Position numbers and translations under genes: made by a program | Shown here: positions 1 through 64,000 of the stretch, in pieces | How the letters are laid out: every line of letters starts with the position of its first letter | How positions within the stretch are numbered: position 1 is the stretch's first letter | Origin: Blasia pusilla | Taxonomy: Eukaryota | NCBI GenBank assembly: GCA_050084515.1 | Contig: CM114271.1 | Coordinates: forward strand, 31,248,001 to 31,312,000 | Direction: 5' to 3' | DNA: 64,000 bases | The notes under the pieces: generated by a model | Told to the model about the DNA's origin: nothing | Seen by the model: only the letters and a program-made list of their open reading frames with translations | Database searches by the model: none

Positions 1-3000
1 GGTTGCACTAAGTTTCCTCTCTTCAAAAAAAAATCTCAAAAAAATTACTCACTTATTATCCATAATCTTCATATTTTTTTAAGAGAGTTTCGGTTTTTTT
101 TCCCTTTTGTGCCTTTTTTTTAAGAGAGACTCTCCTCTCTTCCTCTCTTCTGCCAGAATATCAGGCCCCCCGACTTTTCCTTCCGTGACATCCCCTCGTC
201 TAAATTCATTTGTAGGAGCTCTTTTGTGTAGGAGTTTTAGGAATGGTAGGAATTGGGGAGCTTGTGAAGTTATTTATATGTGTGCTTTAGATCGTGAATC
301 TTGTCAATGGTAAATAAAATGTAGCTGAGTGAAGGGATATGGATTTATGAAAGGTCTGATCGATGCATAAATAATAGGTGGTCTGGATTTTGACTTTCTT
401 TTAAAGTAGGGTGGAATTGGAGGACATGTCATGAAAGAGAATGTTCTAACATTCGTATAATGGTGTATTATTGATACAATATGTGAAAGTTTTTTTTTGC
501 AGTAGATGTGTTTTATTAGGACAGCATGACAGTAACCCTCTCTGCAGAGATAACATGGTTTTGCAAAATGGAAACTTTGGTAAAATGATACAATGTTTTA
601 AGAAGTATTATGAAACTGCCCAAGTTTGGCATATAGCGGCAGTAGGCACTGGAGGAGTTTATGCCTGTAGGAGTTAAAACTTTGAAAAACATAAAGAAGG
701 TGTTGCTGCCTTATGCATATAGAGATTTTGTATGTGTGGTGCTAATATTTTCTTGGTGATCCAATTGACAGAAGACTGTTGGGGAGGTAGCAGCCATTTC
801 TTGCATATCACAAGGTGCAACAATTTACATTGCTAAAGTATAAATGGAAATTGAAAAAATAGGAGGAATGTGTGGATGTGGAAGAAGAGAGCTTGGAAGA
901 AGATAGTTAGAAAAGCAGATAGAATCTGAAAAAATGGTTAATGTAGCATTGGTATAGGGCGAGTAGCATATTTCTAGAATGTACTAAGGAGCCCTATTTA
1001 AAGATGAACTCACAAATTTGAATACATATAAGGGAGAAGAAAAAGAAAGGCACTTGAAGTATGAAGAGTTGTAGAATATTATACGTGCAAATCAGTTTCG
1101 AAGCAAGGACTCAATAATCCCTAACTGGAGCTTTAACTTTGGGTTGTGCTCAATGAGAGGGTTAACTTCGACGATGAAGTCTTTGAAATGCCTTCGTGCT
1201 TCTTTCAAATTCTCCTTAAGATCTGAAATAATTTGCATATGGATGTCATTCTCCTCGTAAAGCGCAGATAGCTCGTTGCTAAGGTTGTTTTTTGTACTCG
1301 CCAATGTCTCTATCCGGTCATGGGACCTATCCAGATGTGCCATGACTCCATGATACAATTGAAGAGGAATAGTGAGACGAAGCGAAAAATGGTCTCTTGG
1401 TGATTGCACCTCTGGTTGATATTGCTGTGGAGTATTGCAAGGAGCTGCAACCGAGTAAGGTGGACGTCTTGAAGGTTGCCTAGTTCTCATCTGGAAGTAC
1501 ATCAGCCAACAATAATGTTGGGTTAGACCATCATGGACATTTCTATAATGAATTCGTGGAAGGTAGTGAATATGAGAAGCAGAGGTAAAATTGGGATAGT
1601 ACATTTGAAAATGAGAACCCATGTTGAAGCCGTGAATATGAATTGAGACAATAGCATAACAATGGAGTATGAAAAAGTGATGGGGGATAAGAAGAATAAT
1701 TTTTGAGAGAAGAATTCAAAATGAATGGTACGCTGATATTTCATTACACATCACATAATATTTTTGGCATATATGAAAAGTTATCTCAAGTATTGACATA
1801 GATGTTAACAAAATTTATAGTTCCCAGCTACAAAACAGATTGGACCGATATATAGTAGTTGGTAGTGAGTGCAAATTTTCAAAACTCAGGTGTACAATTA
1901 TCCATGGTGCTTGGTGTAACGGAACTTGCACAATAGGTAGTTTTTATTAGTTGACATAATACTTACAGGAATGAGCAGGAATGAGAAAATGAGATAAATA
2001 TGTAATGAGAAAGTAGTAGAAATGAAACAATGGGAAAAGATTGGAAAGAAATTAATGAAGAGGGCTGAAGCTGCATTAATGGAATTCACCTTCTCTTCGC
2101 TTAGTTGATGAAGTAACAAGGTCAATATTATTGTAGACAGACAGATCAAAGTTTATAACAGTGCATGATGTCTGTGGTGGGGGTGGTGTGAGATCTGGTA
2201 AGGTGGGTACAACGTGGGGAGTGGTTAGATCTACTGGAAATGGTTCTACATCTAGGAGCTCACCTTTAGCCTTCGCTAGTTTTAGGCGAATGATCAGATG
2301 GGAAGCCTTGACAGTTGTCAAGTCTATTAGCATCTTGATCGGTACTCAAAATTCATGGCGTAACTTGCGCACCTGATCTAGTCTAATTCCACCACAAGAA
2401 AGGGCATACAATCTATCTGCTTGATTCCGTATAAGGGTGGTCCACTCTTTGAAATCAATGGCTTTAAATTCAAATGCTTCTTTCTGGAGACCTAAGACAC
2501 AACATTCAAGGTAGTAATTAGAAGGGTACATTGAGTCACAAACTGATTTGAAGTTGAGTAAATATAAAATACTAAGATAAGTGTGAGTGACAATAAAATA
2601 ATAATAGTTTGAATGTACAAAAATGAGAGGAGTTATATAACTATGGCAGTGCATTCTTGTTGCACATGCGAAATTCGTCATTCCACTCCTGACACTGAGA
2701 TATCAGAGCTTGAATCTGCATGCTTGTGACACCATACTCCCAGAATGCATGTACTAGACCAAGGTTATCTGAAAAATGCATATGGTTTTCTGTTGGTTGA
2801 ACATGACAGGCGCTTGACCTCTAGTATGTTGTTAATATCATTGTGGATCATGCTTGCAAAATCCATATATGTTGAAGGCACTTGTTGCTATGTGTTTAGT
2901 ACTAGATAGGAAATTAATAGTAATTCATTGATGCTAGCAGATGACAAAGTCTATACTTGAGTAGAAGACACATGTGTGGTGTCATTCTGAGGTGGTGATG

Positions 3001-3149
3001 AACTGGTCCTATGATCAAAGAGAGGCACGGTACTCCCTTACGCTTGTTGCATCTGACGCCATGGCTCGAGCTTGAGGCGGATTTCTTGCCCCATGATCGA
3101 GATGAGTTGTCAAATGCCATTTTGCAAGTAGTGAGTGCAACTTAATCTT

Positions 3150-3575
3150 CTATGATAATATCTAACCATATGTTAGAAAATCGTGAGAGCTAAGTACACC
3201 TAAAATCCTTAGTTGATCACGTGTTTGAACGCAGAATAACATAACATAGGCCATGCCAGGGGAAAAAGCAGATTTAATAACCATTTAACACCTACTTGGT
3301 ATTGTGGATCCTTGAGATTTATGAGCAGTCATTGCATAGCCTAATGAAAGAGGAAAGGTTTTTTTATGGTACTTTTGGTGTGAGGCATACCATGAGAATT
3401 TCAAAATTGATCCTAGTAATCGTGACAAGTTGACCTGATGTGGAAATTTTCACAACAATAGAGTGTAGAGCATGGTTTTTGTATTGGAATTCATGTATAT
3501 AACCATGTGCGCCATTAGCAGCGTGTACTTTGAGATTAATGTTAGATGTTAACATTACTTTGGAGCCTACATGCA
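3150..3575 (-). pseudogene. PIF1-family helicase C-terminal remnant (Helitron RepHel-like)
   Basis: Minus-strand translation gives VGSKVMLTSNINLKVHAANGAHG, then TFPLSLGYAMTAHKSQGSTI (motif V, ~3300-3360) and FSPGMAYVM (motif VI); broken by a frameshift and a stop. Confidence 0.8.
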
Positions 3576-4365
3576 AAGAATACATGGAAGACTTTGGAAA
3601 TATCCTTAAAGGAAAGGATACAAGGATGATAGCGCAAACATTTGGGAACTTCAAGGCTCATCATTTGAAAATTGAGAAACACCATGAAAACTTTGTTTTG
3701 AATAGAAACTTGTCCCTTGATGATATTGAGACCCTTGGAGAAGAGGAACACTTAAAGGCATTGTCAAGGAAAGTGATCGAATGTGGAATATCGATAGTAA
3801 CTAGAGTAAACTCTACAGCAGAATCATTGGAACCTCCTTTTGAAATACTTGGAGATACATCCAACCTTGATTTGGATCATTTCATGTACAAGATCAAATG
3901 TCTATATGACAGGAAGAAATTGAGCCTTTGTCCTGTACAACATAATCTTGGGTACAACCTAGGCCAACATTTACTCAGTGCAACTTCTGGTTAGAGAACC
4001 CTTCAAGTAGTTCACTTTTGCACTCACAGCAGATTGATGCCAAATCATATATCTACTCTAAGTGTGAAGTGAACTACTTGAACGGTTCTCTACGAATTGG
4101 GAAGCGAGGTAGATCTCCCAAGTCCTTGAAGAGGGATAGTGTCCAGAAGTCATTACTAAAATGGTTCAAAGCTGATGGAGATCTTGAAAATCTTGATGGG
4201 CCAGCCCCAACACTATCGTCAGGTGAGGAAGTTGGTTTTGATTTATCCTTATCCACTCTTTGTTCGGGATTGTGGAAAGAAAATATTCAACTTGTTATCA
4301 AAGGTGAAGAAAGACATTTGAATGTCAAGGGTTTGTTGCATGATGAATCTATTAGAAACACTTGG

Positions 4366-7300
4366 TATAAATGGTAAATGGTAAATAGATCAAGCCCGTG
4401 GGATCCAAAGGGTCAAAAGGCTACAAAAAACTTTACAAGTAATACATTGACTCGGAAAAAGACCCTAAAGGCCTTCCCCTAGCTAATGCCTAGAGCTTTT
4501 GAGGGATGGATAATGATATCTCTAATATAAAAACTTAAATCATAAGGCACTAGCTATAGTAAAGAATAGAAATTCTCCAAATCTATTTTATGAGCTAGTC
4601 TAATCTCTTCATATCTTGGACATGTAACAAACACATGATCTTCATCCTCAATACTTTCTCCGTCACATAACCTACAAACGCGTTCTATTCTATAAATGTT
4701 GAGCCAACCTTTTTCCTCAATTCCTAATCTATGAGACCCAATTCTATGTCGTGCGATAATATTATGTAAGAACGTGGAGATCCCCCCAAGTAGGTATCCT
4801 TATTCACAATATACAAGCATTGGATTAACATGAAGTTGATAAAACTCCATTTTTGTGTCCGAGTTGCTCCAAATGATGTTGAGAAATTGCTTTTGTAGAT
4901 GCTCGCGGAGTGCCATTGGTTTCAGGTCCCAATCTTGTTCCGCCACATTCCACTTTGAAGACCAAGTCACCACATCCGCAATCTACCCTATGGAACATGT
5001 GGCTCATAAAGCTTGATGAGGGAGACGAGAAACATCAAGAGATCTCATCCTTGCGATATAAGTGATGGTCAAGTAGAGAGCTTCAACTTCTAGAGGAACA
5101 CAATCTGATTCCACAAGAAGAATAGCATAAGAAGTTTGGTTTCTTACACCCAATTCTTCTTGTAGAAAAATCTTTTGCACCTTCTCCATGCGCTCCCTAC
5201 CTATCTTCTTACAACTAAGGCCCCAAACTTGGGTCCCAGATAAGACCAAAGGCATCAATAAGCTCCTAAATAAGAACTTCCTAAGGCCCCACGATACAAG
5301 ATGAGCTTTTCTACACCGGTCTAAAATTGAATATAGAGCTTTGTAACCAGCTTCTATTCTCTTTTGTATACAAAGTGCCCAATCATAATCATGAGAGAAA
5401 TCAATGCCTAGATATTTGTAACTCTTCACTTGTTCTAATTGTAGATCTTTGTAAAAGAATGAGAATTTGGATCTAGTGCCCACTCTAATGACTTTAGACT
5501 TCTCAAGATTAGCCTCCATCTGATTTTGGGTACAAAAACTTGCTTAAGTGTTGAGGTATTTTTGTAAACTAATGCTATCACGTGCTAGTAATATGATATC
5601 ATCTGCATACAATAACGCTTTGATGACGAAGTCTCCAAGCTTAACACCTTCACTGTCATATTCCTCCAACCACTTTTTGTTATCATCTATGAAAACTCCA
5701 AAGAGAGTAGGGGAAAAAGGGCAACCTTGAATGACTCCGATAGTACTCAAGATCTCTTAAGTTTGTGAATCTTTGATCTTGGCCCGAACGGAATGGTACA
5801 ATTTGGCCACAACAGCTAGGAAATTTTTTGGTACCCCAATGCCTTGCAACCAATCCCATAATAGCTTACGAGATAATGTATCAAAAGCTTTCTTGAAATC
5901 GATGCAACCGCAAAACAAAGCTTTCCCATTGCCCTTAGATTTCTCCCATAAAACACGTAAGGTCAAGATAGGATCGATGGTATTGTATGTTGGGCGAAAA
6001 CTAGCTTGGACTCGTGCTCTATTTTGGAAATACTTTGTCCATGCGCTCAACTTTGAATCCACCAATTTTCCCAAAAGCTTGGCAAAAACACTACCCACCA
6101 TGATAGTGCGATAGTTTATCACCAAGTCCTTCCTTCCTGATTTGTGAATAGGAATAATCTCTTGTAACGACCAAGTAGAAGGAAACCCATAAATAACAAC
6201 ATCACCCAATACTTTGGTGAGGATCGACCCGATAGAATCTCCTCCCCACTTAAAAAGTTCAAAAGAAAGACCATCCAAATCGTGCGATTGGCTAATGAAT
6301 CTTCTTAGTTGAGTCATCACCTCTGCTTTAGAAAATAAGCCTGGTATGCCTTCACAACAGGGCATAGATGTAGCATCGCGGAAGAAATAGAGCTTTGTGG
6401 CAAAAGATATCAAAGACTTAGGATTAAGAGTAGGTTTTGAAGACCATACTACCAACCATCTCCAAAATGATTTGGGTTCGTCATGCAGCTCCCTTGTTAA
6501 GGACTCTTGCTTTCGCCGCAAGAAAACTTGTTTCTTAGATTTCACAAAGTGTTTGTAAAGGCTTGTCATAATAAGCCGACTTTGGATATCCAAAGATTTG
6601 TCCACTGATCTTACCCTTGCTTGCTTGCATTCAGAGTCAAACCACTGATTACAAGGCAGCCTCCTAGCACTTCTATCCCTGTGCCAAAAAAAGAACTTGG
6701 ATGCACTATTCTTGAGCAATTCGGTTAGTTGCAAACTTGCCGTGTGTGGATCAGGGCTCCATACAATGTGAGTCAAGAGTCCTTGTAAATCTAGGATGTA
6801 AAGATCTTTTTTAACCAAGATCTAAGAAATACTTAGGAGAAGCTTAAACGGATTAACATATTTAGAGAAGAATTATCTTCGACAATTAGAGAGTAAACAA
6901 AAGAGGTGCATGATTTGATTTAGGCTAAGGCTCTAAAACTTCAAATGTAGAGACATGAGAGCTATTAGTGGGCGAGGAGAGAAGATAGTTAATGGTACTT
7001 ACAACCAGTAGAGGAGAAATATGTATTGGAGTGAGAGTTGGAAAAATTAGACGTTCCATTAAGAACTTTCAAATTACAAGTGGCTTGGAAAGACAAAAAA
7101 TTCTCTTTCAAAGGATTTGTAGAAAGATCTGAAGAGATTCTAGACCGCCAACCATCCTCAGGTTCTTCGAGAAGAGGAGAAGTCAAGGACTCATTGAATT
7201 GGGTAAATTGAGCACTATGCGTGCAAGCATTGAAATCCCCAACTAGAAAGATTTCACCTTTGCTTTGATATTTGAGAACATCCCCAATAAGTTGATGGAA

Positions 7301-8530
7301 CGGTTGACTCTGATTGCAAGTGCACGTTGAGTAGATAGGCATGGATAGTGGTCCAAAATACAAACTTCCAGATAATAATAAAATCCCCCAACCAAACCAA
7401 GACGTAGCCAATGATATTGGCCCTTGATGTCTTGATCTTCTAGATATATGAGAGGTAGAAATTGAGACCTGATGAAAATAGCAATACCCTTTGACCCTTT
7501 CGTGCTCATTGCCTTCTTTTGTTCCATGTCAATCCTACCAAAATAACCTTTGCATGTCTACAATAGTATTGCTCTCATATTCCCAAGACTCCACAATATT
7601 GATGATGTCCGCCATCTCCCAAACTAGTTGAGCACTCACACACTTTGTTCTTGAAAGGCCGTGTTTATTCCACATCAACACTCTCAGCTCCTTGGATTGC
7701 TAGGTTGATAATTCTCTCTTTCTCAGGGTAACAATTGCTCGACCATGGCGTAGAAAAGCAATAAAACCTACTTCTTGAGCCTCTTTAACCTTTGCAAGCT
7801 CCTTTCTCCTAGCTTCAATGTGTAAAGGTGTAAGGTCAAGATCCAACCATATCCTCTATCCTTTGAGAATGGCCTTGTTAGCCATGGCAGTATCACGTTA
7901 AGTTTGATCAACAAACTTAACTAGAATAGCATGAGTCTGTGTTCCCATTTTCCCAATGTGGAAAGCTTGAGCTAAGTTCAGATTGTGAACATGAAGTGTA
8001 TCAACCAAGAACTTGGTGATAGCACTCTTCATCTCTTCAATTTTTATTTTCGGAAATCTGCGATTCTCACATTCTTCATACGTGCAAATTGGTTTTCTTT
8101 TTCTATCTCTTGCTCTTGACAGAAAGAGATATTATGAGCAACCTTTGTAACTTTAGCATAAGATTTCATTTTCACTTCTAAAGTTTTAACAACCTCATGC
8201 AATCTTGAACTATTGGGAGTAGTCGCTAATGATGATGCTATCTCTTGAACATCCGCAACAGATTTGGAAAGATCCAATATCACACCAGAGCTATCTTTCA
8301 ACACCTTCTTCAAAACCTCTTGCGTTGTCTTCAACTCTCTAATTTGAATATGAGCAAGGTTCAATTGAGAAGTTTGTACCTTAAATTCTTGTCGAAGCTC
8401 TTCACTTCATGCAAGACCACTTATACTAGATTCAAGATTTACTATTGAGTAATCATCATGAAGTGGACTTCACTACATCCAAAAAATCGCACGACCTCCA
8501 ATCAAGTAGAGACACTTGAACACCACACAA
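4366..8530 (-). mobile_element. Near full-length decayed LINE, RTE-X-like (ORF1 plus APE-RT ORF2)
   Basis: Coiled-coil ORF1 piece at 8044-8364; APE motif FLVGDFN; RT motifs IDFKKAFD, GVIQGCPFSP, LLYADD; 3' tail of short TTTACCA repeats near 4370; a closely related copy lies at 52175-54697. Clade is inferred from the domain layout and tail. Confidence 0.85.
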
Positions 8531-8782
8531 CGTCTTTTCTGTATATCCTTTATTTTTTCAGATTGTGGATGCTATGGCTAAAAGCTAGACCTCATGCATT
8601 GGCAGGAAATAATGTGGTATTTGGTGAGAAAAATAGGGTTAGCTTGCAGGCTTTCCATGATCTACAAATGTCTATACATTTTTCAGTTCTCTTGATAATA
8701 TTATTCAGAGATCGTTATCCAAATCTCCCAACACCTTTACACTCATGTGGATCTGATTGTGTGGAGATTTTCTTCTCCAAAG

Positions 8783-9219
8783 TGTGAGAAAATAGAAAGT
8801 GACGAAATCACTGAAATCTTTACAAAAATTAGAGATACAAAGTGGCCTAGTCCGTCCGTGCGCTCACACAAGAGCTTCGATGGAACCTGAACATGGAGAT
8901 AACTCGACATACAAGAATGCGCTTTCGTTGCAGCTCTCGACTATTTCACTACTCGGGAAACTAGGGTTTTCATCTATTTTTCTTTATTTCTATTAATAGA
9001 AAAAAATTACCCTGGACCCCCGCGACGCATCAGGGTGCCCCGCACCTTGATGCAATATAGGGTTAGATAATCTTAGTAACGCTACTCCTAAACCACCTAC
9101 GTCATATTACTATGACTCCTTTGACGTCTAAGTCGGAACCATCAATCTAGGCTTCTCCTCATACAAGGGGGCGGATCAGATTAATGATGCTCTGAGAAGT
9201 GGATGTTGAGAATCCAACA
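8783..9219. mobile_element. Solo LTR (437 bp)
   Basis: TGTGAG...CCAACA termini flanked by the 5-bp duplication CAAAG (8778-8782, 9220-9224); excision restores the host reading frame. Confidence 0.8.
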
Positions 9220-9959
9220 CAAAGTGGGTGGCATGAGTGGGCATGAGAGAAACTCTGATTTCTCCACTCTATTAGACTCTGCTGCTGGTTTGAATAGATT
9301 AGCAACCATGGAGTTTGGCGAGGAGGGATTAAAAATATCTCGATCTCATTCCAAGCAATAATTTGTATGGCATAAGTTGCATCCATTCAAAGTTGGTGAA
9401 GTTGTAGCTGATCTTGGAGACTTCTCAATGATAGCCATCAACAACCAGGTGATTGAGGCTAGAAATTTGTGCATTTAGCTGAGCATGCATCCACATTGTA
9501 CAGCTTCATCAAGAGAGCAAGAGTGGTGGAGGTTTCCTTGGAAGGGAGAGGAAAATTGGTTTAAAAAAGATAAAGATGAGAAATTATTGGATTCATTTAT
9601 TGATCAAGATGATGAAGCTTTGACCCCTTTGGAGGTGTGGTTGGCAGCAAATGTTGATGCATCAAGACAACAAGATATGGAGAGGCAATTAGCTAACATG
9701 GTTGCTACCAGAGTGGCTTCGAACATTCATTGGATTGTAATGTTGAAGAACCCATGGAGATTGATGGGAGAGATGACATGGAGGTTGCAACACATGAAGT
9801 TTGTCATGTAATTGGTGAAATTATCCATGATTTAGTGTTTAATCCAAGTTCTATCAAAATTGAGCCAACTCTGGAATTTGAAGGCAATAGGATTTATAAA
9901 TCCACTCTTGTTAGCCAATTGTGAGGAAATCCTTTACTATCAAACGTTAGATTAACCAC

Positions 9960-11235
9960 TGTAATGTACAAGAGTTTCTATTTTACAGTCATTTAATAAG
10001 TTCGATCCCCAAGTGGATCATTGTTTGATGAAAAGACAGTTCAAAATTACAATTCTGTTGTAATAGTTGTATTTAAATGTGTATGTTTATATTCAATCTC
10101 TTATCAATATCTTCGGATCTTTCTTAGGACCAAAGTTTCTTTTCTCAATTCTCTCTAGTGGAGTTGACAGCATGCTCAGGTAGATTTCCTCTCGATATCA
10201 AGAAACCTCAAAGAGACCTCAACATGAAAGCTGGCTTCTCCTACTGTCGAAACTCAATCCGTCTCGGTAGGCTACTCTCTGTCAAACAGATTTCCTACAA
10301 TCTTTATGTTGATTATTCCATTGATGAGAAAGTTTCTCCTGATTCACTCTTCACTCTGCAAACCCAATAAGAATACTCATACCTAAGCATCACACATCTG
10401 AATGAATGAATGATTTCTTTACTACTCCATCAAGAATGAGAAAGCTTCAAAGTGTATAAAAGCTCGAGAGGGTACAACTCCCTTGCTCGGACCATTCCTA
10501 CAACATGTGGACATCGTAAGGGAATGATAATGATAGCTATTTCTATGCTTCTTAAATACTCTCTGAAGGAAGAGTGATCCAAATATTCGAAGCGGTTTTG
10601 ATGAAGCTGGTGGCTCTTCAACATTTGTAACTACCTAGATCTATGGTGCTCTTTGCTTTTCCTATGATCCTATGAATCCGCAGAACAAAATTGTCATAAC
10701 TACCAATTTGATACAAAGGGTTGCGTCTTTTCCTATTCTAACCGTTCTAACTATGTGTCGCTTGAAATCATTGTCAATCTTAGCTTCGCTGCGTTGCTAA
10801 GTCTGGACCCCTTTTGCTTCGCTTGAGGACGAAGCTCTTTCTCCATATCTGAAAACGAAGCGCTTCATTCTTTGTTCTTGTTCCAGGTGCTTCGTTCTTC
10901 GTACAAGAGCGAAGTACTTCTTTCTCTTCTTCTTCGTGCTTCGTTATGCTTCGTTATAGAGTGAAGCACTTTGTAGATAGAGCTTTGCTGAGCTTCGTTG
11001 TCGTTCCGAAGCTTCTTGCTGGGTCTTGAGACTTCGTTATTTTATTCTCCTCTCCTCTTAGGCAAATCTTTGATTTTCTATCTCTATGCCTTGTCCTTGG
11101 AGCTTCGTGATTCACTTTAATCTTACTCATTCCTTCCCATAATAATATATAATAATCAAAATCATAATGTATATACAAGTCTTTGTTGAATAAAAAGATA
11201 TATTTCTTCAAAAGTACAAAATTGTGGGTATCACA
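9960..11235. mobile_element. Solo LTR (1276 bp)
   Basis: TGTAAT...ATCACA termini flanked by the 5-bp duplication ACCAC (9955-9959, 11236-11240); excision restores the host reading frame. Confidence 0.8.
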
Positions 11236-12949
11236 ACCACAGTAAAACAAAGTGTGTATTACAATCCCATGGTAGCCACTCTTCTTCAACAAGAGTTCCT
11301 ACATGTTTGCTTGATGTAAGTGCGGATTGTGGAGTGTTACTTGAGGAGGATATACTAGGAGGTAGGACTAGAGCTCAAGCCTAAACAGCAGTATCTACAA
11401 AATTAGTTTCATGGTTTGTAGAGTGTAGATAATCCAACAAAATTATGGTAGTAAATGGGGTTGATATAGAGTTCAAGAGAAAAGAGTTCTCTTTTCCATT
11501 TGATCTGGAAAAGAGAAAATCAAGTATTGTAGAAGGTTTTGCTTGCAGAGTAGTGTTTAATTGGTTTAGATCTATTGGTCCAAGTAGAGATCTGAAATTC
11601 CTATATGAGACTAATGATTTAATTAAAATAGATGTAAATTTGATTATTTGTTTAGTAACCATGACTCCTGAATTCAAAGATGCACATACCATATGGCATC
11701 TTGATGGTCATGATAAATCTATATTAGATGCGCATATGAGAAGGATGGAAATTTCTTTATTAAAGTTTTGGATTTAACAATCCGTAATTCTTGAAATAGA
11801 TGTTAAATACTTATGCTTCAAATGGTTTTTGGATTAGTAAAAAATTTGTAATTAAGAAAGTGAGGGTCAAATAGGGAAAAAAATCTAAAAAATGTTATTG
11901 AAGGGTATTTTTTATAGGCATATTTAAATTAAGTCGACTTAAAATAGGGAGGGTGAAATACCGCACGTGGAATATAGAACATATGTACTCTAATATCCCC
12001 GAGTTTGAAACTCTCATGGACAATCTTTGCAATTCCAAGATGTAGTCATGGAAACCATCCATACCCCTCAAAATGTAGGATCGTATCTTCTCTAATGTAA
12101 GTTGGAAACACTAGTCTAATCATGCCTCTCTTATGGCCATGTTGAATTCATTTTTGGAAATTTTTTCTTCCCTCTTGGCACTATTATTGGACTCAATTCG
12201 GTTATCTCTCGTTCTCGATGACCCAAACCCACTAGACATATCGCTCGGAGAAAGAAGATAAGAAGATCTCTTACAAAAACCAACGAAATAAATGTACGAG
12301 TTGAGATAAGGAAGTACTCAAAAGATAATGATGGGAGATACTAAAAAAATGGCTCGAGCAATGTACACGCGCTTGAGTAATGGAATGGGGGTCTCAATTT
12401 AGGGTTGGGAACTCAAAGGGAATATATGCGTGTTTAGATAAGTTTCCTTGACCACCTCTACATCCACCATGTGCTAAGAAGAACCAATGAAACAAATCTA
12501 AAACTCAAGTCTGTGAATCGGAAATCTCAAAATCACCAAACAAGTTTAGTGACACAAGAGATTTCTACACCCACAGCCTCTCACTTAATGTGGAATTAAT
12601 TAGAGTTTGTTTAAGAAACAACAAGGAGCGCAAATATCCAAGTTGGTCGCCAAAAAAATCCAACTATCCCCAAAAGGCATGCAATGGATTTTCCCCAAAT
12701 TCCTAGCGACCTTGAAATACCTAAGTTCTCAAGGCACCAACAAAATTTGGAGCCTAATCCATAAAATTTCTCAAAGAAAAGGAGGAAAATATGGAAAATC
12801 ATGAAAATTGGAGTTAATTAGCCCCTAATCCCTTCATTATAAGCATTTAGGGACCCACTTGTGAGCCCTTTGCTTATGGGTTTTCTCCCAAAATAGGTTT
12901 GGGAAGGGAGAAGAGGGTGGAGGCATGTTTGAATTTAGCCTCCACCAAT

Positions 12950-13418
12950 CCCAGAGTGCCACATGTCGATGCGGGGTTCACGAGATCTGGGCCAAACGTA
13001 GGTTTGGCGGGTAAGTCCAAGTCGTACACATGGCAACGCCCCATTCGTTGGATGGATGGTGGGCTACGGTATGGTTGGGCAGACTAGTACGCGGGATGGG
13101 GCGAGCTAGGCATGAGTTGGGTGCAGAATGGGCACGGCCCCATGAGCCTACGCGCGCGCTGGGGCGAGCTAGGCGCGGGCTTCTAAGCACAGGCTTTTCG
13201 CAAGGCTAATGTGATCGACACGAAAAATGGGGGTGGCTTGACGCAGGCCCAACTCCTCCGCGATGTGAGCTACAAATTGGGTGTTAAAAATGGATGTCAA
13301 ACGAGATATGGACTAGCCGAGCAATGGTGGAATGCTGGGTTGGCACGGGCTTGGGAGTATGTGGGCCTATGGAGCCCGCGCCCAGGCCCGCACGGACATA
13401 AGTCTGCATGCAACCTTG
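12950..13418. mobile_element. Partial hAT-type MITE relative (one TIR)
   Basis: GC-rich GCGGGCT motifs ending in ATGCAACCTTG at 13418, matching the TIR of the 13797-14249 element; left end not defined. Confidence 0.5.
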
Positions 13419-13796
13419 GCCCGCCCTCTGGGCATGCTTCGGGCTCTATGCAGGTCAAAATCAAGGGTCGGAAGGGGAGAATGGGGAAGGTGCGATTATA
13501 ATTTCATATTTAATTTTGATTTTTATTTATTTATTCAATAAATATATGTAGTCCTTTTATTTTGATTAAGGGCTAAAATCAAGGATCGAAAGGAGAGAAT
13601 GGGGAAGGTGGGGTTCCCCTAGAGAATCACATAAGTACTTATAGGTGGGGACACTCTCCCTCTCTACGTGCTCCAACCCTTAAACCAAGAACTAATTATG
13701 ATGTGTGTTTGGCCATGTTTCAAGTTCAAGCTAAGCGACGCACTGTAAGGAATTAATTGACGTGCTCTCGTCTACGCAAGCAACTTGGGGAGATTG

Positions 13797-14249
13797 CAAG
13801 GTTGCACAAAAACGGACGTGTCCATCCATGGGACGGACATGCTCGGACTGCACCCGAGCCCGCCCCAAGCGAGGCGGGCTAGGCGGCTCAAGGCTGATTA
13901 GACGCGGGCTAGGGTGGGCTCAAGGCTGATTGGGCACGGGCTCTAAACGGGCACGTGCGGGCTCCAAGCGGGCAAGTGCGGGCTCAGAGCTCATAAAATT
14001 TTGGTCTTGTGGACCAAATTTTGCGGGCCTTGAGCCCGCATGCGGACTTAGGGAGGGCCTCCAACCCGCACCTAGGGCCCGCGCTGAGCCCGCCCTAGGC
14101 GAGGCTGCGGGCCACGTAGCGGGTGTGGGTTGCGGGCAGGCTCGGGTGCGGGCCCCGTGCCCGGGTACCCACGCCTGCACGGATATGTTCGTCAATAGGA
14201 CGAACATGGACGTGTCCGTGGACACGGACTTTGTCCGTGTGCAACCTTG
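13797..14249. mobile_element. Non-autonomous hAT-type MITE
   Basis: 11-bp perfect TIR CAAGGTTGCAC/GTGCAACCTTG; perfect 8-bp TSD GGAGATTG (13789-13796, 14250-14257); internal GCGGGCT repeats. Confidence 0.9.
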
Positions 14250-15431
14250 GGAGATTGGTCAAGGCATCCTACGGAGACAATACGCACTTGGGGAGGCTCC
14301 AATCGATTATCATTTGGCGCCTTCTTGGCTATCTAGGGAATGCACAACCGGTTAATCAAGTCTTGGGACTCAATCTAAGTCTTCCGCTTGCAAAGCTCAA
14401 GGTTGAGAGTGCTTCCGGGTGAAGCTAGGTGAAATATAGGACGGACTCTACGATGTGTAGATATAAAGAGACCTTATCATTTTTGGACTTTGGTTTGGAC
14501 TTCCATTTTTCATGGAGATAAGATACATTTTCAAGTCTGGTATTAAATAATATAAATTCTAAAATGCTAAAATAATAATGCCCTACTGATTGCTAAATCT
14601 TTTCACACTCGAGCTTAACTACGTGAATGAGAATTTGGAAATTAAATAAATAGAGTTTCAAACAAAATTTTGAGACTAGTAAAATAAGATAAAAATATTA
14701 ATTATTCATAATAATAAAATTATCCATATCAACTTAACAACTTATGTCTCCTTAAGATATGGGGGAAAATAAATTTAATAAATATTTATTCCTTAAGTAT
14801 AAATAAATAAAAGGACTACATATATTTATTAAATAAATAAATTTAAATATGAAATGATAACCTTATACCTTACTCAAAACATATCTTTGATTTCATTTCC
14901 TTGAATTTGACTGATTTGGGCGTCGGCTGATTTTTTATATTATTGGATTTGGATTGAAAAAATTCCATTAAAGATAGTTTTCTATCTTTTCTTATTCAAG
15001 AAGATGATTTTGAGATAAAAAATCAATCAAAACTATGTAACCTTCCTACATTTTTCACCATATAGGACCATCTAAGAAAAAATTGAATTGCAAAATTCTT
15101 AACCATGGTGAAAATGATAGAAAAAATCACATTCAAAATAATAAGAAATCAGGTAATACTTCAAAAGCCTTCATCACAAAAGTTAGAGGGTGCTAATTTT
15201 AATTAAATTTCCACACAAAATCTAATAGTGCCAACTTTCATATTAATTTGATATCAAATTAATCATTTTGGATATTAATTTTTTATATCAATCAACTTTC
15301 AATGCAAATTTTAAGCACACAATTTTCTATGAAAAAATATTTAAAAAGTTAATGTGTGAGACCCATATTATATTCTAATTGATATCAAAATGACATAGCT
15401 CTAAGGTTTGTAATGTTCAAGGATAGAACCT

Positions 15432-15950
15432 TGTCATGTCTTTTAGGATAGATCGGTGAGATCTAGTAGAGCGTTTTTGTGAGTAGTGGAGGACAGGCTC
15501 AGTAGTTAGAGGATGACCTGCCAAGGCCCCGTGAAATTTGCGAGAGCAGGTTTCCCCTTCGTTTCGGCTCATTTGGAGCCTTATCGAGGAACTTACTATT
15601 TTAAGTAAGTACCATTTTGAGTATATGATCGACTTTCTATTTTTGTTAAGTGGCCCTTGACCTCCTACATGAGGTCAAGAGCCAAGGAGGTGACTTGGGA
15701 GCATAGGTTACCATGGAGAGAGAGCTTAGAAGAGGAAACGGTATACCTCAAGGAGAGAGAGCTTGAGAGCTAATTCTCTCTTTGTTGAACCTCTTGGTAT
15801 GAGGCGGCGGAGCTTTGGTCTTGCTTGTCTTATATGTGTAACCCAAGCCTCTCATTAGGAGAGTGGGTTTGGTTTCACATTGAGAGAGACATGTGAGAGT
15901 GCACACATGTGAGAACTATGGTGTTGTGAGAGAGATTGGATCTTATTTTA
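15432..15950 (+). repeat. Split direct repeat A1
   Basis: Colinear with 25041-25560 (roughly 90% by eye). Similarity stops abruptly after GGATCTTATTTTA. Confidence 0.93.
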
Positions 15951-17656
15951 CAAATAGAGAATGAGTGAGTGAGAGAGCTTCAAGGGGAGCTCATTGGTCA
16001 CTCGTTGGTTTGGCAGGTTGGGGATTGTATTCCCCCTTTAGCAGTTCATGGGAGTGCTCACTGGAGCAAGAGCCACTTACATGTGATGTTCCCTTTGCCG
16101 ATTTTTCGTGTGGAAGAGTGGCGTGCGGAAGCGCTGCCCAATTTTTTATAGGGATTGAGTATGGGAGCGGGTTGCCTCATGCCAGTGATCTTGGGAGCAC
16201 CATGTAGCTTGCTGATTTGTGATCTTACATGTTTTACATTTTCGTTGGGAGAAATCAGCGCGGAAGCGCAGCCAAATTTTGTGTAGGAGAAAGAGACATT
16301 GGGCTTTACAATAGTCCCCGTCAATTTTTACGAGAATGTCTGATTCCAAATATTTTTTGATGTTGTTCTAGATCGTGAAGCTGTATATGTTGTGCAACAA
16401 ATGGTGCGCAATTTGGAATTGCAAGCAAAAAGTTATGGTCAATCTTGCAAAACTAAACTGCCATTGCTAGGCAAGTTTCAGGGTTAAATTATTCAAACCC
16501 TGAACGAGTCGCCGCGCCGGCGGCGGCCATCGCCGTCATAGTCACCGTCAACGGTCGACTATCACCATCAATGGTCAACCGTCAAAGGTCCACTGTTGGC
16601 CGCCGCTGCCGCCTAGCGTTGCTCAGAGCCGCGTTCGTCTGTTGTCCACCCTTTGGTTGCCATTGCCGCCATTACGGAGTGGAGGGTCTTCCATGACCAC
16701 CGTTGATTCTCTGACTTACGCCGCCACCACGTACTTTGGTTTGGCCGCCACCGTCATCATAGTTTTGTCATCAACCAGTGATGGCAGGTGACCATGGGTT
16801 ATGGTGTTTGAGTTTTCATTTGATGTTGCTATGTTGGGATTGGTAGCCGCTCGACGATGATAAAGTACCGTGTCGTGACGCCCGTAGCCGCAATGCGTTG
16901 CCAATTGCCGCGTTGTGCCGCATGTGGCTACACCGCACCATCTTGATCGTGGAGCCGCTCCTTCACTAAGGTGCAGAGCATGTGAATTGCTGATTGAGGA
17001 GGGTATGTCGCTGAGTGCCGTGCCGTTTGTAGCCGTTCCATGCCGTCAGTGCCGCACGAGACCGCTGGACCTGCACCGCACATCGAGGAGGTTTGAGCAA
17101 CATCAGTATGAGAGGAGTAAGACTTGCTGATTGGAGGAGTTGTCTTCATGACTTAGTTGGGGACAAGATTTGCAGTTGCCGAGGAGCGATATCGACATTA
17201 TTGTCAGGTTACCCATTCTGGTCTCTTACCCTACACGTGTGAGGGATTTCCGGATATTGGGAAGTTACTTGGGATATTGGGTTCGTGCTGATGCTAGTAG
17301 CATCGATGATGTATGGGTTTAGGGGACATAGATGTGTGTGGGTTGTCCACAGTTGAGGATGGTTTGTCGATGAGACAATAGATGGGTTGATTTGCCACAC
17401 CATGCTGCTTGTTGCCGCACAACATACGTCTCAGTGAGAAAGTGTAGATTGAGTGCCGCATGTTTAGTTTGAGTGATTGAGGGATTACTCACGAGATTGA
17501 GAGTGATCATGTGAGAGGGGCACGAGGGCCATCACGGCGTCCTTTCGGGATTTTGAGAGGCGACGTAGTGGACCTAAGAGTAGCTCTAGAGGGTTTACCC
17601 GGAGTGGTGCGAGGTTTTGAGGGTCTCCACGTGAGAGACCACCTTGATCTCCTTCT

Positions 17657-18800
17657 GTGTCGTCTTTAGACAAGGGGGAGTATATAGAGGAGTCTGTTAG
17701 TGATCCACCATACACATTGAATGGTCCTACTAGTTGGGCGTACGAGATGGACGACCAGGGTAGAGGACCGCGTAGGTTTTCGGGTGCTGTAGGCACTATA
17801 GAGCTACAGGACTTCATTGCAGAGTTTAGGAGTTGGTGTGACTCACTACGGGCTAGGAACTCTAGAGAGTTCAACCCGTTTACAACATAGAACCGTATGT
17901 TCTAGCATTTAGAGGGGGCGCCCATGGACGATTACCATGAGTTCTCCCACAGATATGCCCAAGAGATTGAGGCATGGCGACTCTACTATGACCCACACTA
18001 TGTGTCATGGACGGAGCCATTGATAGATAAGGAGGAGGAGTCAGGAGAGACTACTTCCTCTTCCACTAGTGATGTTTTAGGAGGGGTCACTCGCATTGGA
18101 GTAGTTGCACCATCTAGTCGGGTTCGTCCCAGGTTCAACCTCGTGGTTGAGTTCTTTGTTGGGTTGAGGGCAAGCTACCAGGGGGTACGGATGGAGAAGT
18201 TGCGGAGCATCCACGACTTCCAAAGGCACCCGGGTAAGAGTTTGCGTAAGGCTTACACTTCCTTGCGCCGGTTGATCAATGTCACTCAGGGATGACGGAA
18301 GCTCAGGCTATCTAGTCATGGTATGCGATGTTGGACCGGACCCTGCGGACATGGGTGCGGGAGGGGTGCTTCTTATGAACACCTCCCTACTTTGAGAGAT
18401 GTTTTTAGGACCGCCAAGAACATTGAGCGCAACATGGCTGAGGAGAGCGTATCCACCATGGGTTCTAGGCGAGAGCATTCACAATTATCTATACCACATG
18501 TGCAACAACGTGGACTCCGAGATAGGTCGATTGTGGCACCACAAGCTCAAGGAGGATACCCAAGACCACATAGACCTGTACCTTCATATGCGGCTTAGCA
18601 GCAACCGCCTACTATTACTTGTTGCTCATGTGGTGGAGCCCATCATCAAAGCGATTGCATTCGTCAGGGTCATGGACGTGTTCCTCAACATGGAGAAGGA
18701 GATGGTGCTGCACCATAAGGTTATCAGTGTGACTATTGTCAGAGGTATGGTGATACAGCGCCAGGTGTTTCAGTTTACATCCTGAGTTATGTCTAGATCG
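17657..18800 (+). pseudogene. gag-like region with zinc knuckles
   Basis: Broken ORFs (IELQDFIAEFRSWCD..., LRSIHDFQRHPGKSLRKAY), followed by CSCGGAHHQSDC (~18620-18660) and a degenerate CDYCQRYG knuckle. Confidence 0.7.
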
Positions 18801-19679
18801 AGGGCTAGAGAAGGCACCAGAGTGAGTAGCCGGTCCAGGTGGGGCTAGAGGTTGTGCACCAAGTGGTCTCGTTGGGGGACGAGGAGCTAGAGTTTCCCGA
18901 CAGGGTGGTGGAGCTGCCCATGGAGGAGGTAGAGTCTCACCACTTAGACGCGTCAAGGGAGACGCCGGGCATGAGGCTGGGATGGCTGCTCTAATAGAGC
19001 AGCTACAGGAGCAGATTGCCGCTATGGCATTGAGGTTACCCGATGCCGGATCTGTGGCATCGACATCATATGGAGTAGCCAGAGACATGGAGGATCCTGG
19101 TTGGATGAGTGGGATTGCCCAAATGGAGGCCTCTGTAGTTGTGATGCGTGGAGCAGCCGCAGAGTGGGATCCACAACGAGGGAAAGCCAGGAAACAGACT
19201 AGGCTTCCTCAATCTTTCACATTTTCTGAGGCAATGAGGAACCCATCGATGGGTCCTAATCAGAGTTCTTGGAGAGTTGGTGATGTTATTGGTGTGCAGG
19301 CATGGAGGATGATGGGAGAAGCAAGTGCGACGACTCCTATTGCTGATGCTAAGGAGGGGCATGTGTCGAGCACGTTGTTGGGGGCGGCCACCGTTGTGTA
19401 TCGTGCTCCTTTACTTTCTGTTTCTGATGTTATGACGTTGGGAGTTACGCCCGCCAAGATTTTTTTGCTGGCCGCTACGCTATGTGAGCGTGGAGTTGAA
19501 ATTCTTGCATCACGTTCAGAGGTGATTACAGAGGAGGTGATTGACCTGCCCTTGGAGCGGATGCTTGGGCCGTCCACGTCAGATTCATGGCAGGCTGCGG
19601 CTGCTAGGATGGCGGAGATGCCCGCTAGACTCGTGATAGAGCATGCCAAAGTTTCTCCTGGTGTTGTATTGTTGGATAA

Positions 19680-20010
19680 CGAGGGAGAGTTCTTTGAGTT
19701 GGTGAGTCCTGGAGGTAGAGCTTTTAGTCCACAGCACGTCTTGTTGGATTCAAGAGCGCAACCCTTGATGTTGGGAAAAGTGTCATTCAGAGGATTGGGC
19801 TTGACGAGAGCTGATGTGGAGCGATGTCTATTCCAGATATAGACATCCTTGGGTGGAGGGAGCGTTTATCACCCGACAAGAGGTCGAGGTGAGGATTCGC
19901 CCCAGACATCCTACAGACAAGTCCGTGGTGCGAGCCAAGGCGATAGTGACTGATGTAGAGTCCTACGACGTCTTGGTTGGTGGAGCAGTGTTATACCTAA
20001 TGGGGTTTTT
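19680..20010 (+). pseudogene. Retroviral-type aspartic protease domain
   Basis: VLLDSRAQPLM (DSGA motif with a G-to-R change) at ~19740-19770, and C-terminal YDVLVG after a frameshift. Confidence 0.75.
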
Positions 20011-20449
20011 CCCTGGATTAATGGGAGAACTTAGCGTCCTACAGAACAGGATGGTAGTCAAGAGAGGGGCGCCTTAGCTCATTACCCATTCGATTCACAG
20101 GTGCAATGATCAAGCAACGACTAGGAGAGATGGCGAACTTAGCAGCATTTAGTAGTGCCATCATTTGGCCTAGTGATTTGATTGAGGGACATGTCCATAT
20201 AGAGGATACTCCCGTTCTTGACATTTCTATGGAGAGGAGTGTCATGGTAGCCCCATCAGTTCGTGGAGGAGAGGTGCCCCTCTGGGGCTTGACTGAGGAG
20301 CTTCGACGCTTAGCCATTGAGCATGTGCAGACCGCGTGGAGCAAGGCATTTGCACTAGAGTGTGATGGATCACAGGAACCCCATGTAGGCAACAGTGCTG
20401 CTATGACCCCTTTGGACACCACCCTGATTGTATGGTGCATCCCAGAGAA

Positions 20450-21416
20450 GGGTATTTGGATGTTGGATCTCTTTGGAGGGATCAACATTGGGTTAGCTTT
20501 TATTTTGCACGCTGGAGTGCGCGTGCAACAGTACCTGTATGTGGAGATTGATGATGTTACAAGGTGCGCTTCACTTCATCATGTGGCGCTGTGAAGCCTC
20601 CATTTTCCCGACTTCTTGTCTGCGTCCGACATTCAGTATTACCATAGTTCCCTACTGAGGGGCATTTCATTGTTGGGGGCGCAGGACTTGGAGCGGGTAG
20701 GGACCATAGACTTGGTCATTGCTGGTTGGCCGTGTCAGGGCCAATCGAGTGCTGGACGAGGTAGCGGGTTAGTTGACACTCGGTTCACGTTGTTTTGGGA
20801 GATGATGCGGATCTTGCAACATTTACAGGAGCATCAGCCTCGTTCTCCAACATATATTTTGGAGAATGTGCCAATTTTGGGCAATTCAAGGTCCCGCGTG
20901 GTGACAAGTGCACATTAGGTGCGCGCATGGATCGGCGTGGAATTATTGTTAGATGCGGTGAGTGTGGGTTCATGAACACATCGCTTGCATCTTTGATGGA
21001 CCAACTTGGTACCACACGAGGTGTTACGGAGGGCATTTGCGAGAGTGGAGCGCCCCTCTGATTTGTTGGTGGATTCTATATTGGATCCAGGCCGTTGATC
21101 ACAGGCAATGAGGCTAGATGATCGACCGTCGTTGACTATGGTCAACATGATTGGTAGGCCACATGCCGCCTTTCCCACATTGGTGAGTTTTCCCGCTTCC
21201 TATGCATTCAAGGAGGCCGAACCTGGCTTGGTTTGGGATGACCAAGTATAGAGGTTGGTGGAGCCCAACGCCGATGAGCGAGAGAGAGCGATGGGATTCC
21301 CCACAGGAGTGACGGCAGTACCATCACTATCAGAGGCATCACGACGTCATGTCATGGGTCAGGCGATGGACCTGAACTGCTTGACATGGATTTTCAGCTT
21401 AGGAGTAGCTGAGTAG
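20450..21416 (+). pseudogene. DNMT3-like C5 cytosine methyltransferase domain within pol
   Basis: One frame, no frameshift. Motif I LDLFGGI (20463); II YVEID; IV IAGWPCQ (Cys at 20733); VI ILENV (20862); VIII DAVSVGS*THRLHL*WTNL; IX-X ERERAMGFPTGVT...RRHVMGQAMDL. Same frame as the start of RT (21708). Confidence 0.93.
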
Positions 21417-21707
21417 CATCATTTGTTGATGCGATAGATCACAATTGTTGCGTTGGTGAGCCCCATGCCTACCGAGACGGTTGAGGCAGCGGCTGGGGGC
21501 GAGACCCGAGGAGATCGACACACCAGGGGTGATCGGGAGAGACACCCTTGGACTTCTTGGGATGTTTTGCACGTACGCCAAGAGATGATAGCCACATCAT
21601 GGAGTGTGGTTCCAAGTACTGCACATGGAGATGAGAGTTCTATTGTCTGAGACGGGATTGCACCATAGCAACCACCGACACTCGCGCCGGAGAGTCCTAT
21701 CGTAGTC

Positions 21708-23110
21708 ATGATGGAGACTTGGGAGCCAAATATGGGCCCTAAGTTGACAAGAAGAGAGCGGCGTCATATACACCAATTCCTTAGGAGTTATAGGAGTTGT
21801 TTTGCATTTAGTATGCATGATTTGGGTACGCTAAAGGGTCTAGGGATCCCCATTGAGTTTTCGAGTGGCACGCCGATCTTCCGACAACCCTACAAGTACA
21901 GTGACATGGAGAGGGCTCTGATTCAAAGTAGGAACCAAGACTAGCAGAGATGTTGCATGGAGAGTATGCATCTCCCATTTTCATGCCCGCCAAGAAGGAC
22001 ATGCATGGCAACTGGATGGATAGGCGAATGTGTGGAGATTACCGACCTATCAATCGGCAGATGAAGTCTGATAGGTATGCCATGCCCACCCCTAAGGAGA
22101 TCTTTGATACAATTGGGCATGCAAAGGTCTTCAGTTCATTGGATTTGCGAGGTGGATATCATCAACTGCCTATCAAATTGGAGGACAGGCAGAAGACGGC
22201 ATTTTGGGGCATCGATCCTCACGGGAAGGATTGTTTGTACCAGTGGCGGTTCTTACCATTTGGGTTAAAGAACCCCTTGGCTAAGTTTCAAAGGGTCATG
22301 GATAAGATCTTGGCAGGTCTAGATTTTGCTAAGCGTTATATTGATGACATCGTAGTCTTTAGCGCCACGTTTGAGGAGCATGAGCGACATCTAGAGGAGG
22401 TGTTTCGATGATTGCAGTTACATGGGCTGAAGCTACATCTAGGCAAGTGCAAGTTCTTCTACGATCAGATTGAGTACTTGGGTCATACGATATATCGTGG
22501 AGGCCTTGGTATGCAACAGAAAAAGGTAGAGGCTATTTCACGTATTCCACGCCCTATAGATGTGAGTCGAGTTCGTGCATTCATGGGATTGGCGAACTTC
22601 TATCGAAGGTACGTCAAGGATTTCAGTTCGGTTGCGAAACCGCTAACCTTGATGACCAAGTTGGATCAGGAGTGGCACTAGGGGCATGAGAAATAGAGAG
22701 CATTTTAGATGCTCAAGGACAGATTGATGTCCGCGCCCATATTGAGGAGACCGATCAAGGGGCTTTGAGCCGTGCTCACCCAGCATGACGATGATGGTAG
22801 AGAGTTCGTGGTGGCTTATGCTAGTCACTTGAACAACGCTGGAGAGGCAAAGTATAGCTCGTATGAGGGTGAGTGCTTGGCTACAATGTGGGTTGTCGCA
22901 CATTTCAGATATTATCTATTCGGCACTTCCTTTACCATCGTTACTGATCATCAGCCACTTAAGTGGTTGATGGAGTCCGACACGCTTACATGGAAGCTTG
23001 CAAGGTGGGCTCTTTTATTGCAGGAGTATGACTTCCAGGTGGTACATAGACCTGGGATGCTCAACCAAGATGCAGATGGTTTGAGCCATAACCCATGCCC
23101 GAGTCAGCGA
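21708..23110 (+). pseudogene. Reverse transcriptase and RNase H (Ty3/Gypsy type)
   Basis: RMCGDYRPIN, SSLDLRGGYHQ, FLPFGLKN, YIDDIVVFS; RNase H VVAYAS...YSSYEGECLA...TIVTDHQPLKWL...ADGLS. Confidence 0.95.
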
Positions 23111-23459
23111 GATGCGATTGGAGCTCGTTGGCATGGTGAGAGTGATGAGGAGAAGGTGCCAGGATGGCACGCATCAGCCTATTTGGGCTTGTTGGCTATG
23201 GAGAGCCAGATTATTGAGACTTCGATGGTGAGGTCTGATGGACAGTCCTTAGACCCAGAGGCCGGTGAGGAGACGACAGGTGGCCGAGACATTCATGACA
23301 ATGGAGTGGTCTTGGAGTACCTGCGTATCGGCAGCGTCGCGAGCACATTGGGTGCTAGAGAGCGGGATCGGATCCTACAACGCACCAGACGGTTCCGGTG
23401 GGAGGGCACACATGTGTTGCGAGTGTGGGAGGATGGTAGAGTGCGTGTAGTGCCTCATC

Positions 23460-24540
23460 CTTCGCAGAGAGCACGTTTGGTGTGTCATGCCCACGAGGAG
23501 TTGGGTCATTCTAGAGTAAAGCGGACATACATCTTGCTCTAGATTCAGTATTGGTGGCGAGGCATACAGACTAACGTTCAGCAGTTTGTTGCCAGATGCA
23601 TGGTGTGTGATCGAGTCCAAGCATCGTTCAATGCTCCAACTCCACAGTTGCATCCACTTCCAATGATGGGTTTAGGTTATAGATGGAGTTTGGATTTTGC
23701 AGGACCTTTGCCTTTCACAGAGCGCCATAGTCGTTATGTGTTGGTGATGGTCGAGCAGTTCTCCAAGTGGATAGAGTTGGTTGCATTTCCTGACAAAGCA
23801 AGTGAGGGAGTAGCGTATGCCTTCCTAGATGGAGTGTTGAGTCATTATGATGCACCAGCTGAGGTGTTGACAGACCAGGTTACAGAGTTCTGTGGGGAGT
23901 TTCAATCCTTGTGTGATCAGGCACTAATCGACCACCACACTAGTTTGCAAGATCATCCTAAGGCGGACGGACTAGCGGAGGGAGTTGTGCAGACGGTGAA
24001 GAGAGGACTACGCAAGTATGGATTGCAGAGAGGTCACCTAGGAGATTGGGACCTTCAGTTTTCGTGGTTGGCGATGGGATACAGATTCAGCAGGTAGGCA
24101 TCCTTAGCGTCTTTCTCACCGTACTTGTTGCTTTATGGCCGAGAGCCAGATTTACCTGTGGCCATTTGTCGAGATGTTGGTGAGGTGTTGAACCTTGATG
24201 ACCCTGATGTATGGATGCGAGCATGTTCTCAGAGGGCTGAGTTGTTTCGGAGAGTGATGGCCATGGCATTTGAGAACTTGGCGAGTGGGCAACATCGGGA
24301 TAAGTTGAAGTATGCGACTATTCGCAGAGGTGGTTATCGACCTACTATCCGGAGGTTTCATCAAGGAGACTATGTCTACTTGCAGCAGACGGCACCCACG
24401 ACATTGGATGTGACTGCAGGGCGCACCATCTTGAGAGTGCGTGAGGTTTTGCCATCCAATGTTCTCTAATTGGAGAGACGCGATGGTATGATTTGGAAGG
24501 ACCATGTGCTTAATTGTGCGCCATGTCATCTTCCGAACAT
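23460..24540 (+). pseudogene. DDE integrase
   Basis: HHCC finger (AHEELGH...CMVC); core RWSLDFAGP...VLTDQVTEF...ADGLAEGVVQTVK. Confidence 0.93.
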
Positions 24541-24589
24541 TGATGGTATAGTTGATCCGAGCTTAGCAATAGTTCCTACAGGCTTGTAG

Positions 24590-24730
24590 TGTATGTTGTG
24601 TGGTTCCGCCCGTGGTGCAGCCATTATGCTAGTCTGTGATGAATGTCCGAGAGGATAGCATATGGCATGTTTGACACCACCTCTCACTAGGGTTCCTGAG
24701 GGACGATGGATGTGTCCCAGATGTGCATAG
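24590..24730 (+). pseudogene. PHD finger at the integrase C-terminus
   Basis: CMLCGSARGAAIMLVCDECPRG*HMACLTPPLTRVPEGRWMCPRCA* fits the canonical C4HC3 pattern; a homologous finger is in the second copy at ~58460-58603. Confidence 0.9.
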
Positions 24731-24911
24731 AGTAGGTAGTTCTACATTCCGACTTGTGTCTGTGACATGGATGATAAGAAGGCGACCAACGATGGGGCCA
24801 CATGAGCACCCGGCCTTCTTGCTCTTAGCGTCCGAGAGATGTATGTCATGGTAGGTAGGGATAGATAGCTATCTGGAGTTAGAGGGACCTAACCACCAAC
24901 TAGCGAGGCAA

Positions 24912-25038
24912 TTGGAGATATTTTGGTACTTCTTGTCTCGTTGTTTGGATGCCATGAGTTAGCATGGGATCGTGCGTGTTTGTGTGTGTGTTCGGTGACA
25001 GCGATATATGTTGTGTAGCGATGTGTATGCGCACTACA
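24912..25038 (+). repeat. Split direct repeat B1
   Basis: 127 bp colinear with the terminal 25561-25687; ends in ...GCACTACA, 2 nt (GT) before A2. Confidence 0.93.
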
Positions 25039-25040
25039 GT

Positions 25041-25560
25041 TGTCACGTCTTTTAGAATAGATCGGTGAGATCTAGTAGAGCGCCTTCATGAGTAGTGGAG
25101 GACGAGCTTAGTAGGTCAAGGACGACCTGTTGAGGCCCCGGGAAACCTGATAGAGCAGGTTTTCCCTTCGTTTCGGCTCATTTGGAGCCTTATCGAGGAA
25201 CTTACTATTTTAGGTAAGTACCATTTTGAGTATATGATTAACTTTATATTTTTGGTAAGTGACCCTTGACCTCCTACATTAGGTCAAGAGCCACGGAGAT
25301 GACTTGGGAACATAGGTTACCATGGAGAGAGAGCTTGGAAGAGGGGAGGGATATACCTCAAAGAGAGAGAGCTCGAGAGCTCATTCTCTATTTGTTGAAC
25401 CTCTTGGCATTAGGCGGCGGAGCTAAGGTCTTGCTTGCCTTGTGTGTGTAACCCAAGCCTCTCATTAGGAGAGTGGGTTTGGTTTGACATTGAGATAGAT
25501 ATGTGAGAGTGCACACATGTGAGAACTATGGTGTTGTGAGAGAGATTGGATCTTATTTTA
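25041..25560 (+). repeat. Split direct repeat A2
   Basis: Starts TGTCACGTCTTTTAG; copy of 15432-15950. Confidence 0.93.
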
Positions 25561-25687
25561 TTGGAGATGTTTTGGTACTTCTTGTCTTGTTGTTTGGATG
25601 CCATGAGTTAGCATGGGATCGTGCTTGTTTGTGTGTGTGTTGGATGACAACGATATATATTGTGTAGCGATGTGTATGCGCATGACA
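25561..25687 (+). repeat. Split direct repeat B2 (right terminus)
   Basis: Copy of 24912-25038, ending in CATGACA and followed by the TSD ACCT. Confidence 0.93.
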
Positions 25688-27285
25688 ACCTTTTTCCTTT
25701 CCCTCTGGACTTGATATTGAATCCAGATTTCTTCCTTAAAGATCAATCAAAAGTTTCACAATCTTCTAACTTTAGGCTAATATCATAATAAGATGGAATG
25801 ATAGGTTTAAGAGGACCCATTGCCCCTTTGTCCACTGCTGTATATTCCCTAGTATAAACTCTTTGAATAAAAGTAGCTTCTATTCGATTCAATGATTACA
25901 AAGTAATTTCTAAAATAGTGTCATGTATAGTTGACTATCCTTCTAATCTACTTGCCCTAGTCGTGTTCTCCTCCATCCAATCATGTGCTTTGTCTTGAGT
26001 ATATTGCTCCTCTTTGGTCAAATTCATAAGATGATCATCTTCATATACTTCCTTCCCCCATGTACTTCACCTACTCCCTTGAACGCTGGTTATGTGTGTC
26101 GTGGAAGCTTGTGTTCAACAGATCACGCTCTCCTTACTAATCAACACCAAAACATACTCACATTAGCCAAGGTTTGGGTGAACCAACCTTGTGTCTCTCA
26201 AGTCTTGGTGTGCATCCATCCTTCAAGTTCAACCAATCTATGGGGTTAGAACCGTTACATACCAACCTAATCCTTTCTTCCCAACACAATAAAGTTCTTC
26301 AAGACTTGGGACAAACTTCATTGATAAATTAGGAACCTGAAATGATGCTAGCGTGCCTAGCATCTTCACAACCCAATGGATGTCAAATGATTCTCTAACC
26401 ATGACTCAATATTTGAGTAACGCGTCAAGGTCTAAGGGTGGTTTCCATAACTGCTTCATCTAGACTTGGCATAGTGTCAAAATCCTTATGCCAAGCTCTC
26501 AATGTGTTTCGTGCCCTCAGTTCATCCCTATGCTTCCCAAGGTGGGGATCATGTTCCAAACACCCTTGGAGACCCTCTCCCTTATATATTGTTCTAGAGA
26601 TTCTCATTCCCTACCTAGCTATATCTAGGGAATATCTTGGGTTGTTCCTTTTGGCCCTCAACCCAACTATCATTTCAATAATTTGGGGATGGTTTTTAGA
26701 TCTCTCTTATAGAATTTCTTTGGAGTTTTAGTATATTGGAATTGGCTTCTCACAAGCTTTCAAACGCCACATTATTCATACCAAACACATCTTTGGATCT
26801 TGCCGTTATGACATCAAACATGAAGAACCCTAAATGGTCAATCAAGTTACAAGTTAGGTTGAAGTCCCCCTTGGTGCCCAACTCTTGTAGGACTTGAGCT
26901 CTTCCCAAGTCGTGTTTGGCCTTTGGTCTTGCTTTGCTAGGTCAAAATCCCTATTATCTAAGATGCCCATCAAGGCTCGTGTCTTGCATTCGCAACTCAT
27001 GTCTCACTTGTGAGATTCTGACACACTTCCAGATATCCTAGTGTAAGCCCACTAGGGTTCTAATATTCTGCATTGGCTCTCATTTAGTTATGAGGGTTGG
27101 GATTCCCAATCTATCCCTATCATTACTATCATGTTGAGACAGCTATGCCTCTCGATTCTTGATTTGAACTTCCAAATAATCACATCAAAATCTTTGGATG
27201 GAGGAGGCTCATCATCTTCAAAATCACTATTTATCCTCCTTCCTTCATTTTCAATCCACGTATCAGTCAAGGTCTTCAATTGCAA

Positions 27286-27597
27286 CTACATTGGATGAGG
27301 AAAACTCAAGTATTTGTGAATTTTAATCTCTCTCTTCTTTCCATATTTTGTCTGAATAGACTCCCCACTTAGATGTTGATGTAACATGGTAAGATTATAA
27401 GTGGATTGATATTGACACCAATTGCAAATGGAAATTATTGTATCCTTCTTCCCTTTTCTTAAGCCACTTTGAAAGAATAAGAAGTTCTCTTGAGCAAAAG
27501 CATTCCATGCCTTAGGAGGCCAAAGATCTTGATCCACATTTAGAGTGGGTATGTCGTGAAACATATCCAACCCATCATCTCCTATGAAATCATCCAT
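27286..27597 (-). pseudogene. Possible BED zinc-finger fragment (hAT transposase N-terminus)
   Basis: WNAF...SICNWCQYQSTYNLTMLHQHL resembles the BED pattern W..F...CxxC...L..HL. Confidence 0.4.
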
Positions 27598-30500
27598 AAC
27601 TCCAAACTACCGAAAAAAATTCACCTAAAGCAAGTATCAGAGTGTTGTCCATTACTATGAGCGACAATGAACTCCTCTTAGTATTGCTTCTAATCAAAAC
27701 ATTGGTTGTTTAACTTCCTTCACTATGCTTATATACTAAACCAACCCACATTCCTTTCTTCAACTTCTCCCACTAGTTCATCTACTACTATCTAACTTTA
27801 CAACTAAAATTTGGAAGTTGGCCATTTTCAAATCTCATTGGCAAGAATTAGGGTTCTTAGTTAAAAAAGTTGTCCCCTTGAACTAAAACCCCTTTCAGCG
27901 CTTGGATTAATTGTGCTCAATGCCCATTCCCTTTACCGATGCTTAGCACCTATGGGTGGTGTAAAATTTCCAACTCCAGCACCTCTCGCATCACCCACTA
28001 ATGGTGCTAGCGCCAAAAAAAAAAGATATGACGTCTAAATTTTCAGAAAAAAATTTCCAATTTTTTCTGAAAATTAACTTTTAAAAATTTTTGGTTTAAA
28101 TTTCCAACTAGATCTTGCCTATGAGATTCACTTGCAACCCATGTGGACACATAGGTGTTGTAGAAGTGGAATTTTCTAGTGTGTCTAGGGTTCTCTCTCT
28201 CTCAAGGATGCTCTAGCACTCAGGGGATAATATCATAAGCCTCCATAGTACATTCGGTTTCCTTTTTGTTTGCAACTTCATTAGAGGATACAAGAAACAC
28301 TCAATGTAGTAAGATTGAGTAGTGTGGAGATATGGGGCACTTGAGGCATAAATAAAATACTTGCTCCTTGGGATCTAATTGTCCCTTTTGTAGCTTATTT
28401 GCAAGTATTTTGTAGCTCTAGAGATTTGCAATATACTCACAAATTCAGATAATGTGTCTCCTTTCACTTGCAGAGTTGTCAGAGCTTTGCGAGTCTTGGA
28501 GGTTGTATGATTGCCATTTGCGAGTAATTGTTCCACAACTCACAACGTCGTGAACTTGGGCAGTCAAAATATGCAAAAGCTTGTGGCTTTTGACAGTTGC
28601 TCTTGAAAAATTTTGCGAGTTGCAGCACTTGCTATGGACCCCCACAATACTCGCACAATATTCACAATCAAGACTTAGTCACACTCACAATTAACTCACA
28701 CAATACTTGCATTGGGCTCACACTGGACTCACAATATTAAATGGCATTCCGTGTCCCCTCCCCCACTTGCCCCTTTATTCCATTTTCAAAAAAATTTGGT
28801 GGGAATTTTGAGAAATGGAATAAAGAAAATTCCAAGTCTTTTTTTGGGGAAATTGTCACTTTTCATCTTCATCTTGTTTGATGAATTAATTTTTTGTTTT
28901 ATTTGTGATCTATTTGTAAAAAAACAATTTTTTTTTTTATATATCTGACCTATATTTAGAACTTTTGAACCCTGAATTACTACTCGTTCGCGTCGAATCG
29001 CAGTAGTCTTAATCAGATTGTACATGTGTTGCTGAAGTTCCTTCAGGCGTCCCACAGCCTTCAAACACACCGACCCCCCCCCCCTCCGGCGCCACCTCTA
29101 CCGCAACGTACCGCCGCACCTGCTTCGAATATACCTCGAAATAAATCTCTTCAAAATTTCATAAAATTTTCTTCTAAAATATGTGACATAGAAATAGAAT
29201 AAAATAGGTCTAATTGTGATAGAAATTCAGAATAGATAGAATAAAAATATCTTAAGAATGAAAAATGAGATTGACGTAGTAATATGAGAAGCGCACGCGG
29301 TTGGAACAAGAATCGCGTTGGGATGATACCTTAAGGAAAAGTATTTTTTTCTGAGATTATGAGAATTCTCCGATAGAGAAATATTTATTACGCGATTGGT
29401 TACTGACAACCATTTCCGTATTGATTAGGCTACCTCGGTTTTGATGAACGGGGCCGTCAACGTAGAACGGATTATGGATCTTCGACAACGAGCGGACGAG
29501 AAAGAAATGGCATACGAATGGGAGAGGGTACGTAACTTGTTTTGATTCCGACACTAGCAGTTCAACTAGTCTCCGACTAAAGTCTTTGATGCAGGGGATC
29601 AGCTGGGGGCCCACTAATACTCAAGGTCCTTCAACTCTTAATTTTTTAAAATTTTTTAAAATTTTAAAATTTTAAAATTTTTTCAACTCTTAATTCGGAA
29701 GAAGTTCGGGAAGGAAGCCATTGTCGTTAGGTCCACACGAGTGGTTTTTTTAATAATTAAGATTATTTCTAAAAGATAGAAAAAAAAATTCACATCATCC
29801 TAAAGAGGACAAATGCTTTTTCAGACGTCCTTAAAAAATGTCGTTTACACAAACATCTCATTTATTTTGCTACCTGTTTCTTTAGACAGGGATTCGCTGT
29901 AACGAAAGCTCCCGGGGCTTCCGAACTCCATAGTTGAGTGGCCCTAATAGGCGAGGATCAAAAGTGTATATTAGGTGCCGATTCGCATTGAAATGTCATT
30001 GAAAATGCGTTTAGCTAGTAGTTCATAGCTTATGATTATACATTTCACACGAATTACATATAATTGTATATATTGCCATACCTGGTTGGGTCACTTCCAT
30101 ACGTAGTGACCTGCAAAGGAGGCATTCTTCTTTCCATTTGATATTATATTCTTAGAAAAAAATCAAACTAGGATGAAAATGAACCCCAACACATCAAGAC
30201 ATATAAAAACTAACGCCATTCATGGAGGGACATGGCATGGAAGTGAGTGGCGAGCACAATGAGGGATGATACACCTCCTTGGCACCCGAAACGATCAGCT
30301 CAGAGTTCTCTTCAGTTTTCTTCTCTTCTTTACCCTTATCGTGAAATAAACTCTTTTTCATCGAGTTTAGGTTTGATTAGGATTTCATGTGTCAAATATT
30401 ACGGAACTTCTCTATCCATCCATCCCTTTCACATTACTTTTCATCCACTCTAGTCCCCCTTCTTGTTATAGGAATGAATATTGTGTCCCTATTTATTTTC

Positions 30501-30769
30501 CTCCATTTTATCTTTGTTTCAACTCTACACAAAGTGCTCTAGTACCCAATTTGGTGTTCGTTTCCCTCACATATCCTCAACATCCATTATTTTTCCAACC
30601 TACCTCCTTCTCCATTAAAAGTATTTGTGAGGGGGTTTGGGTTTGAGGATCCTTGAGCTAGTGGTAGGTAAGGCAATTTTATGGGGATGATAGTAAGTGT
30701 GTTTAGTACAAGTTTGTGCCATGCATCAGAGGTAACAACTCACTTTTTTTTCTTGTCCAAAGGCAGAGG

Positions 30770-31838
30770 ACAAAGGCAGGCTCGGGTGCGGGCCGGTCTA
30801 GGCGGCGGGCTCAAACCTTTGCCGTCAACCGCCTAGACCGGGGCTAACAGAGCCCGCACCCATTGCGTGGCTGCAGAGCGGGCTCAAGGTGGACAGGCGC
30901 GGGCTCAGGGCGAGCACGCGTGGGCTCTGGTGTGATTGGGCGCGGGCTTGAGGCGGGCAGGTGTGGGCTCGAGGTAGGCAAGCGCAGGCTTGGGATGGGC
31001 AAGTGCGGGCTCCGAGCGCGCAAGCGCGGGCTCCACGCAGGTAGGTGCGGGCTCTTGGCGGGCAGGTGCGGGCTCAAGGGTGATTGGGCGCGGGCTAGGG
31101 CGGGCAGACGCGGACTCTCCACGGGCAGGCGTGGGCTAGGACGGGCAAGTGCGGGCTCTAGGTGGGCAAGCACGAGCTGAGAGCTGATTGGGCGCGGGTA
31201 GGTGCAAGCTCTGGGCATGTAGGTGCGGGCTCAAGGCGGGCAGGCACAGGCTCGAGGTGGGCAGGTGCGGGCTCCGGGAGAGCATGTGCGGGCGTGGGGT
31301 GGGCAAGTGCTGGCTAGGGTGAGCAAGTGTGGGCTCAAGGTTGATTGGGCGCGAGCAAGCGCGGGCTCCGGACGGGCAGGCGTGGGCTAGGGCGGACAAG
31401 TGCGGGCTCATTGTTGATAGGGCGTGGGCAGGCACGGGCTTCGGGCGGGCAGGTGCGGGCTCAAGGCAGGCAAGCGCGGGGTAGGGCGGACAGGTGCGGG
31501 CTCAAGGCGGATAGGCACGGGCTCAAAGCTGATTGGGCGCGGGCTAGGGCGGGCAGGTGCGGGCTCAAAGCGGGCAGAACATGGGCTCAGGGCTCGCAAA
31601 AATTTGTTCCGCAAGACCAAAAATGGCCGTTGGACCAAATACTTGTCCGCCGGATCAAAGTTTGCGGGCCATGAGCCCGCCCAGGTCGGGCTATGGGCCA
31701 CGCAATGGGTACGGGTTGCGGGCGGGCTTGGGTGCGGGCTTAGATGCGGGCTGGGGTGTGAGCCCCGGGTACTCGGGCCCACACGGTCATGTCTTTCCAT
31801 AAGACAGACATAAGTCTGCAAACGCAGATGCAACCTTG
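30770..31838. mobile_element. GC-rich tandem-repeat arm of the hAT-type MITE family
   Basis: Dozens of degenerate ~20-21 bp units like GCGGGCTCAAGGCGGGCAGGT, ending at the family TIR ATGCAACCTTG (31838). Confidence 0.7.
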
Positions 31839-32439
31839 CTATATCCTAATCCATTGGTCAAGATTCCAATTTTTTTCTAATTTTATCATGATGTGGTATT
31901 TTGTGTCAACTCATCCCTCTTTCATTTGCACGGGCAGTTGGACGCTCTCCACAACTTGCTTTAAGAATTTTACAAGTTTTTTTGGATTATATATATAGCA
32001 CCTTTGGGATTTTCCTCTAGATAATTCCTCCACAAATTGTTAACGGTTGCTCTAGGTTTCTTATCACCTAGATCATAGGAGACTTCATAGTGCAATCAAT
32101 GAGGTTCTGATGTTGGGGCAAGTTTTTATGCTATTGACGGACAGTGAATGGATTTGCCAAATTTCCATATGAGAGGTCTTTTTGAGGTTGGTTAGTTGCT
32201 CTATTGCAATTTTCAACATTGTGACCATCCCTACATAGTGAACACTCTTAAGATGCAAGTGTTGAGCACTCTTGAAGAGGAAATCTAGAAGCTCGAGTGG
32301 GTTGAAGCTATGTATGAAGAGCTCACAACCTTGGAGATGCACCAAAATTGGGAATTGGATGATTTTCCATATTGTAAGAAGGAAATTGGATGTAGATGGA
32401 CAATTCAGATAGTAGCTTTTGTAGATATGAGCCCATATT

Positions 32440-32600
32440 AGTAATTTAGTAGTCAAGGGATATGCACAGTAGTATGGTTTGGACTATGATGTGAGATTTA
32501 GTCATGTAGCCGTGATGATGACGATAAATTTTTTTGTACCATTGGAAACTAGAAAACAATTATGAATGCATCAAGTAAACCATAAGGCCTTTTTATCACA
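32440..32600 (+). pseudogene. Ty1/Copia RT fragment
   Basis: LVVKGYAQ*YGLDYDVRFSHVA...MHQVNHKAF matches the Copia RT motif LVAKGYxQxxGxDYxETFSPVA...HQMDVKxAF. Confidence 0.7.
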
Positions 32601-33249
32601 TCTATATATGTACCAATTTATTTGGAGTGCCCCCTCCCCATTGAGTGTAAGACTCTTTCATGGAGTCAAAGGGCTACCCTTGATGTGCATCGAGTGTAAG
32701 TGGATGTGCGTCTTATAGATGAATGCCTAAAATTCCTTCAACTCATTGTCTTGAGTGAAAATATTCATGAAGATAATGGATATCACTTTTCCCACCATGG
32801 GCCTCATTCCCTTTGTGTGAGCTTTCTATGGGGCCCCTTCTCCTCTAAAGTCTCTACTTGATCATGGTGTGTCAAAGGAGGAGGTTAAAATTTTGGAGTT
32901 TGCCACCAATACACATCAAGGAGATCGTCTCATAATTGATCACTAACCTCTTTGCATTGGCTCATTTCTAGAAAATTCTCTCTTGGAGGAGGTATTACCC
33001 AATTTTATTCTCTCTTCATTAGAAAATAATGCTCACATAATGTTTTTAGAGACCTTCTTCTCCTTATATTTTTTCACTTTACCACCTAGTTTATATGTTA
33101 GCCTTGCAATAAAGGTGAGGAAGCGGCACTCTCTAGATTTTCCTTTACTTAAACTTTTGGATATATGATGGAGGCATATGTGCCTTTGGAGTTCTACTTA
33201 TAAGTGATGAACTTGTTTAAATTTAAGCTTCATCATGGACGCAGTTATG

Positions 33250-34000
33250 AAGTTGTGAGGGAGCCGGTTCACATTAATAACCTCTTGAGGATTGGTGATC
33301 TTGAAGTTGCTTCTGGTGTCCTCTCTTATTTATGTGCTAGATACCCTAGATATCTCATTAGGTTATATAGATGTTTAGATTCCTCCTTACTCTTCTTACA
33401 TCCTTTGATCCAAACTTTTTTTGGAGATCTCTGAAGGCTCGAATCCTTTGAGAGCTCCATGGGGGAATCATTCGCCAACATTCTTCTTGGCTTATTTCTT
33501 TTGGTTGTGCGATTTTCCTGATAGAGTTAGCAGCCTTGCAACCTTTTTAGGAAGTTGGGTCCCATAGGGCAACTATTATTTGTCCTAGATTCTGAGTTAG
33601 AGATAGAACCCTCCTACTACAAGATGTGCCTTAGATAGAGGGCTTCTTTCCCTACAATCATCTCTTAGAGCATGTCAAGATTCTCTCCTAGCTAAACTAG
33701 AACAATTCTCCCAATCTTTTCCTTTCAATCCTTATTTACCTTTGGTCAATCCAAACTTAATTAGATATTCTTTGAAGGATATCCATTATAAGGTCATCTT
33801 TAGAGATACTACATCCGATGGGGGGTATTTACCATGAGGTATGGAATTTTATTTGCTCCTAATCCAGGAAGGTGCCAACACTTTGGTGGATAACTACCCC
33901 TAATTTTTGTATTTGTATTTATATTGGACCATTAGCTATTGAAATATGTTAGGTCATGGCCCACATAGCTGATTCTTGTATTATTAGCACATACCACGTG
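33250..34000 (+). mobile_element. Highly decayed CRE-like non-LTR retroelement fragment
   Basis: LLRIGDLEVASGVLSYLCARYPRYL parallels LPHLGDPQVAYGILSQYFLRHPSYL of the 59440-60960 element. Confidence 0.5.
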
Positions 34001-34529
34001 ATTCCATGGATAAAGTGTCCATGGTAGGAAGCTAGTGGACACCTCAATGTGTTATCCGCCTTCACATTATAAGATGTATATCCTATCATATTAATTTATC
34101 ACAACTTAGACTTCCATATTTGTGAGCCATAGACACTAGTTTTCGGATTACCACTAGATGATTAATGAAAAAAGAAATTCGAGTTTCTCCTTGAAAGAAG
34201 TCTTAATTCTTGTATAGATCTCACACGTATTTTCATCCCTTTCCATCTTTCTATTTCTTCAAAAAAATGCCTTCATGACATCCCCTATTATAAAGGTTAT
34301 ATATTAGAGATTAATGTAAGGAGTTAATTTTCAAGTCTTGTGTCTTTTTTCTTTCAAATACCAAAAATAGTCTTTATGTATATATAAAATATTTTTTCAT
34401 GATTATTTTCTTGAAAATTACAAAAAAATGCAAGAGAAATTATATTAACGCCTTAATAAGTATGGCGGAGTAGAGCAATGAGTACTATAAATAAATAAAT
34501 TTTCAATCAAATGAGTTCATCAATTTTTC

Positions 34530-35086
34530 CAAGGTTGCACATGGATAAAGTCTGTGTCCACGGACTTATGTATATGAGGGTCCGAGTTTCTGCATAGGGT
34601 ACCTGGGACTGCCCCGCCCGCAAAGTAGACCTAGACTTGACCAACCCGTACCCAATCCAACAACCCGTTGCTTGTTCTTGCCACCCATTTTTTAGCCCAC
34701 ACCAAGCCCGTGTCTTACTCGTAGAGGCTTGCATCGAGCCCACGCATAACCCACCCTAAGCCTATGCAAGGCATGTAGAGGGCATGCAACTTGTCCGCAA
34801 GAGTAGGCCACTGCACGCGAGGCAGGCTCGGCGCGGGCCACACACAGGTTTGATGCGGGCCTCTACAAGCAAGGCGCGAGCTTGGTGCGGGCTACAAAAT
34901 GGGTGGAAAGAATGAGCAATAGGTTGTTGGACTAGGTGCGAGCTAGCCAAGCTCAGGTCTATATTGCGTGCAAGCCAAGCATTGGCCTACTCACATAAGC
35001 CATTGGGATACAAAAAAACCTCAAGAAGGGGACATGTTGGGCATGTCTGTCCCATAGATGGACAAGTCCATTTCTGTGCAACCATG
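34530..35086. mobile_element. hAT-type MITE with a long internal inverted repeat
   Basis: TIRs CAAGGTTGCAC / GTGCAACCATG; 8-bp TSD AATTTTTC / AATGTTTC; inverted arms at ~34625-34745 and ~34845-34960. Confidence 0.8.
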
Positions 35087-36079
35087 AATGTTTCCAACTC
35101 TCCTATAAGATGAAATAGTAAGATGCCCGCTCTATGCGCCGGAAATAAAAATGTATTTGAGGAGTCCTTTGTTTGCTTGTAAAAGGAAGGGACTGGAGTG
35201 AAAGGACTAATTATACAAAAATTAAAAAAAGATTTGTGTTGCTCGTAACATCTGAAATATTTTCTTGCTGCCCAGTTGCCACGCGTGAAATAGAGAGGTG
35301 TTTGAAAATCAAGAAAGCACTCTCCAATAATAATGTAGAGTAATGAGCCCTAAAATGTATTGTGTGAATGCTCTGAATTCAAAAAATTTAACTTCTGTGG
35401 AATTATTTAGCCGATATTATCCAATGTATCATTAAGGAAATTTGGATCAGATTTCCATTGCAATTCAGATTTCATTTAAAGTATCCAACTAATTAAGGTA
35501 TCAAATTAAGTATATGTTTTCTAGAAACCTAACTCAAAAAAATTCTTGGAGCTCTAACTTATTACATTGTATGTGTGAAGACTCTCATAACCAAACGGGT
35601 ACCAACGAGGAACATCAAAATTCGAGTAGGTTGACACTAGAATGGAAATACCGTGGAGTTTCATAAGCAACATATGAGTAGTAGAAATGAGATGCAGCCT
35701 TAATGGCTATCTTAAATGATAAATTTTGTGATTTAGAAGAGTATGATTAAACATTGGAAGAGCTCACTTCTCACAAGAGTTGGACTCCAAGAAGTCTACA
35801 ACATAGGTTGAAACTTGATTAAGTGTTTGGGGATTATCCACATTTGAGGTGATAATAGCTAGATCTAAGATGTATTTGAGATTTTTTAGGTGGCTTTGCA
35901 TTAGAAAGCTTATGAGAAGCCGGTTCCAACATACCAATTTTCCAAATGATAGTTTGAATTGAAGGCCACATAAAGCTGTCGAAGAGAAATTTTTGGATTA
36001 AGGAATGGGATAAAGTTCTCTAGAACTATATATAAGGGGTAGGGTCTTTAAGGGAATTTGGACCGTAAACCTGAGTACC

Positions 36080-36430
36080 AACAAAGAGGAAATAAAGTAA
36101 AAATATCCCTTTCTTTGGGTATACCCCTTTCCTTCTCCCAAGCTCTCTCCATGATAACATGTGCTTGCCGTTTATCTCCTTAGTTTTTGACCTACAGTTG
36201 GGGGTCAAGGGCCACTTTCCAAAGTGGAAAGTCAACATACTCCTAATAATTTGAAATTTACCCGAAATATTAAGTTTCTATATATAGCTCCAAATGAGCC
36301 GGAATAGAGCGCAAACTTGCTCTCTTAGATTACTCGAGGCCCCATTAGGTCATCCTCGACCTCCTGAGGCCGTCCTTCAATCTCTGAAGGCACCCTACGG
36401 ATACTTGTCAATCCATCCTAAAAGATATAA
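36080..36430 (-). repeat. Diverged partial copy of repeat A
   Basis: Reverse complement of the 5' part of A (e.g. GCTCCAAATGAGCCG, GGTCAAGGGCCACTT, ATCCTAAAAGA). Confidence 0.75.
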
Positions 36431-39400
36431 TAAAAGAGACATCCTATCGTTTTAAATGCTTAGTGATTTGGAACATACTTTTCATTTATATTCTTATGGG
36501 AGAATGCCCTCTTGATTTTTTATCGCCACTTCTTTTGACACTTGGCCCTCTCAACCAATAGGATTATTTGAGGTTGATTTAAGAGATGTTAGTACTTTGG
36601 ATTTTGGGGTTTGGTTAAGTCATTGATAACAAAATTATGACAACCTTAGGTAACAGATGTCCACTAGTTTTGATTAAAAAATATTTCTTCTTTTGAATAG
36701 AATACAAATGAAAAATTTAAATTAATATTCCATTTAATATGCATAATCATAATTTAATTTAACATCTATATTTTAAGTATTTGATAAAAGATACTACGAT
36801 ACATCACATTTAAAAAAAAATTTCATGTAATTAGCCTCCTTGTTTAACTAAAATAGGTGTGTGACATGAGTTAGCCATCTGTCCTCCCAATATTTAAATC
36901 ACAAGAAACTCAATTCTTAAAGTTTTTATGGTGCAAACTTCTTACAATCTATACTAAAACAAGATCAACAAGGGATTCCTATTTATTAATAATTCAGGTT
37001 AATATGTCATTCTCTTTACCTATACCACTCCCAAAGTATTTTTGAGGGAATAATGGAACAACTAAAAAAATTTGTATCTTCCAATCATTGGAGGATGCCT
37101 TTCACTTTGAAAACTCCTCTCCTCTTATACTTGACATTTAAAACCAATCATTCCCCTTCTAACCCAATTTCTTTATAAAATTCATTTAAAAATATATTAA
37201 AAAATGAAAATAATTTGAACAAGTGCATGCACGGGCCTCCTATAATCATATTTTATTGTGTACATCGAACTAGTAGACTCAATTTAAAAATAAAAAATTT
37301 GTTCAGAAAGCCATGAGTCCCACCTTCACCACGTTTTACAATTACGAGCGTAGAGAGAGAGAACATTTAGGGCGAGTCCGACGGACCATAGCGAGTCTAC
37401 GTCCACCGCCCGTCCACCGCCGACGCGGAGATCTTTGGGTTCGTGACTCTCGTCAAGCTAAGAGCTGCCGCTTAATCGGCAGGACTCCAGATTTGGGGGC
37501 GGGACCGAGAAACGGATACGGACTCCTGTCGCGACATGTCTAAGATCTGGACTGTCAATGGAAACGATCGAATGACCGCAATTCATTTCATTTCGATGTG
37601 TTGAGCGATCTTGTCACGACGCGTGCTTGACCCGATTGGAGGATTTACAGGTTAGACGGGGACGGGGACTGTAGAGTAGTGAGTAGGGACGGGACGTGGC
37701 CAGCGTGTGAGATCCATAAACTTACGCGTCTTGGAGTTGCAGTCGCCCCAAACACGCACGACTCTTGAGGACTCTTCAGTGAATGAAATAGTACAGTCGT
37801 TTCGTTTTGGATCTAAGCGAAAAGAGTCACGAGAAAAAACGATTCTCACTGGAACCACACGAGATCGATAACCTAAGAAACCTGGACACAAGTGGAGCAG
37901 ATGTCCAAGTATGCCACGTTAGCTGCTACGTGTCCTCATCAAACCAGTCTTCGACATGTTGGGTGGGTTGTGGAAGGTTTAGTTATACATCATGTCACGT
38001 TGGCACATAAAATTCCAAACTCGATCATCGCTTAGCTCAGCTAACCTAATTATCGGATCGCCAAAGTAAGGATTCTAAGGAACTCTACGTCAATTGTTGC
38101 GGTGTCTGTCGTCTTCCGTAGACGCGATGTGTCAAAGTGAGGGGAATTCGATGCCATCGGAACGTAGACTCACATCCGCTAGTCGAACAAATTCGCAGTA
38201 AACTTTTCAAGGGTAATGCAAAACCTGGCTTTTTAATTGCCAAATCAAGGAACCTATGTCACAAATTAGGGTTTATTATTTTTGTTATTCCTTCTAAGCA
38301 TAGCACCGTTGAATTTCAAAATAACTCGTCGGGGTATGGCTTTTGTGACTCCGTGAAATCATCTACAAAACTTTTAGGAAATGTGCACGAATGTATATAT
38401 TGCATAATAGGGGTTCTAATCATTTCAGGAAACGCAAATGAAAGTGTTCTTATATCCTTCTCGGGTGCTTGACACCTGTCCTTTGAGGCCTTCTATGATT
38501 AACGGGTGTTATTTAAAGATAATTGGATTAAAGGAAAATCTGTGCATAGTATTTTTAAGTAGACAAAATCTCCCAGTGAGGAGAAATGCTTCTTTTTCTT
38601 AATGTCCAAACCTCTTCACATTTTGTTTCTTATAAAAATGTAACGAATTATTTTGCGATCAGTTAAGGTTTACATGTTTTTTCCTTTAATTTGCGTACAT
38701 TACATCGCAATGGTGTGTGTAGTACCTACCAGTCACTTAACGGTGATCTTCCCACTCATGATTTGTCACACTTGTTCCTTGCTCCGGATAAAAGTTTGTG
38801 AAATTCCATTCACAAAACATTTGAATGGCACGATCATTGTCAGACAAAACAGCGAGAACTGCGAGCTTGTTATAAGTCTCAGTCGGTGTAGGTGAATAAT
38901 GTGCAATTGAGTTCGGATTTTGTTGATTTAGAACTGCATATGACATCACCATTCGAACATTGAAACTGAGTGGGCAACAGCATCAAATCGTGACATTTAC
39001 TCTCCAAGTGAATGCCAAATGCTTCAGCACAGATCAAATGATAGCTCACAAAGCGCATTGATAATGACGCAGATCCATCACGATATAGAAAACTAAGAAT
39101 TTATCCTCATTAGAAACTCTTTCAAACGTTATGTGCACCTCGTCCTTGCGTTAAAAATCCTCTAGTATATACAAGCCATGTAATTTAATAATATACACCT
39201 GAAGTGCAGAACTGACCCAGATAGTTAGTGCACAGCACAACGGCTGTACTACCAAGTATTATCTAATAGCGGTTCCGAAGGTGGATTGATACTCTCATAT
39301 TCCTGTCTGATTGTCATCCCACTAATCTTGAACCTTTGTCGCCAAACGGCATCGGACGCTGTACATCACAATGTTTCTATGAAATTTTTGGGAGTCTGAA

Positions 39401-40006
39401 TGTCGCGACCATTAAAGGTAAACAGATATGAAATTCAGATAAACAGAACCCTACTTGAGATCAAAATCAGCGGAGTATCTCCTACTCAGGTACTCCCGAA
39501 CTCCTACTCTGAACTATGTCCTGATGAGGACCACCACTTTGACGTCAATTGACGCCCGGGTGCAGCGTCTGGTTGTTCTTTAGGTTGACACAGGTATACA
39601 AATGTTGTACCTCAACATCGTGATCCCCACAAACTGCGAATCGATGGGCATCTTAGCCGTTATTCAAGGATCGGGGAGGGCTAGAGACTGCTGACTATGG
39701 ACAGGGAAGAAATTATTCTCTCTCCCTCTCCCTCTAGACTACAGCACACGGGGTGCACATTAATCAAGCAAATTTACATGTACATCAACTACAGAGCGCA
39801 GAGTGCTACGTAGATTCGTGGAGGCCAAATCCAGCATCTGAACGCCGCTCCCCTGTTCACGATCAGGATTTCCCCAGATTGAAGAATTATTACACTTATC
39901 TGTGGACTGGTGATGAATATTCACTCCCTCGAAACGCCTTCAAGTACTCCGTAGGATTCGAATTAGCGTAAATATCCAAAGGGTGATCCGCGGAGAGATT
40001 GAGCCC

Positions 40007-40692
40007 CTACATATCATCCATTTGGTCACATCCTTCTTCCATCGAGTCACAGATGATCTTGTTGATACTCAATTTCAGGCGGTCAATCTGTCAAGAAATT
40101 ACACCATCTCTTCAGTATTACTTCGATAACCCATGCTTCGAACGGAATTGCTTTTGATGCTTCCACCGATTTTCTCCCTCAATTTCACGAGTTCCACGAT
40201 TGATTACGAATTCCAAACAAACCGGAAGCAACGCCTAGTAGATTGGAGGCGAGTTGTTAAACATGAATTACCTCATCGAGATGTTTGTATTTTGCTGCAT
40301 GGTCACGCTTTGGAACATGAGTCTTTAATTTCGCGACGGCTTCAAGAATCTCTGCCACCCTGTGTTCTCCAAGGTCACCGTCTGCAGATGGAAGCGTTCG
40401 AGCATATGTCAGTAAACGAAAAAATCCGCGCTGAATGTAAACATCTCCTAGTACAATCTTGAGAACGGCATAGAACGCGAGCGTAGAGAAAAAATCTACA
40501 GTAACATTCAAGAGTTTTCCCGATCGTCAGAGATTGAAGCTGAATCTAAATACCTCGTGAACCAGGGAAAATCCACTGGTCATCTTGGTGCGTATTCATC
40601 GCAGGGCTGACGGTCAGAATCCGGCCGGAAGCTTGAGAGGTCCATAAGCTCAAAGTGACCAGAATAACTAGAAGCAGGCGATTCATTCCCAT
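40007..40692 (-). CDS. Three-exon gene for a 109-aa putative secreted small protein (exons 40692-40554, 40381-40272, 40087-40007)
   Basis: Phase-consistent GT-AG introns give MGMNRLLLVILVTLSLWTSQASGRILTVSPAMNTHQDDQWIFPGSRDGDLGEHRVAEILEAVAKLKTHVPKRDHAAKYKHLDEIDRLKLSINKIICDSMEEGCDQMDDM*. The N-terminus looks like a signal peptide. Confidence 0.75.
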
Positions 40693-41101
40693 CCTCAAGG
40701 CCTCGTGGGTTTATTCGGAACTGTCGATGTACTAAAGAGTAAAATGAACAGACTTTAATCTACAATTCTCTCAAACCCAATCCTGATCTTGGAAGTTGTT
40801 TTCGCTGTATACGGAATTCGAGGAATAAGTCGAGTATCAGTTGCGACGAAGTAGACTAAGAAAGCCTGAAAACGCTTCTGTTCTTGATATCCACGAAAGA
40901 GTCCGAAGAAGTGAGAGAGATGGAAGCCGCCTCGTACGAAGGAGGGGTGACGATGCCAATGAGTTTGATCTCTCAATCGCTGCTTGTGGTGCAGGGAAGT
41001 ATCAATCTCCTTCTATAACGTTTCTATCTGAGGCGATCGTGATGTCAGATTGCTGGTTGCTGATGAAAAAGAAGTTCGGGCAAAGAAGCTCGGGCAGGCA
41101 C

Positions 41102-41109
41102 ATATATAT
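41102..41109 (-). promoter_or_regulatory. Possible TATA box of the secreted-protein gene
   Basis: ATATATAT about 410 bp upstream of the ATG, followed by a pyrimidine-rich leader. Confidence 0.35.
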
Positions 41110-44100
41110 CCCCGATGTGAAGACAAGTGGAGGGTTGTGCGGAGTCAACAGTTTGGAAATCAGGACGGCTCAAGCTTGCGGCTGAGTGCTTGCATCGTGG
41201 AGACGGAGTCAGGGAAGGTTTATTGTTGGAGTAATAAGCGGCACATCCCTAATACTGAATGATAATCGAAGAACAAGGAAACATTCCGTAGACAATCAGA
41301 GAGCTTCGATGGACTACCAAACGGAAGGACTAGGAACCTGGAAAGCCGTGTCCTGTTGGGAAGATTCGAGGGCCCACATATGAGTAAAGAGACTCCGGAA
41401 CGTCCACCACAATAGGAGTTGTACCGTCCGTCTCTCTCCGCTTCGTTATCCCCTATCTCATTTGAACTCGTAATCCATACTCTGATTACTCTCTGCCACG
41501 GATCTCAGTACGGTTACACGGTAGTAACGGTGCCACAGGAGTACTGTCTTCTCAAGGTCCCGTACTCCGAACTTCCTGAGGACCCGAACCCACAAGCGGA
41601 CAAAGGTTTGCTTAGAGATCAAGGTCTGCCAGGAGCGTAGCCTTATTTACTGTCCTCAGAAGTTTGACGGGGAATATGGTCCCGGCCACACGGGAATACC
41701 GCAGAGGCGATGGGCGGCGGCGAGTTAGGTCCCTTCTTCCACTGACCTACCGGGAAACGCCTTTCCACAGTACAGGTGGCTATCGAAAAGCAAACTGCAT
41801 AATTAGTGCGTCTATGAATATATCTCCTACCAACCGACTTTGGTTCGATTCCTCCTTTGGAAGATTTGAATGGTAAAGCGTCCGGCGATTCTATTGGCAA
41901 ACATTTGACAATACCCCCGGCCTACATCTCTAATTAGACTACAGGAACGCGTAATCCGATTTCCTCCGCGGCTTTTGTACTACGGTGCTCATAGAAAGGA
42001 TTCTATCGGGCTCGGTTCTTTGAACTTCTTTCGGTCAATCTGGCGGATCTGATATAAGTATTTCTGACGTTCTTAACCAGGTTTCGATTCCGCTTTTAAG
42101 TCTGTTTAAACTCTTCAGGGTAGTTAGTGGGTCTTCCTTCTAAACCAGAGACAAACCCGTCCGTGCGCATTTTAGCTCGCCTGACATATTTGGAGGCGCA
42201 TTAGATTCCATGGACGCAACGAATCCGGTTGAGATTACCAAAGACTTGAAGGTCTAGACCCGTTTACCACGTTTTTCATCCCAGTTTGTATCAAAATTTA
42301 TAATTTCATTTTCCTTTTACCACGTCCCGCACCGTTCAGTGGACGGGCTGAAAGCGGCACGAACTCATTCATCTTGGACGACCGTGGTCACGGGATGCGC
42401 ATGGCTACCTCAATCCCGCTTACTGTGTAAAACATAATGGGGCGCCCCTCCCAATCTGCACCCTCGGTACCTTAATACGGATGATGGTTCAGTTGAGCGG
42501 TCCTCGTTTTGAGAGAGACCAAAACACGCTGCAGCTGGGAATTGACCACTGGATTGGATGGATGGGTCGGGCTAAGGTTCTTCCAGCATCCTCCTCATAT
42601 TGATTACGGTAATGTGGATCGCATCGGTGTTTACCAACATTCTTTCCGCTGATTGATAATAGTGATTTCATCAATGCCTTGCGGTCGTGATGTGGGACCC
42701 GGCGCACGCGCGCTCGATCGAGCTTCTTCTTCTCCCTTGCGGTCGTCGTCCGTGACCATCTTTAGTGCAAAGATGGTTTTCTTTTCCGAGCTAGTGCTAG
42801 CTCGGAACCCGGCAACGTTTGTGCTTGCATCACGTTATCGACGAAGTGGATCTACCTATCTGCAACGTGAGCCGACCAGAATTCATAATGATATGTGTGT
42901 ATGGTGAGATAATCGAACCAAAAGAGAGACTGCTGCGAAAGCAACAAAACCACTCTGTGATTAGGGCGTTGATGCTCGAAGATGCCGTCCTCCTTTCTCT
43001 AACCCGAAGGTCGGGATTTTTTCTCCGTCGCTTCTCTACGACGAGCATGCAGTGATATTGGAGTCCTCCTCACTCCTCCGCACCTTATCGCCGTGTCATT
43101 TCTGGGGCGGAGGGTTTATTTTCGTGGACTCAGCGAAGACCTTGTGGGGTTGAGGTCAACTCAAGTTCGGGCCGGGTGCACATGCAGTTCTGCTGTGGGT
43201 AACAATATCGTAGTATTTTGGTCCTTCGTCGCCTAATCATGGAACGCGGGTCTTTACATGGAGGCCACGGTAATTACTACTGCAAAACCTACGAGGGCTG
43301 TGGACCATGACTGGGCGACGTGGGGCTCGACGGCGCACTCTTTCTTGGAGACCTTGTCTCAACACGTCCTTGACCCTCCAAAAGGCCCTCAACGCACAGT
43401 CCATGTAAATGTGGAATCCTCAACCTTGAGCATATCCTCTTTCTTTACTCGCCGAAATGCAGTATTTTTAAAAAACTACCTTTAAACGCTGTATTTCTTG
43501 CGGATCCCGGGAACGAAGAAAGCCTACACGGTTTGTGAAATTCGTCGCCGGCGCCGTAACTACGAATGGTAATTTAAAGCGAGAAGTGGCTGCAGGGTCT
43601 CCTGCGTTCTGCCGTGGCGAGACTTCCATCGCAGTCGTATGCTTACGACTTCAAATCGAGATCAAAGCCTTGTTATTTCTCCGTTTAGGTGCGGATCGAG
43701 TGGCTACTAGTGTTTTTCCTGACCCACTTGGATGGCCTCGTGTGCATCACTGCATCCTATCCCACACTGTTTCAGGTAACCCCTAAGGGATCTTTGATGG
43801 ATTTTCCATCAAGTTTTCCTTCATCCCTACCCTTCTTTAGCTTCCACTTTCTTGCTTTCGAAATCTACCGCCGGGATAAGTTTGAAGGCCTTACATGAGT
43901 GTCCAAACCACATTACTCGTCTCGTCTATTATCCACTTCTATTTGGAGCAAATAGCGGCTCGTGGCAACGGGCTCTCTTCACCCTTAGATTTATGGAAAG
44001 GGAGACCGTGTAGAACTTCTTCTCGGGACTTTTTTTTGGACGGCAAAAGTTCACAATCTCATGTTAATTTTCTGGAATGTTATGCCTCTTTCCTTCTCTT

Positions 44101-44389
44101 CTATTGATTGTGAATGCGCTTTCAAGAAGAAATTCTACACCTTTAGAGATAGTTGTTTTCTTAGAATCCTTCATTCAGATTAAGACTTGCCATGTTCATT
44201 CAAGTATGGACTTGAGATCCTATTGCATGCCGTGAAAAGCCTAACCTGGTAATGGTTCGAACGTAGTACCCCTTCAAATGTAGGAATGCGTTGTATAGAC
44301 GTGGGCACTTATTTGTGTTCCAAGAATCCAAACCTCTACTCAGGATGGCTGTGCCACCACTCGTGTGGCTAAAATCATCTGGTATCATC

Positions 44390-44600
44390 TGGTTCAGACG
44401 TGGTCACATTTCTGACGTGGTAAGGATCTAGATGTGGTACCCTCTCGGACGTGGTAATGCTCTATCCTTGTAGCCCTTCACACATGCAAACGCTTCACAC
44501 GTAATAGCCCTTCAGACTTGGAAACCCTTTAGACTAAGTAGACCTTCAGAAGGTATCATCGCTTTTGACGTGATGGCGGTTCAGACGTAATACCCCTTCG
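44390..44600. repeat. Degenerate ~20-bp tandem repeat with a TCAGACGTGGT core
   Basis: Repeated TTCAGACGTGG, TCTGACGTGG, TCGGACGTGG, TTCAGACTTGG, TTCAGACGTAA. Confidence 0.55.
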
Positions 44601-46283
44601 TTGTTGTGCTAAGTTGTTTGTACTACGGAAAAAGAACCAATCATGAAGAATTACTACCATTCACTACTTCGTGTTTCAATTAGTAGAGGTTTGGAGGGAG
44701 TCATTCTGCAACTGCCCTACAAATGTACTCTATTGTAGCCACGCAAGCCTACATAGCTTTGACAGGTGAATGTACGCTAGAACAATACCGAATATGGAAG
44801 TTTGAACCACGGGAATATATTGGAACATATGTAATGGTAAGGAATCTTGTAACATAATCACGGTGCTGCCAAATTCCTTCTCTTTCCGACAGTGAGTTTT
44901 TTACCAAGGTGGACGTCATCCTTGTTGGATTCAGTCTGGTGTTGGGACGTCATCGTTGTAAGTTTAGTATCAATTCCTAGATTTGCGAGAGAGACAGAAT
45001 GACGTTTAGTGATATGTTTCTGAATCAGGAGTTTGGATTGAATCTGGTGGTGTCGGTGGACCCCTGGTGTCAAAATATTTAGCTCATTGAATTCCACCGT
45101 AGACAAAAGCAACAAGTGCCCAAGGGACCGAGTTCCGAAATTCTTGAGGTTGTGCAGATCTCGACTTTCCAATTCACCAAGGATAGTTTACATCTACATA
45201 TGTTTGCACTAAATGGATTTGCGATGCATACTATATTGCTCGATTCTTATCTATCGTGTGTATAGAATTGGGTTTTCATTTGTGTTTAACGCGTTGCTTA
45301 CAAATTCTCGTGTGGGAGTAAAGTTTTTCAGTCTACAATCATGGTTAAGAAGCACATTCTTACCCAAAAAAACATTCAAGGCGCTTTGATCCGCAACCAA
45401 AGAGTGCCTTTCAATTTGAACTTTGTAAAGCCGATTATTCGGGCTTATGGGATAAACTTTAGAATATCGGTTGCGCAAGGGGTGTCCGAAATAAGACTGA
45501 ATGTTAAACTTGCAGCGAAGGAGAGCACAATTTGGGTGGAATGCGCTTGATTGGGTGTAGTATTGTTGCTAGTGACACGTTCTTGGTGTTGCACCTTTTA
45601 GTCACGTTCTAATTACAAATGTACCCAATGGCATCAAAATTATCGTGCGTCTACTCTCCTTGAACGTTAATCTTGTTGTTGCGGAAGCGTGCATTCAGTT
45701 GGTCACGCTCGCAATGCTGATTTGCATCCAAACACACACTTTGGTTAGTCGGGTCTTGGATCAATCAGCAGGCTAACTTTTTGATTGATCCAAAACCCGA
45801 CTAACCAATCAGCATCAAGCTTAACCTTCCTTGTTTTGCGGTTTACAACACGGGCAAGTCTCGAAAGACTCGGGACAGACTTTCTGGTTGGTTCAGGAAC
45901 CTCAAACGGTGTTTTAGTTCCAAATCAAACATTCGTGCACGATGGCAACGCCAGCATCGAATCTTAAGATCCGAATAGGACATTAAGATCCTATCGCGAG
46001 ATTCACTTGAGAAAACTATGGCCCTCAAGGGTATTTGTCTAACTGTGCAATAAGATGATTACAGTTTTGCCCCACTTTCCATACGGTGTAGGGCTAAAAA
46101 TTAATTGCCACTTCAATGTTATTGTGCAAATTTCATATTCATGCAATGGAATTTTGCATCGGTAATGTAGTGTATCTATAGGATGGATCATCCATCTTTG
46201 TTGGAAGAGCTAGAATCGTGGACATCCAGTTCCAAAAGAATAGTCCTGGTAACTCAGAAATTACCCGAAGCTAGCCGAAGCCT

Positions 46284-46963
46284 GCAACCCGTCGGCATCG
46301 GACGGGTTGCACGCTTCTGCTAAAAATTGTCGAAGCGAGCAACCCGTTGCTCTCCGACGAGTTGCTCGGATACCTATCCTTCTTGCCCGAAGATGCCGGA
46401 GGCGTGCAAACCATCTGTTCCCGACGAGTTCCGCGGGTGCCTCGCCTTTTAGCCCAAAGACGGCGAGGCGTGCAACCCGTCGCCCTCCAACGGGTTGCGC
46501 AAGGGCCTCGCCTTGTGGTGCAGCCAGCCAGACTCCGACAACTTGCATGGGAAGCCCTCGTTCCTAACCCTTGATAAGGGAAGCGTGCAACCCAACGGTC
46601 TCCGACAGATTGCCCAAGATACGTCTCGTTCCCGTCCCAAACACGGTGGAGGCGCGCAACATGTCGGGCTCCGACGGGTTGCGCGGGTTGTTCGCGTTGT
46701 TTTCCGAAGACGACGGAGGCGCTCAACCCGTCGGTCTCCGACGGGTTGCTCGCGCACGTGGCGACGTATCCAAGATGGCGGAGGCGCGCAACATGTCGGT
46801 CTCCGACGGGTTGCGCGGGAACCTCGCGTTCTTTTCCGAAGATGACGACGTACCCAAGATGGCGGAGGCGCGCAACATGTCGGTCTCCGACGGATTGCTC
46901 GCGCACGTGGCGACGGACACAGGATGGCGGAGTCGCGCAACCTGTCGGACTCCGACGGGTTGC
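46284..46963. repeat. Array of 11 palindromic 27-bp units (consensus GCAACCCGTCGG-TCT-CCGACGGGTTGC)
   Basis: Units start at 46284, 46339, 46406, 46472, 46520, 46587, 46656, 46723, 46788, 46872 and 46937; typical period 65-69 bp. Confidence 0.9.
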
Positions 46964-47052
46964 CATTTTTCACGTCCAGACTTCTGTAACATCCGGCACG
47001 TCGCCGTCGAAAGGACGACGGGACCCAACGGTCAGCCCAACCGCTAGAAAAG

Positions 47053-47060
47053 TATAAATA
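47053..47060 (+). promoter_or_regulatory. TATA box
   Basis: TATAAATA between the palindrome array and the downstream ORF. Confidence 0.5.
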
Positions 47061-47092
47061 GGGCAGAAATCGCTCATTTCCGGTTTCTCATT

Positions 47093-47839
47093 TTGCGATC
47101 TTCATTCCTCACTCCTCACTCTCCCGCGCAGCAGCTGATCAGATACGAAGGGGCATTTCATGTTAAGGACTCCTTGTGCATGTCTCTGGAGGAAGTCTTC
47201 GGAAGTTCAACAAGCAGTTACAATGGAAAACCTCTGTCCAATTTCATTGGAGCGTTCATCACATGGCCTCGTAATGGAGTTACAATAACTAATACATATG
47301 GTGGACGTGAGGATGTGGAAGGAGGGCCTTATTGCCCCACACAGTATTCAAAGAAAGTTTTCTTAAAAGATTCGAAGGGATCAGAGCTTCATATTAGTTC
47401 ACCGCGTGTTGCCGAAAGCTTCGATTCATATGAGATCCAACCTATGTCCTTCTTTGACGACCAACGACAACCGTGGGTGTGCATAATAGTTGATGAGTCA
47501 TACTACGAACCAGCTACCCACCCGGGTGGAAGAAGGCTACAAGATATGCTGGGAATGTTTGCAAAATATCCTAGATATTTGATTACAAAAAAATACAATG
47601 ATACCATGGATATTAGGAAGAGGAAGCATTCAGCCTGCAATACCTCCACCGACATACAAGTTACGGTCCCCATGATTGGTTGTATGGAATCAGTCTTTTT
47701 ACCGATGCAACTTACAAAGAACGATGGATGTCTAAATATCGGACATGAATTGTTCACTACATTCTATATCATAGTAAATCCCAAAACCTATTGGATTAGA
47801 AACTTGAACAGATCATTTATTTTAAACCCTAAATCCTAA
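47093..47839 (+). CDS. Uncharacterised ORF, possibly a transposon accessory protein (first ATG at 47180, 219 aa)
   Basis: Uninterrupted 248-codon frame. LSNFIGAFITWP resembles the (D)AIGxxIxWP motif of CACTA TnpA-associated proteins (weak). Confidence 0.45.
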   Translation: MRSSFLTPHSPAQQLIRYEGAFHVKDSLCMSLEEVFGSSTSSYNGKPLSNFIGAFITWPRNGVTITNTYGGREDVEGGPYCPTQYSKKVFLKDSKGSELHISSPRVAESFDSYEIQPMSFFDDQRQPWVCIIVDESYYEPATHPGGRRLQDMLGMFAKYPRYLITKKYNDTMDIRKRKHSACNTSTDIQVTVPMIGCMESVFLPMQLTKNDGCLNIGHELFTTFYIIVNPKTYWIRNLNRSFILNPKS

Positions 47840-48450
47840 ACTCTTCAAACCGTAAGCCCTAAGGGATTAATAAGCCTCAAGCCTAAAACCTAAAAACTAA
47901 GCCCTAGCCAAAAGAACGTAAACCTTTGTTGAAGCGTAGACACTAAACCCTAAAACCTAAGCCATAAACCATGAATCCTAGGCCATAAACCCTAAACCCT
48001 AATCCAAAAGCCCTAAACCCTAATCCCTAAACCTTAAACCCTAAGCCAAAACCCTTAAACCCTTAGAAAAAAACCCTAAACCCTAAGCCAAACACCCTAA
48101 ATCCTAAAACCTAAGTCAAAAACCCTAAGCCCTAAGCCATAAACCCTAAACCCTAAGCCATAAATCCTAAACCCTAAGCCATGAACCCGAAACCCTACAC
48201 CCTAAGCCAAAAACTCTAAAACCTTAGCCATAAACCCTAAACCCTAGGCCATAAACCCAAAACCCTTAGCCAAAAACGCTAAACTCTAAGCCATAAACCC
48301 TAAGCCCTAAGCCCTAAGTGAATACTAACTTAAAGAAATATAGAGAAATGTTATTAATCTAAACCCTCAACCCTCCACCCTAAGACATAAACCTTACACC
48401 CGAAGCGATAAACCTTAAATCTTAACCCGTAAACCCTAAATCCTAAACTA
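47824..48450 (+). repeat. Degenerate interstitial telomere-like tract
   Basis: Dense AAACCCT / AAGCCCT / AAGCCAT variants of the plant telomere repeat CCCTAAA. Confidence 0.9.
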
Positions 48451-49329
48451 GAAACATGGTTGACATAGAGAGTAAAACCTAAGTTGCACTCCTATTACAC
48501 TTTGTCTTAGTGTGCTAATAATCATATTAGAACAAAACCGGGTTTTTTAAAAGATCATATTATATTTGTCAAAATTGGTGTTATATGCATAATTCCTCAA
48601 TGATCATGAAAATTCAATTCAACAAATCCAAATTATTTGGGAATATTCAACTTTGTTTCTCTCATGATGTCCAATTACAACAATGGAAATAGGGCATCAA
48701 GCACTTTTACAACAAAATGTGCATTCTCAAATCAAATGAGTGTTTTCCATCTAAAAAATACTCATAGTGTGCATTGAATGAACTAAAGAGGAGGAATCCA
48801 AGTATTTTTCTCACTCCTCTCCAGATACAAAATGCTACTACCAAATGCTTGCTTCATTACTCGTCATGGTGGACTATCTTTAATTTCATGTTTGGAAATG
48901 GAAGCTCTACATACACCAACAAAACTTTGTACTTAAGTATTGGAAAAATGAACTATTCTTTTTACAATATGAATAGCTTCCTTAGATACAATTTCATCCA
49001 ATCAAATCCGTCATCAATCCTTCTATTTGAAGGAGTTGGCGACTATCGTACAACTCAACTCCTTGAAAAAAGTCAAAAGTCCTTCCGCATTGATTTCTTC
49101 CACAAAAACTCCAAACCTGTGAAACATCCATCTAGCAAGCTAAAGGGTGCTCTAAAGAGCCCCAACATGATGATCTTGGTCTCGATACTCAATTCCTATA
49201 CAAAATTGGGCAGCACTCCCGTGTGCCTATCTCTCGCATAAAAAGTTATCTCACTAAAATACATCAATGTAGTAGCTCCTATGAGCACTTTCATGGGGTG
49301 TTGAACAGAGAACATAGTCCCCAACTGCA

Positions 49330-49522
49330 AAACTAGAGAGAGAGAGAGAGACCTTTGGAGTTCATTCTTTCTTTGTAGAACCTCTCGACAAAGCTATGGT
49401 CCTCTTTGCCTTGTGAATAATACAAGACTCTCATTAGGAGAGTGGGTTTGGTTTGACAAGAGAGAGAGATAAGGGGATTGTATAATAGATTAGACGCATT
49501 TTGATTTACAAAGGGAGAATGA
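49330..49522 (+). repeat. 3' part of an A1-type repeat from an older family member
   Basis: CTCATTAGGAGAGTGGGTTTGGTTTGACA matches A. It continues TTTA-CAAAGGGAGAATGA like A1 (TTTA-CAAATAGAGAATGA), not into B. Confidence 0.7.
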
Positions 49523-50845
49523 AAAAAGTTCTACAATACGGGAGTTAATGAGCTAGAGATTTTTGCTGTTCTTACAGATTTTATGGATTTTCTTTGTTCA
49601 GAATATTGTGTGTAGAAGTGCTATCAAGTTTTGGTTGATGTTCCTAGGTAGCAAACTAATGTAAGGTAATAGTAGAGTTTTATGGAGCAATGCTCAATTG
49701 TAGGATTGGTTCAACAAGTAGGAGGGTTGAATAGTGAGTTTTGATTAGAAAACATTAGAAGAAAAGAGAATGGAGACGAAAATTATTTTAGGCCTAAATT
49801 AGATATTTAAGGATCGTTTGCATGGGGTTCATTGCAAGGGCTTAGATGGCCCTCAATCAATTGTGAGCACACACCATGTGACTTGTAGTTGAGGAGGCCA
49901 CATGGCATAAGCACATACTAGAGTCGGCCACGTAATTATGGGTAGGCACAAGTTATGGGAAGGCCTTAGGTAATCAAGTCCAACCATGTAGGATAAAAAG
50001 TTGAGAATGGAAGAACTGGGATACATATACGAGTGAAGACCTCAAATGGGCTTCCAATGAGGCAACTCTGTTGTCCATGCTCGTGCCCATGGGCACACAA
50101 AAAATACAATCTTTTCCATGTAAAATGAGAGTAAAAATCATTCACATAACCAAATTAATTCCACTTTCACATCTATATATTATTATATAGCCACATCCAC
50201 CCTTCATCATAAGGGAATCAAGACTCTACCTACCAAACCTTTAATTAAAGAGTGCTCTCAAGCTAAGGCTAAACATGAAAAAGATGGCTAGTGAGAGGTA
50301 TTTGCCACTAGTTAGCATAGAGGTGTCGATCCAACTGCATTATGATTCTATTTTTGCTTATAGGAGCTAATTTTTTATTCTAGTTTACAAGTTGACTTTG
50401 TGTGAGTCAATCCATTACAACTCCACACTTTTTTCCAAGTCACGATTGGTTTGTGATCGTCGACAGCTATTGTGCTATTGTGACCATAGAAACTTGCATT
50501 GGGATATAATGGAGTCACAAAAGTGATTGCAAGTCAGACTTATAATATGACCACAAATTGCGGCTTCAAGGACTTTTGTTTTGTAACTACGAAGGCTTGT
50601 AATGGAGTTGCAATAGGTTGCAGGGAGTTGTATGTAAAACAAACCTTTAGCCTTTTTAAAATTAATTTTCAGAGGGGCGGGATCCTCATTTCATGCTTGT
50701 GATTCTTCTTGGTGATAAGGGAGATGGGGAGTACCTCGAAGAGTCAATAAGGGAAGGTTTCCTGTTGGGAGTGCGTTGAGGTGCAAAATGTTATATTTTT
50801 AGTGGTTCCTTTCGCGAGAGGCCCATACTTATTGCAAGTAACATG

Positions 50846-50975
50846 GGGTCCTTCCATGTTTACAACATACTATGCCTAACATTTGAACTTCATTTGCAAT
50901 ATGCATTTTTAGTGGTTCATATTGCAAATGAAGTCCGAATGTTAAGCATAGTATGTTGTAAACATAGAAGGACCC
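50846..50975. repeat. 58-bp inverted repeat with a 14-nt loop
   Basis: Arms 50846-50903 and 50918-50975, four transition mismatches. Confidence 0.9.
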
Positions 50976-51711
50976 TAGAACATATGAATATTGGGTTGTG
51001 GGCGATAGCAAGCACATTGTAGAAAGAATTTGAACCTTGGAACACATGAGAAAACTAGAAAGGAGTGAGTTTGTGCCTCATACTAAAGAGCCTGAAATCT
51101 TTGAGGAATACTGTGTGGAGTATACACACAATGCAACCGAAGAGTTAATGATAGACTAAATCTCCAAGGAAGCCCAATGCATAATATCCACTTCTTAAAA
51201 ATCTTGTTTACTCTCTGGAAAGGGTTGAGTAGAAAATTTCAACTTGAAATTTTGGAAATATTTACTGAAAATTCAGCTGTCAAATTTCTTTTTGGATGTC
51301 GGCACCCATATGGGGGGACGCCAACGTCTTATGTTGGCATCAGATATTGATTATGGGCACTAGCTAGCACGGGCGTTGCTACCTCATGTTTAGAGTTAGT
51401 TGTAGAGAAGCTGGTGGACTTGCCTTTAGATCCTTTACTTGGGATGTCCACCTTAGATTCATAGCAGATTTTGGTTGTTAGGATAGTGAAGATGCCTGCT
51501 AGACCCACAATAGAGCATGCCATCATGTCTCCGGATGTTTTTTGGATAGATAAATTTAGTGCCATGGGCATACATATTGCTATACAACATAGATTGTTGT
51601 CACCAAATGCACATACAAACACACATGATCCCATGCTAACTGATGACATCCAAATATCGAGATGGTAAGAACCAAAATATTTCCAATAAATCAAATAACA
51701 CTCTCACAATG

Positions 51712-51817
<106 letters not shown>

Positions 51818-52174
51818 AAACCAAACCCACTTTCCTAATGAGAGATGACCATCGCTCCGCCGCCTCATTCCAAGAGGTTCAACAAAGAGAGAAATAAGCT
51901 CCAAAACCCTCTCTCCTTAGATATATGCCCTTCCCTCTCCTAATCTCTCTCCATGGCAACCTATGCTTGCATGTCACCTCCTTGGCTCTTGACATGCTCT
52001 AGTGGATCAAGGGCCAGTTCCCAAATTAGAAAGTCAACTATACTCAAAACGGTAGCTTATCCGAAATAGTAAATTTCTCTATATGGCTCCAAATGAGCCG
52101 AAACAAAGGGGAAACCTACTCTCTCATGTTACGCGTGGCCTTAGCAGGTCATCCTCGACCTCCTGTGGCTATCC

Positions 52175-54697
52175 TTGTCAAAGGAAATTCCTCTCTCGAC
52201 ATGTCAATCTATTTTAGCTTCTCCCAAGTTTCGCTTAGATCCTGGTAAAAAAGATCTTTATATGCTATATTTACAAGAACACTTGACTCGCATTGTATGG
52301 AGCCCTGATCCAAACACGGCAAGTATGCAACTAACGGAATTGCTCAAAAATAGTGCATCTAAGTTCTTTTTGCGCCACAGGGATAGAAGTGCTAGGAGGC
52401 TGCCTTATAATGGGTGGTTTGACTCTGAATGCAAGCAAGCAAGGGCACGAGTAGCTGATAAATCTTTGGATATCCCAAGTCGGCTTATTATGACGAGCCT
52501 TTACAAATACTTGGTGAAATCTAAGAAACGAGCTTTTTCTTGGCGAAAACAAGAGTCCTTGACAAGGAGTGCATGAGGACCCCAAATCATTTTGGAGACG
52601 GTTAGTAGTACGGTCTTCAAAACCTATTCTTGATCCCAAGTCTTTGATATCTTTTGCCGAAAACTCTATTTCTTCCCCGATGCTACGTCTATACCACGTT
52701 GTGAAGGAATACGTGGCTTATTCTCTGAAGGAGAGGTGATGACTCAACTAAGAAGATTGGCGAATGGTAAATGTGAGGATTTGGATGGTCTTTCTATTGA
52801 ACTTTTCAAGTGGGGAGGAGATTGTATTGGACCGATCCTCACCAAATTATTGGGTGATGCTGCTATCTATGGTTTTCCTTCAACCTGGTCGCTACGGGAG
52901 ATTGTCCCTATTCACAAATCAGGAAGGAAGGACTTGATAACAAACTATCGCACTATCATGGTGGGTAGTGTTTTTTCCAAGTTGTTTGGGAAATTGGTGG
53001 AGTCGAAGTTGAGCACATGGACAGAGTCTTTCCAAAAGAGAGCACGGGTCCAAGCTGGTTTTCGTCCAACATACAACACCATCGATCATATCTTGGCCTT
53101 GCGTGTTTTATGGGAGAAATCTAAGGGCAATGGAAAAGCTTTGTTTTGCGGCTTCATCGATTTCAAGAAAGCTTTTGATACTGTACCTCGCAAGCTCTTA
53201 TGGGAAAGGCTGCAAGCCATTGGAGTTCCACAAAATCTCCTAGCAGCCGTGGCCACGTTATACCATTCCGTTCGGGCCAAGATCAAAGGTTCACAAACTC
53301 AAGAGATCTTGAGCACCATTGGAGTCATTCAAGGTTGCCCTCTGTCCCCCTCGCTTTTGGAGTTTTCATAGATGATATCGAAAAGTGGTTGGAAAAATGT
53401 GATAGTGAAGGGGTCAAGCTTGGGGACTTTGTCATCAAAGCTCTATTGTATGCAGATGATATCATATTACTAGCACGTGATGGCATTAGTTTACAAAAGC
53501 ACCTCGACACTTTGGCAAGGTTTTGTAGCCACAATCAGATGGAGGTTAATATGGAGAAGTCTAAAGTCATTATAGTGGGTACTAGATCCAAGTTCTCGTT
53601 CTTTTACAAAGGTCTACAATTAGAACAAGTGAAGAGTTACAAATATCTAGGCATCGATTTCTCTCATGACTATAGTTAGGCACTTTGCGTGCAAAAGAGA
53701 GAGAAAGCTAGTTCTGAAACTCTATATTCATTCTTAAACCAGTGTGTAGAAGAGCTCATCTTGTGTCTTGGAGTCTAAGGAAATTCTTATTTAGGAGCTT
53801 AGTGTTGCCGGTGGTCTTATATGGGACCCAAGTTTGGGGCCCTAGTTGTAAGAAGACAGGTTGGGAGCGCGTGGAAAGAGTGCAAAAGATCTTTCTACAA
53901 GAAGAATTGGGTGTAAGAAACCAAACTCCGTATGCTATTCTTCTTGCGGAAATAGGTTTTCTTCCTCTAGAAGCTGAAGCTCTTTACTTGACCATCATTT
54001 ACATCGCAAGGGTGAGATCTCTTGATGTTTCCCCTCCTCATCAAGCTTTGCGAGCCACACGTTCCATAGGGTGGATGGCGGATGTGGTGACTTGGTCTTC
54101 AAAGTGGAATGTGGCAGAACGCGATTGGGACTTGAAACCGATGGCCCTCCGTGAGCATCTACAGAAGCAATCTCTCAACATCATTTGGAGCAGTGCGGGC
54201 ACCAAAATGGAGTTTTATCAACTTCATGTTAATCCTATGCTTGTATATTGTGAACAAGGATACCTACTTGCGGGGATCTCCATGTTCTTACGACATATTA
54301 TCGCACGTCATAGAACTGGGTCTCATAGGCTAGGAATTGAGGAAGGACGATGGTTTAAAATTGATAGAAGTGAACGAATTTGTAGGTTATGTGACGGAGA
54401 AAATATTGAGGATGAAGAGCATGTGTTTGTTACATGTCCAAGGTATGGAGAAATAAGACTAGCTCATAAAATAGATGTGGAGAATTTCTATTCTTTACTA
54501 CAGCTAGTGCCTTATGATTTAGGTTGTTATATTAGGGACGTCATCATTCATCGCTCAAGTGCTCTAGGCTGTAGCTAGGAGAAGGTCTTAAGGATCTTTT
54601 TCAGGGTCAGTCAATGAATGACTTGTAATGTGTTTTTTAGCCTTTTGATCCTTCGGGTCCCACGGGCTTGATCTATTTACCATTTACCATTTTATCT
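52175..54697 (+). mobile_element. 5'-truncated RTE-X-like LINE
   Basis: RT motifs FIDFKKAFD, GVIQGCPLSP, LLYADD; C-terminal SHRLGIEEGRW...RICRLC...EDEEHVFVTCPRY; TTTACCA tail; same family as 4366-8530. Confidence 0.92.
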
Positions 54698-57600
54698 TTA
54701 AAGGCGCTCTACTAGATCTTGTCGATCTATCCTAAAAGACGTGACATTGGAGAGATCTTCCAATTGGTAAGTCCAAGAGGTAGAGTTTTTTATCCGTAGT
54801 GCATCTTGGTGGATTTGAGAGCGCAATTCTTGATGTTGGAGAAGACGGCATTTATAGGATTGGGAAAAATGAGGGCCGATGTAGGGCATTTTACATTCAC
54901 GCTAGAAACATCCTTGGGTGAAGAGAGAACAACCCAATTTATCACCCGAGATAAGATCGTGGTTAAGATTCAACCAAGACATCCGATACATGACTCCATG
55001 GTATGAGCCAAGGCAATAGTGATCAATGCTAAGTCATATCACATCTTTTTTGTGCGGAGTAAGATTGTACCTGATAAGGTGTACACTAGATTACTAGGAG
55101 GAGTCAATATCCTACAAACTAGAATGATATTGAAGTGATGGGCAACTTAGCTCCTTACTTGTTCGATTCACAAGTGGATTAATCGAGCGACCACCAAGAG
55201 AGGTCGCGACTTAGGTAGCATTCAATAGTGCCATCACTTGGCCTAAGGATTGGATTGAGGAGCATGTCCATATAAAGGATACACTCAGGATCGACATCCC
55301 TATAAAGAGGAGTGTTATGGTAGCAACAACATTCACTATAGAAGAGGTGCCTTTGTGGGCTCTAGTGAGGAGGTTCAAAGCTTAGTTGATGAGTATGTAT
55401 AGATGGTGTATAGATAGATTTTTCCTCTAGATTATAATGGGTCAGAAGAGCTTGAGGTAGCAAGGAGTGCCTTGATGTCACAAGCAAAAATCACATTGAT
55501 TATGTGGCATATCCTAGAGTAGGATATTCAAGTGTTGCATCTCTTTGGAGGGATCAACATTGGCTTGGCTGTTGTACTAGGAGGAAAGATTGTATGTGCA
55601 ATAGTATTTGTATGTGGTGCATCATGAGGTTACAAGACTTAGCTCACTCCAACATGTAACACAATTGCATCTTTTTTTTGCATAGCACAAGGCAAGACAT
55701 GGTCGAGGCATGAGTAATAAAGATGTCAGATTGAGAGTATGCATCTGCCACTATCATGCCCACCAAGAAGAATACGTATGGCAATCGGATGGTTAGGAAG
55801 ATATTGAGAGATTACCAACCAATCAATTAATAGACCAAGTTCAAGAAGTATGTCATGCCTTCTCTTGAGGAGATCTTTGATACTATTGGGTACGCAAAGG
55901 TTTTTAGTTCTTTAGATTTATGAGTTGGATATCATAATTCACATATCAGATTTATGGTCAGCCAAAAGAAAACATTTTGGGTCATTCATCCTCATGGGAA
56001 GGATTTTTATATAAGTCATACTTCTTACCATTTGGGTTAGAGAATGCCCCAACTAAGCTTCAAAGGTTCATGGATACGATCGTAGTAAGTGTCGATTTTG
56101 CTAGGTGTTACATTAAAGACATCATAGTCTTCAATGCCACGGTTGAGGAGCATGAGTGACATTTGAAGGAGGTATTAAACTATTGCTATTACATGGGCTG
56201 AAGATACATCAAGAAAAGTGCAAGTTTGAATTCTTCTATGACTACAATAATTGAATAATGGGGTCATACAATATATCCTAGTGGCCTTGGTGTTTACCAG
56301 ACAAAGATAGAGGCAATCTCATGCATTTCATGCCCTACAGATGTGATCAAGTTTGCACATTCATGGGATTGGTGAATTTTTATCGACATTATGTCAAGGG
56401 TTTTAGTTCGATTGCGAAGCCACTAACCTTGCACAATAGGATGGATCATAAATGGTTCTAGGAGGATGAGGAGGAGAGAGCATTTTGGATGCTCAAGGAT
56501 AGATTGGTGTTCGCACCTATACTAAGGAGACCTATCAAGAGACATCCTTTCCAATTTCATACCCATTGTAGTATGTTAGGGCTTAAAGCAATGCTCATCA
56601 CATGATGATGAGGATAAAGATTTAATGGTGGCTAATGCTAGTCACTCAAACAAGGTTGTAGAGGCAAAGTTTAGCTCGTATGAGGATGAATGTTGGCTGC
56701 ACTGTGGGCTATTGCTTATTTTAGTTGTTACTTATTCTATAATCTCTTTACCATCATTACTCATTATAAATCACTTAAGTGGTTTGTGGAGTTTTACATG
56801 CTTATAGGGAAGTTTGCTAGGTGGACCTTATTAGTGCAGGAGCAAAATTTCCACATGCTCTAGGAAGCTCAGCTAGGATGCCGATGGGTTAAGTCATAAC
56901 CCATGCCCAAGTTTGCCAGATGCGATTGCTAATGGAGCTCGTTGGCTTGGAGAGAGTGATATGGATATTGTGCCAAGATTGCAATGTGATGGTTTAGCTT
57001 ATTTGGATTTTTTGATGATGGGAGCCATAGTGTTAGAACTTTGAGGGCTAGGTGTGATGGAGAGTCCTTAGGTCCAGAGGCGAGTGAGGAAGCCATAGGT
57101 GGCCAAGATATCCACGAGGATAGGTTAGTCTTGGAGTACTTGCATACTAGTAGTGTCGCGAGTAGAGTGGATGCTAGAAAGCGAGATCGGATCCTACGGT
57201 GAGCCAAACAGTTCCGGTGGGAAGGGACATATGTCTTACAATTTGGGAAGGATGGTAGAGTATATGTACTACCTGATCCTTTGCAAAGAGCATGATTGGT
57301 GCAACATGCCCACGAGAAGTTGGAACACTTTGGAGTGAAGCGGATATACAATTGCAACTTGCTCCTGATGTACAAAAATTTATTTCCAGATGCAAACATG
57401 GTGTGTGATTGTGTCGAAGCATTGTTCAGTGTTGTGACTCCATAATCATATCCACTACCAATCATGGGCTTAGGCTATAGATGGAATTTGGATTTTGCAC
57501 GGCTTTTAACTATGATGGAGCGTCATGGTCGTTATGTATCACTGATGGTCGAGCACTTCTTGAAGTGGATGGAGTTGGTTGCATTTTCTGAAAAAGTGAG

Positions 57601-59439
57601 TGAGGGAGTAGTGTATGAATTTCTAGATTGAGTATCCTGTCACTATGGTGCACGAGTTAAGGTGTTGATGGACCAAGGATCAGGATAAGGAGTTTTGTGG
57701 GGAGTTTCAAGCCTTTTATGATTTGGTGTTGATTTACCACCGCTCTACTTCGTGCGATCATCCTTAGGCAGATGAGCAAGTGGAGAGAGTTGTATAGACG
57801 ATGAAGAGAAGTTTATCAAAGTATGGCTTGTAGGGAGGTCACCTAGGAGATTGGGACCTAGAGTTGCCATGGTTGGCGATGGGATACAAATTCAAAAAAT
57901 AGGCATCCTTAGTACCTTTCTCACCTTATTTGTTGTTGTATGGCCAAGAGCCTCATTTACCTATGGTCATATGCTAGAAAGTATTAGGATCTTAGTGAAA
58001 TAGTGCCTCAATGCTTCACTACAACGGAATGCCTAAGACATTATTATGTTGGCGAGTTGTTGAACCTCAATGACCTGATGTATGGATGCAAGCATATTCT
58101 TAGAGAGTCAAGTTATTTTGAAGAGTTATGTCCATGGCATTTATATAAGAACTTAGAAATTACGCAACATTGAGATACGTTGAGATATGTCACTATTTGG
58201 GGAGATAATTATCGACCGATGATTCGTAGGTTTTATCAAGAAGATTATGTTTACTTGCAGCAAAAGAAATCCATGATATTGGATGTGACGGTAAGGCGCA
58301 TCATCTTGAGTGTGTGTGAGTTATTACAATCAAATGTTCTCTTATTGGAGGATATGATGGTATAGTTTGGAAGGACCATGCCCATAATTGTGCGCCATGT
58401 CACCTTCCAAATATTAATGGTATAATTGATTGGAGCTTAGTAGTAGTTCTTGCAAGCTTGTGTGGTATATTTTGTGGCCTTATCCACGGTACAACCACTA
58501 TGCTAGTTTGTGATGGATGTTTGAGAGGGTACCACTTGGCATATCTAACGCTACTTCTCAGTAGAATTCCTCACAAACAATGGATTTGCCCCAGGTCTAT
58601 ATAGAGTAGTTACTAGGTAGTAATGGATCTAGACTTGCGTTAGTGACATAGATGACAAGAAGGCCACCAATGATTGTGCCACATAAAGACCCAACCTTTT
58701 TTCTTTTAGAAGTGTTCCCCTCTAATAGTAGTTTGTCATGCAGTAGACAAAAAAATGTGTCCATGAACACGTTCGAAACACAAAGATATTGATTTTTTAA
58801 GTTCAGAAGAAGCAAGATAGCAATCGCACAATATGTCTCATAAGGTTACTTTTGGAGGAAAACTATCTTGGCTCTTCGTAAGGGTATAAAAGATAATTCT
58901 AGTTATTGAGTCCCAAAAATCATACCATAGCCCCAAGCTTACAAGTATTGCATGCACAACGGCCTACAAAATTGTGAATTGAACTCTTGGAATACTATCG
59001 GACATCTCAAGTGGAGACTTCTTTTTTGAGGAAAGAAGTTTATTTAAGGGGATTCTTTTATTAGATGAACAATGGAAACTCAAGAAGTGGAGGGCCACAT
59101 TGTAGATTTGAATATTCTAGGAAATAGCATGGATGAGATATCAAATGAACTAGTGACGAATTATTATATATTTCTACTAGGGCTCCAGGTTTACTTGCTA
59201 TGGGGGTTATTGTTATCTCCTCTTACATGGAATTTGATACCACCATTATAACTATGGAAAGGGAAGGCTCACCATTACCTCACATACCATAACATTTGAG
59301 AGATCATCACATATGATTTTCTTCCTTAAAATATCTCAACTTTATTATAATAACAAACCTCAAAAGAGGACAAAGAAAGATAATAACATCTCAAAAGAGG
59401 AGGAGTTAAAAAATTCATAATGGAATGCAAAAAGAAAAT

Positions 59440-60960
59440 GGCAACTAGCCAACATCAACTCAATAAGCTACACAATTGATAGCTTGAAAAAAATATCACA
59501 AGAACACTAATGGTTGGTTAGACATGAACGGAAGACAAGTCAAGGGATCGCCCACCACTTCTGCACGATGTATCAATGCAAAAGCTTGTGCACGTTGTAA
59601 GGCCAATGAGATAGATTGCCAAAAATAAGTAGTGAAAGAGAGAGAAGGACTATGGGAAGGGTCAAGATGATGATTCTCGAGGGAGTGGTAAGCACATGCT
59701 TTCAGGAAAGTATCAAAAGACATGTAAATACATGAATACTTTCCACTGCAAAAGGATTAAATCTATCAGTTGCATGTCTCAAACCATAGTTTAACTCCTT
59801 GACTGTTGCTACTACATCGGCTGCCAAACTTTTGTTATATGCGGCTCGACACACCAAGTCAGATTGTGTTGGATCACTAACCACCACATCACCTAGTGTC
59901 GGGAATCCACCTCGAGACATAACAAGATCAATTCTTTGACAAGAGGTTGCTTGTGTAGTTGAAGGTAGGACATGGAGTTGCTCTTGCCCAAAAGTGTACA
60001 AGATAGTATGAGCCATCGATGCTTCCGCCTCTCTAATGACATCATGTGTGACCATTCATTTGCAACCATATGCACATCAGAGAATATGAATTATATCCTT
60101 TGCATCAATGGGATCCCCAAATACACAATTCAACATACCTAGTAGAGAAGGATGGGGAAGTCCAAGGCGTAACCGCAAAATTGTCGAGAATATACTCCGA
60201 GAAAGACAAAATGGAAGAAGAAGAGGGTATGCAATAAGCCATGCCCCTGCTCTTATATCCGCACATGAAGGTAGAGGAGCTCGATGAGCGTCAGAGGATG
60301 TCTTAGAGAGAATGTTGAAAAAGTTGATTTGGTGCAAATTCTCGAAGATATGCTCTTGAAGTCAATCAAGCCCTTCCATAATCAATTGACTGAAACGGGA
60401 TAGAATTTCTTATGTAGCGAGAGGAAGAAATCTCGAGCACATCGCGGTTAGTGTTGAAATAATAGGTCCTCCTCCTCTACATTGGTGACATGATCCATCA
60501 AGATAGGTGTATCTCCTTGGAGAAACCTTGAAGCCATAATCGGTGCTACCAACCCCCAACCCCCAAGAAAAGTTGTTGGAGCAGATGCAACAGTGGAGGA
60601 AAGCCCCAACCCTCCAAAAGAAATAGGCAAGATATCTTGTGATGAAGCTAAGACACTATCCTCTCCGTCAAATTTATTTGCGCTAAGAAGTTGACCAAAA
60701 GTTGCCAAGATAGAAGCGTCAAAAGAGGCCAACCGATGTAAGAACGTTGAAGTGGGAGGACAAGAGTGAAGAAGGTAGGAAGGATGTCGTAGAAAATATT
60801 GGGAGAGAATCCCATAAGCCACTTGTGGATCCCCTAGATGAGGTAACAAATGAAGTCATCCTATGTCTTTCAAAAGGGCCTCATCCAAGAACTTGGAGAC
60901 ATAGCCGATGAAGCCAATTGGGATCCCAAGAACTCAAACCCATTCAATGCATATGGGAAA
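59440..60960 (-). mobile_element. CRE-clade non-LTR retrotransposon 3' remnant (RT thumb, zinc finger, restriction-like endonuclease)
   Basis: LPISFGGLGL, AGAWLIAYP, LRLRLGLP, RIDLV...GDVVVSDP...AADVVATVKELNY...FNPFAVES. Confidence 0.8.
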
Positions 60961-62733
60961 ATCATGAATAGACAAGGTGAATGTTGAACGAAGGCACGTA
61001 GGAGACTAAAACCGATCATGATGATCTTAAAAGAAAAAAATCATGTCTATTGGATTGGACGTATTTACATAGGACAAACTTGTGTATAAAATAAGAGCAT
61101 GAAATGACACCCCATTCTTCGAATAAAGGATCATGGTACACTTTTTTTCGTTTTTAAATTAAACCTACGGCACACATTTCTAATCTATATTAATATGGGA
61201 GAACGCCTTCTTGATTTGCAAACACCTCTCTTTTTGACATGTGACAACTAGATAGTAAAAATGTTTCATATATTATAGGCAACAAGAAAAAAATTGAATT
61301 TATGTACAACGTCGTTAATCTCTTCAAACACTTTTTAATTCACACCTTACTAATTCTCCCTAAAACACAACATTAGTACTTTGGATATTCTTTCCCGTTG
61401 GGCTCTTATCCATAGTATGGCCCACACAAAAGAGTTTGAATGCTCATAGAAATATAGAACACGATATTCACCACGACATCGAGTAAGCGGCCACTCAACA
61501 CGATCATCATTGATTCAGCTTAATTCCACACAGCATAATTCGACAACTATTACCAGGGATAGATTGACGGATGTGAGAGTACAAGTGGACCAGCCGCATA
61601 TTGAGCTTTCGGACTGAGTTAAGCTTTGCGGGATTCTTATCCTGACGGAAATCGCTTTAAAAGTTCTAAGCACACGAAGTACAAGGAGTTTTCTCGGCAT
61701 GTGGACGGCTCCGAAGATGATCTGAAGGAGGTCAAATTTACAGCTCTTTTCTAAGTTTCATGTCAAATAGATCTGGAGACGATCTTGGTTTTGTACCGCA
61801 ATCTGACATCAGGAAATAAGTAGCCGCTTCGTCTAGTTTCTACCCTATAAAGGTTGTTCTGGTTCGACTTGCTTCGCCATTTCAGCGTTGGGCTGCGAGG
61901 TCGATGGCTTTCTCCTTGCAGCCTCTTTTTTCTGGGAGGGATTAGGAAAGCTTGAGCCCAAGAAGGCAGAAAGGAAATCATGAGTTTAATGCGCCACTAC
62001 TTTCTTCAAGTTCGGATTCTACACCTCACCTTCGCGATAATGCATAGAGCCATTTGAAAGACTGCGTAGAATATGAAGCTAATGCCCTCCCATCTCTCTG
62101 TTCACTTTCTTCAGGAGAAATTTCCAAAACTTATATGTGATTTGGTACTTTTCTCACATCACCGCAATCCTCACCTCGTGCTTCTAAACTTGAGAGGAGA
62201 TACCAAATATTCTGTTGAACAACTTTTCGGGAAGTGCGGCATTAGCTTGTGAAATGAGAGATCTTGGGAGAGGACTTCAATTCCGAATCTCAGCTATGGC
62301 TGGTGAGCAAATTATTGGTCAAATAAGGTAAAAGGTATGACTGATGGTCTCATCAGCTTTGGTGCGGAAGGTGAGTGGTTTCACAAGTTATCTGCACTGC
62401 AACCGCGTCACTTGGTATTAGAGGTGAATAATTCACTCCCTCTAGATCAAACAAGACCCTGCATGATTTTTCCGTATGTAAGCAATACGATCGCAAGATT
62501 CTCCGGACACACTCCAGTGAGTGGCGAAGGAGGTGTAATCTGATTCGGAAGCTTTACCATGTCTAAGGGATACGAAGTTTCCTGCTAGACCCTCCTAATT
62601 CGTGGAACAGGAGTTGGTATTGTCCCGCAGAAAGCACTTGATGTGCTCGCAGAACCGACCTTCCTCCGTCGGCCCTCCATCCTTTGCCCACTAGCGAAGG
62701 ATCTGAAGTTGTTAAAATGGTCTATATCCTGGA

Positions 62734-62789
62734 TCATGTGTTCTATGGCTTTAGCCTCCCTCTGGAGGCTAAAGCCATAGAACACATGA
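62734..62789. repeat. Perfect 26-bp hairpin with a 4-nt loop
   Basis: TCATGTGTTCTATGGCTTTAGCCTCC-CTCT-GGAGGCTAAAGCCATAGAACACATGA. Confidence 0.95.
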
Positions 62790-64000
62790 GGAGCACGATG
62801 GGGGCAAAGAAGTAGGCATGAACTTAGCTCGAAATTCCATCAGCCATTGAGAATCTCGATCATTCCTCGGTTGGATCCAAGAAAGCTGAATCCAAAGTAG
62901 CGAAATTTCCACTCCAAACCTATATGAACTAAACTTGCTGAAAAGCCGAGGATGCCGTATAACCGGCAACATCCTTCGTCGTACTTGTCCTTCGCTGTGA
63001 AGACTTTGTTGGCGGAAACCTAGAAAAAATATTCATCCATCGAAGGCATATTGGCCGTCTACGCTAGAGAATCTTCTATCACTGTAAGCTGATTTCTGCA
63101 CTTCATTCTTCCTCATCCTAGTTACACGCACCATGAGTGGATCGCATCGAAAATACAATCGTGTTCGATACCCAGAGAGTAAAACGGAGGACCAATTGCA
63201 GAAATTTCAGACGAGATGAGTAAAACATTCCAGTCAATTCCAAACTACGACAGGATGGGACATGTTTTCACAGTGGAAATACTTTTCCGGGAAATCTTCA
63301 ATCAGACTCTCCGCAAAACTATACCCATGGACTGAAAGAAATTATACGATAATACTGCAAAATATCCCGGAGGCAATCGTTCTACCTCATTCCGTTTCTG
63401 AGACCACACTATACTCACCCGGAAGGAGAACGCACGAGTCTCGGCATTCGACTTTTGCGCTGAAAACTGCTGGAAACGCACCTACGAAAATCTATGCTAA
63501 CAATTGGGATGTGAACTTGCTCCCTCTCTTTCCTTCGACCGATGTTTCCGCCCCTCCATATCGATCAGTGATCCATCTGGGATTATTGGAGCTTTCAGAT
63601 CAGCCTGCGCGAACGTAAGGCTTCTCTTTCCTGTGACTAAAATAGGTGAATAAGTGGGGGGGGACACCACGATGACCCCACTGACCAAGGAGCACGTTGA
63701 AGCCGGGAATCCATAGCATATCCATTCTTAACCGAGAACTCCATACGCTGCTTCCAAAATGGATCCATGCTGGGGATCGTACCTGCACAGTCAGCCGGCC
63801 TGGTCCCTCGTGCGTCGGTCCATTGGATGGAGTGAGAGATGCAGAAACGACATGGATTGCACTCCCGTCGCAACAGGCGGGAAGGACGCCTCCATTGTCT
63901 CAATGGGCCGAAACTGTACGGTATCGCAGTGTCAACGTCTCCAGAGCAAACCTATAATCTCTCTAGAACTTCATCGGCTCCTCAATTCACAAAGTTCCTT

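Follow-up and report, generated by a model that had tools for sequence, protein, structure and literature searches.

A Gypsy-DNMT3 retrotransposon of Blasia pusilla with split direct repeats and a candidate self-priming site

The window, by which we mean the whole 64,000-nucleotide stretch of Blasia pusilla DNA analysed here, holds an old and defunct copy of 'Gypsy-DNMT3', a streptophyte retrotransposon of high copy number. Its genes run in the order gag, protease, DNMT3-like methyltransferase, RT, RNase H, DDE integrase and PHD finger, between repeats that we call A and B. The features of the element are as follows.

15428-15431, + strand: left TSD, ACCT, identical to the four bases at 25688-25691
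15432-15949, + strand: A1, left terminal repeat, starting with TGTCATG (integrase end), 90.3% identical to A2
15950-15965, + strand: candidate self-priming PBS, directly 3' of A1
15966-17761, + strand: long untranslated leader; homology to Marchantia gag begins only at 17762
17762-19700, + strand: gag, decayed, located by tblastn of Marchantia P0007
19700-20008, + strand: aspartic protease remnant, motif LLDSRAQPLMLGK as against LLDSGAQPLMLGK in relatives
20004-21935, + strand: DNMT3-like C5 cytosine methyltransferase domain, in frame with the polyprotein (Pfam PF00145, E 8e-13)
21941-24724, + strand: RT, RNase H, integrase (H2C2 and rve/DDE) and PHD finger; decayed, with in-frame stops and one frame shift near 21935-21944
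24873-24910, + strand: conserved pre-B motif CTGGAGTTAGAGGGACCTAACCACCAA, then a decayed polypurine tract at 24900-24910
24911-25038, + strand: B1, internal copy of the right-end repeat, ending in ACA, 93.0% identical to B2
25039-25040, + strand: NN spacer, GT, within the palindromic B1-A2 junction
25041-25559, + strand: A2, internal copy of the left-end repeat, with the segment r1 at 25380-25395
25560-25687, + strand: B2, right terminal repeat, whose last bases, CATGACA, form the integrase end
25688-25691, + strand: right TSD, ACCT

Two complete terminal LTRs are not present: the left end consists of A only, with no B between A1 and the interior of the window element, and the right end reads B-NN-A-B, as it does in relatives. 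Repeat comparison within the window showed that A1 and A2 are identical at 468 of 518 aligned bases (K2P 0.104) and B1 and B2 at 119 of 128 (K2P 0.074). The termini form a 7-bp inverted repeat (TGTCATG...CATGACA), and the internal junction, where GT separates B1 from A2, is the palindrome CACTACA-GT-TGTCACG. The element carries split direct repeats, a feature of the DIRS order. This alignment bears out the layout proposed in an earlier, sequence-only reading (A1 without B; B1-GT-A2-B2; TG...CA ends; a 4-bp TSD) and moves its boundaries by 1 nt, because B and the interior have one A (15950/25560/24911) in common as their first base. Elsewhere in the window, on the minus strand, a contiguous A-B unit with TG...CA ends runs from 54746 to 51560.

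Residues 9-689 of Marchantia P0007, a protein with CCHC zinc knuckles, align by tblastn to 17762-19923 at 38% identity, and Pfam gave no match on the ORFs of the leader. The intact relative L044 matches Asp_protease_2 with E 2e-4 and 22.4 bits, under the curated cut-off of 24.3. The DNMT domain, which identifies the family, had been overlooked in the earlier reading. Its LDLFGG, GWPCQG and ENV motifs are all present, its best solved relative is DNMT3A (E 3e-8), followed by DNMT3C/3B and DRM2, and the region is 45-51% identical to Marchantia gag-PR-DNMT proteins. It shares its frame with the start of RT, and its translation meets 11 in-frame stops across 20058-21944.

Pfam further identified RVT_1, RT_RNaseH, rve (E 1.6e-11) and Integrase_H2C2 on the plus strand, in the pol order PR-RT-RNase H-integrase. 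The pol of the window element is 60.7% identical over 941 residues to the intact ORF2 of L044 (RT-RH-IN-PHD), whose closest solved structure is Ty3 Gag-Pol (7q5b, E 4e-98) and which carries a PHD finger, and no chromodomain, at its C-terminal end. Pfam found no tyrosine recombinase (PF00589) in 30 distinct ORFs and read-throughs of the element, nor in L044 or L063. The Pfam and Ty3 structure matches agree with the earlier assignment to a Ty3/Gypsy type with a DDE integrase and without a tyrosine recombinase, and the TG...CA ends with the 4-bp TSD show that the element was inserted by a DDE integrase.

By published description, the window element is a land-plant relative of KnitGypsy-Dnmt3 of Klebsormidium nitens, which has DIRS-like repeats with Gypsy domains (de Mendoza et al. 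2018, PMC5890265) and whose type has been named 'Gypsy-DNMT3' of streptophytes (bioRxiv 10.64898/2026.05.21.726589). The legend of Fig. 4c in PMC5890265 states the A-coding-B-A-B layout, so that the arrangement, hinted at earlier as possibly undescribed, is already in print for the algal element. The acquisition of the DNMT is framed there as an event of the K. nitens lineage, and the passages on the element give no TSD, PBS, PPT or mechanism. Both elements have a Gypsy polyprotein, an unrearranged DNMT3-type domain, A-coding-B-A-B repeats and a streptophyte host; they differ, on a comparison with the published description only, in that the nearest protein relatives of the window element are liverwort and moss, its best matches being Marchantia and Sphagnum gag-PR-DNMT(-RT) proteins. 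In the algal-type relatives P0020 and L063 the DNMT lies between RNase H and integrase, whereas in the window element it lies between protease and RT. The family comprises hundreds of diverged copies, and transcripts of it occur in a land plant. Whole-genome reads with the same species label cover the element at a depth of 1,195-4,101, against 3-10 in the flanks, and RNA reads span the whole element, 10-20 times more strongly in one orientation.

We compared the layout across 72 related metagenome loci, and the split form recurs on independent contigs. In all 19 related 5' ends A passes straight into the interior, and B stands between them in none. Among 18 loci with a plus-oriented 3' end, six continue as B-NN-A(-B), and at 12 B runs straight into the flank, a short form A-interior-B in which TSDs are also present. 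Complete split copies with 4-bp TSDs are the window element, L021 (TCTC), L024 (AATC) and L029 (CATA), and the split layout is seen in part in L001, L040 and L052; short copies with 4-bp TSDs are L007 (TGTT), L028 (TGTG), L033 (ATTA) and L043 (TACA). The B-NN-A junction with two spacer bases occurs in L001, L021, L024, L029, L040, L044, L047 and L063, and the form CACGACA-NN-TGTCAYG is kept in L044 and L047 as well as in L063, which is GC-rich and distant. This census of copies, suggested by the sequence-only reading as a way of deciding whether the split layout with its 4-bp TSD is the rule, does not support a one-off origin. The split arrangement A1-interior-B1-NN-A2-B2 is the normal layout of the Gypsy-DNMT3 family and no local accident. 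The short forms may be B1/B2 deletions, collapsed assemblies (the related contigs are short-read metagenome assemblies, where a 115-bp repeat can collapse) or a primary product. L028 (short) and L040 (split) share a flank; at least one short form must therefore postdate the insertion or stem from the assembly.

The inner boundaries of the repeats carry candidate primer sites. As had been noted earlier, no TGG-type PBS follows A1 in the window element. The 16 nt at 15950-15965 are complementary at every position to r1 in A2 (no shuffle out of 100 giving 3 matches), and r1 in A1 (15770-15785) departs from their complement by 2 mismatches. The pairing of this site with r1 is present in the MFE fold, and A1 has a TATA-like box at 15741-15746. 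In 12 of 17 related copies the ~20 nt after A find their pairing partner 150-164 nt before A ends; in the other five, self-primer pairing is not the top match. Relatives' pairing differs in sequence from that of the window element, and the pairing therefore covaries. TATA-like boxes lie 21-29 nt upstream of the self-primer site. With a candidate self-priming site adjoining A1, replication is probably independent of tRNA, as the earlier reading had proposed. As proposed for the candidate site here, the PBS of Tf1/Sushi elements (Tcn1) follows the repeat and is complementary to the presumed 5' end of their own RNA and not to a tRNA; those elements have two full LTRs and a chromodomain, whereas this family combines split repeats with a PHD finger and a DNMT. 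In mosses, the Tcn1 clade is predicted to self-prime (Neumann et al. 2019, PMC6317226).

At the opposite inner boundary, the 11 bases 5' of B1 (24900-24910) read CTAGCGAGGCA, a decayed form of the G-rich tract CTAGGGGGGCG that is not purine-pure. In 15 of 18 related copies the G-rich tract ends exactly at the start of B1, reading ...GGACCTAACCACCARCTAGGGGGGCG, and the pre-B sequence of L044 is AGCTAGGGGGGGCA; the polypurine tract that had been thought absent is thus present in relatives and decayed in the window element. A PBS directly after A and a PPT ending at B1 make the A2|B2 joint the meeting of the base before the PBS with the base after the PPT. This joint is precise in the window element, L024, L029 and L040, and L021 has a 19-nt insert there. 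What is new here, on sequence grounds, is the G-rich candidate polypurine tract adjoining B1 in relatives and the 16-nt Tf1-like candidate self-priming site adjoining A1.

Altogether, we consider it probable that the locus is a dead Gypsy-DNMT3 copy whose split layout reflects self-primed two-jump reverse transcription and the opening of a palindrome. Transcription would start in A, ~164 nt before its end and downstream of the TATA-like box; the RNA 5' end would pair with the site directly after A1 and prime the minus strand, as in Tf1 self-priming, and the plus strand would be primed by the G-rich polypurine tract directly 5' of B1. Given a PPT at B1 and a self-priming site at A1, ordinary two-jump reverse transcription should yield linear DNA with B-NN-A as its LTR. 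The ends recognised by integrase (TGTCATG..., ...CACGACA) would then lie inside the LTR, as the palindrome CA-NN-TG, and not at its ends. The integrated form would correspond to two B-NN-A LTRs placed end to end, with A2|B2 as their joint, after integrase has opened one of the palindromes; such a molecule is permuted and resembles a 2-LTR circle. The internal B1-NN-A2 block likely serves as template when B2 and the outer part of A1 are made; to that extent the earlier idea of a B1-A2 template is supported, and the steps beyond the anatomy are those that we infer here. A circle, or a symmetric choice of palindrome, predicts the form A-B-NN-A-interior-B, which was not seen at any of the 18 loci whose sequence extends 470 nt or more upstream of A (these represent 16 distinct sites), an asymmetry that the proposed model leaves unexplained.

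Retroviral integrases can cut palindromic LTR-LTR junctions (PFV and HIV-1; PMC1180852, PMC1905944). Retroviral 2-LTR circles share with Gypsy-DNMT3 a CA-spacer-TG palindrome of both integrase ends, in which cuts after each CA would give two 3'-processed ends; the retroviral junction is an extrachromosomal by-product, whereas in Gypsy-DNMT3 it is a fixed internal part of the integrated element, with a 2-nt spacer. We tentatively suggest that in a Ty3/Gypsy lineage reaching from green algae to bryophytes the ends made by RT may be uncoupled from the ends used by integrase, and that a tandem-LTR or circular intermediate, opened at the CA-NN-TG palindrome, might be required.

Replication in the style of DIRS, PAT and Ngaro, with a DDE integrase in place, appears unlikely to us. 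Here both ends would be rebuilt on the B1-NN-A2 block, used as a splint or template, with no canonical strong-stop jumps; the RNA would lack the outer parts of A1 and B2, the cDNA would be single-stranded or partly double-stranded, and integrase would trim it, on either side, at the first CA. The layout A1-interior-B1-A2-B2 does match that of PAT, Ngaro and SymbioDIRS (PMC4157794, PMC5890265), and the internal block is the only complete B-to-A information in a transcript starting in A1. However, PAT, TOC, Ngaro and SymbioDIRS have a tyrosine recombinase, of which none was found in the scanned ORFs of the window element. Its integrase is of the DDE type, its ends are TG...CA with a 4-bp TSD, and both RT and RNase H are Ty3-like; the RT is not DIRS-like. 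A linear fixed-end pathway would explain the lack of the permuted form at the 18 loci better than a circle does, but the exact coincidence of the inner boundaries with the PPT (start of B1) and the PBS (end of A1) is predicted by two-jump LTR-type reverse transcription and is unneeded for a splint.

We find it improbable that A-interior-B is the main integration product, made when, in a linear B-NN-A...B-NN-A cDNA, integrase cleaves on each side the palindrome closest to the interior, and that the split form is a rarer by-product, alone able to replicate. The 12 short 3' ends and the four complete short copies with TSDs would fit this, as would the at least 1,534 reads that, among the 24 best-supported loose ends (12,538 more exist), leave B at its end, 25038, and continue as unrelated, heterogeneous sequence. 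Reads from the B2|flank junctions of other copies may, however, have been placed on B1, and the 115-bp repeat can collapse in the assemblies. Finally, a canonical Gypsy element with an A+B LTR, having lost B from its 5' LTR and gained B before its 3' LTR through a one-off rearrangement, tandem insertion or assembly error, is scarcely credible and as a one-off is refuted by the related copies: it could draw on the contiguous A-B unit in the window and on A-end to B-start joints, common in genomic reads (at least 327 reads across three joints, among 15 listed of 517), but A1/A2 recombination of a split element also yields an A-B solo, the layout recurs with its own TSD in L021, L024 and L029 (partly in L001, L040 and L052) and the B-NN-A junction in L044, L047 and L063, every related 5' end joins A directly to the interior, the PBS and PPT sit at the inner boundaries, and the split layout is in print for K. 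nitens (PMC5890265).

The self-primed two-jump reading bears on how retrotransposon layouts are understood. Split direct repeats have been regarded as diagnostic of tyrosine-recombinase retrotransposons. Their presence in a Gypsy lineage that encodes a DDE integrase suggests that the layout mirrors how the cDNA is built and opened, and not the enzyme that inserts it. The split layout had been noted once before, in an alga and without explanation, and with the candidate primer sites that single line of a figure legend from 2018 becomes a model of replication that can be tested. The published DNMT3 element was framed as belonging to one charophyte lineage; a land-plant family widens the question of the role of a transposon-borne methyltransferase. 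If the ends are indeed uncoupled, the 2-LTR circle, a dead-end by-product in retroviruses, would become an obligatory step here, and the family, self-priming and with its own DNMT3 and PHD reader, would form a mechanistic bridge between LTR and DIRS-like elements.

Direct-repeat search and BLAST delimited the two split repeats, A and B, of the element at 15432-25687 in the window, and tblastn with related proteins, together with Pfam for the methyltransferase, delimited its coding regions:

15432-15949: A1, first copy of repeat A
17762-19700 (+ strand): gag
near 19740-19790 (+ strand): protease remnant, LLDSRAQPLMLGK
20004-21935 (+ strand): C5 cytosine methyltransferase domain (PF00145, E 8e-13), in a frame running into the reverse transcriptase (RT)
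21941-24724 (+ strand): RT to PHD finger
24911-25038: B1, first copy of repeat B
between B1 and A2: GT spacer, 2 bases
25041-25559: A2, second copy of repeat A
25560-25687: B2, second copy of repeat B

In global alignments, A1 and A2 are identical at 468 of 518 bases (K2P 0.104) and B1 and B2 at 119 of 128 (K2P 0.074), and both repeat pairs are therefore similar in age. The element starts with TGTCATG, ends with CATGACA and has ACCT on either flank; unique interior sequence directly follows A1, and B is absent there. The CpG observed/expected ratio of the element is 0.68. This architecture, described by the sequence-only reading with repeat coordinates correct but for one shared base, is real and unusual, and the observation was correct and careful.

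A single decayed polyprotein lies on the + strand of the element, with RT, RNase H, an integrase zinc domain and an rve core detected by Pfam. The protease and DDE integrase reported earlier were thus recovered, the former only as a remnant found by tblastn and the latter through its rve core (Pfam), whereas the methyltransferase at 20004-21935 had been overlooked. This domain carries the motifs LDLFGG, GWPCQG and ENV, and its closest solved relatives are DNMT3A first, followed by DNMT3C/3B and plant DRM2. The methyltransferase stretch contains 11 in-frame stops in 629 codons, so the window copy is dead. As the first reading had it, scanning 30 distinct ORFs or read-throughs from the two strands revealed no tyrosine recombinase. 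L044, an intact relative on a metagenome contig, is 60.7% identical to the window element across 941 residues and encodes gag-protease-DNMT in ORF1 and RT-RNase H-integrase-PHD in ORF2; its RT-RNase H is closest to yeast Ty3 (E 4e-98).

To place the layout in its family, we used an alignment of polyproteins that carry a DNMT to scan metagenome contigs and obtained 72 loci, most of them 53-65% identical to a Marchantia protein along its whole length. Self-comparison revealed the same split layout in L021, L024 and L029, in L001 truncated by the locus end, and in L040 with the 3' end alone visible. The complete split copies have TG(or TA)TCATG...ACA ends and 4-bp target-site duplications (TSDs): TCTC in L021, AATC in L024 and CATA in L029. 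Parts of L029 were then mapped onto all 72 loci to count forms. A is joined straight to the 5' end of the interior in 19 loci, representing 16 distinct sites by flank, and B lies between A and interior in 0 of these 19. At the 18 plus-oriented 3' ends, B continues into NN-A(-B), NN being the 2-nt spacer, in six (L001, L021, L024, L029, L040 and L052, the last with a deletion at the B-NN-A junction) and passes directly into unrelated DNA in 12, counts that depend on short-read assemblies, in which repeats may collapse. Short A-interior-B copies also have 4-bp TSDs (L007 TGTT, L028 TGTG, L033 ATTA, L043 TACA; in L017 the TSD matches at 3 of 4 bases). The short L028, with a single B, and the split L040, with B-NN-A-B, have a common 3' flank, and therefore one short form or more must stem from a later B1/B2 deletion or from collapse of a short-read assembly; the same-site difference, which also involves L034, reflects a genuine deletion polymorphism or else a collapsed assembly. 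A G-tract followed downstream by a CACGACA-NN-TGTCAYG junction also occurs in L044, in L047 and in L063, a distant relative rich in GC; in L063, too, no B precedes A1. The contigs of the distant algal-type loci L061, L062, L064-L067 and L070 are too short to show repeats. The first reading had allowed for a one-off rearrangement at this locus; the relatives speak against this, the split layout being typical of the family, and both this and the identity of the element are now close to certain. Separately, a rearranged copy common to two contigs (L032 6343-6890 and L037 8602-9149) has an inverted 3' piece, part of the interior plus B on the minus strand, in place of A at the 5' end of the interior.

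We further examined the family in the species of the window. Whole-genome reads labelled with that species (X18; about 1 in 100 of the run, placed at 80% likeness) reached a depth of 1,195-4,101 across the element versus 9.7 and 3.4 in the flanking bins. Among 196,005 X18 reads placed, 186 were at least 99% alike and 142,644 less than 90% alike to the window copy. The family is large and old, of the order of hundreds of copies. RNA reads (X19) span the whole element including A and B and are 10-20 times more numerous in one orientation, which we infer to be that of sense transcripts, assuming the usual stranded library. Only 7 of 7,603 RNA reads are at least 99% alike to the window copy, so the RNA stems from other family copies; none of the listed records that contain this stretch is an RNA record. 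All joints listed (15 of 517) run from the end of A to the start of B, with 67, 193 and 67 reads; none of these 15 is a canonical joint, which would link the B end to the start of the interior or the interior end to the start of A, and this is weak evidence. At 25038, the sequence beyond the end of B is heterogeneous in 1,534 reads (among the best 24 loose ends, with 12,538 more). Family DNA reads differ from window 15000-26100 by 1,208 C>T and 1,230 G>A changes versus 460 A>G and 428 T>C, an excess as expected from deamination of methylated cytosine. At 25566, 13 X19 molecules start 6 nt inside B2, at a neighbouring depth of 34; these starts may reflect clipping at variant A|B joints.

Other repeats occur within the window. 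A second, more distant family copy (51384-51553 and 54749-58709, + strand; 70-75% identical) lacks the equivalent of 20585-21947, a stretch covering most of the DNMT domain and the first part of RT. The sequence around this copy showed no recognisable terminal repeats, and neither the pre-B motif nor the junction palindrome was found near its 3' end; it has no bearing on the layout question. Inserted in it at the equivalent of 19680, with flanks TTAG/TTGG, is a contiguous A-B unit (51560-54746, - strand) with TG...CA ends and about 80% identity to the A and B of the element, either a "solo" from A1/A2 recombination or an integrated A-B fragment. The A part of this unit holds one copy (52175-54692, - strand) of a 2.5-kb inverted repeat, a mobile element whose other copy, 87% identical, lies at 4369-6885 (+ strand). 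An isolated A-like fragment at 36079-36425 (- strand) is 71-74% identical to A in both the element and the solo unit. The window also contains degenerate plant-type telomere repeats in an interstitial array (47898-48468; CCCTAAA, 14/21-bp variants) and GC-rich tandem-repeat blocks at 30875-31590 and 46316-46963, with periods of about 21 bp and about 67-84 bp.

Candidate primer sites adjoin the repeats on their inner sides. The 16 bases directly after A1 (15950-15965), the candidate minus-strand primer site (PBS), are perfectly complementary to 25380-25395 in A2 and pair with the equivalent A1 site (15770-15785) with 2 mismatches, and this pairing closes the minimum-energy fold of 15765-15975. 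In 12 of 17 copies of the metagenome family, the roughly 20 bases that follow A pair with a site located 150-164 nt short of the A end. The pairing sequence of the relatives is unrelated to that of the window, and thus the pairing has persisted through changes in sequence. In the window and metagenome groups alike, a TATA-like box is found 21-29 nt before the pairing site. A stretch following A and complementary to an upstream site within A is also how Tf1-type self-priming is arranged. Neumann et al. (2019, PMC6317226) report that self-primers occur in the Tf1/Sushi group and predict them for the moss Tcn1 clade. At the B1 end of the interior, the candidate plus-strand primer site (PPT) is a conserved motif that ends with CTAGGGGGGCG and stops exactly at the start of B1 in 15 of 18 related copies, and the remaining three have internal deletions ending exactly at the start of B. 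The tract before B1 reads AGCTAGGGGGGGCA in L044 and CTAGCGAGGCA, a decayed version of the relatives' tract, in the window. In two independent copies (L017/L050 and L039), a large internal deletion ends on its right side precisely at the first base of B, which fits an RT-defined end at the start of B.

The inner repeat boundaries (A end, B start) coincide with the candidate primer sites, and the outer boundaries (A start, B end) with the TSD and the integrase ends. From these primer sites, ordinary two-jump reverse transcription would give a linear B-NN-A-PBS-interior-PPT-B-NN-A molecule, and the LTR of the element is probably B-NN-A. The termini of this linear cDNA would not be TG...CA; the integrase sites would be internal, as a CA-NN-TG palindrome. 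Cutting after each CA of the palindrome would leave two recessed CA-3' ends with 2-nt 5' overhangs. Such ends are the usual processed form. NN varies (GT, GC, AT, AT, TC and AT in six copies, among which there is subfamily structure) and in these six showed no relation to the TSD of the copy concerned; it may be re-made every cycle or copied from the parent's flank.

The A2|B2 joint fuses the base before the PBS to the base after the PPT exactly; it is precise in the window, L024, L029 and L040, with a 19-nt insert in L021. Blunt end-to-end joining of linear cDNA would give this very joint, and the integrated split form would therefore be a tandem-LTR (2-LTR-circle-like) molecule, opened at the palindrome beside the 5' side of the interior. 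Because its transcript would have R at both ends and a full B-NN-A block, the split form would be the sole form able to replicate again. Palindromic LTR-LTR junctions have been reported to be cut by retroviral integrases (PMC1180852, PMC1905944). A circle or end-joining step is a tentative proposal that we hold to be somewhat improbable, and three routes would converge on one product: joining could precede cutting; cutting and integration could come first, with host repair making the joint; or RT could make an end-to-end template jump. Alternatively, a splint-type, DIRS-like pathway may make the element ends. A symmetric choice between the two palindromes predicts the permuted form A-B-NN-A-interior-B, which was seen at 0 of the 18 loci with enough upstream sequence, on short-read contigs in which a 345-bp repeat may collapse.

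The best protein matches of the DNMT region are Marchantia polymorpha hypothetical proteins (45-51% identity), with Sphagnum fallax hypothetical proteins at 38%, and both have the gag-protease-DNMT(-RT) order of the window element. Longer metagenome polyproteins of the order RT-RNase H-DNMT-integrase-PHD match the DNMT region at 31-41%. KnitGypsy-Dnmt3 of Klebsormidium nitens carries a DNMT3 domain within a Gypsy Pol polyprotein and is said to have DIRS-like repeats (de Mendoza et al., 2018, PMC5890265), in a text that writes the DIRS layout as A-coding region-B-A-B, and "streptophytes (Gypsy-DNMT3)" are named in a 2026 preprint (10.64898/2026.05.21.726589). The suggestion that such an element may be undescribed does not hold, as Gypsy domains combined with split repeats are already in print, though as a mere remark (PMC5890265). 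Titles and opening lines of abstracts on split direct repeats, Gypsy and integrase do not describe a DDE-Gypsy with split repeats; searches on Marchantia Gypsy and DNMT, and on LTR-LTR junctions and self-priming, returned nothing further. We found no account of TSD, primer sites or mechanism for Gypsy-DNMT3 in the passages covered, those of PMC5890265 included. The window element adds a land-plant member to a kind of element previously reported from a charophyte, and its primer-site anatomy gives the split architecture a concrete, testable mechanism.

Follow-up and report, generated by a model that had tools for sequence, protein, structure and literature searches.

Architecture of the element

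The analysed window, a 64,000-nucleotide stretch of DNA labelled Blasia pusilla, contains on its forward strand, at 15431-25682, what is very probably an old and inactivated copy of a Ty3/Gypsy-type retrotransposon of the streptophyte Gypsy-DNMT3 kind, lodged in a liverwort-like genome. Its parts (copy 1; all on the forward strand) follow one another in the order repeat A1, Gag, protease (PR), linker, methyltransferase (DNMT), a UAG stop, reverse transcriptase (RT), RNase H (RH), DDE integrase (INT), PHD finger, and repeats B1, A2 and B2. The left terminal repeat A1 (15431-15950) and repeat A2 (25040-25560) are direct repeats with 90.2% identity over 521 columns. A2 starts 6 nt after the end of the internal repeat B1 (24911-25033), which is 94.3% identical to the right terminal repeat B2 (25560-25682). 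The element begins with TTGTCA and ends, with B2, in GCGCA. The B repeats are a departure from plain LTRs. The same A..B-A-B arrangement occurs in the related metagenome loci L026, L028, L047 and L065, and terminal repeats were absent from four long loci (L024, L048, L052 and L064). No primer-binding site, polypurine tract or target-site duplication was recognised in the decayed copy 1.

The Gag-like region (17648-18295) is degenerate and has no Pfam match; it aligns by tblastn at 40-48% identity to related loci (e.g., L002, L011 and L024), in which it lies upstream of the protease. The aspartic-protease-like region (19501-20077) is split over two frames (19501-19842 and 19805-20077), with the motifs LLDSRA (19741-19758) and YDVLVGG (19964-19984), and is homologous to the protease stretch of the relatives. 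Neither of its two pieces matches a Pfam model, and the protease stretch of ORF1 in locus L032 matches Asp_protease_2 below the cut-off (E 2e-4; 22.4 bits against 24.3). Downstream of the methyltransferase are the reverse transcriptase (22025-22492; RVT_1, E 3.6e-29), with its YIDD motif at 22337-22348, and RNase H (22688-23029; RT_RNaseH, E 3.3e-28). The RT frame differs from that of the methyltransferase, which places one frameshift near 21932-21944. The integrase (23546-23944) comprises a zinc-binding part, for which Integrase_H2C2 stays below its cut-off (E 4.4e-4; 20.8 bits against 25.5), and a DDE core (rve, E 3.1e-11). It is followed by a PHD finger with one internal stop (24590-24724; PF00628, E 4e-11), and the same C-terminal PHD finger is found in ORF2 of L032 and in the proteins P0011 and P0019.

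A second, more decayed copy lies at 54749-58709 on the same strand (blastn, 69.6-75% identity to copy 1) and retains protease, linker, DNMT motifs I and II and, after a deletion, RT, RNase H, integrase and PHD finger, the last as a weak match (E 7e-5). The deletion removes about 1.36 kb, so that 55657-55721 corresponds to 20584-21948 of copy 1, and takes out motifs IV-X together with the start of the RT region. The original prediction had counted on a second copy that keeps motif I. Motif I is indeed present (55541-55570), as is the motif II region, and the rest of the domain is lost. An upstream part of copy 2 (51384-51553) is split off by 3.2 kb of inserted sequence, which includes a LINE reverse transcriptase.

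The region is crowded with nested transposons. Among 10 ORFs outside the element, the only matches were two LINE reverse transcriptases and one sub-threshold match to DUF1664, and the window contains no Rfam families and no tRNAs. The best named relatives of a LINE ORF in the window are from Marchantia polymorpha (72%, 63% and 78% identity).

The methyltransferase domain of copy 1

Positions 20400-21416, translated with an X at each of seven stops, give a single frame of 339 residues. The Pfam match, the match to DNMT3A and the motif positions delimit in it a predicted DNMT3-type C5 cytosine methyltransferase domain with motifs I-X (20448-21383). In C5 methyltransferases, motif I is FxGxG, motif IV contains the catalytic cysteine in the pair PC, and motif VI is ENV. 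Copy 1 has all three, as LFGGINIG (within LFGGINIGLA, 20469-20498), GWPCQGQS (20724-20747) and ILENVP (20856-20873). Motif II (YVEID, 20538-20552) stands between the first two, and motifs VIII (20952-21008), IX (ERERAMGFP, 21276-21302) and X (MGQAMDLN, 21354-21377) follow collinearly. No introns were seen in the domain, and Pfam found no PWWP or ADD regulatory domain upstream of it, where the protease and linker stand.

Pfam DNA_methylase (PF00145) matches the domain with 46.6 bits, above the cut-off of 22 (E 4.2e-12). In a phmmer search of solved structures the top match was DNMT3A (E 1.5e-9), aligned over residues 17-328 in a single stretch. DRM2 aligned at residues 17-142 only, through its C-terminal part, as expected for a permuted enzyme. 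Among 1.84 billion proteins, 195 representatives matched at E 1e-30 or below, the best of them (6.8e-81) in one stretch over residues 2-334; for the predicted protein, this similarity to its database relatives is far beyond chance. A profile built from 18 intact relatives gave 3e-22 for DNMT3A, 2.4e-21 for DNMT3B and 8.7e-21 for DNMT3C among the solved structures, against 7.9e-13 to 3.8e-10 for DRM (permuted part only, motifs I-IV), 3.9e-7 for DNMT2, about 1e-6 for M.HaeIII and M.HhaI, and no match to DNMT1 at 1e-3 or below. Structure prediction points the same way: with an AlphaFold model of the relative P0161 (pLDDT 73, pTM 0.80), all 35 Foldseek matches listed (ranks 1-50) were DNMT3A, DNMT3B or DNMT3C at E about 1e-16, and the target-normalised TM scores against catalytic-domain chains were mostly 0.73-0.79 among the matches listed. 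In the Protein Atlas, the first match of P0161 is a 57-member eukaryotic DNA_methylase cluster, mostly of Streptophyta, and the next two are viral DNA_methylase clusters. By these comparisons with solved structures, in which the DNMT3 references are animal enzymes, DNMT3 is a nearer relative of the predicted domain than DNMT1, DNMT2, DRM or the bacterial enzymes.

The original prediction had placed a DNMT3-like C5 methyltransferase between protease and RT, with motifs in linear order, interrupted only by point stops and resembling DNMT3 instead of the permuted DRM enzymes. The profile search it called for and the structure matches bear it out, as do the position of RVT_1 and the restriction of the DRM alignment to motifs I-IV.

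Copy 1 itself is a pseudogene and unable to make the enzyme. The seven in-frame stops are TGA at 20592, 20973, 20994 and 21096 and TAG at 20916, 21249 and 21414. No frameshift falls inside the methyltransferase domain; those of copy 1 lie in the protease and RT regions. The second arginine of motif VIII, R in the relatives, is H in copy 1. The divergence of A1 and A2, at 90% identity, is a further sign of decay. Compared with other copies in a DNA sequencing run, copy 1 has A or T against their G or C at 463 places and the reverse at 128, a C-to-T decay bias. Among the 40 best-supported read differences from copy 1, none falls on a stop position.

Distribution, selection and transcription of the family

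Protease, DNMT and RT occur in that order and on one strand in 15 of the 35 related metagenome loci of at least 8 kb, and the whole DNMT domain is open in only 8 of 80 metagenome loci. Gene models of Marchantia polymorpha make up 12 of the 39 long proteins found (47-58% identity); some of these models extend into RT and RNase H, and Mp_4g09160 and Mp_8g17980 are examples of intact Marchantia copies. The named relatives are from Marchantia, Calypogeia, Riccia, Sphagnum, Spirogloea and Closterium. Across 16 sequences, motifs IV, VI, VIII, IX and X show little or no variation. In unrooted trees of transposon-borne domains only, with host DNMT3 and DRM left out, copy 1 falls in a 12-row set with Marchantia and Calypogeia (SH-aLRT 99) and, in a 137-row FastTree, in a 14-row set (support 99). 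The predicted methyltransferase domain is thus a constant component of the family and keeps its place along the sequence in many loci and gene models.

The suggestion that such elements extend to a land-plant genome holds in part. The relatives of the LINE ORF make a liverwort-like land plant the very probable host, but the occurrence is not special to this genome, as members are also found in Marchantia, Calypogeia, Riccia and Sphagnum. We found no description of land-plant members in the literature searched, with nothing of relevance in PMC9033089 and PMC11982613, although the supplements of PMC5890265 and PMC12344493, which lay outside that search, may list such copies; six Marchantia gene identifiers were likewise without mention. 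Recent papers already write 'streptophytes (Gypsy-DNMT3)'. Given that this kind of element has been described in an alga, we regard the family as a land-plant member of it rather than as a new system.

Rates of substitution were computed on relatives of copy 1, with copy 1 left out. The domain is under purifying selection between lineages, with non-synonymous change far below synonymous change. For L031-L032 the ratio is 0.13 (pN 0.033, pS 0.217), and for L001-L002 and L001-L003 dN/dS is 0.16 with dS near saturation. In the close pair L002-L003 it is 0.84. The comparison of dN/dS among copies that had been proposed thus gives 0.13-0.16 between lineages.

Relatives of copy 1 are transcribed in sense in the same species label. 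Three RNA runs yielded 3904, 4290 and 4018 reads over all 30 bins of the element, with first mates about ten to one on the minus strand. Only 7, 12 and 13 reads per run were at least 99% like copy 1, so these counts do not demonstrate transcription of copy 1 itself. The summed depth of the DNA run is very high across the whole element.

A conserved stop and a possible expression strategy

Between the Gag-PR-DNMT frame and the RT-RH-INT frame stands an in-frame stop, TAG CAA CCA (21666-21674), in a context of the leaky type. It is found at the same place in copy 1 and in all eight readable related loci, and predicted proteins of Marchantia, Calypogeia and metagenomes terminate at it. The context in copy 1 fits the type I readthrough motif UAG-CARYYA (PMC5382211). 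The exact CARYYA hexamer occurs in three of the nine sequences and CAACCC in the other six, two of which have a TAA stop.

In live members, translation of the first frame would probably give Gag-PR-DNMT, and readthrough of the UAG would extend it with RT-RH-INT-PHD. In that case the enzyme would be about as abundant as Gag, enter the particle within the precursor and be freed by the protease. By analogy with DNMT3, we somewhat favour an enzyme that methylates DNA cytosines with S-adenosylmethionine. Its substrate could be the element's own new cDNA or a fresh insertion, while the PHD finger of the integrase would recognise histone H3 tails and so select or mark where the element lands, a scenario that we put forward tentatively. 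That the enzyme may be packaged and methylate the cDNA of its own element was suggested by de Mendoza et al. 2018 (PMC5890265).

Comparison with known systems

The nearest described system is KnitGypsy-Dnmt3, an LTR Gypsy element of Klebsormidium nitens (de Mendoza et al. 2018, PMC5890265). According to the passages that describe it, that element and the family in the window share a non-permuted Dnmt3-type domain in a Gypsy polyprotein, without introns and with the key residues kept. The repeats are DIRS-like in both (A, coding region, B-A-B), and Ka/Ks is below 0.2 for KnitGypsy-Dnmt3, to be compared with 0.13-0.16 for the relatives studied here (0.84 for L002-L003). The hosts differ, being a charophyte alga in one case and a liverwort-like land plant in the other, and the text passages on KnitGypsy-Dnmt3 make no mention of a PHD finger or a conserved leaky stop, both features of the family in the window. 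No Klebsormidium was among the 30 relative clusters looked up by name; with no sequence of that genus for comparison, the link rests on the architecture and repeat pattern as described in those passages.

SymbioDIRS-Dnmt3 of dinoflagellates also combines a retroelement-borne Dnmt3 with A..B-A-B repeats, and de novo CG methylation has been shown for it in yeast, but its backbone is that of a DIRS element with a tyrosine recombinase, and its authors consider it an independent acquisition (PMC5890265, in the passages concerned). The animal enzymes DNMT3A, DNMT3B and DNMT3C, which are the best matches in both sequence and fold, share the motif order I-X and a short target-recognition region with the family. 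Identity to them is about 20-24%; unlike them, the family lacks PWWP and ADD domains and is embedded in a Gag-PR polyprotein, and its motif VIII-IX region is longer, with low confidence in the P0161 model. Plant DRM2 and tobacco DRM are distant DNMT3 kin in the same hosts, but they are circularly permuted, whereas the family in the window is not.

A second architecture, RT-RH-DNMT-INT-PHD, is found in green algae, for example in a 'pol' protein of Scenedesmus sp. (P0017), and in the metagenome loci L053, L054 and L058. These elements have a related DNMT (33-38% identity) and share with the family in the window both the Gypsy-type enzymes and the PHD finger at the C-terminus, but carry the DNMT between RNase H and integrase instead of between protease and RT. 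In the unrooted tree all 15 rows of this architecture lie on one side of a branch (SH-aLRT 91), and in the FastTree all 66 fall within a 96-row set without PR-DNMT rows. Chromoviruses are Gypsy elements with a chromodomain after the integrase. They and the family in the window thus both have a chromatin reader at the integrase C-terminus, a chromodomain in the former and a PHD finger in the latter.

Alternative explanations

The repeats raise the question of whether the element is a DIRS-like retroelement with a tyrosine recombinase and not a Gypsy element. The A1..B1-A2-B2 pattern of the window and of four related loci is called typical of DIRS in a passage of PMC5890265. Against this, a DDE integrase follows RNase H, the Pfam models matched by RT and RNase H (RT_RNaseH and RT_RNaseH_2) are of the Gypsy type, and a tyrosine recombinase is absent from all pieces scanned, so that we consider a DIRS affiliation very unlikely. 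Hardly more probable is domestication in bryophytes, under which the Marchantia and Calypogeia proteins would be element-derived host genes and copy 1 a dead paralogue. The Marchantia models are indeed listed under chromosome gene identifiers, and one is named DNA (cytosine-5-)-methyltransferase in UniRef; but there are many copies per genome, with 12 models in one search, some of them continuing into RT and RNase H, and the proteins end at the element's own conserved stop. The depth of DNA reads over the whole element and the terminal repeats of copy 1 likewise speak for a transposon. Least probable of all is an accident in which a host DNMT3 gene or pseudogene adjoins, or was captured once by, an unrelated retrotransposon. 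In its favour, nested transposons fill the region and copy 1 is broken, but the same order and frame recur in 15 of the 35 long loci and in Marchantia gene models, copy 2, at 70-75% identity, has motifs I-II at the same place, and the domain lacks the PWWP domain, ADD domain and introns. A neutral one-off capture, which the original prediction had named as the outcome that would undo it, is refuted in practice by the recurrent order, copy 2 and purifying selection between lineages; low dN/dS, the Marchantia models and the order kept across loci instead mark the domain as a family trait.

The more serious alternative concerns the task of the enzyme. The domain may be kept for another job, whether action in trans on host chromatin or other transposons, RNA methylation, or a non-catalytic role as a SAM- or DNA-binding module; we consider this rather unlikely, though far less so than the readings above. 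The algal homologue KnitGypsy-Dnmt3 gave no DNA methylation in its only assay, in yeast, and the authors leave RNA methylation and host-side benefits open, but human DNMT3B failed in the same assay, which they call inconclusive (PMC5890265, in the passages on this assay). Also in favour of another job, translation on the Gag side would yield many molecules per particle, more than an enzyme needs. Against it, intact members show little or no variation at the catalytic motifs, among them the PC cysteine, ENV and RxR, and the fold and best matches are those of the DNA enzymes DNMT3A/B/C, with DNMT2 15 orders of magnitude behind.

Implications for bryophyte genomes

Cytosine methylation is the main route by which plants silence transposons, so it is paradoxical for a transposon family to bring a de novo methyltransferase of its own. 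Taking the family as a Gypsy lineage with a DNA methyltransferase, we suggest, as one possible picture and a doubtful one in its entirety, that a lineage which is transcribed and may still be able to move is present in bryophytes, Marchantia polymorpha among them. This lineage would encode its own DNMT3-type de novo methyltransferase ahead of a leaky UAG, together with Gag and protease, attach a PHD histone reader to its integrase and, although that integrase is of the DDE type, replicate with A..B-A-B repeats like those of DIRS, and would have its DNMT and PHD modules in common with a differently ordered green-algal lineage. If so, land plants would harbour a retroelement that methylates itself and replicates in an unusual way, and the function of a transposon-borne DNMT would become genetically testable. 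Two parts of the mechanism are concrete enough for testing, namely the leaky stop kept across the family and the PHD finger on the integrase. Marchantia is a haploid, transformable plant. Since the family occurs widely among liverworts and peat mosses, shows purifying selection and has relatives that are transcribed in the species of the window, Marchantia is suited to the study of what purpose a transposon-borne DNMT serves.

There is also a consequence for annotation. Dozens of 'hypothetical proteins' of Marchantia, Calypogeia, Riccia and Sphagnum that stand unrecognised in public databases are, judged by their sequences, ORFs of the same kind of element. Such bryophyte models, whether named 'hypothetical' or 'DNA methyltransferase', are transposon ORFs and are not to be included among host DNMT3 genes.

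Identification of the methyltransferase domain

The Ty3/Gypsy-type element at 15431-25682 (+) carries its methyltransferase domain at 20448-21383. Once stops are read as X, window positions 20400-21416 (+) form a single 339-residue frame containing all ten C5 cytosine methyltransferase motifs, arranged in the linear order that the original prediction described. The domain is real, sits where it was predicted and is well past chance: the Pfam DNA_methylase profile matches it (E 4.2e-12; 46.6 bits against a cut-off of 22), and a search of 1.84 billion representative proteins returned 3005 matches at E<=1e-3, of which 195 reached E<=1e-30. As had also been predicted, only point stops interrupt it (TGA at four places, TAG at three), and the domain of the window copy is free of frameshifts. 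Across 16 aligned sequences, motifs IV, VI, VIII, IX and X show little or no variation, the window copy deviating at one arginine of motif VIII.

The proposed likeness to DNMT3, in non-permuted order, was borne out. DNMT3A catalytic domains are the top matches among solved structures (E 1.5e-9) and align in a single stretch over residues 17-328. The DRM2 alignment is limited to residues 17-142, on the C-terminal part of DRM2, as expected of a circularly permuted relative. A profile built from 18 intact relatives, excluding the window copy, scored best against DNMT3A (E 3e-22), DNMT3B (2.4e-21) and DNMT3C (8.7e-21), followed by the permuted part of DRM enzymes (7.9e-13 to 3.8e-10), DNMT2 (3.9e-7) and bacterial M.HaeIII and M.HhaI (about 1e-6); DNMT1 gave no match at <=1e-3. 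With an AlphaFold model of the related protein P0161 (pLDDT 73, pTM 0.80, low confidence in the motif VIII-IX region), Foldseek returned DNMT3A, 3B or 3C in all 35 rows listed among ranks 1-50. The DNMT3 placement rests on solved animal enzymes and the non-permuted motif order.

Architecture and decay of the element

Gag-like and protease-like sequences upstream of the domain were identified through homology to relatives; Pfam matched nothing on these pieces of the window copy. Downstream lie a reverse transcriptase (RVT_1, E 3.6e-29), an RNase H (RT_RNaseH, E 3.3e-28) and an integrase of the DDE type (rve, E 3.1e-11), which agrees with the predicted position between protease and RT. The integrase is followed by a PHD finger at 24590-24724 (+; E 4e-11), absent from the original prediction and also encoded by an intact relative (L032:5086-8226, residues 990-1034) and by the related proteins P0011 and P0019. 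Chromoviruses carry a chromodomain as a chromatin-reader module; in the window element a PHD finger, likewise a chromatin-reader module, takes its place.

The element is bounded by split direct repeats. A1 (15431-15950, +) is 90.2% identical to A2 (25040-25560, +), and B1 (24911-25033, +) is 94.3% identical to B2 (25560-25682, +); this gives the order A1, coding region, B1-A2-B2, with six nucleotides between B1 and A2. The same layout occurs in the metagenome loci L026, L028, L047 and L065 and partially in L012 and L002, and no such repeats were seen in 9 of 15 loci compared, including the long loci L024, L048, L052 and L064. De Mendoza et al. 2018 (PMC5890265) describe the order A-coding region-B-A-B as typical of DIRS elements, and KnitGypsy-Dnmt3, the DNMT3-bearing Gypsy element of Klebsormidium nitens, as combining DIRS-type repeats with Gypsy domains. 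By that description the window element shares both features, and fitting so unusual a description ties it to a known kind. In this element, DIRS-style split repeats coexist with a DDE integrase. In the RNA runs X20-X22, some reads mapped to 15400-25700 contain joints that go back, one from 25162 to 15589 (supported by 24 X21 reads, with an intervening GAA) and another from 24853 to 15740; these could stem from rearranged copies, from circular or tandem forms, or from reads mapping across the A repeats.

The window copy is dead. Besides the in-domain stops, its frame changes twice within the protease region and once more right before RT. Compared with other copies in a mapped DNA run, the window shows A in place of G at 249 positions (the reverse at 70) and T in place of C at 214 (the reverse at 58), a C-to-T decay signature. 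The CpG observed/expected ratio is 0.68 for the element, 0.42 for copy 2 (a second element of the same family), 0.28 for L001 and 0.55 for L032, with TpG and CpA in excess; this depletion fits a prolonged history of CpG methylation.

Copy 2 (54749-58709, +) is 70-75% identical to the first and more diverged. It retains protease, linker and DNMT motifs I-II, so the predicted retention of motif I stands, but it has lost about 1.36 kb comprising motifs IV-X and the beginning of the RT region. The domain is therefore older than the divergence of the two copies, and copy 2 is uninformative on function. Upstream, 3.2 kb of inserted sequence carrying a LINE reverse transcriptase interrupts copy 2.

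A conserved DNMT-carrying family under selection

Close relatives of the domain (45-67% identity) are numerous. Among land plants they come from Calypogeia fissa, Marchantia polymorpha, M. paleacea, Riccia sorocarpa and three Sphagnum species, M. polymorpha supplying 12 of the 39 long proteins found (e.g. Mp_4g09160, Mp_8g17980); among algae, from Spirogloea muscicola and several Closterium strains. Metagenome contigs hold 80 related loci. The order protease-DNMT-RT on one strand occurs in 15 of the 35 loci of at least 8 kb, usually preceded by Gag and followed by RNase H and integrase. L032 is essentially intact, with a 1369-residue Gag-PR-DNMT frame, one stop and a 1047-residue RT-RH-INT-PHD frame. 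These collinear loci, the relatives in Marchantia and other genera and the conserved motifs argue against a one-off capture. P0176, a protein labelled as from a Candidatus Obscuribacterales MAG, is near-identical to the Gag-PR-DNMT frame of L032; its contig is probably eukaryotic and misbinned into a bacterial genome.

Eight of the 80 loci have the entire domain open, and most of the rest have point stops like the window copy, with few indels. Comparison among copies, which the original prediction had called for, gave a ratio of 0.13 for the intact pair L031 and L032 (pN 0.033, pS 0.217) and 0.16 for L001 with L002 and with L003, where dS is near saturation; between lineages the domain is under purifying selection. 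The very close pair L002-L003 gave 0.84, as expected of decay after insertion.

A FastTree phylogeny of transposon-borne domains (137 rows, left after 175 full-length domains were clustered at 75% identity) places the window sequence in a 14-row set with Marchantia and Calypogeia proteins, L001 and L002 (support 99). A quick IQ-TREE search on 44 of these rows recovers the corresponding 12-row set (SH-aLRT 99). A second architecture, RT-RH-DNMT-INT-PHD, is found in Scenedesmus 'pol' proteins and many metagenome proteins (e.g. loci L053, L054, L058; proteins P0011, P0017, P0019, P0020); L054 has an open frame of 3329 residues. All 66 such rows fall within one 96-row set of the FastTree phylogeny, which has no protease-DNMT rows, and the 15 in the IQ-TREE set all lie to the same side of one branch (SH-aLRT 91). 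The C-terminal PHD finger is common to both architectures. Both trees are unrooted and so give no order of events.

A conserved stop between methyltransferase and reverse transcriptase

We read the stretch from motif X to RT in nine sequences, the window and 8 of 12 loci (L009, L011, L025 and L041 were left out). An in-frame stop occurs at the identical place in all nine, followed by Gln-Pro or Gln-Leu: TAG CAA CCA in the window (21666-21674, +) and L001, TAG CAG TTA in L032, TAG CAA CCC in L012, L029, L030 and L047, and TAA CAA CCC in L002 and L013. This stop lies outside the originally predicted interval and is separate from the seven inactivating stops. In plant viruses the type I readthrough signal is described as UAG plus a downstream CARYYA (PMC5382211), which three of the nine sequences match exactly. 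Predicted proteins from Marchantia (P0277, P0278, P0282, P0284), Calypogeia (P0274) and metagenomes (P0291, P0297, P0299, P0300, P0304) terminate here. The Marchantia gene models P0279 and P0280 join methyltransferase to RT and skip this stretch; the predictor seems to have put an intron at the stop to pass it.

Transcription, proposed mechanism and novelty

Reads from three RNA runs of the same species label, mapped to the element at 88% likeness (3904, 4290 and 4018 per run), cover 30 of 30 element bins, DNMT bins included (depth about 7-27). First mates fall on the minus strand at about 10:1, indicating sense transcripts given usual stranded libraries. Only 7, 12 and 13 reads per run are at least 99% alike to the window copy, so the RNA comes from its relatives.

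In live members, Gag-PR-DNMT would be the main product, with RT-RH-INT-PHD added through UAG readthrough. The protease may cut the methyltransferase out of the precursor, and the enzyme would methylate DNA cytosines in a SAM-dependent manner, a possible substrate being the element's own cDNA or new insertion. The integrase PHD finger may read histone tails. Self-methylation was proposed by de Mendoza et al. 2018 (PMC5890265). In the yeast assay reported there, dinoflagellate DIRS enzymes were active and KnitGypsy-Dnmt3 activity was undetected, a result its authors call inconclusive because human DNMT3B failed too.

The Gypsy-DNMT3 kind is already known, and later papers refer only to the 2018 work, with the wording 'streptophytes (Gypsy-DNMT3)'. 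A literature search outside subscription journals found no account of members in land plants, of the PHD finger, of the conserved stop or of the second architecture. The family's sequences are already public as unrecognised hypothetical proteins, and the family brings the question of a transposon-borne methyltransferase into Marchantia.

Host affiliation and other contents of the window

A LINE-type retrotransposon is present in two copies, at 5000-7530 (-) and 52145-54575 (+), the second inside copy 2. Among named relatives, the intact 354-residue ORF of the first copy (5760-6821, -) is closest to Marchantia polymorpha proteins (72%, 63% and 78% identity), followed by Riccia (38-40%). Together with the domain tree, these relatives point to a liverwort-like host, in keeping with the apparent land-plant genome of the original prediction. 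On either side of the LINE insertion in copy 2, inverted A and B repeat fragments (51560-52175, -; 54701-54746, -) suggest a third member of the family, nested or rearranged.

Tandem repeat arrays at 47898-48345 and 46704-46963 have periods of 21 and 14 nt and units of 65-84 nt; a 263-residue ORF adjoining them (47048-47836) has no Pfam match. GC-rich, low-complexity stretches at 13920-14355 and 30847-31845 are open in several reading frames of both strands and share related repeated peptides (..ARARLEP.. / ..SPHLPA..), and are probably a simple-repeat-bearing element.
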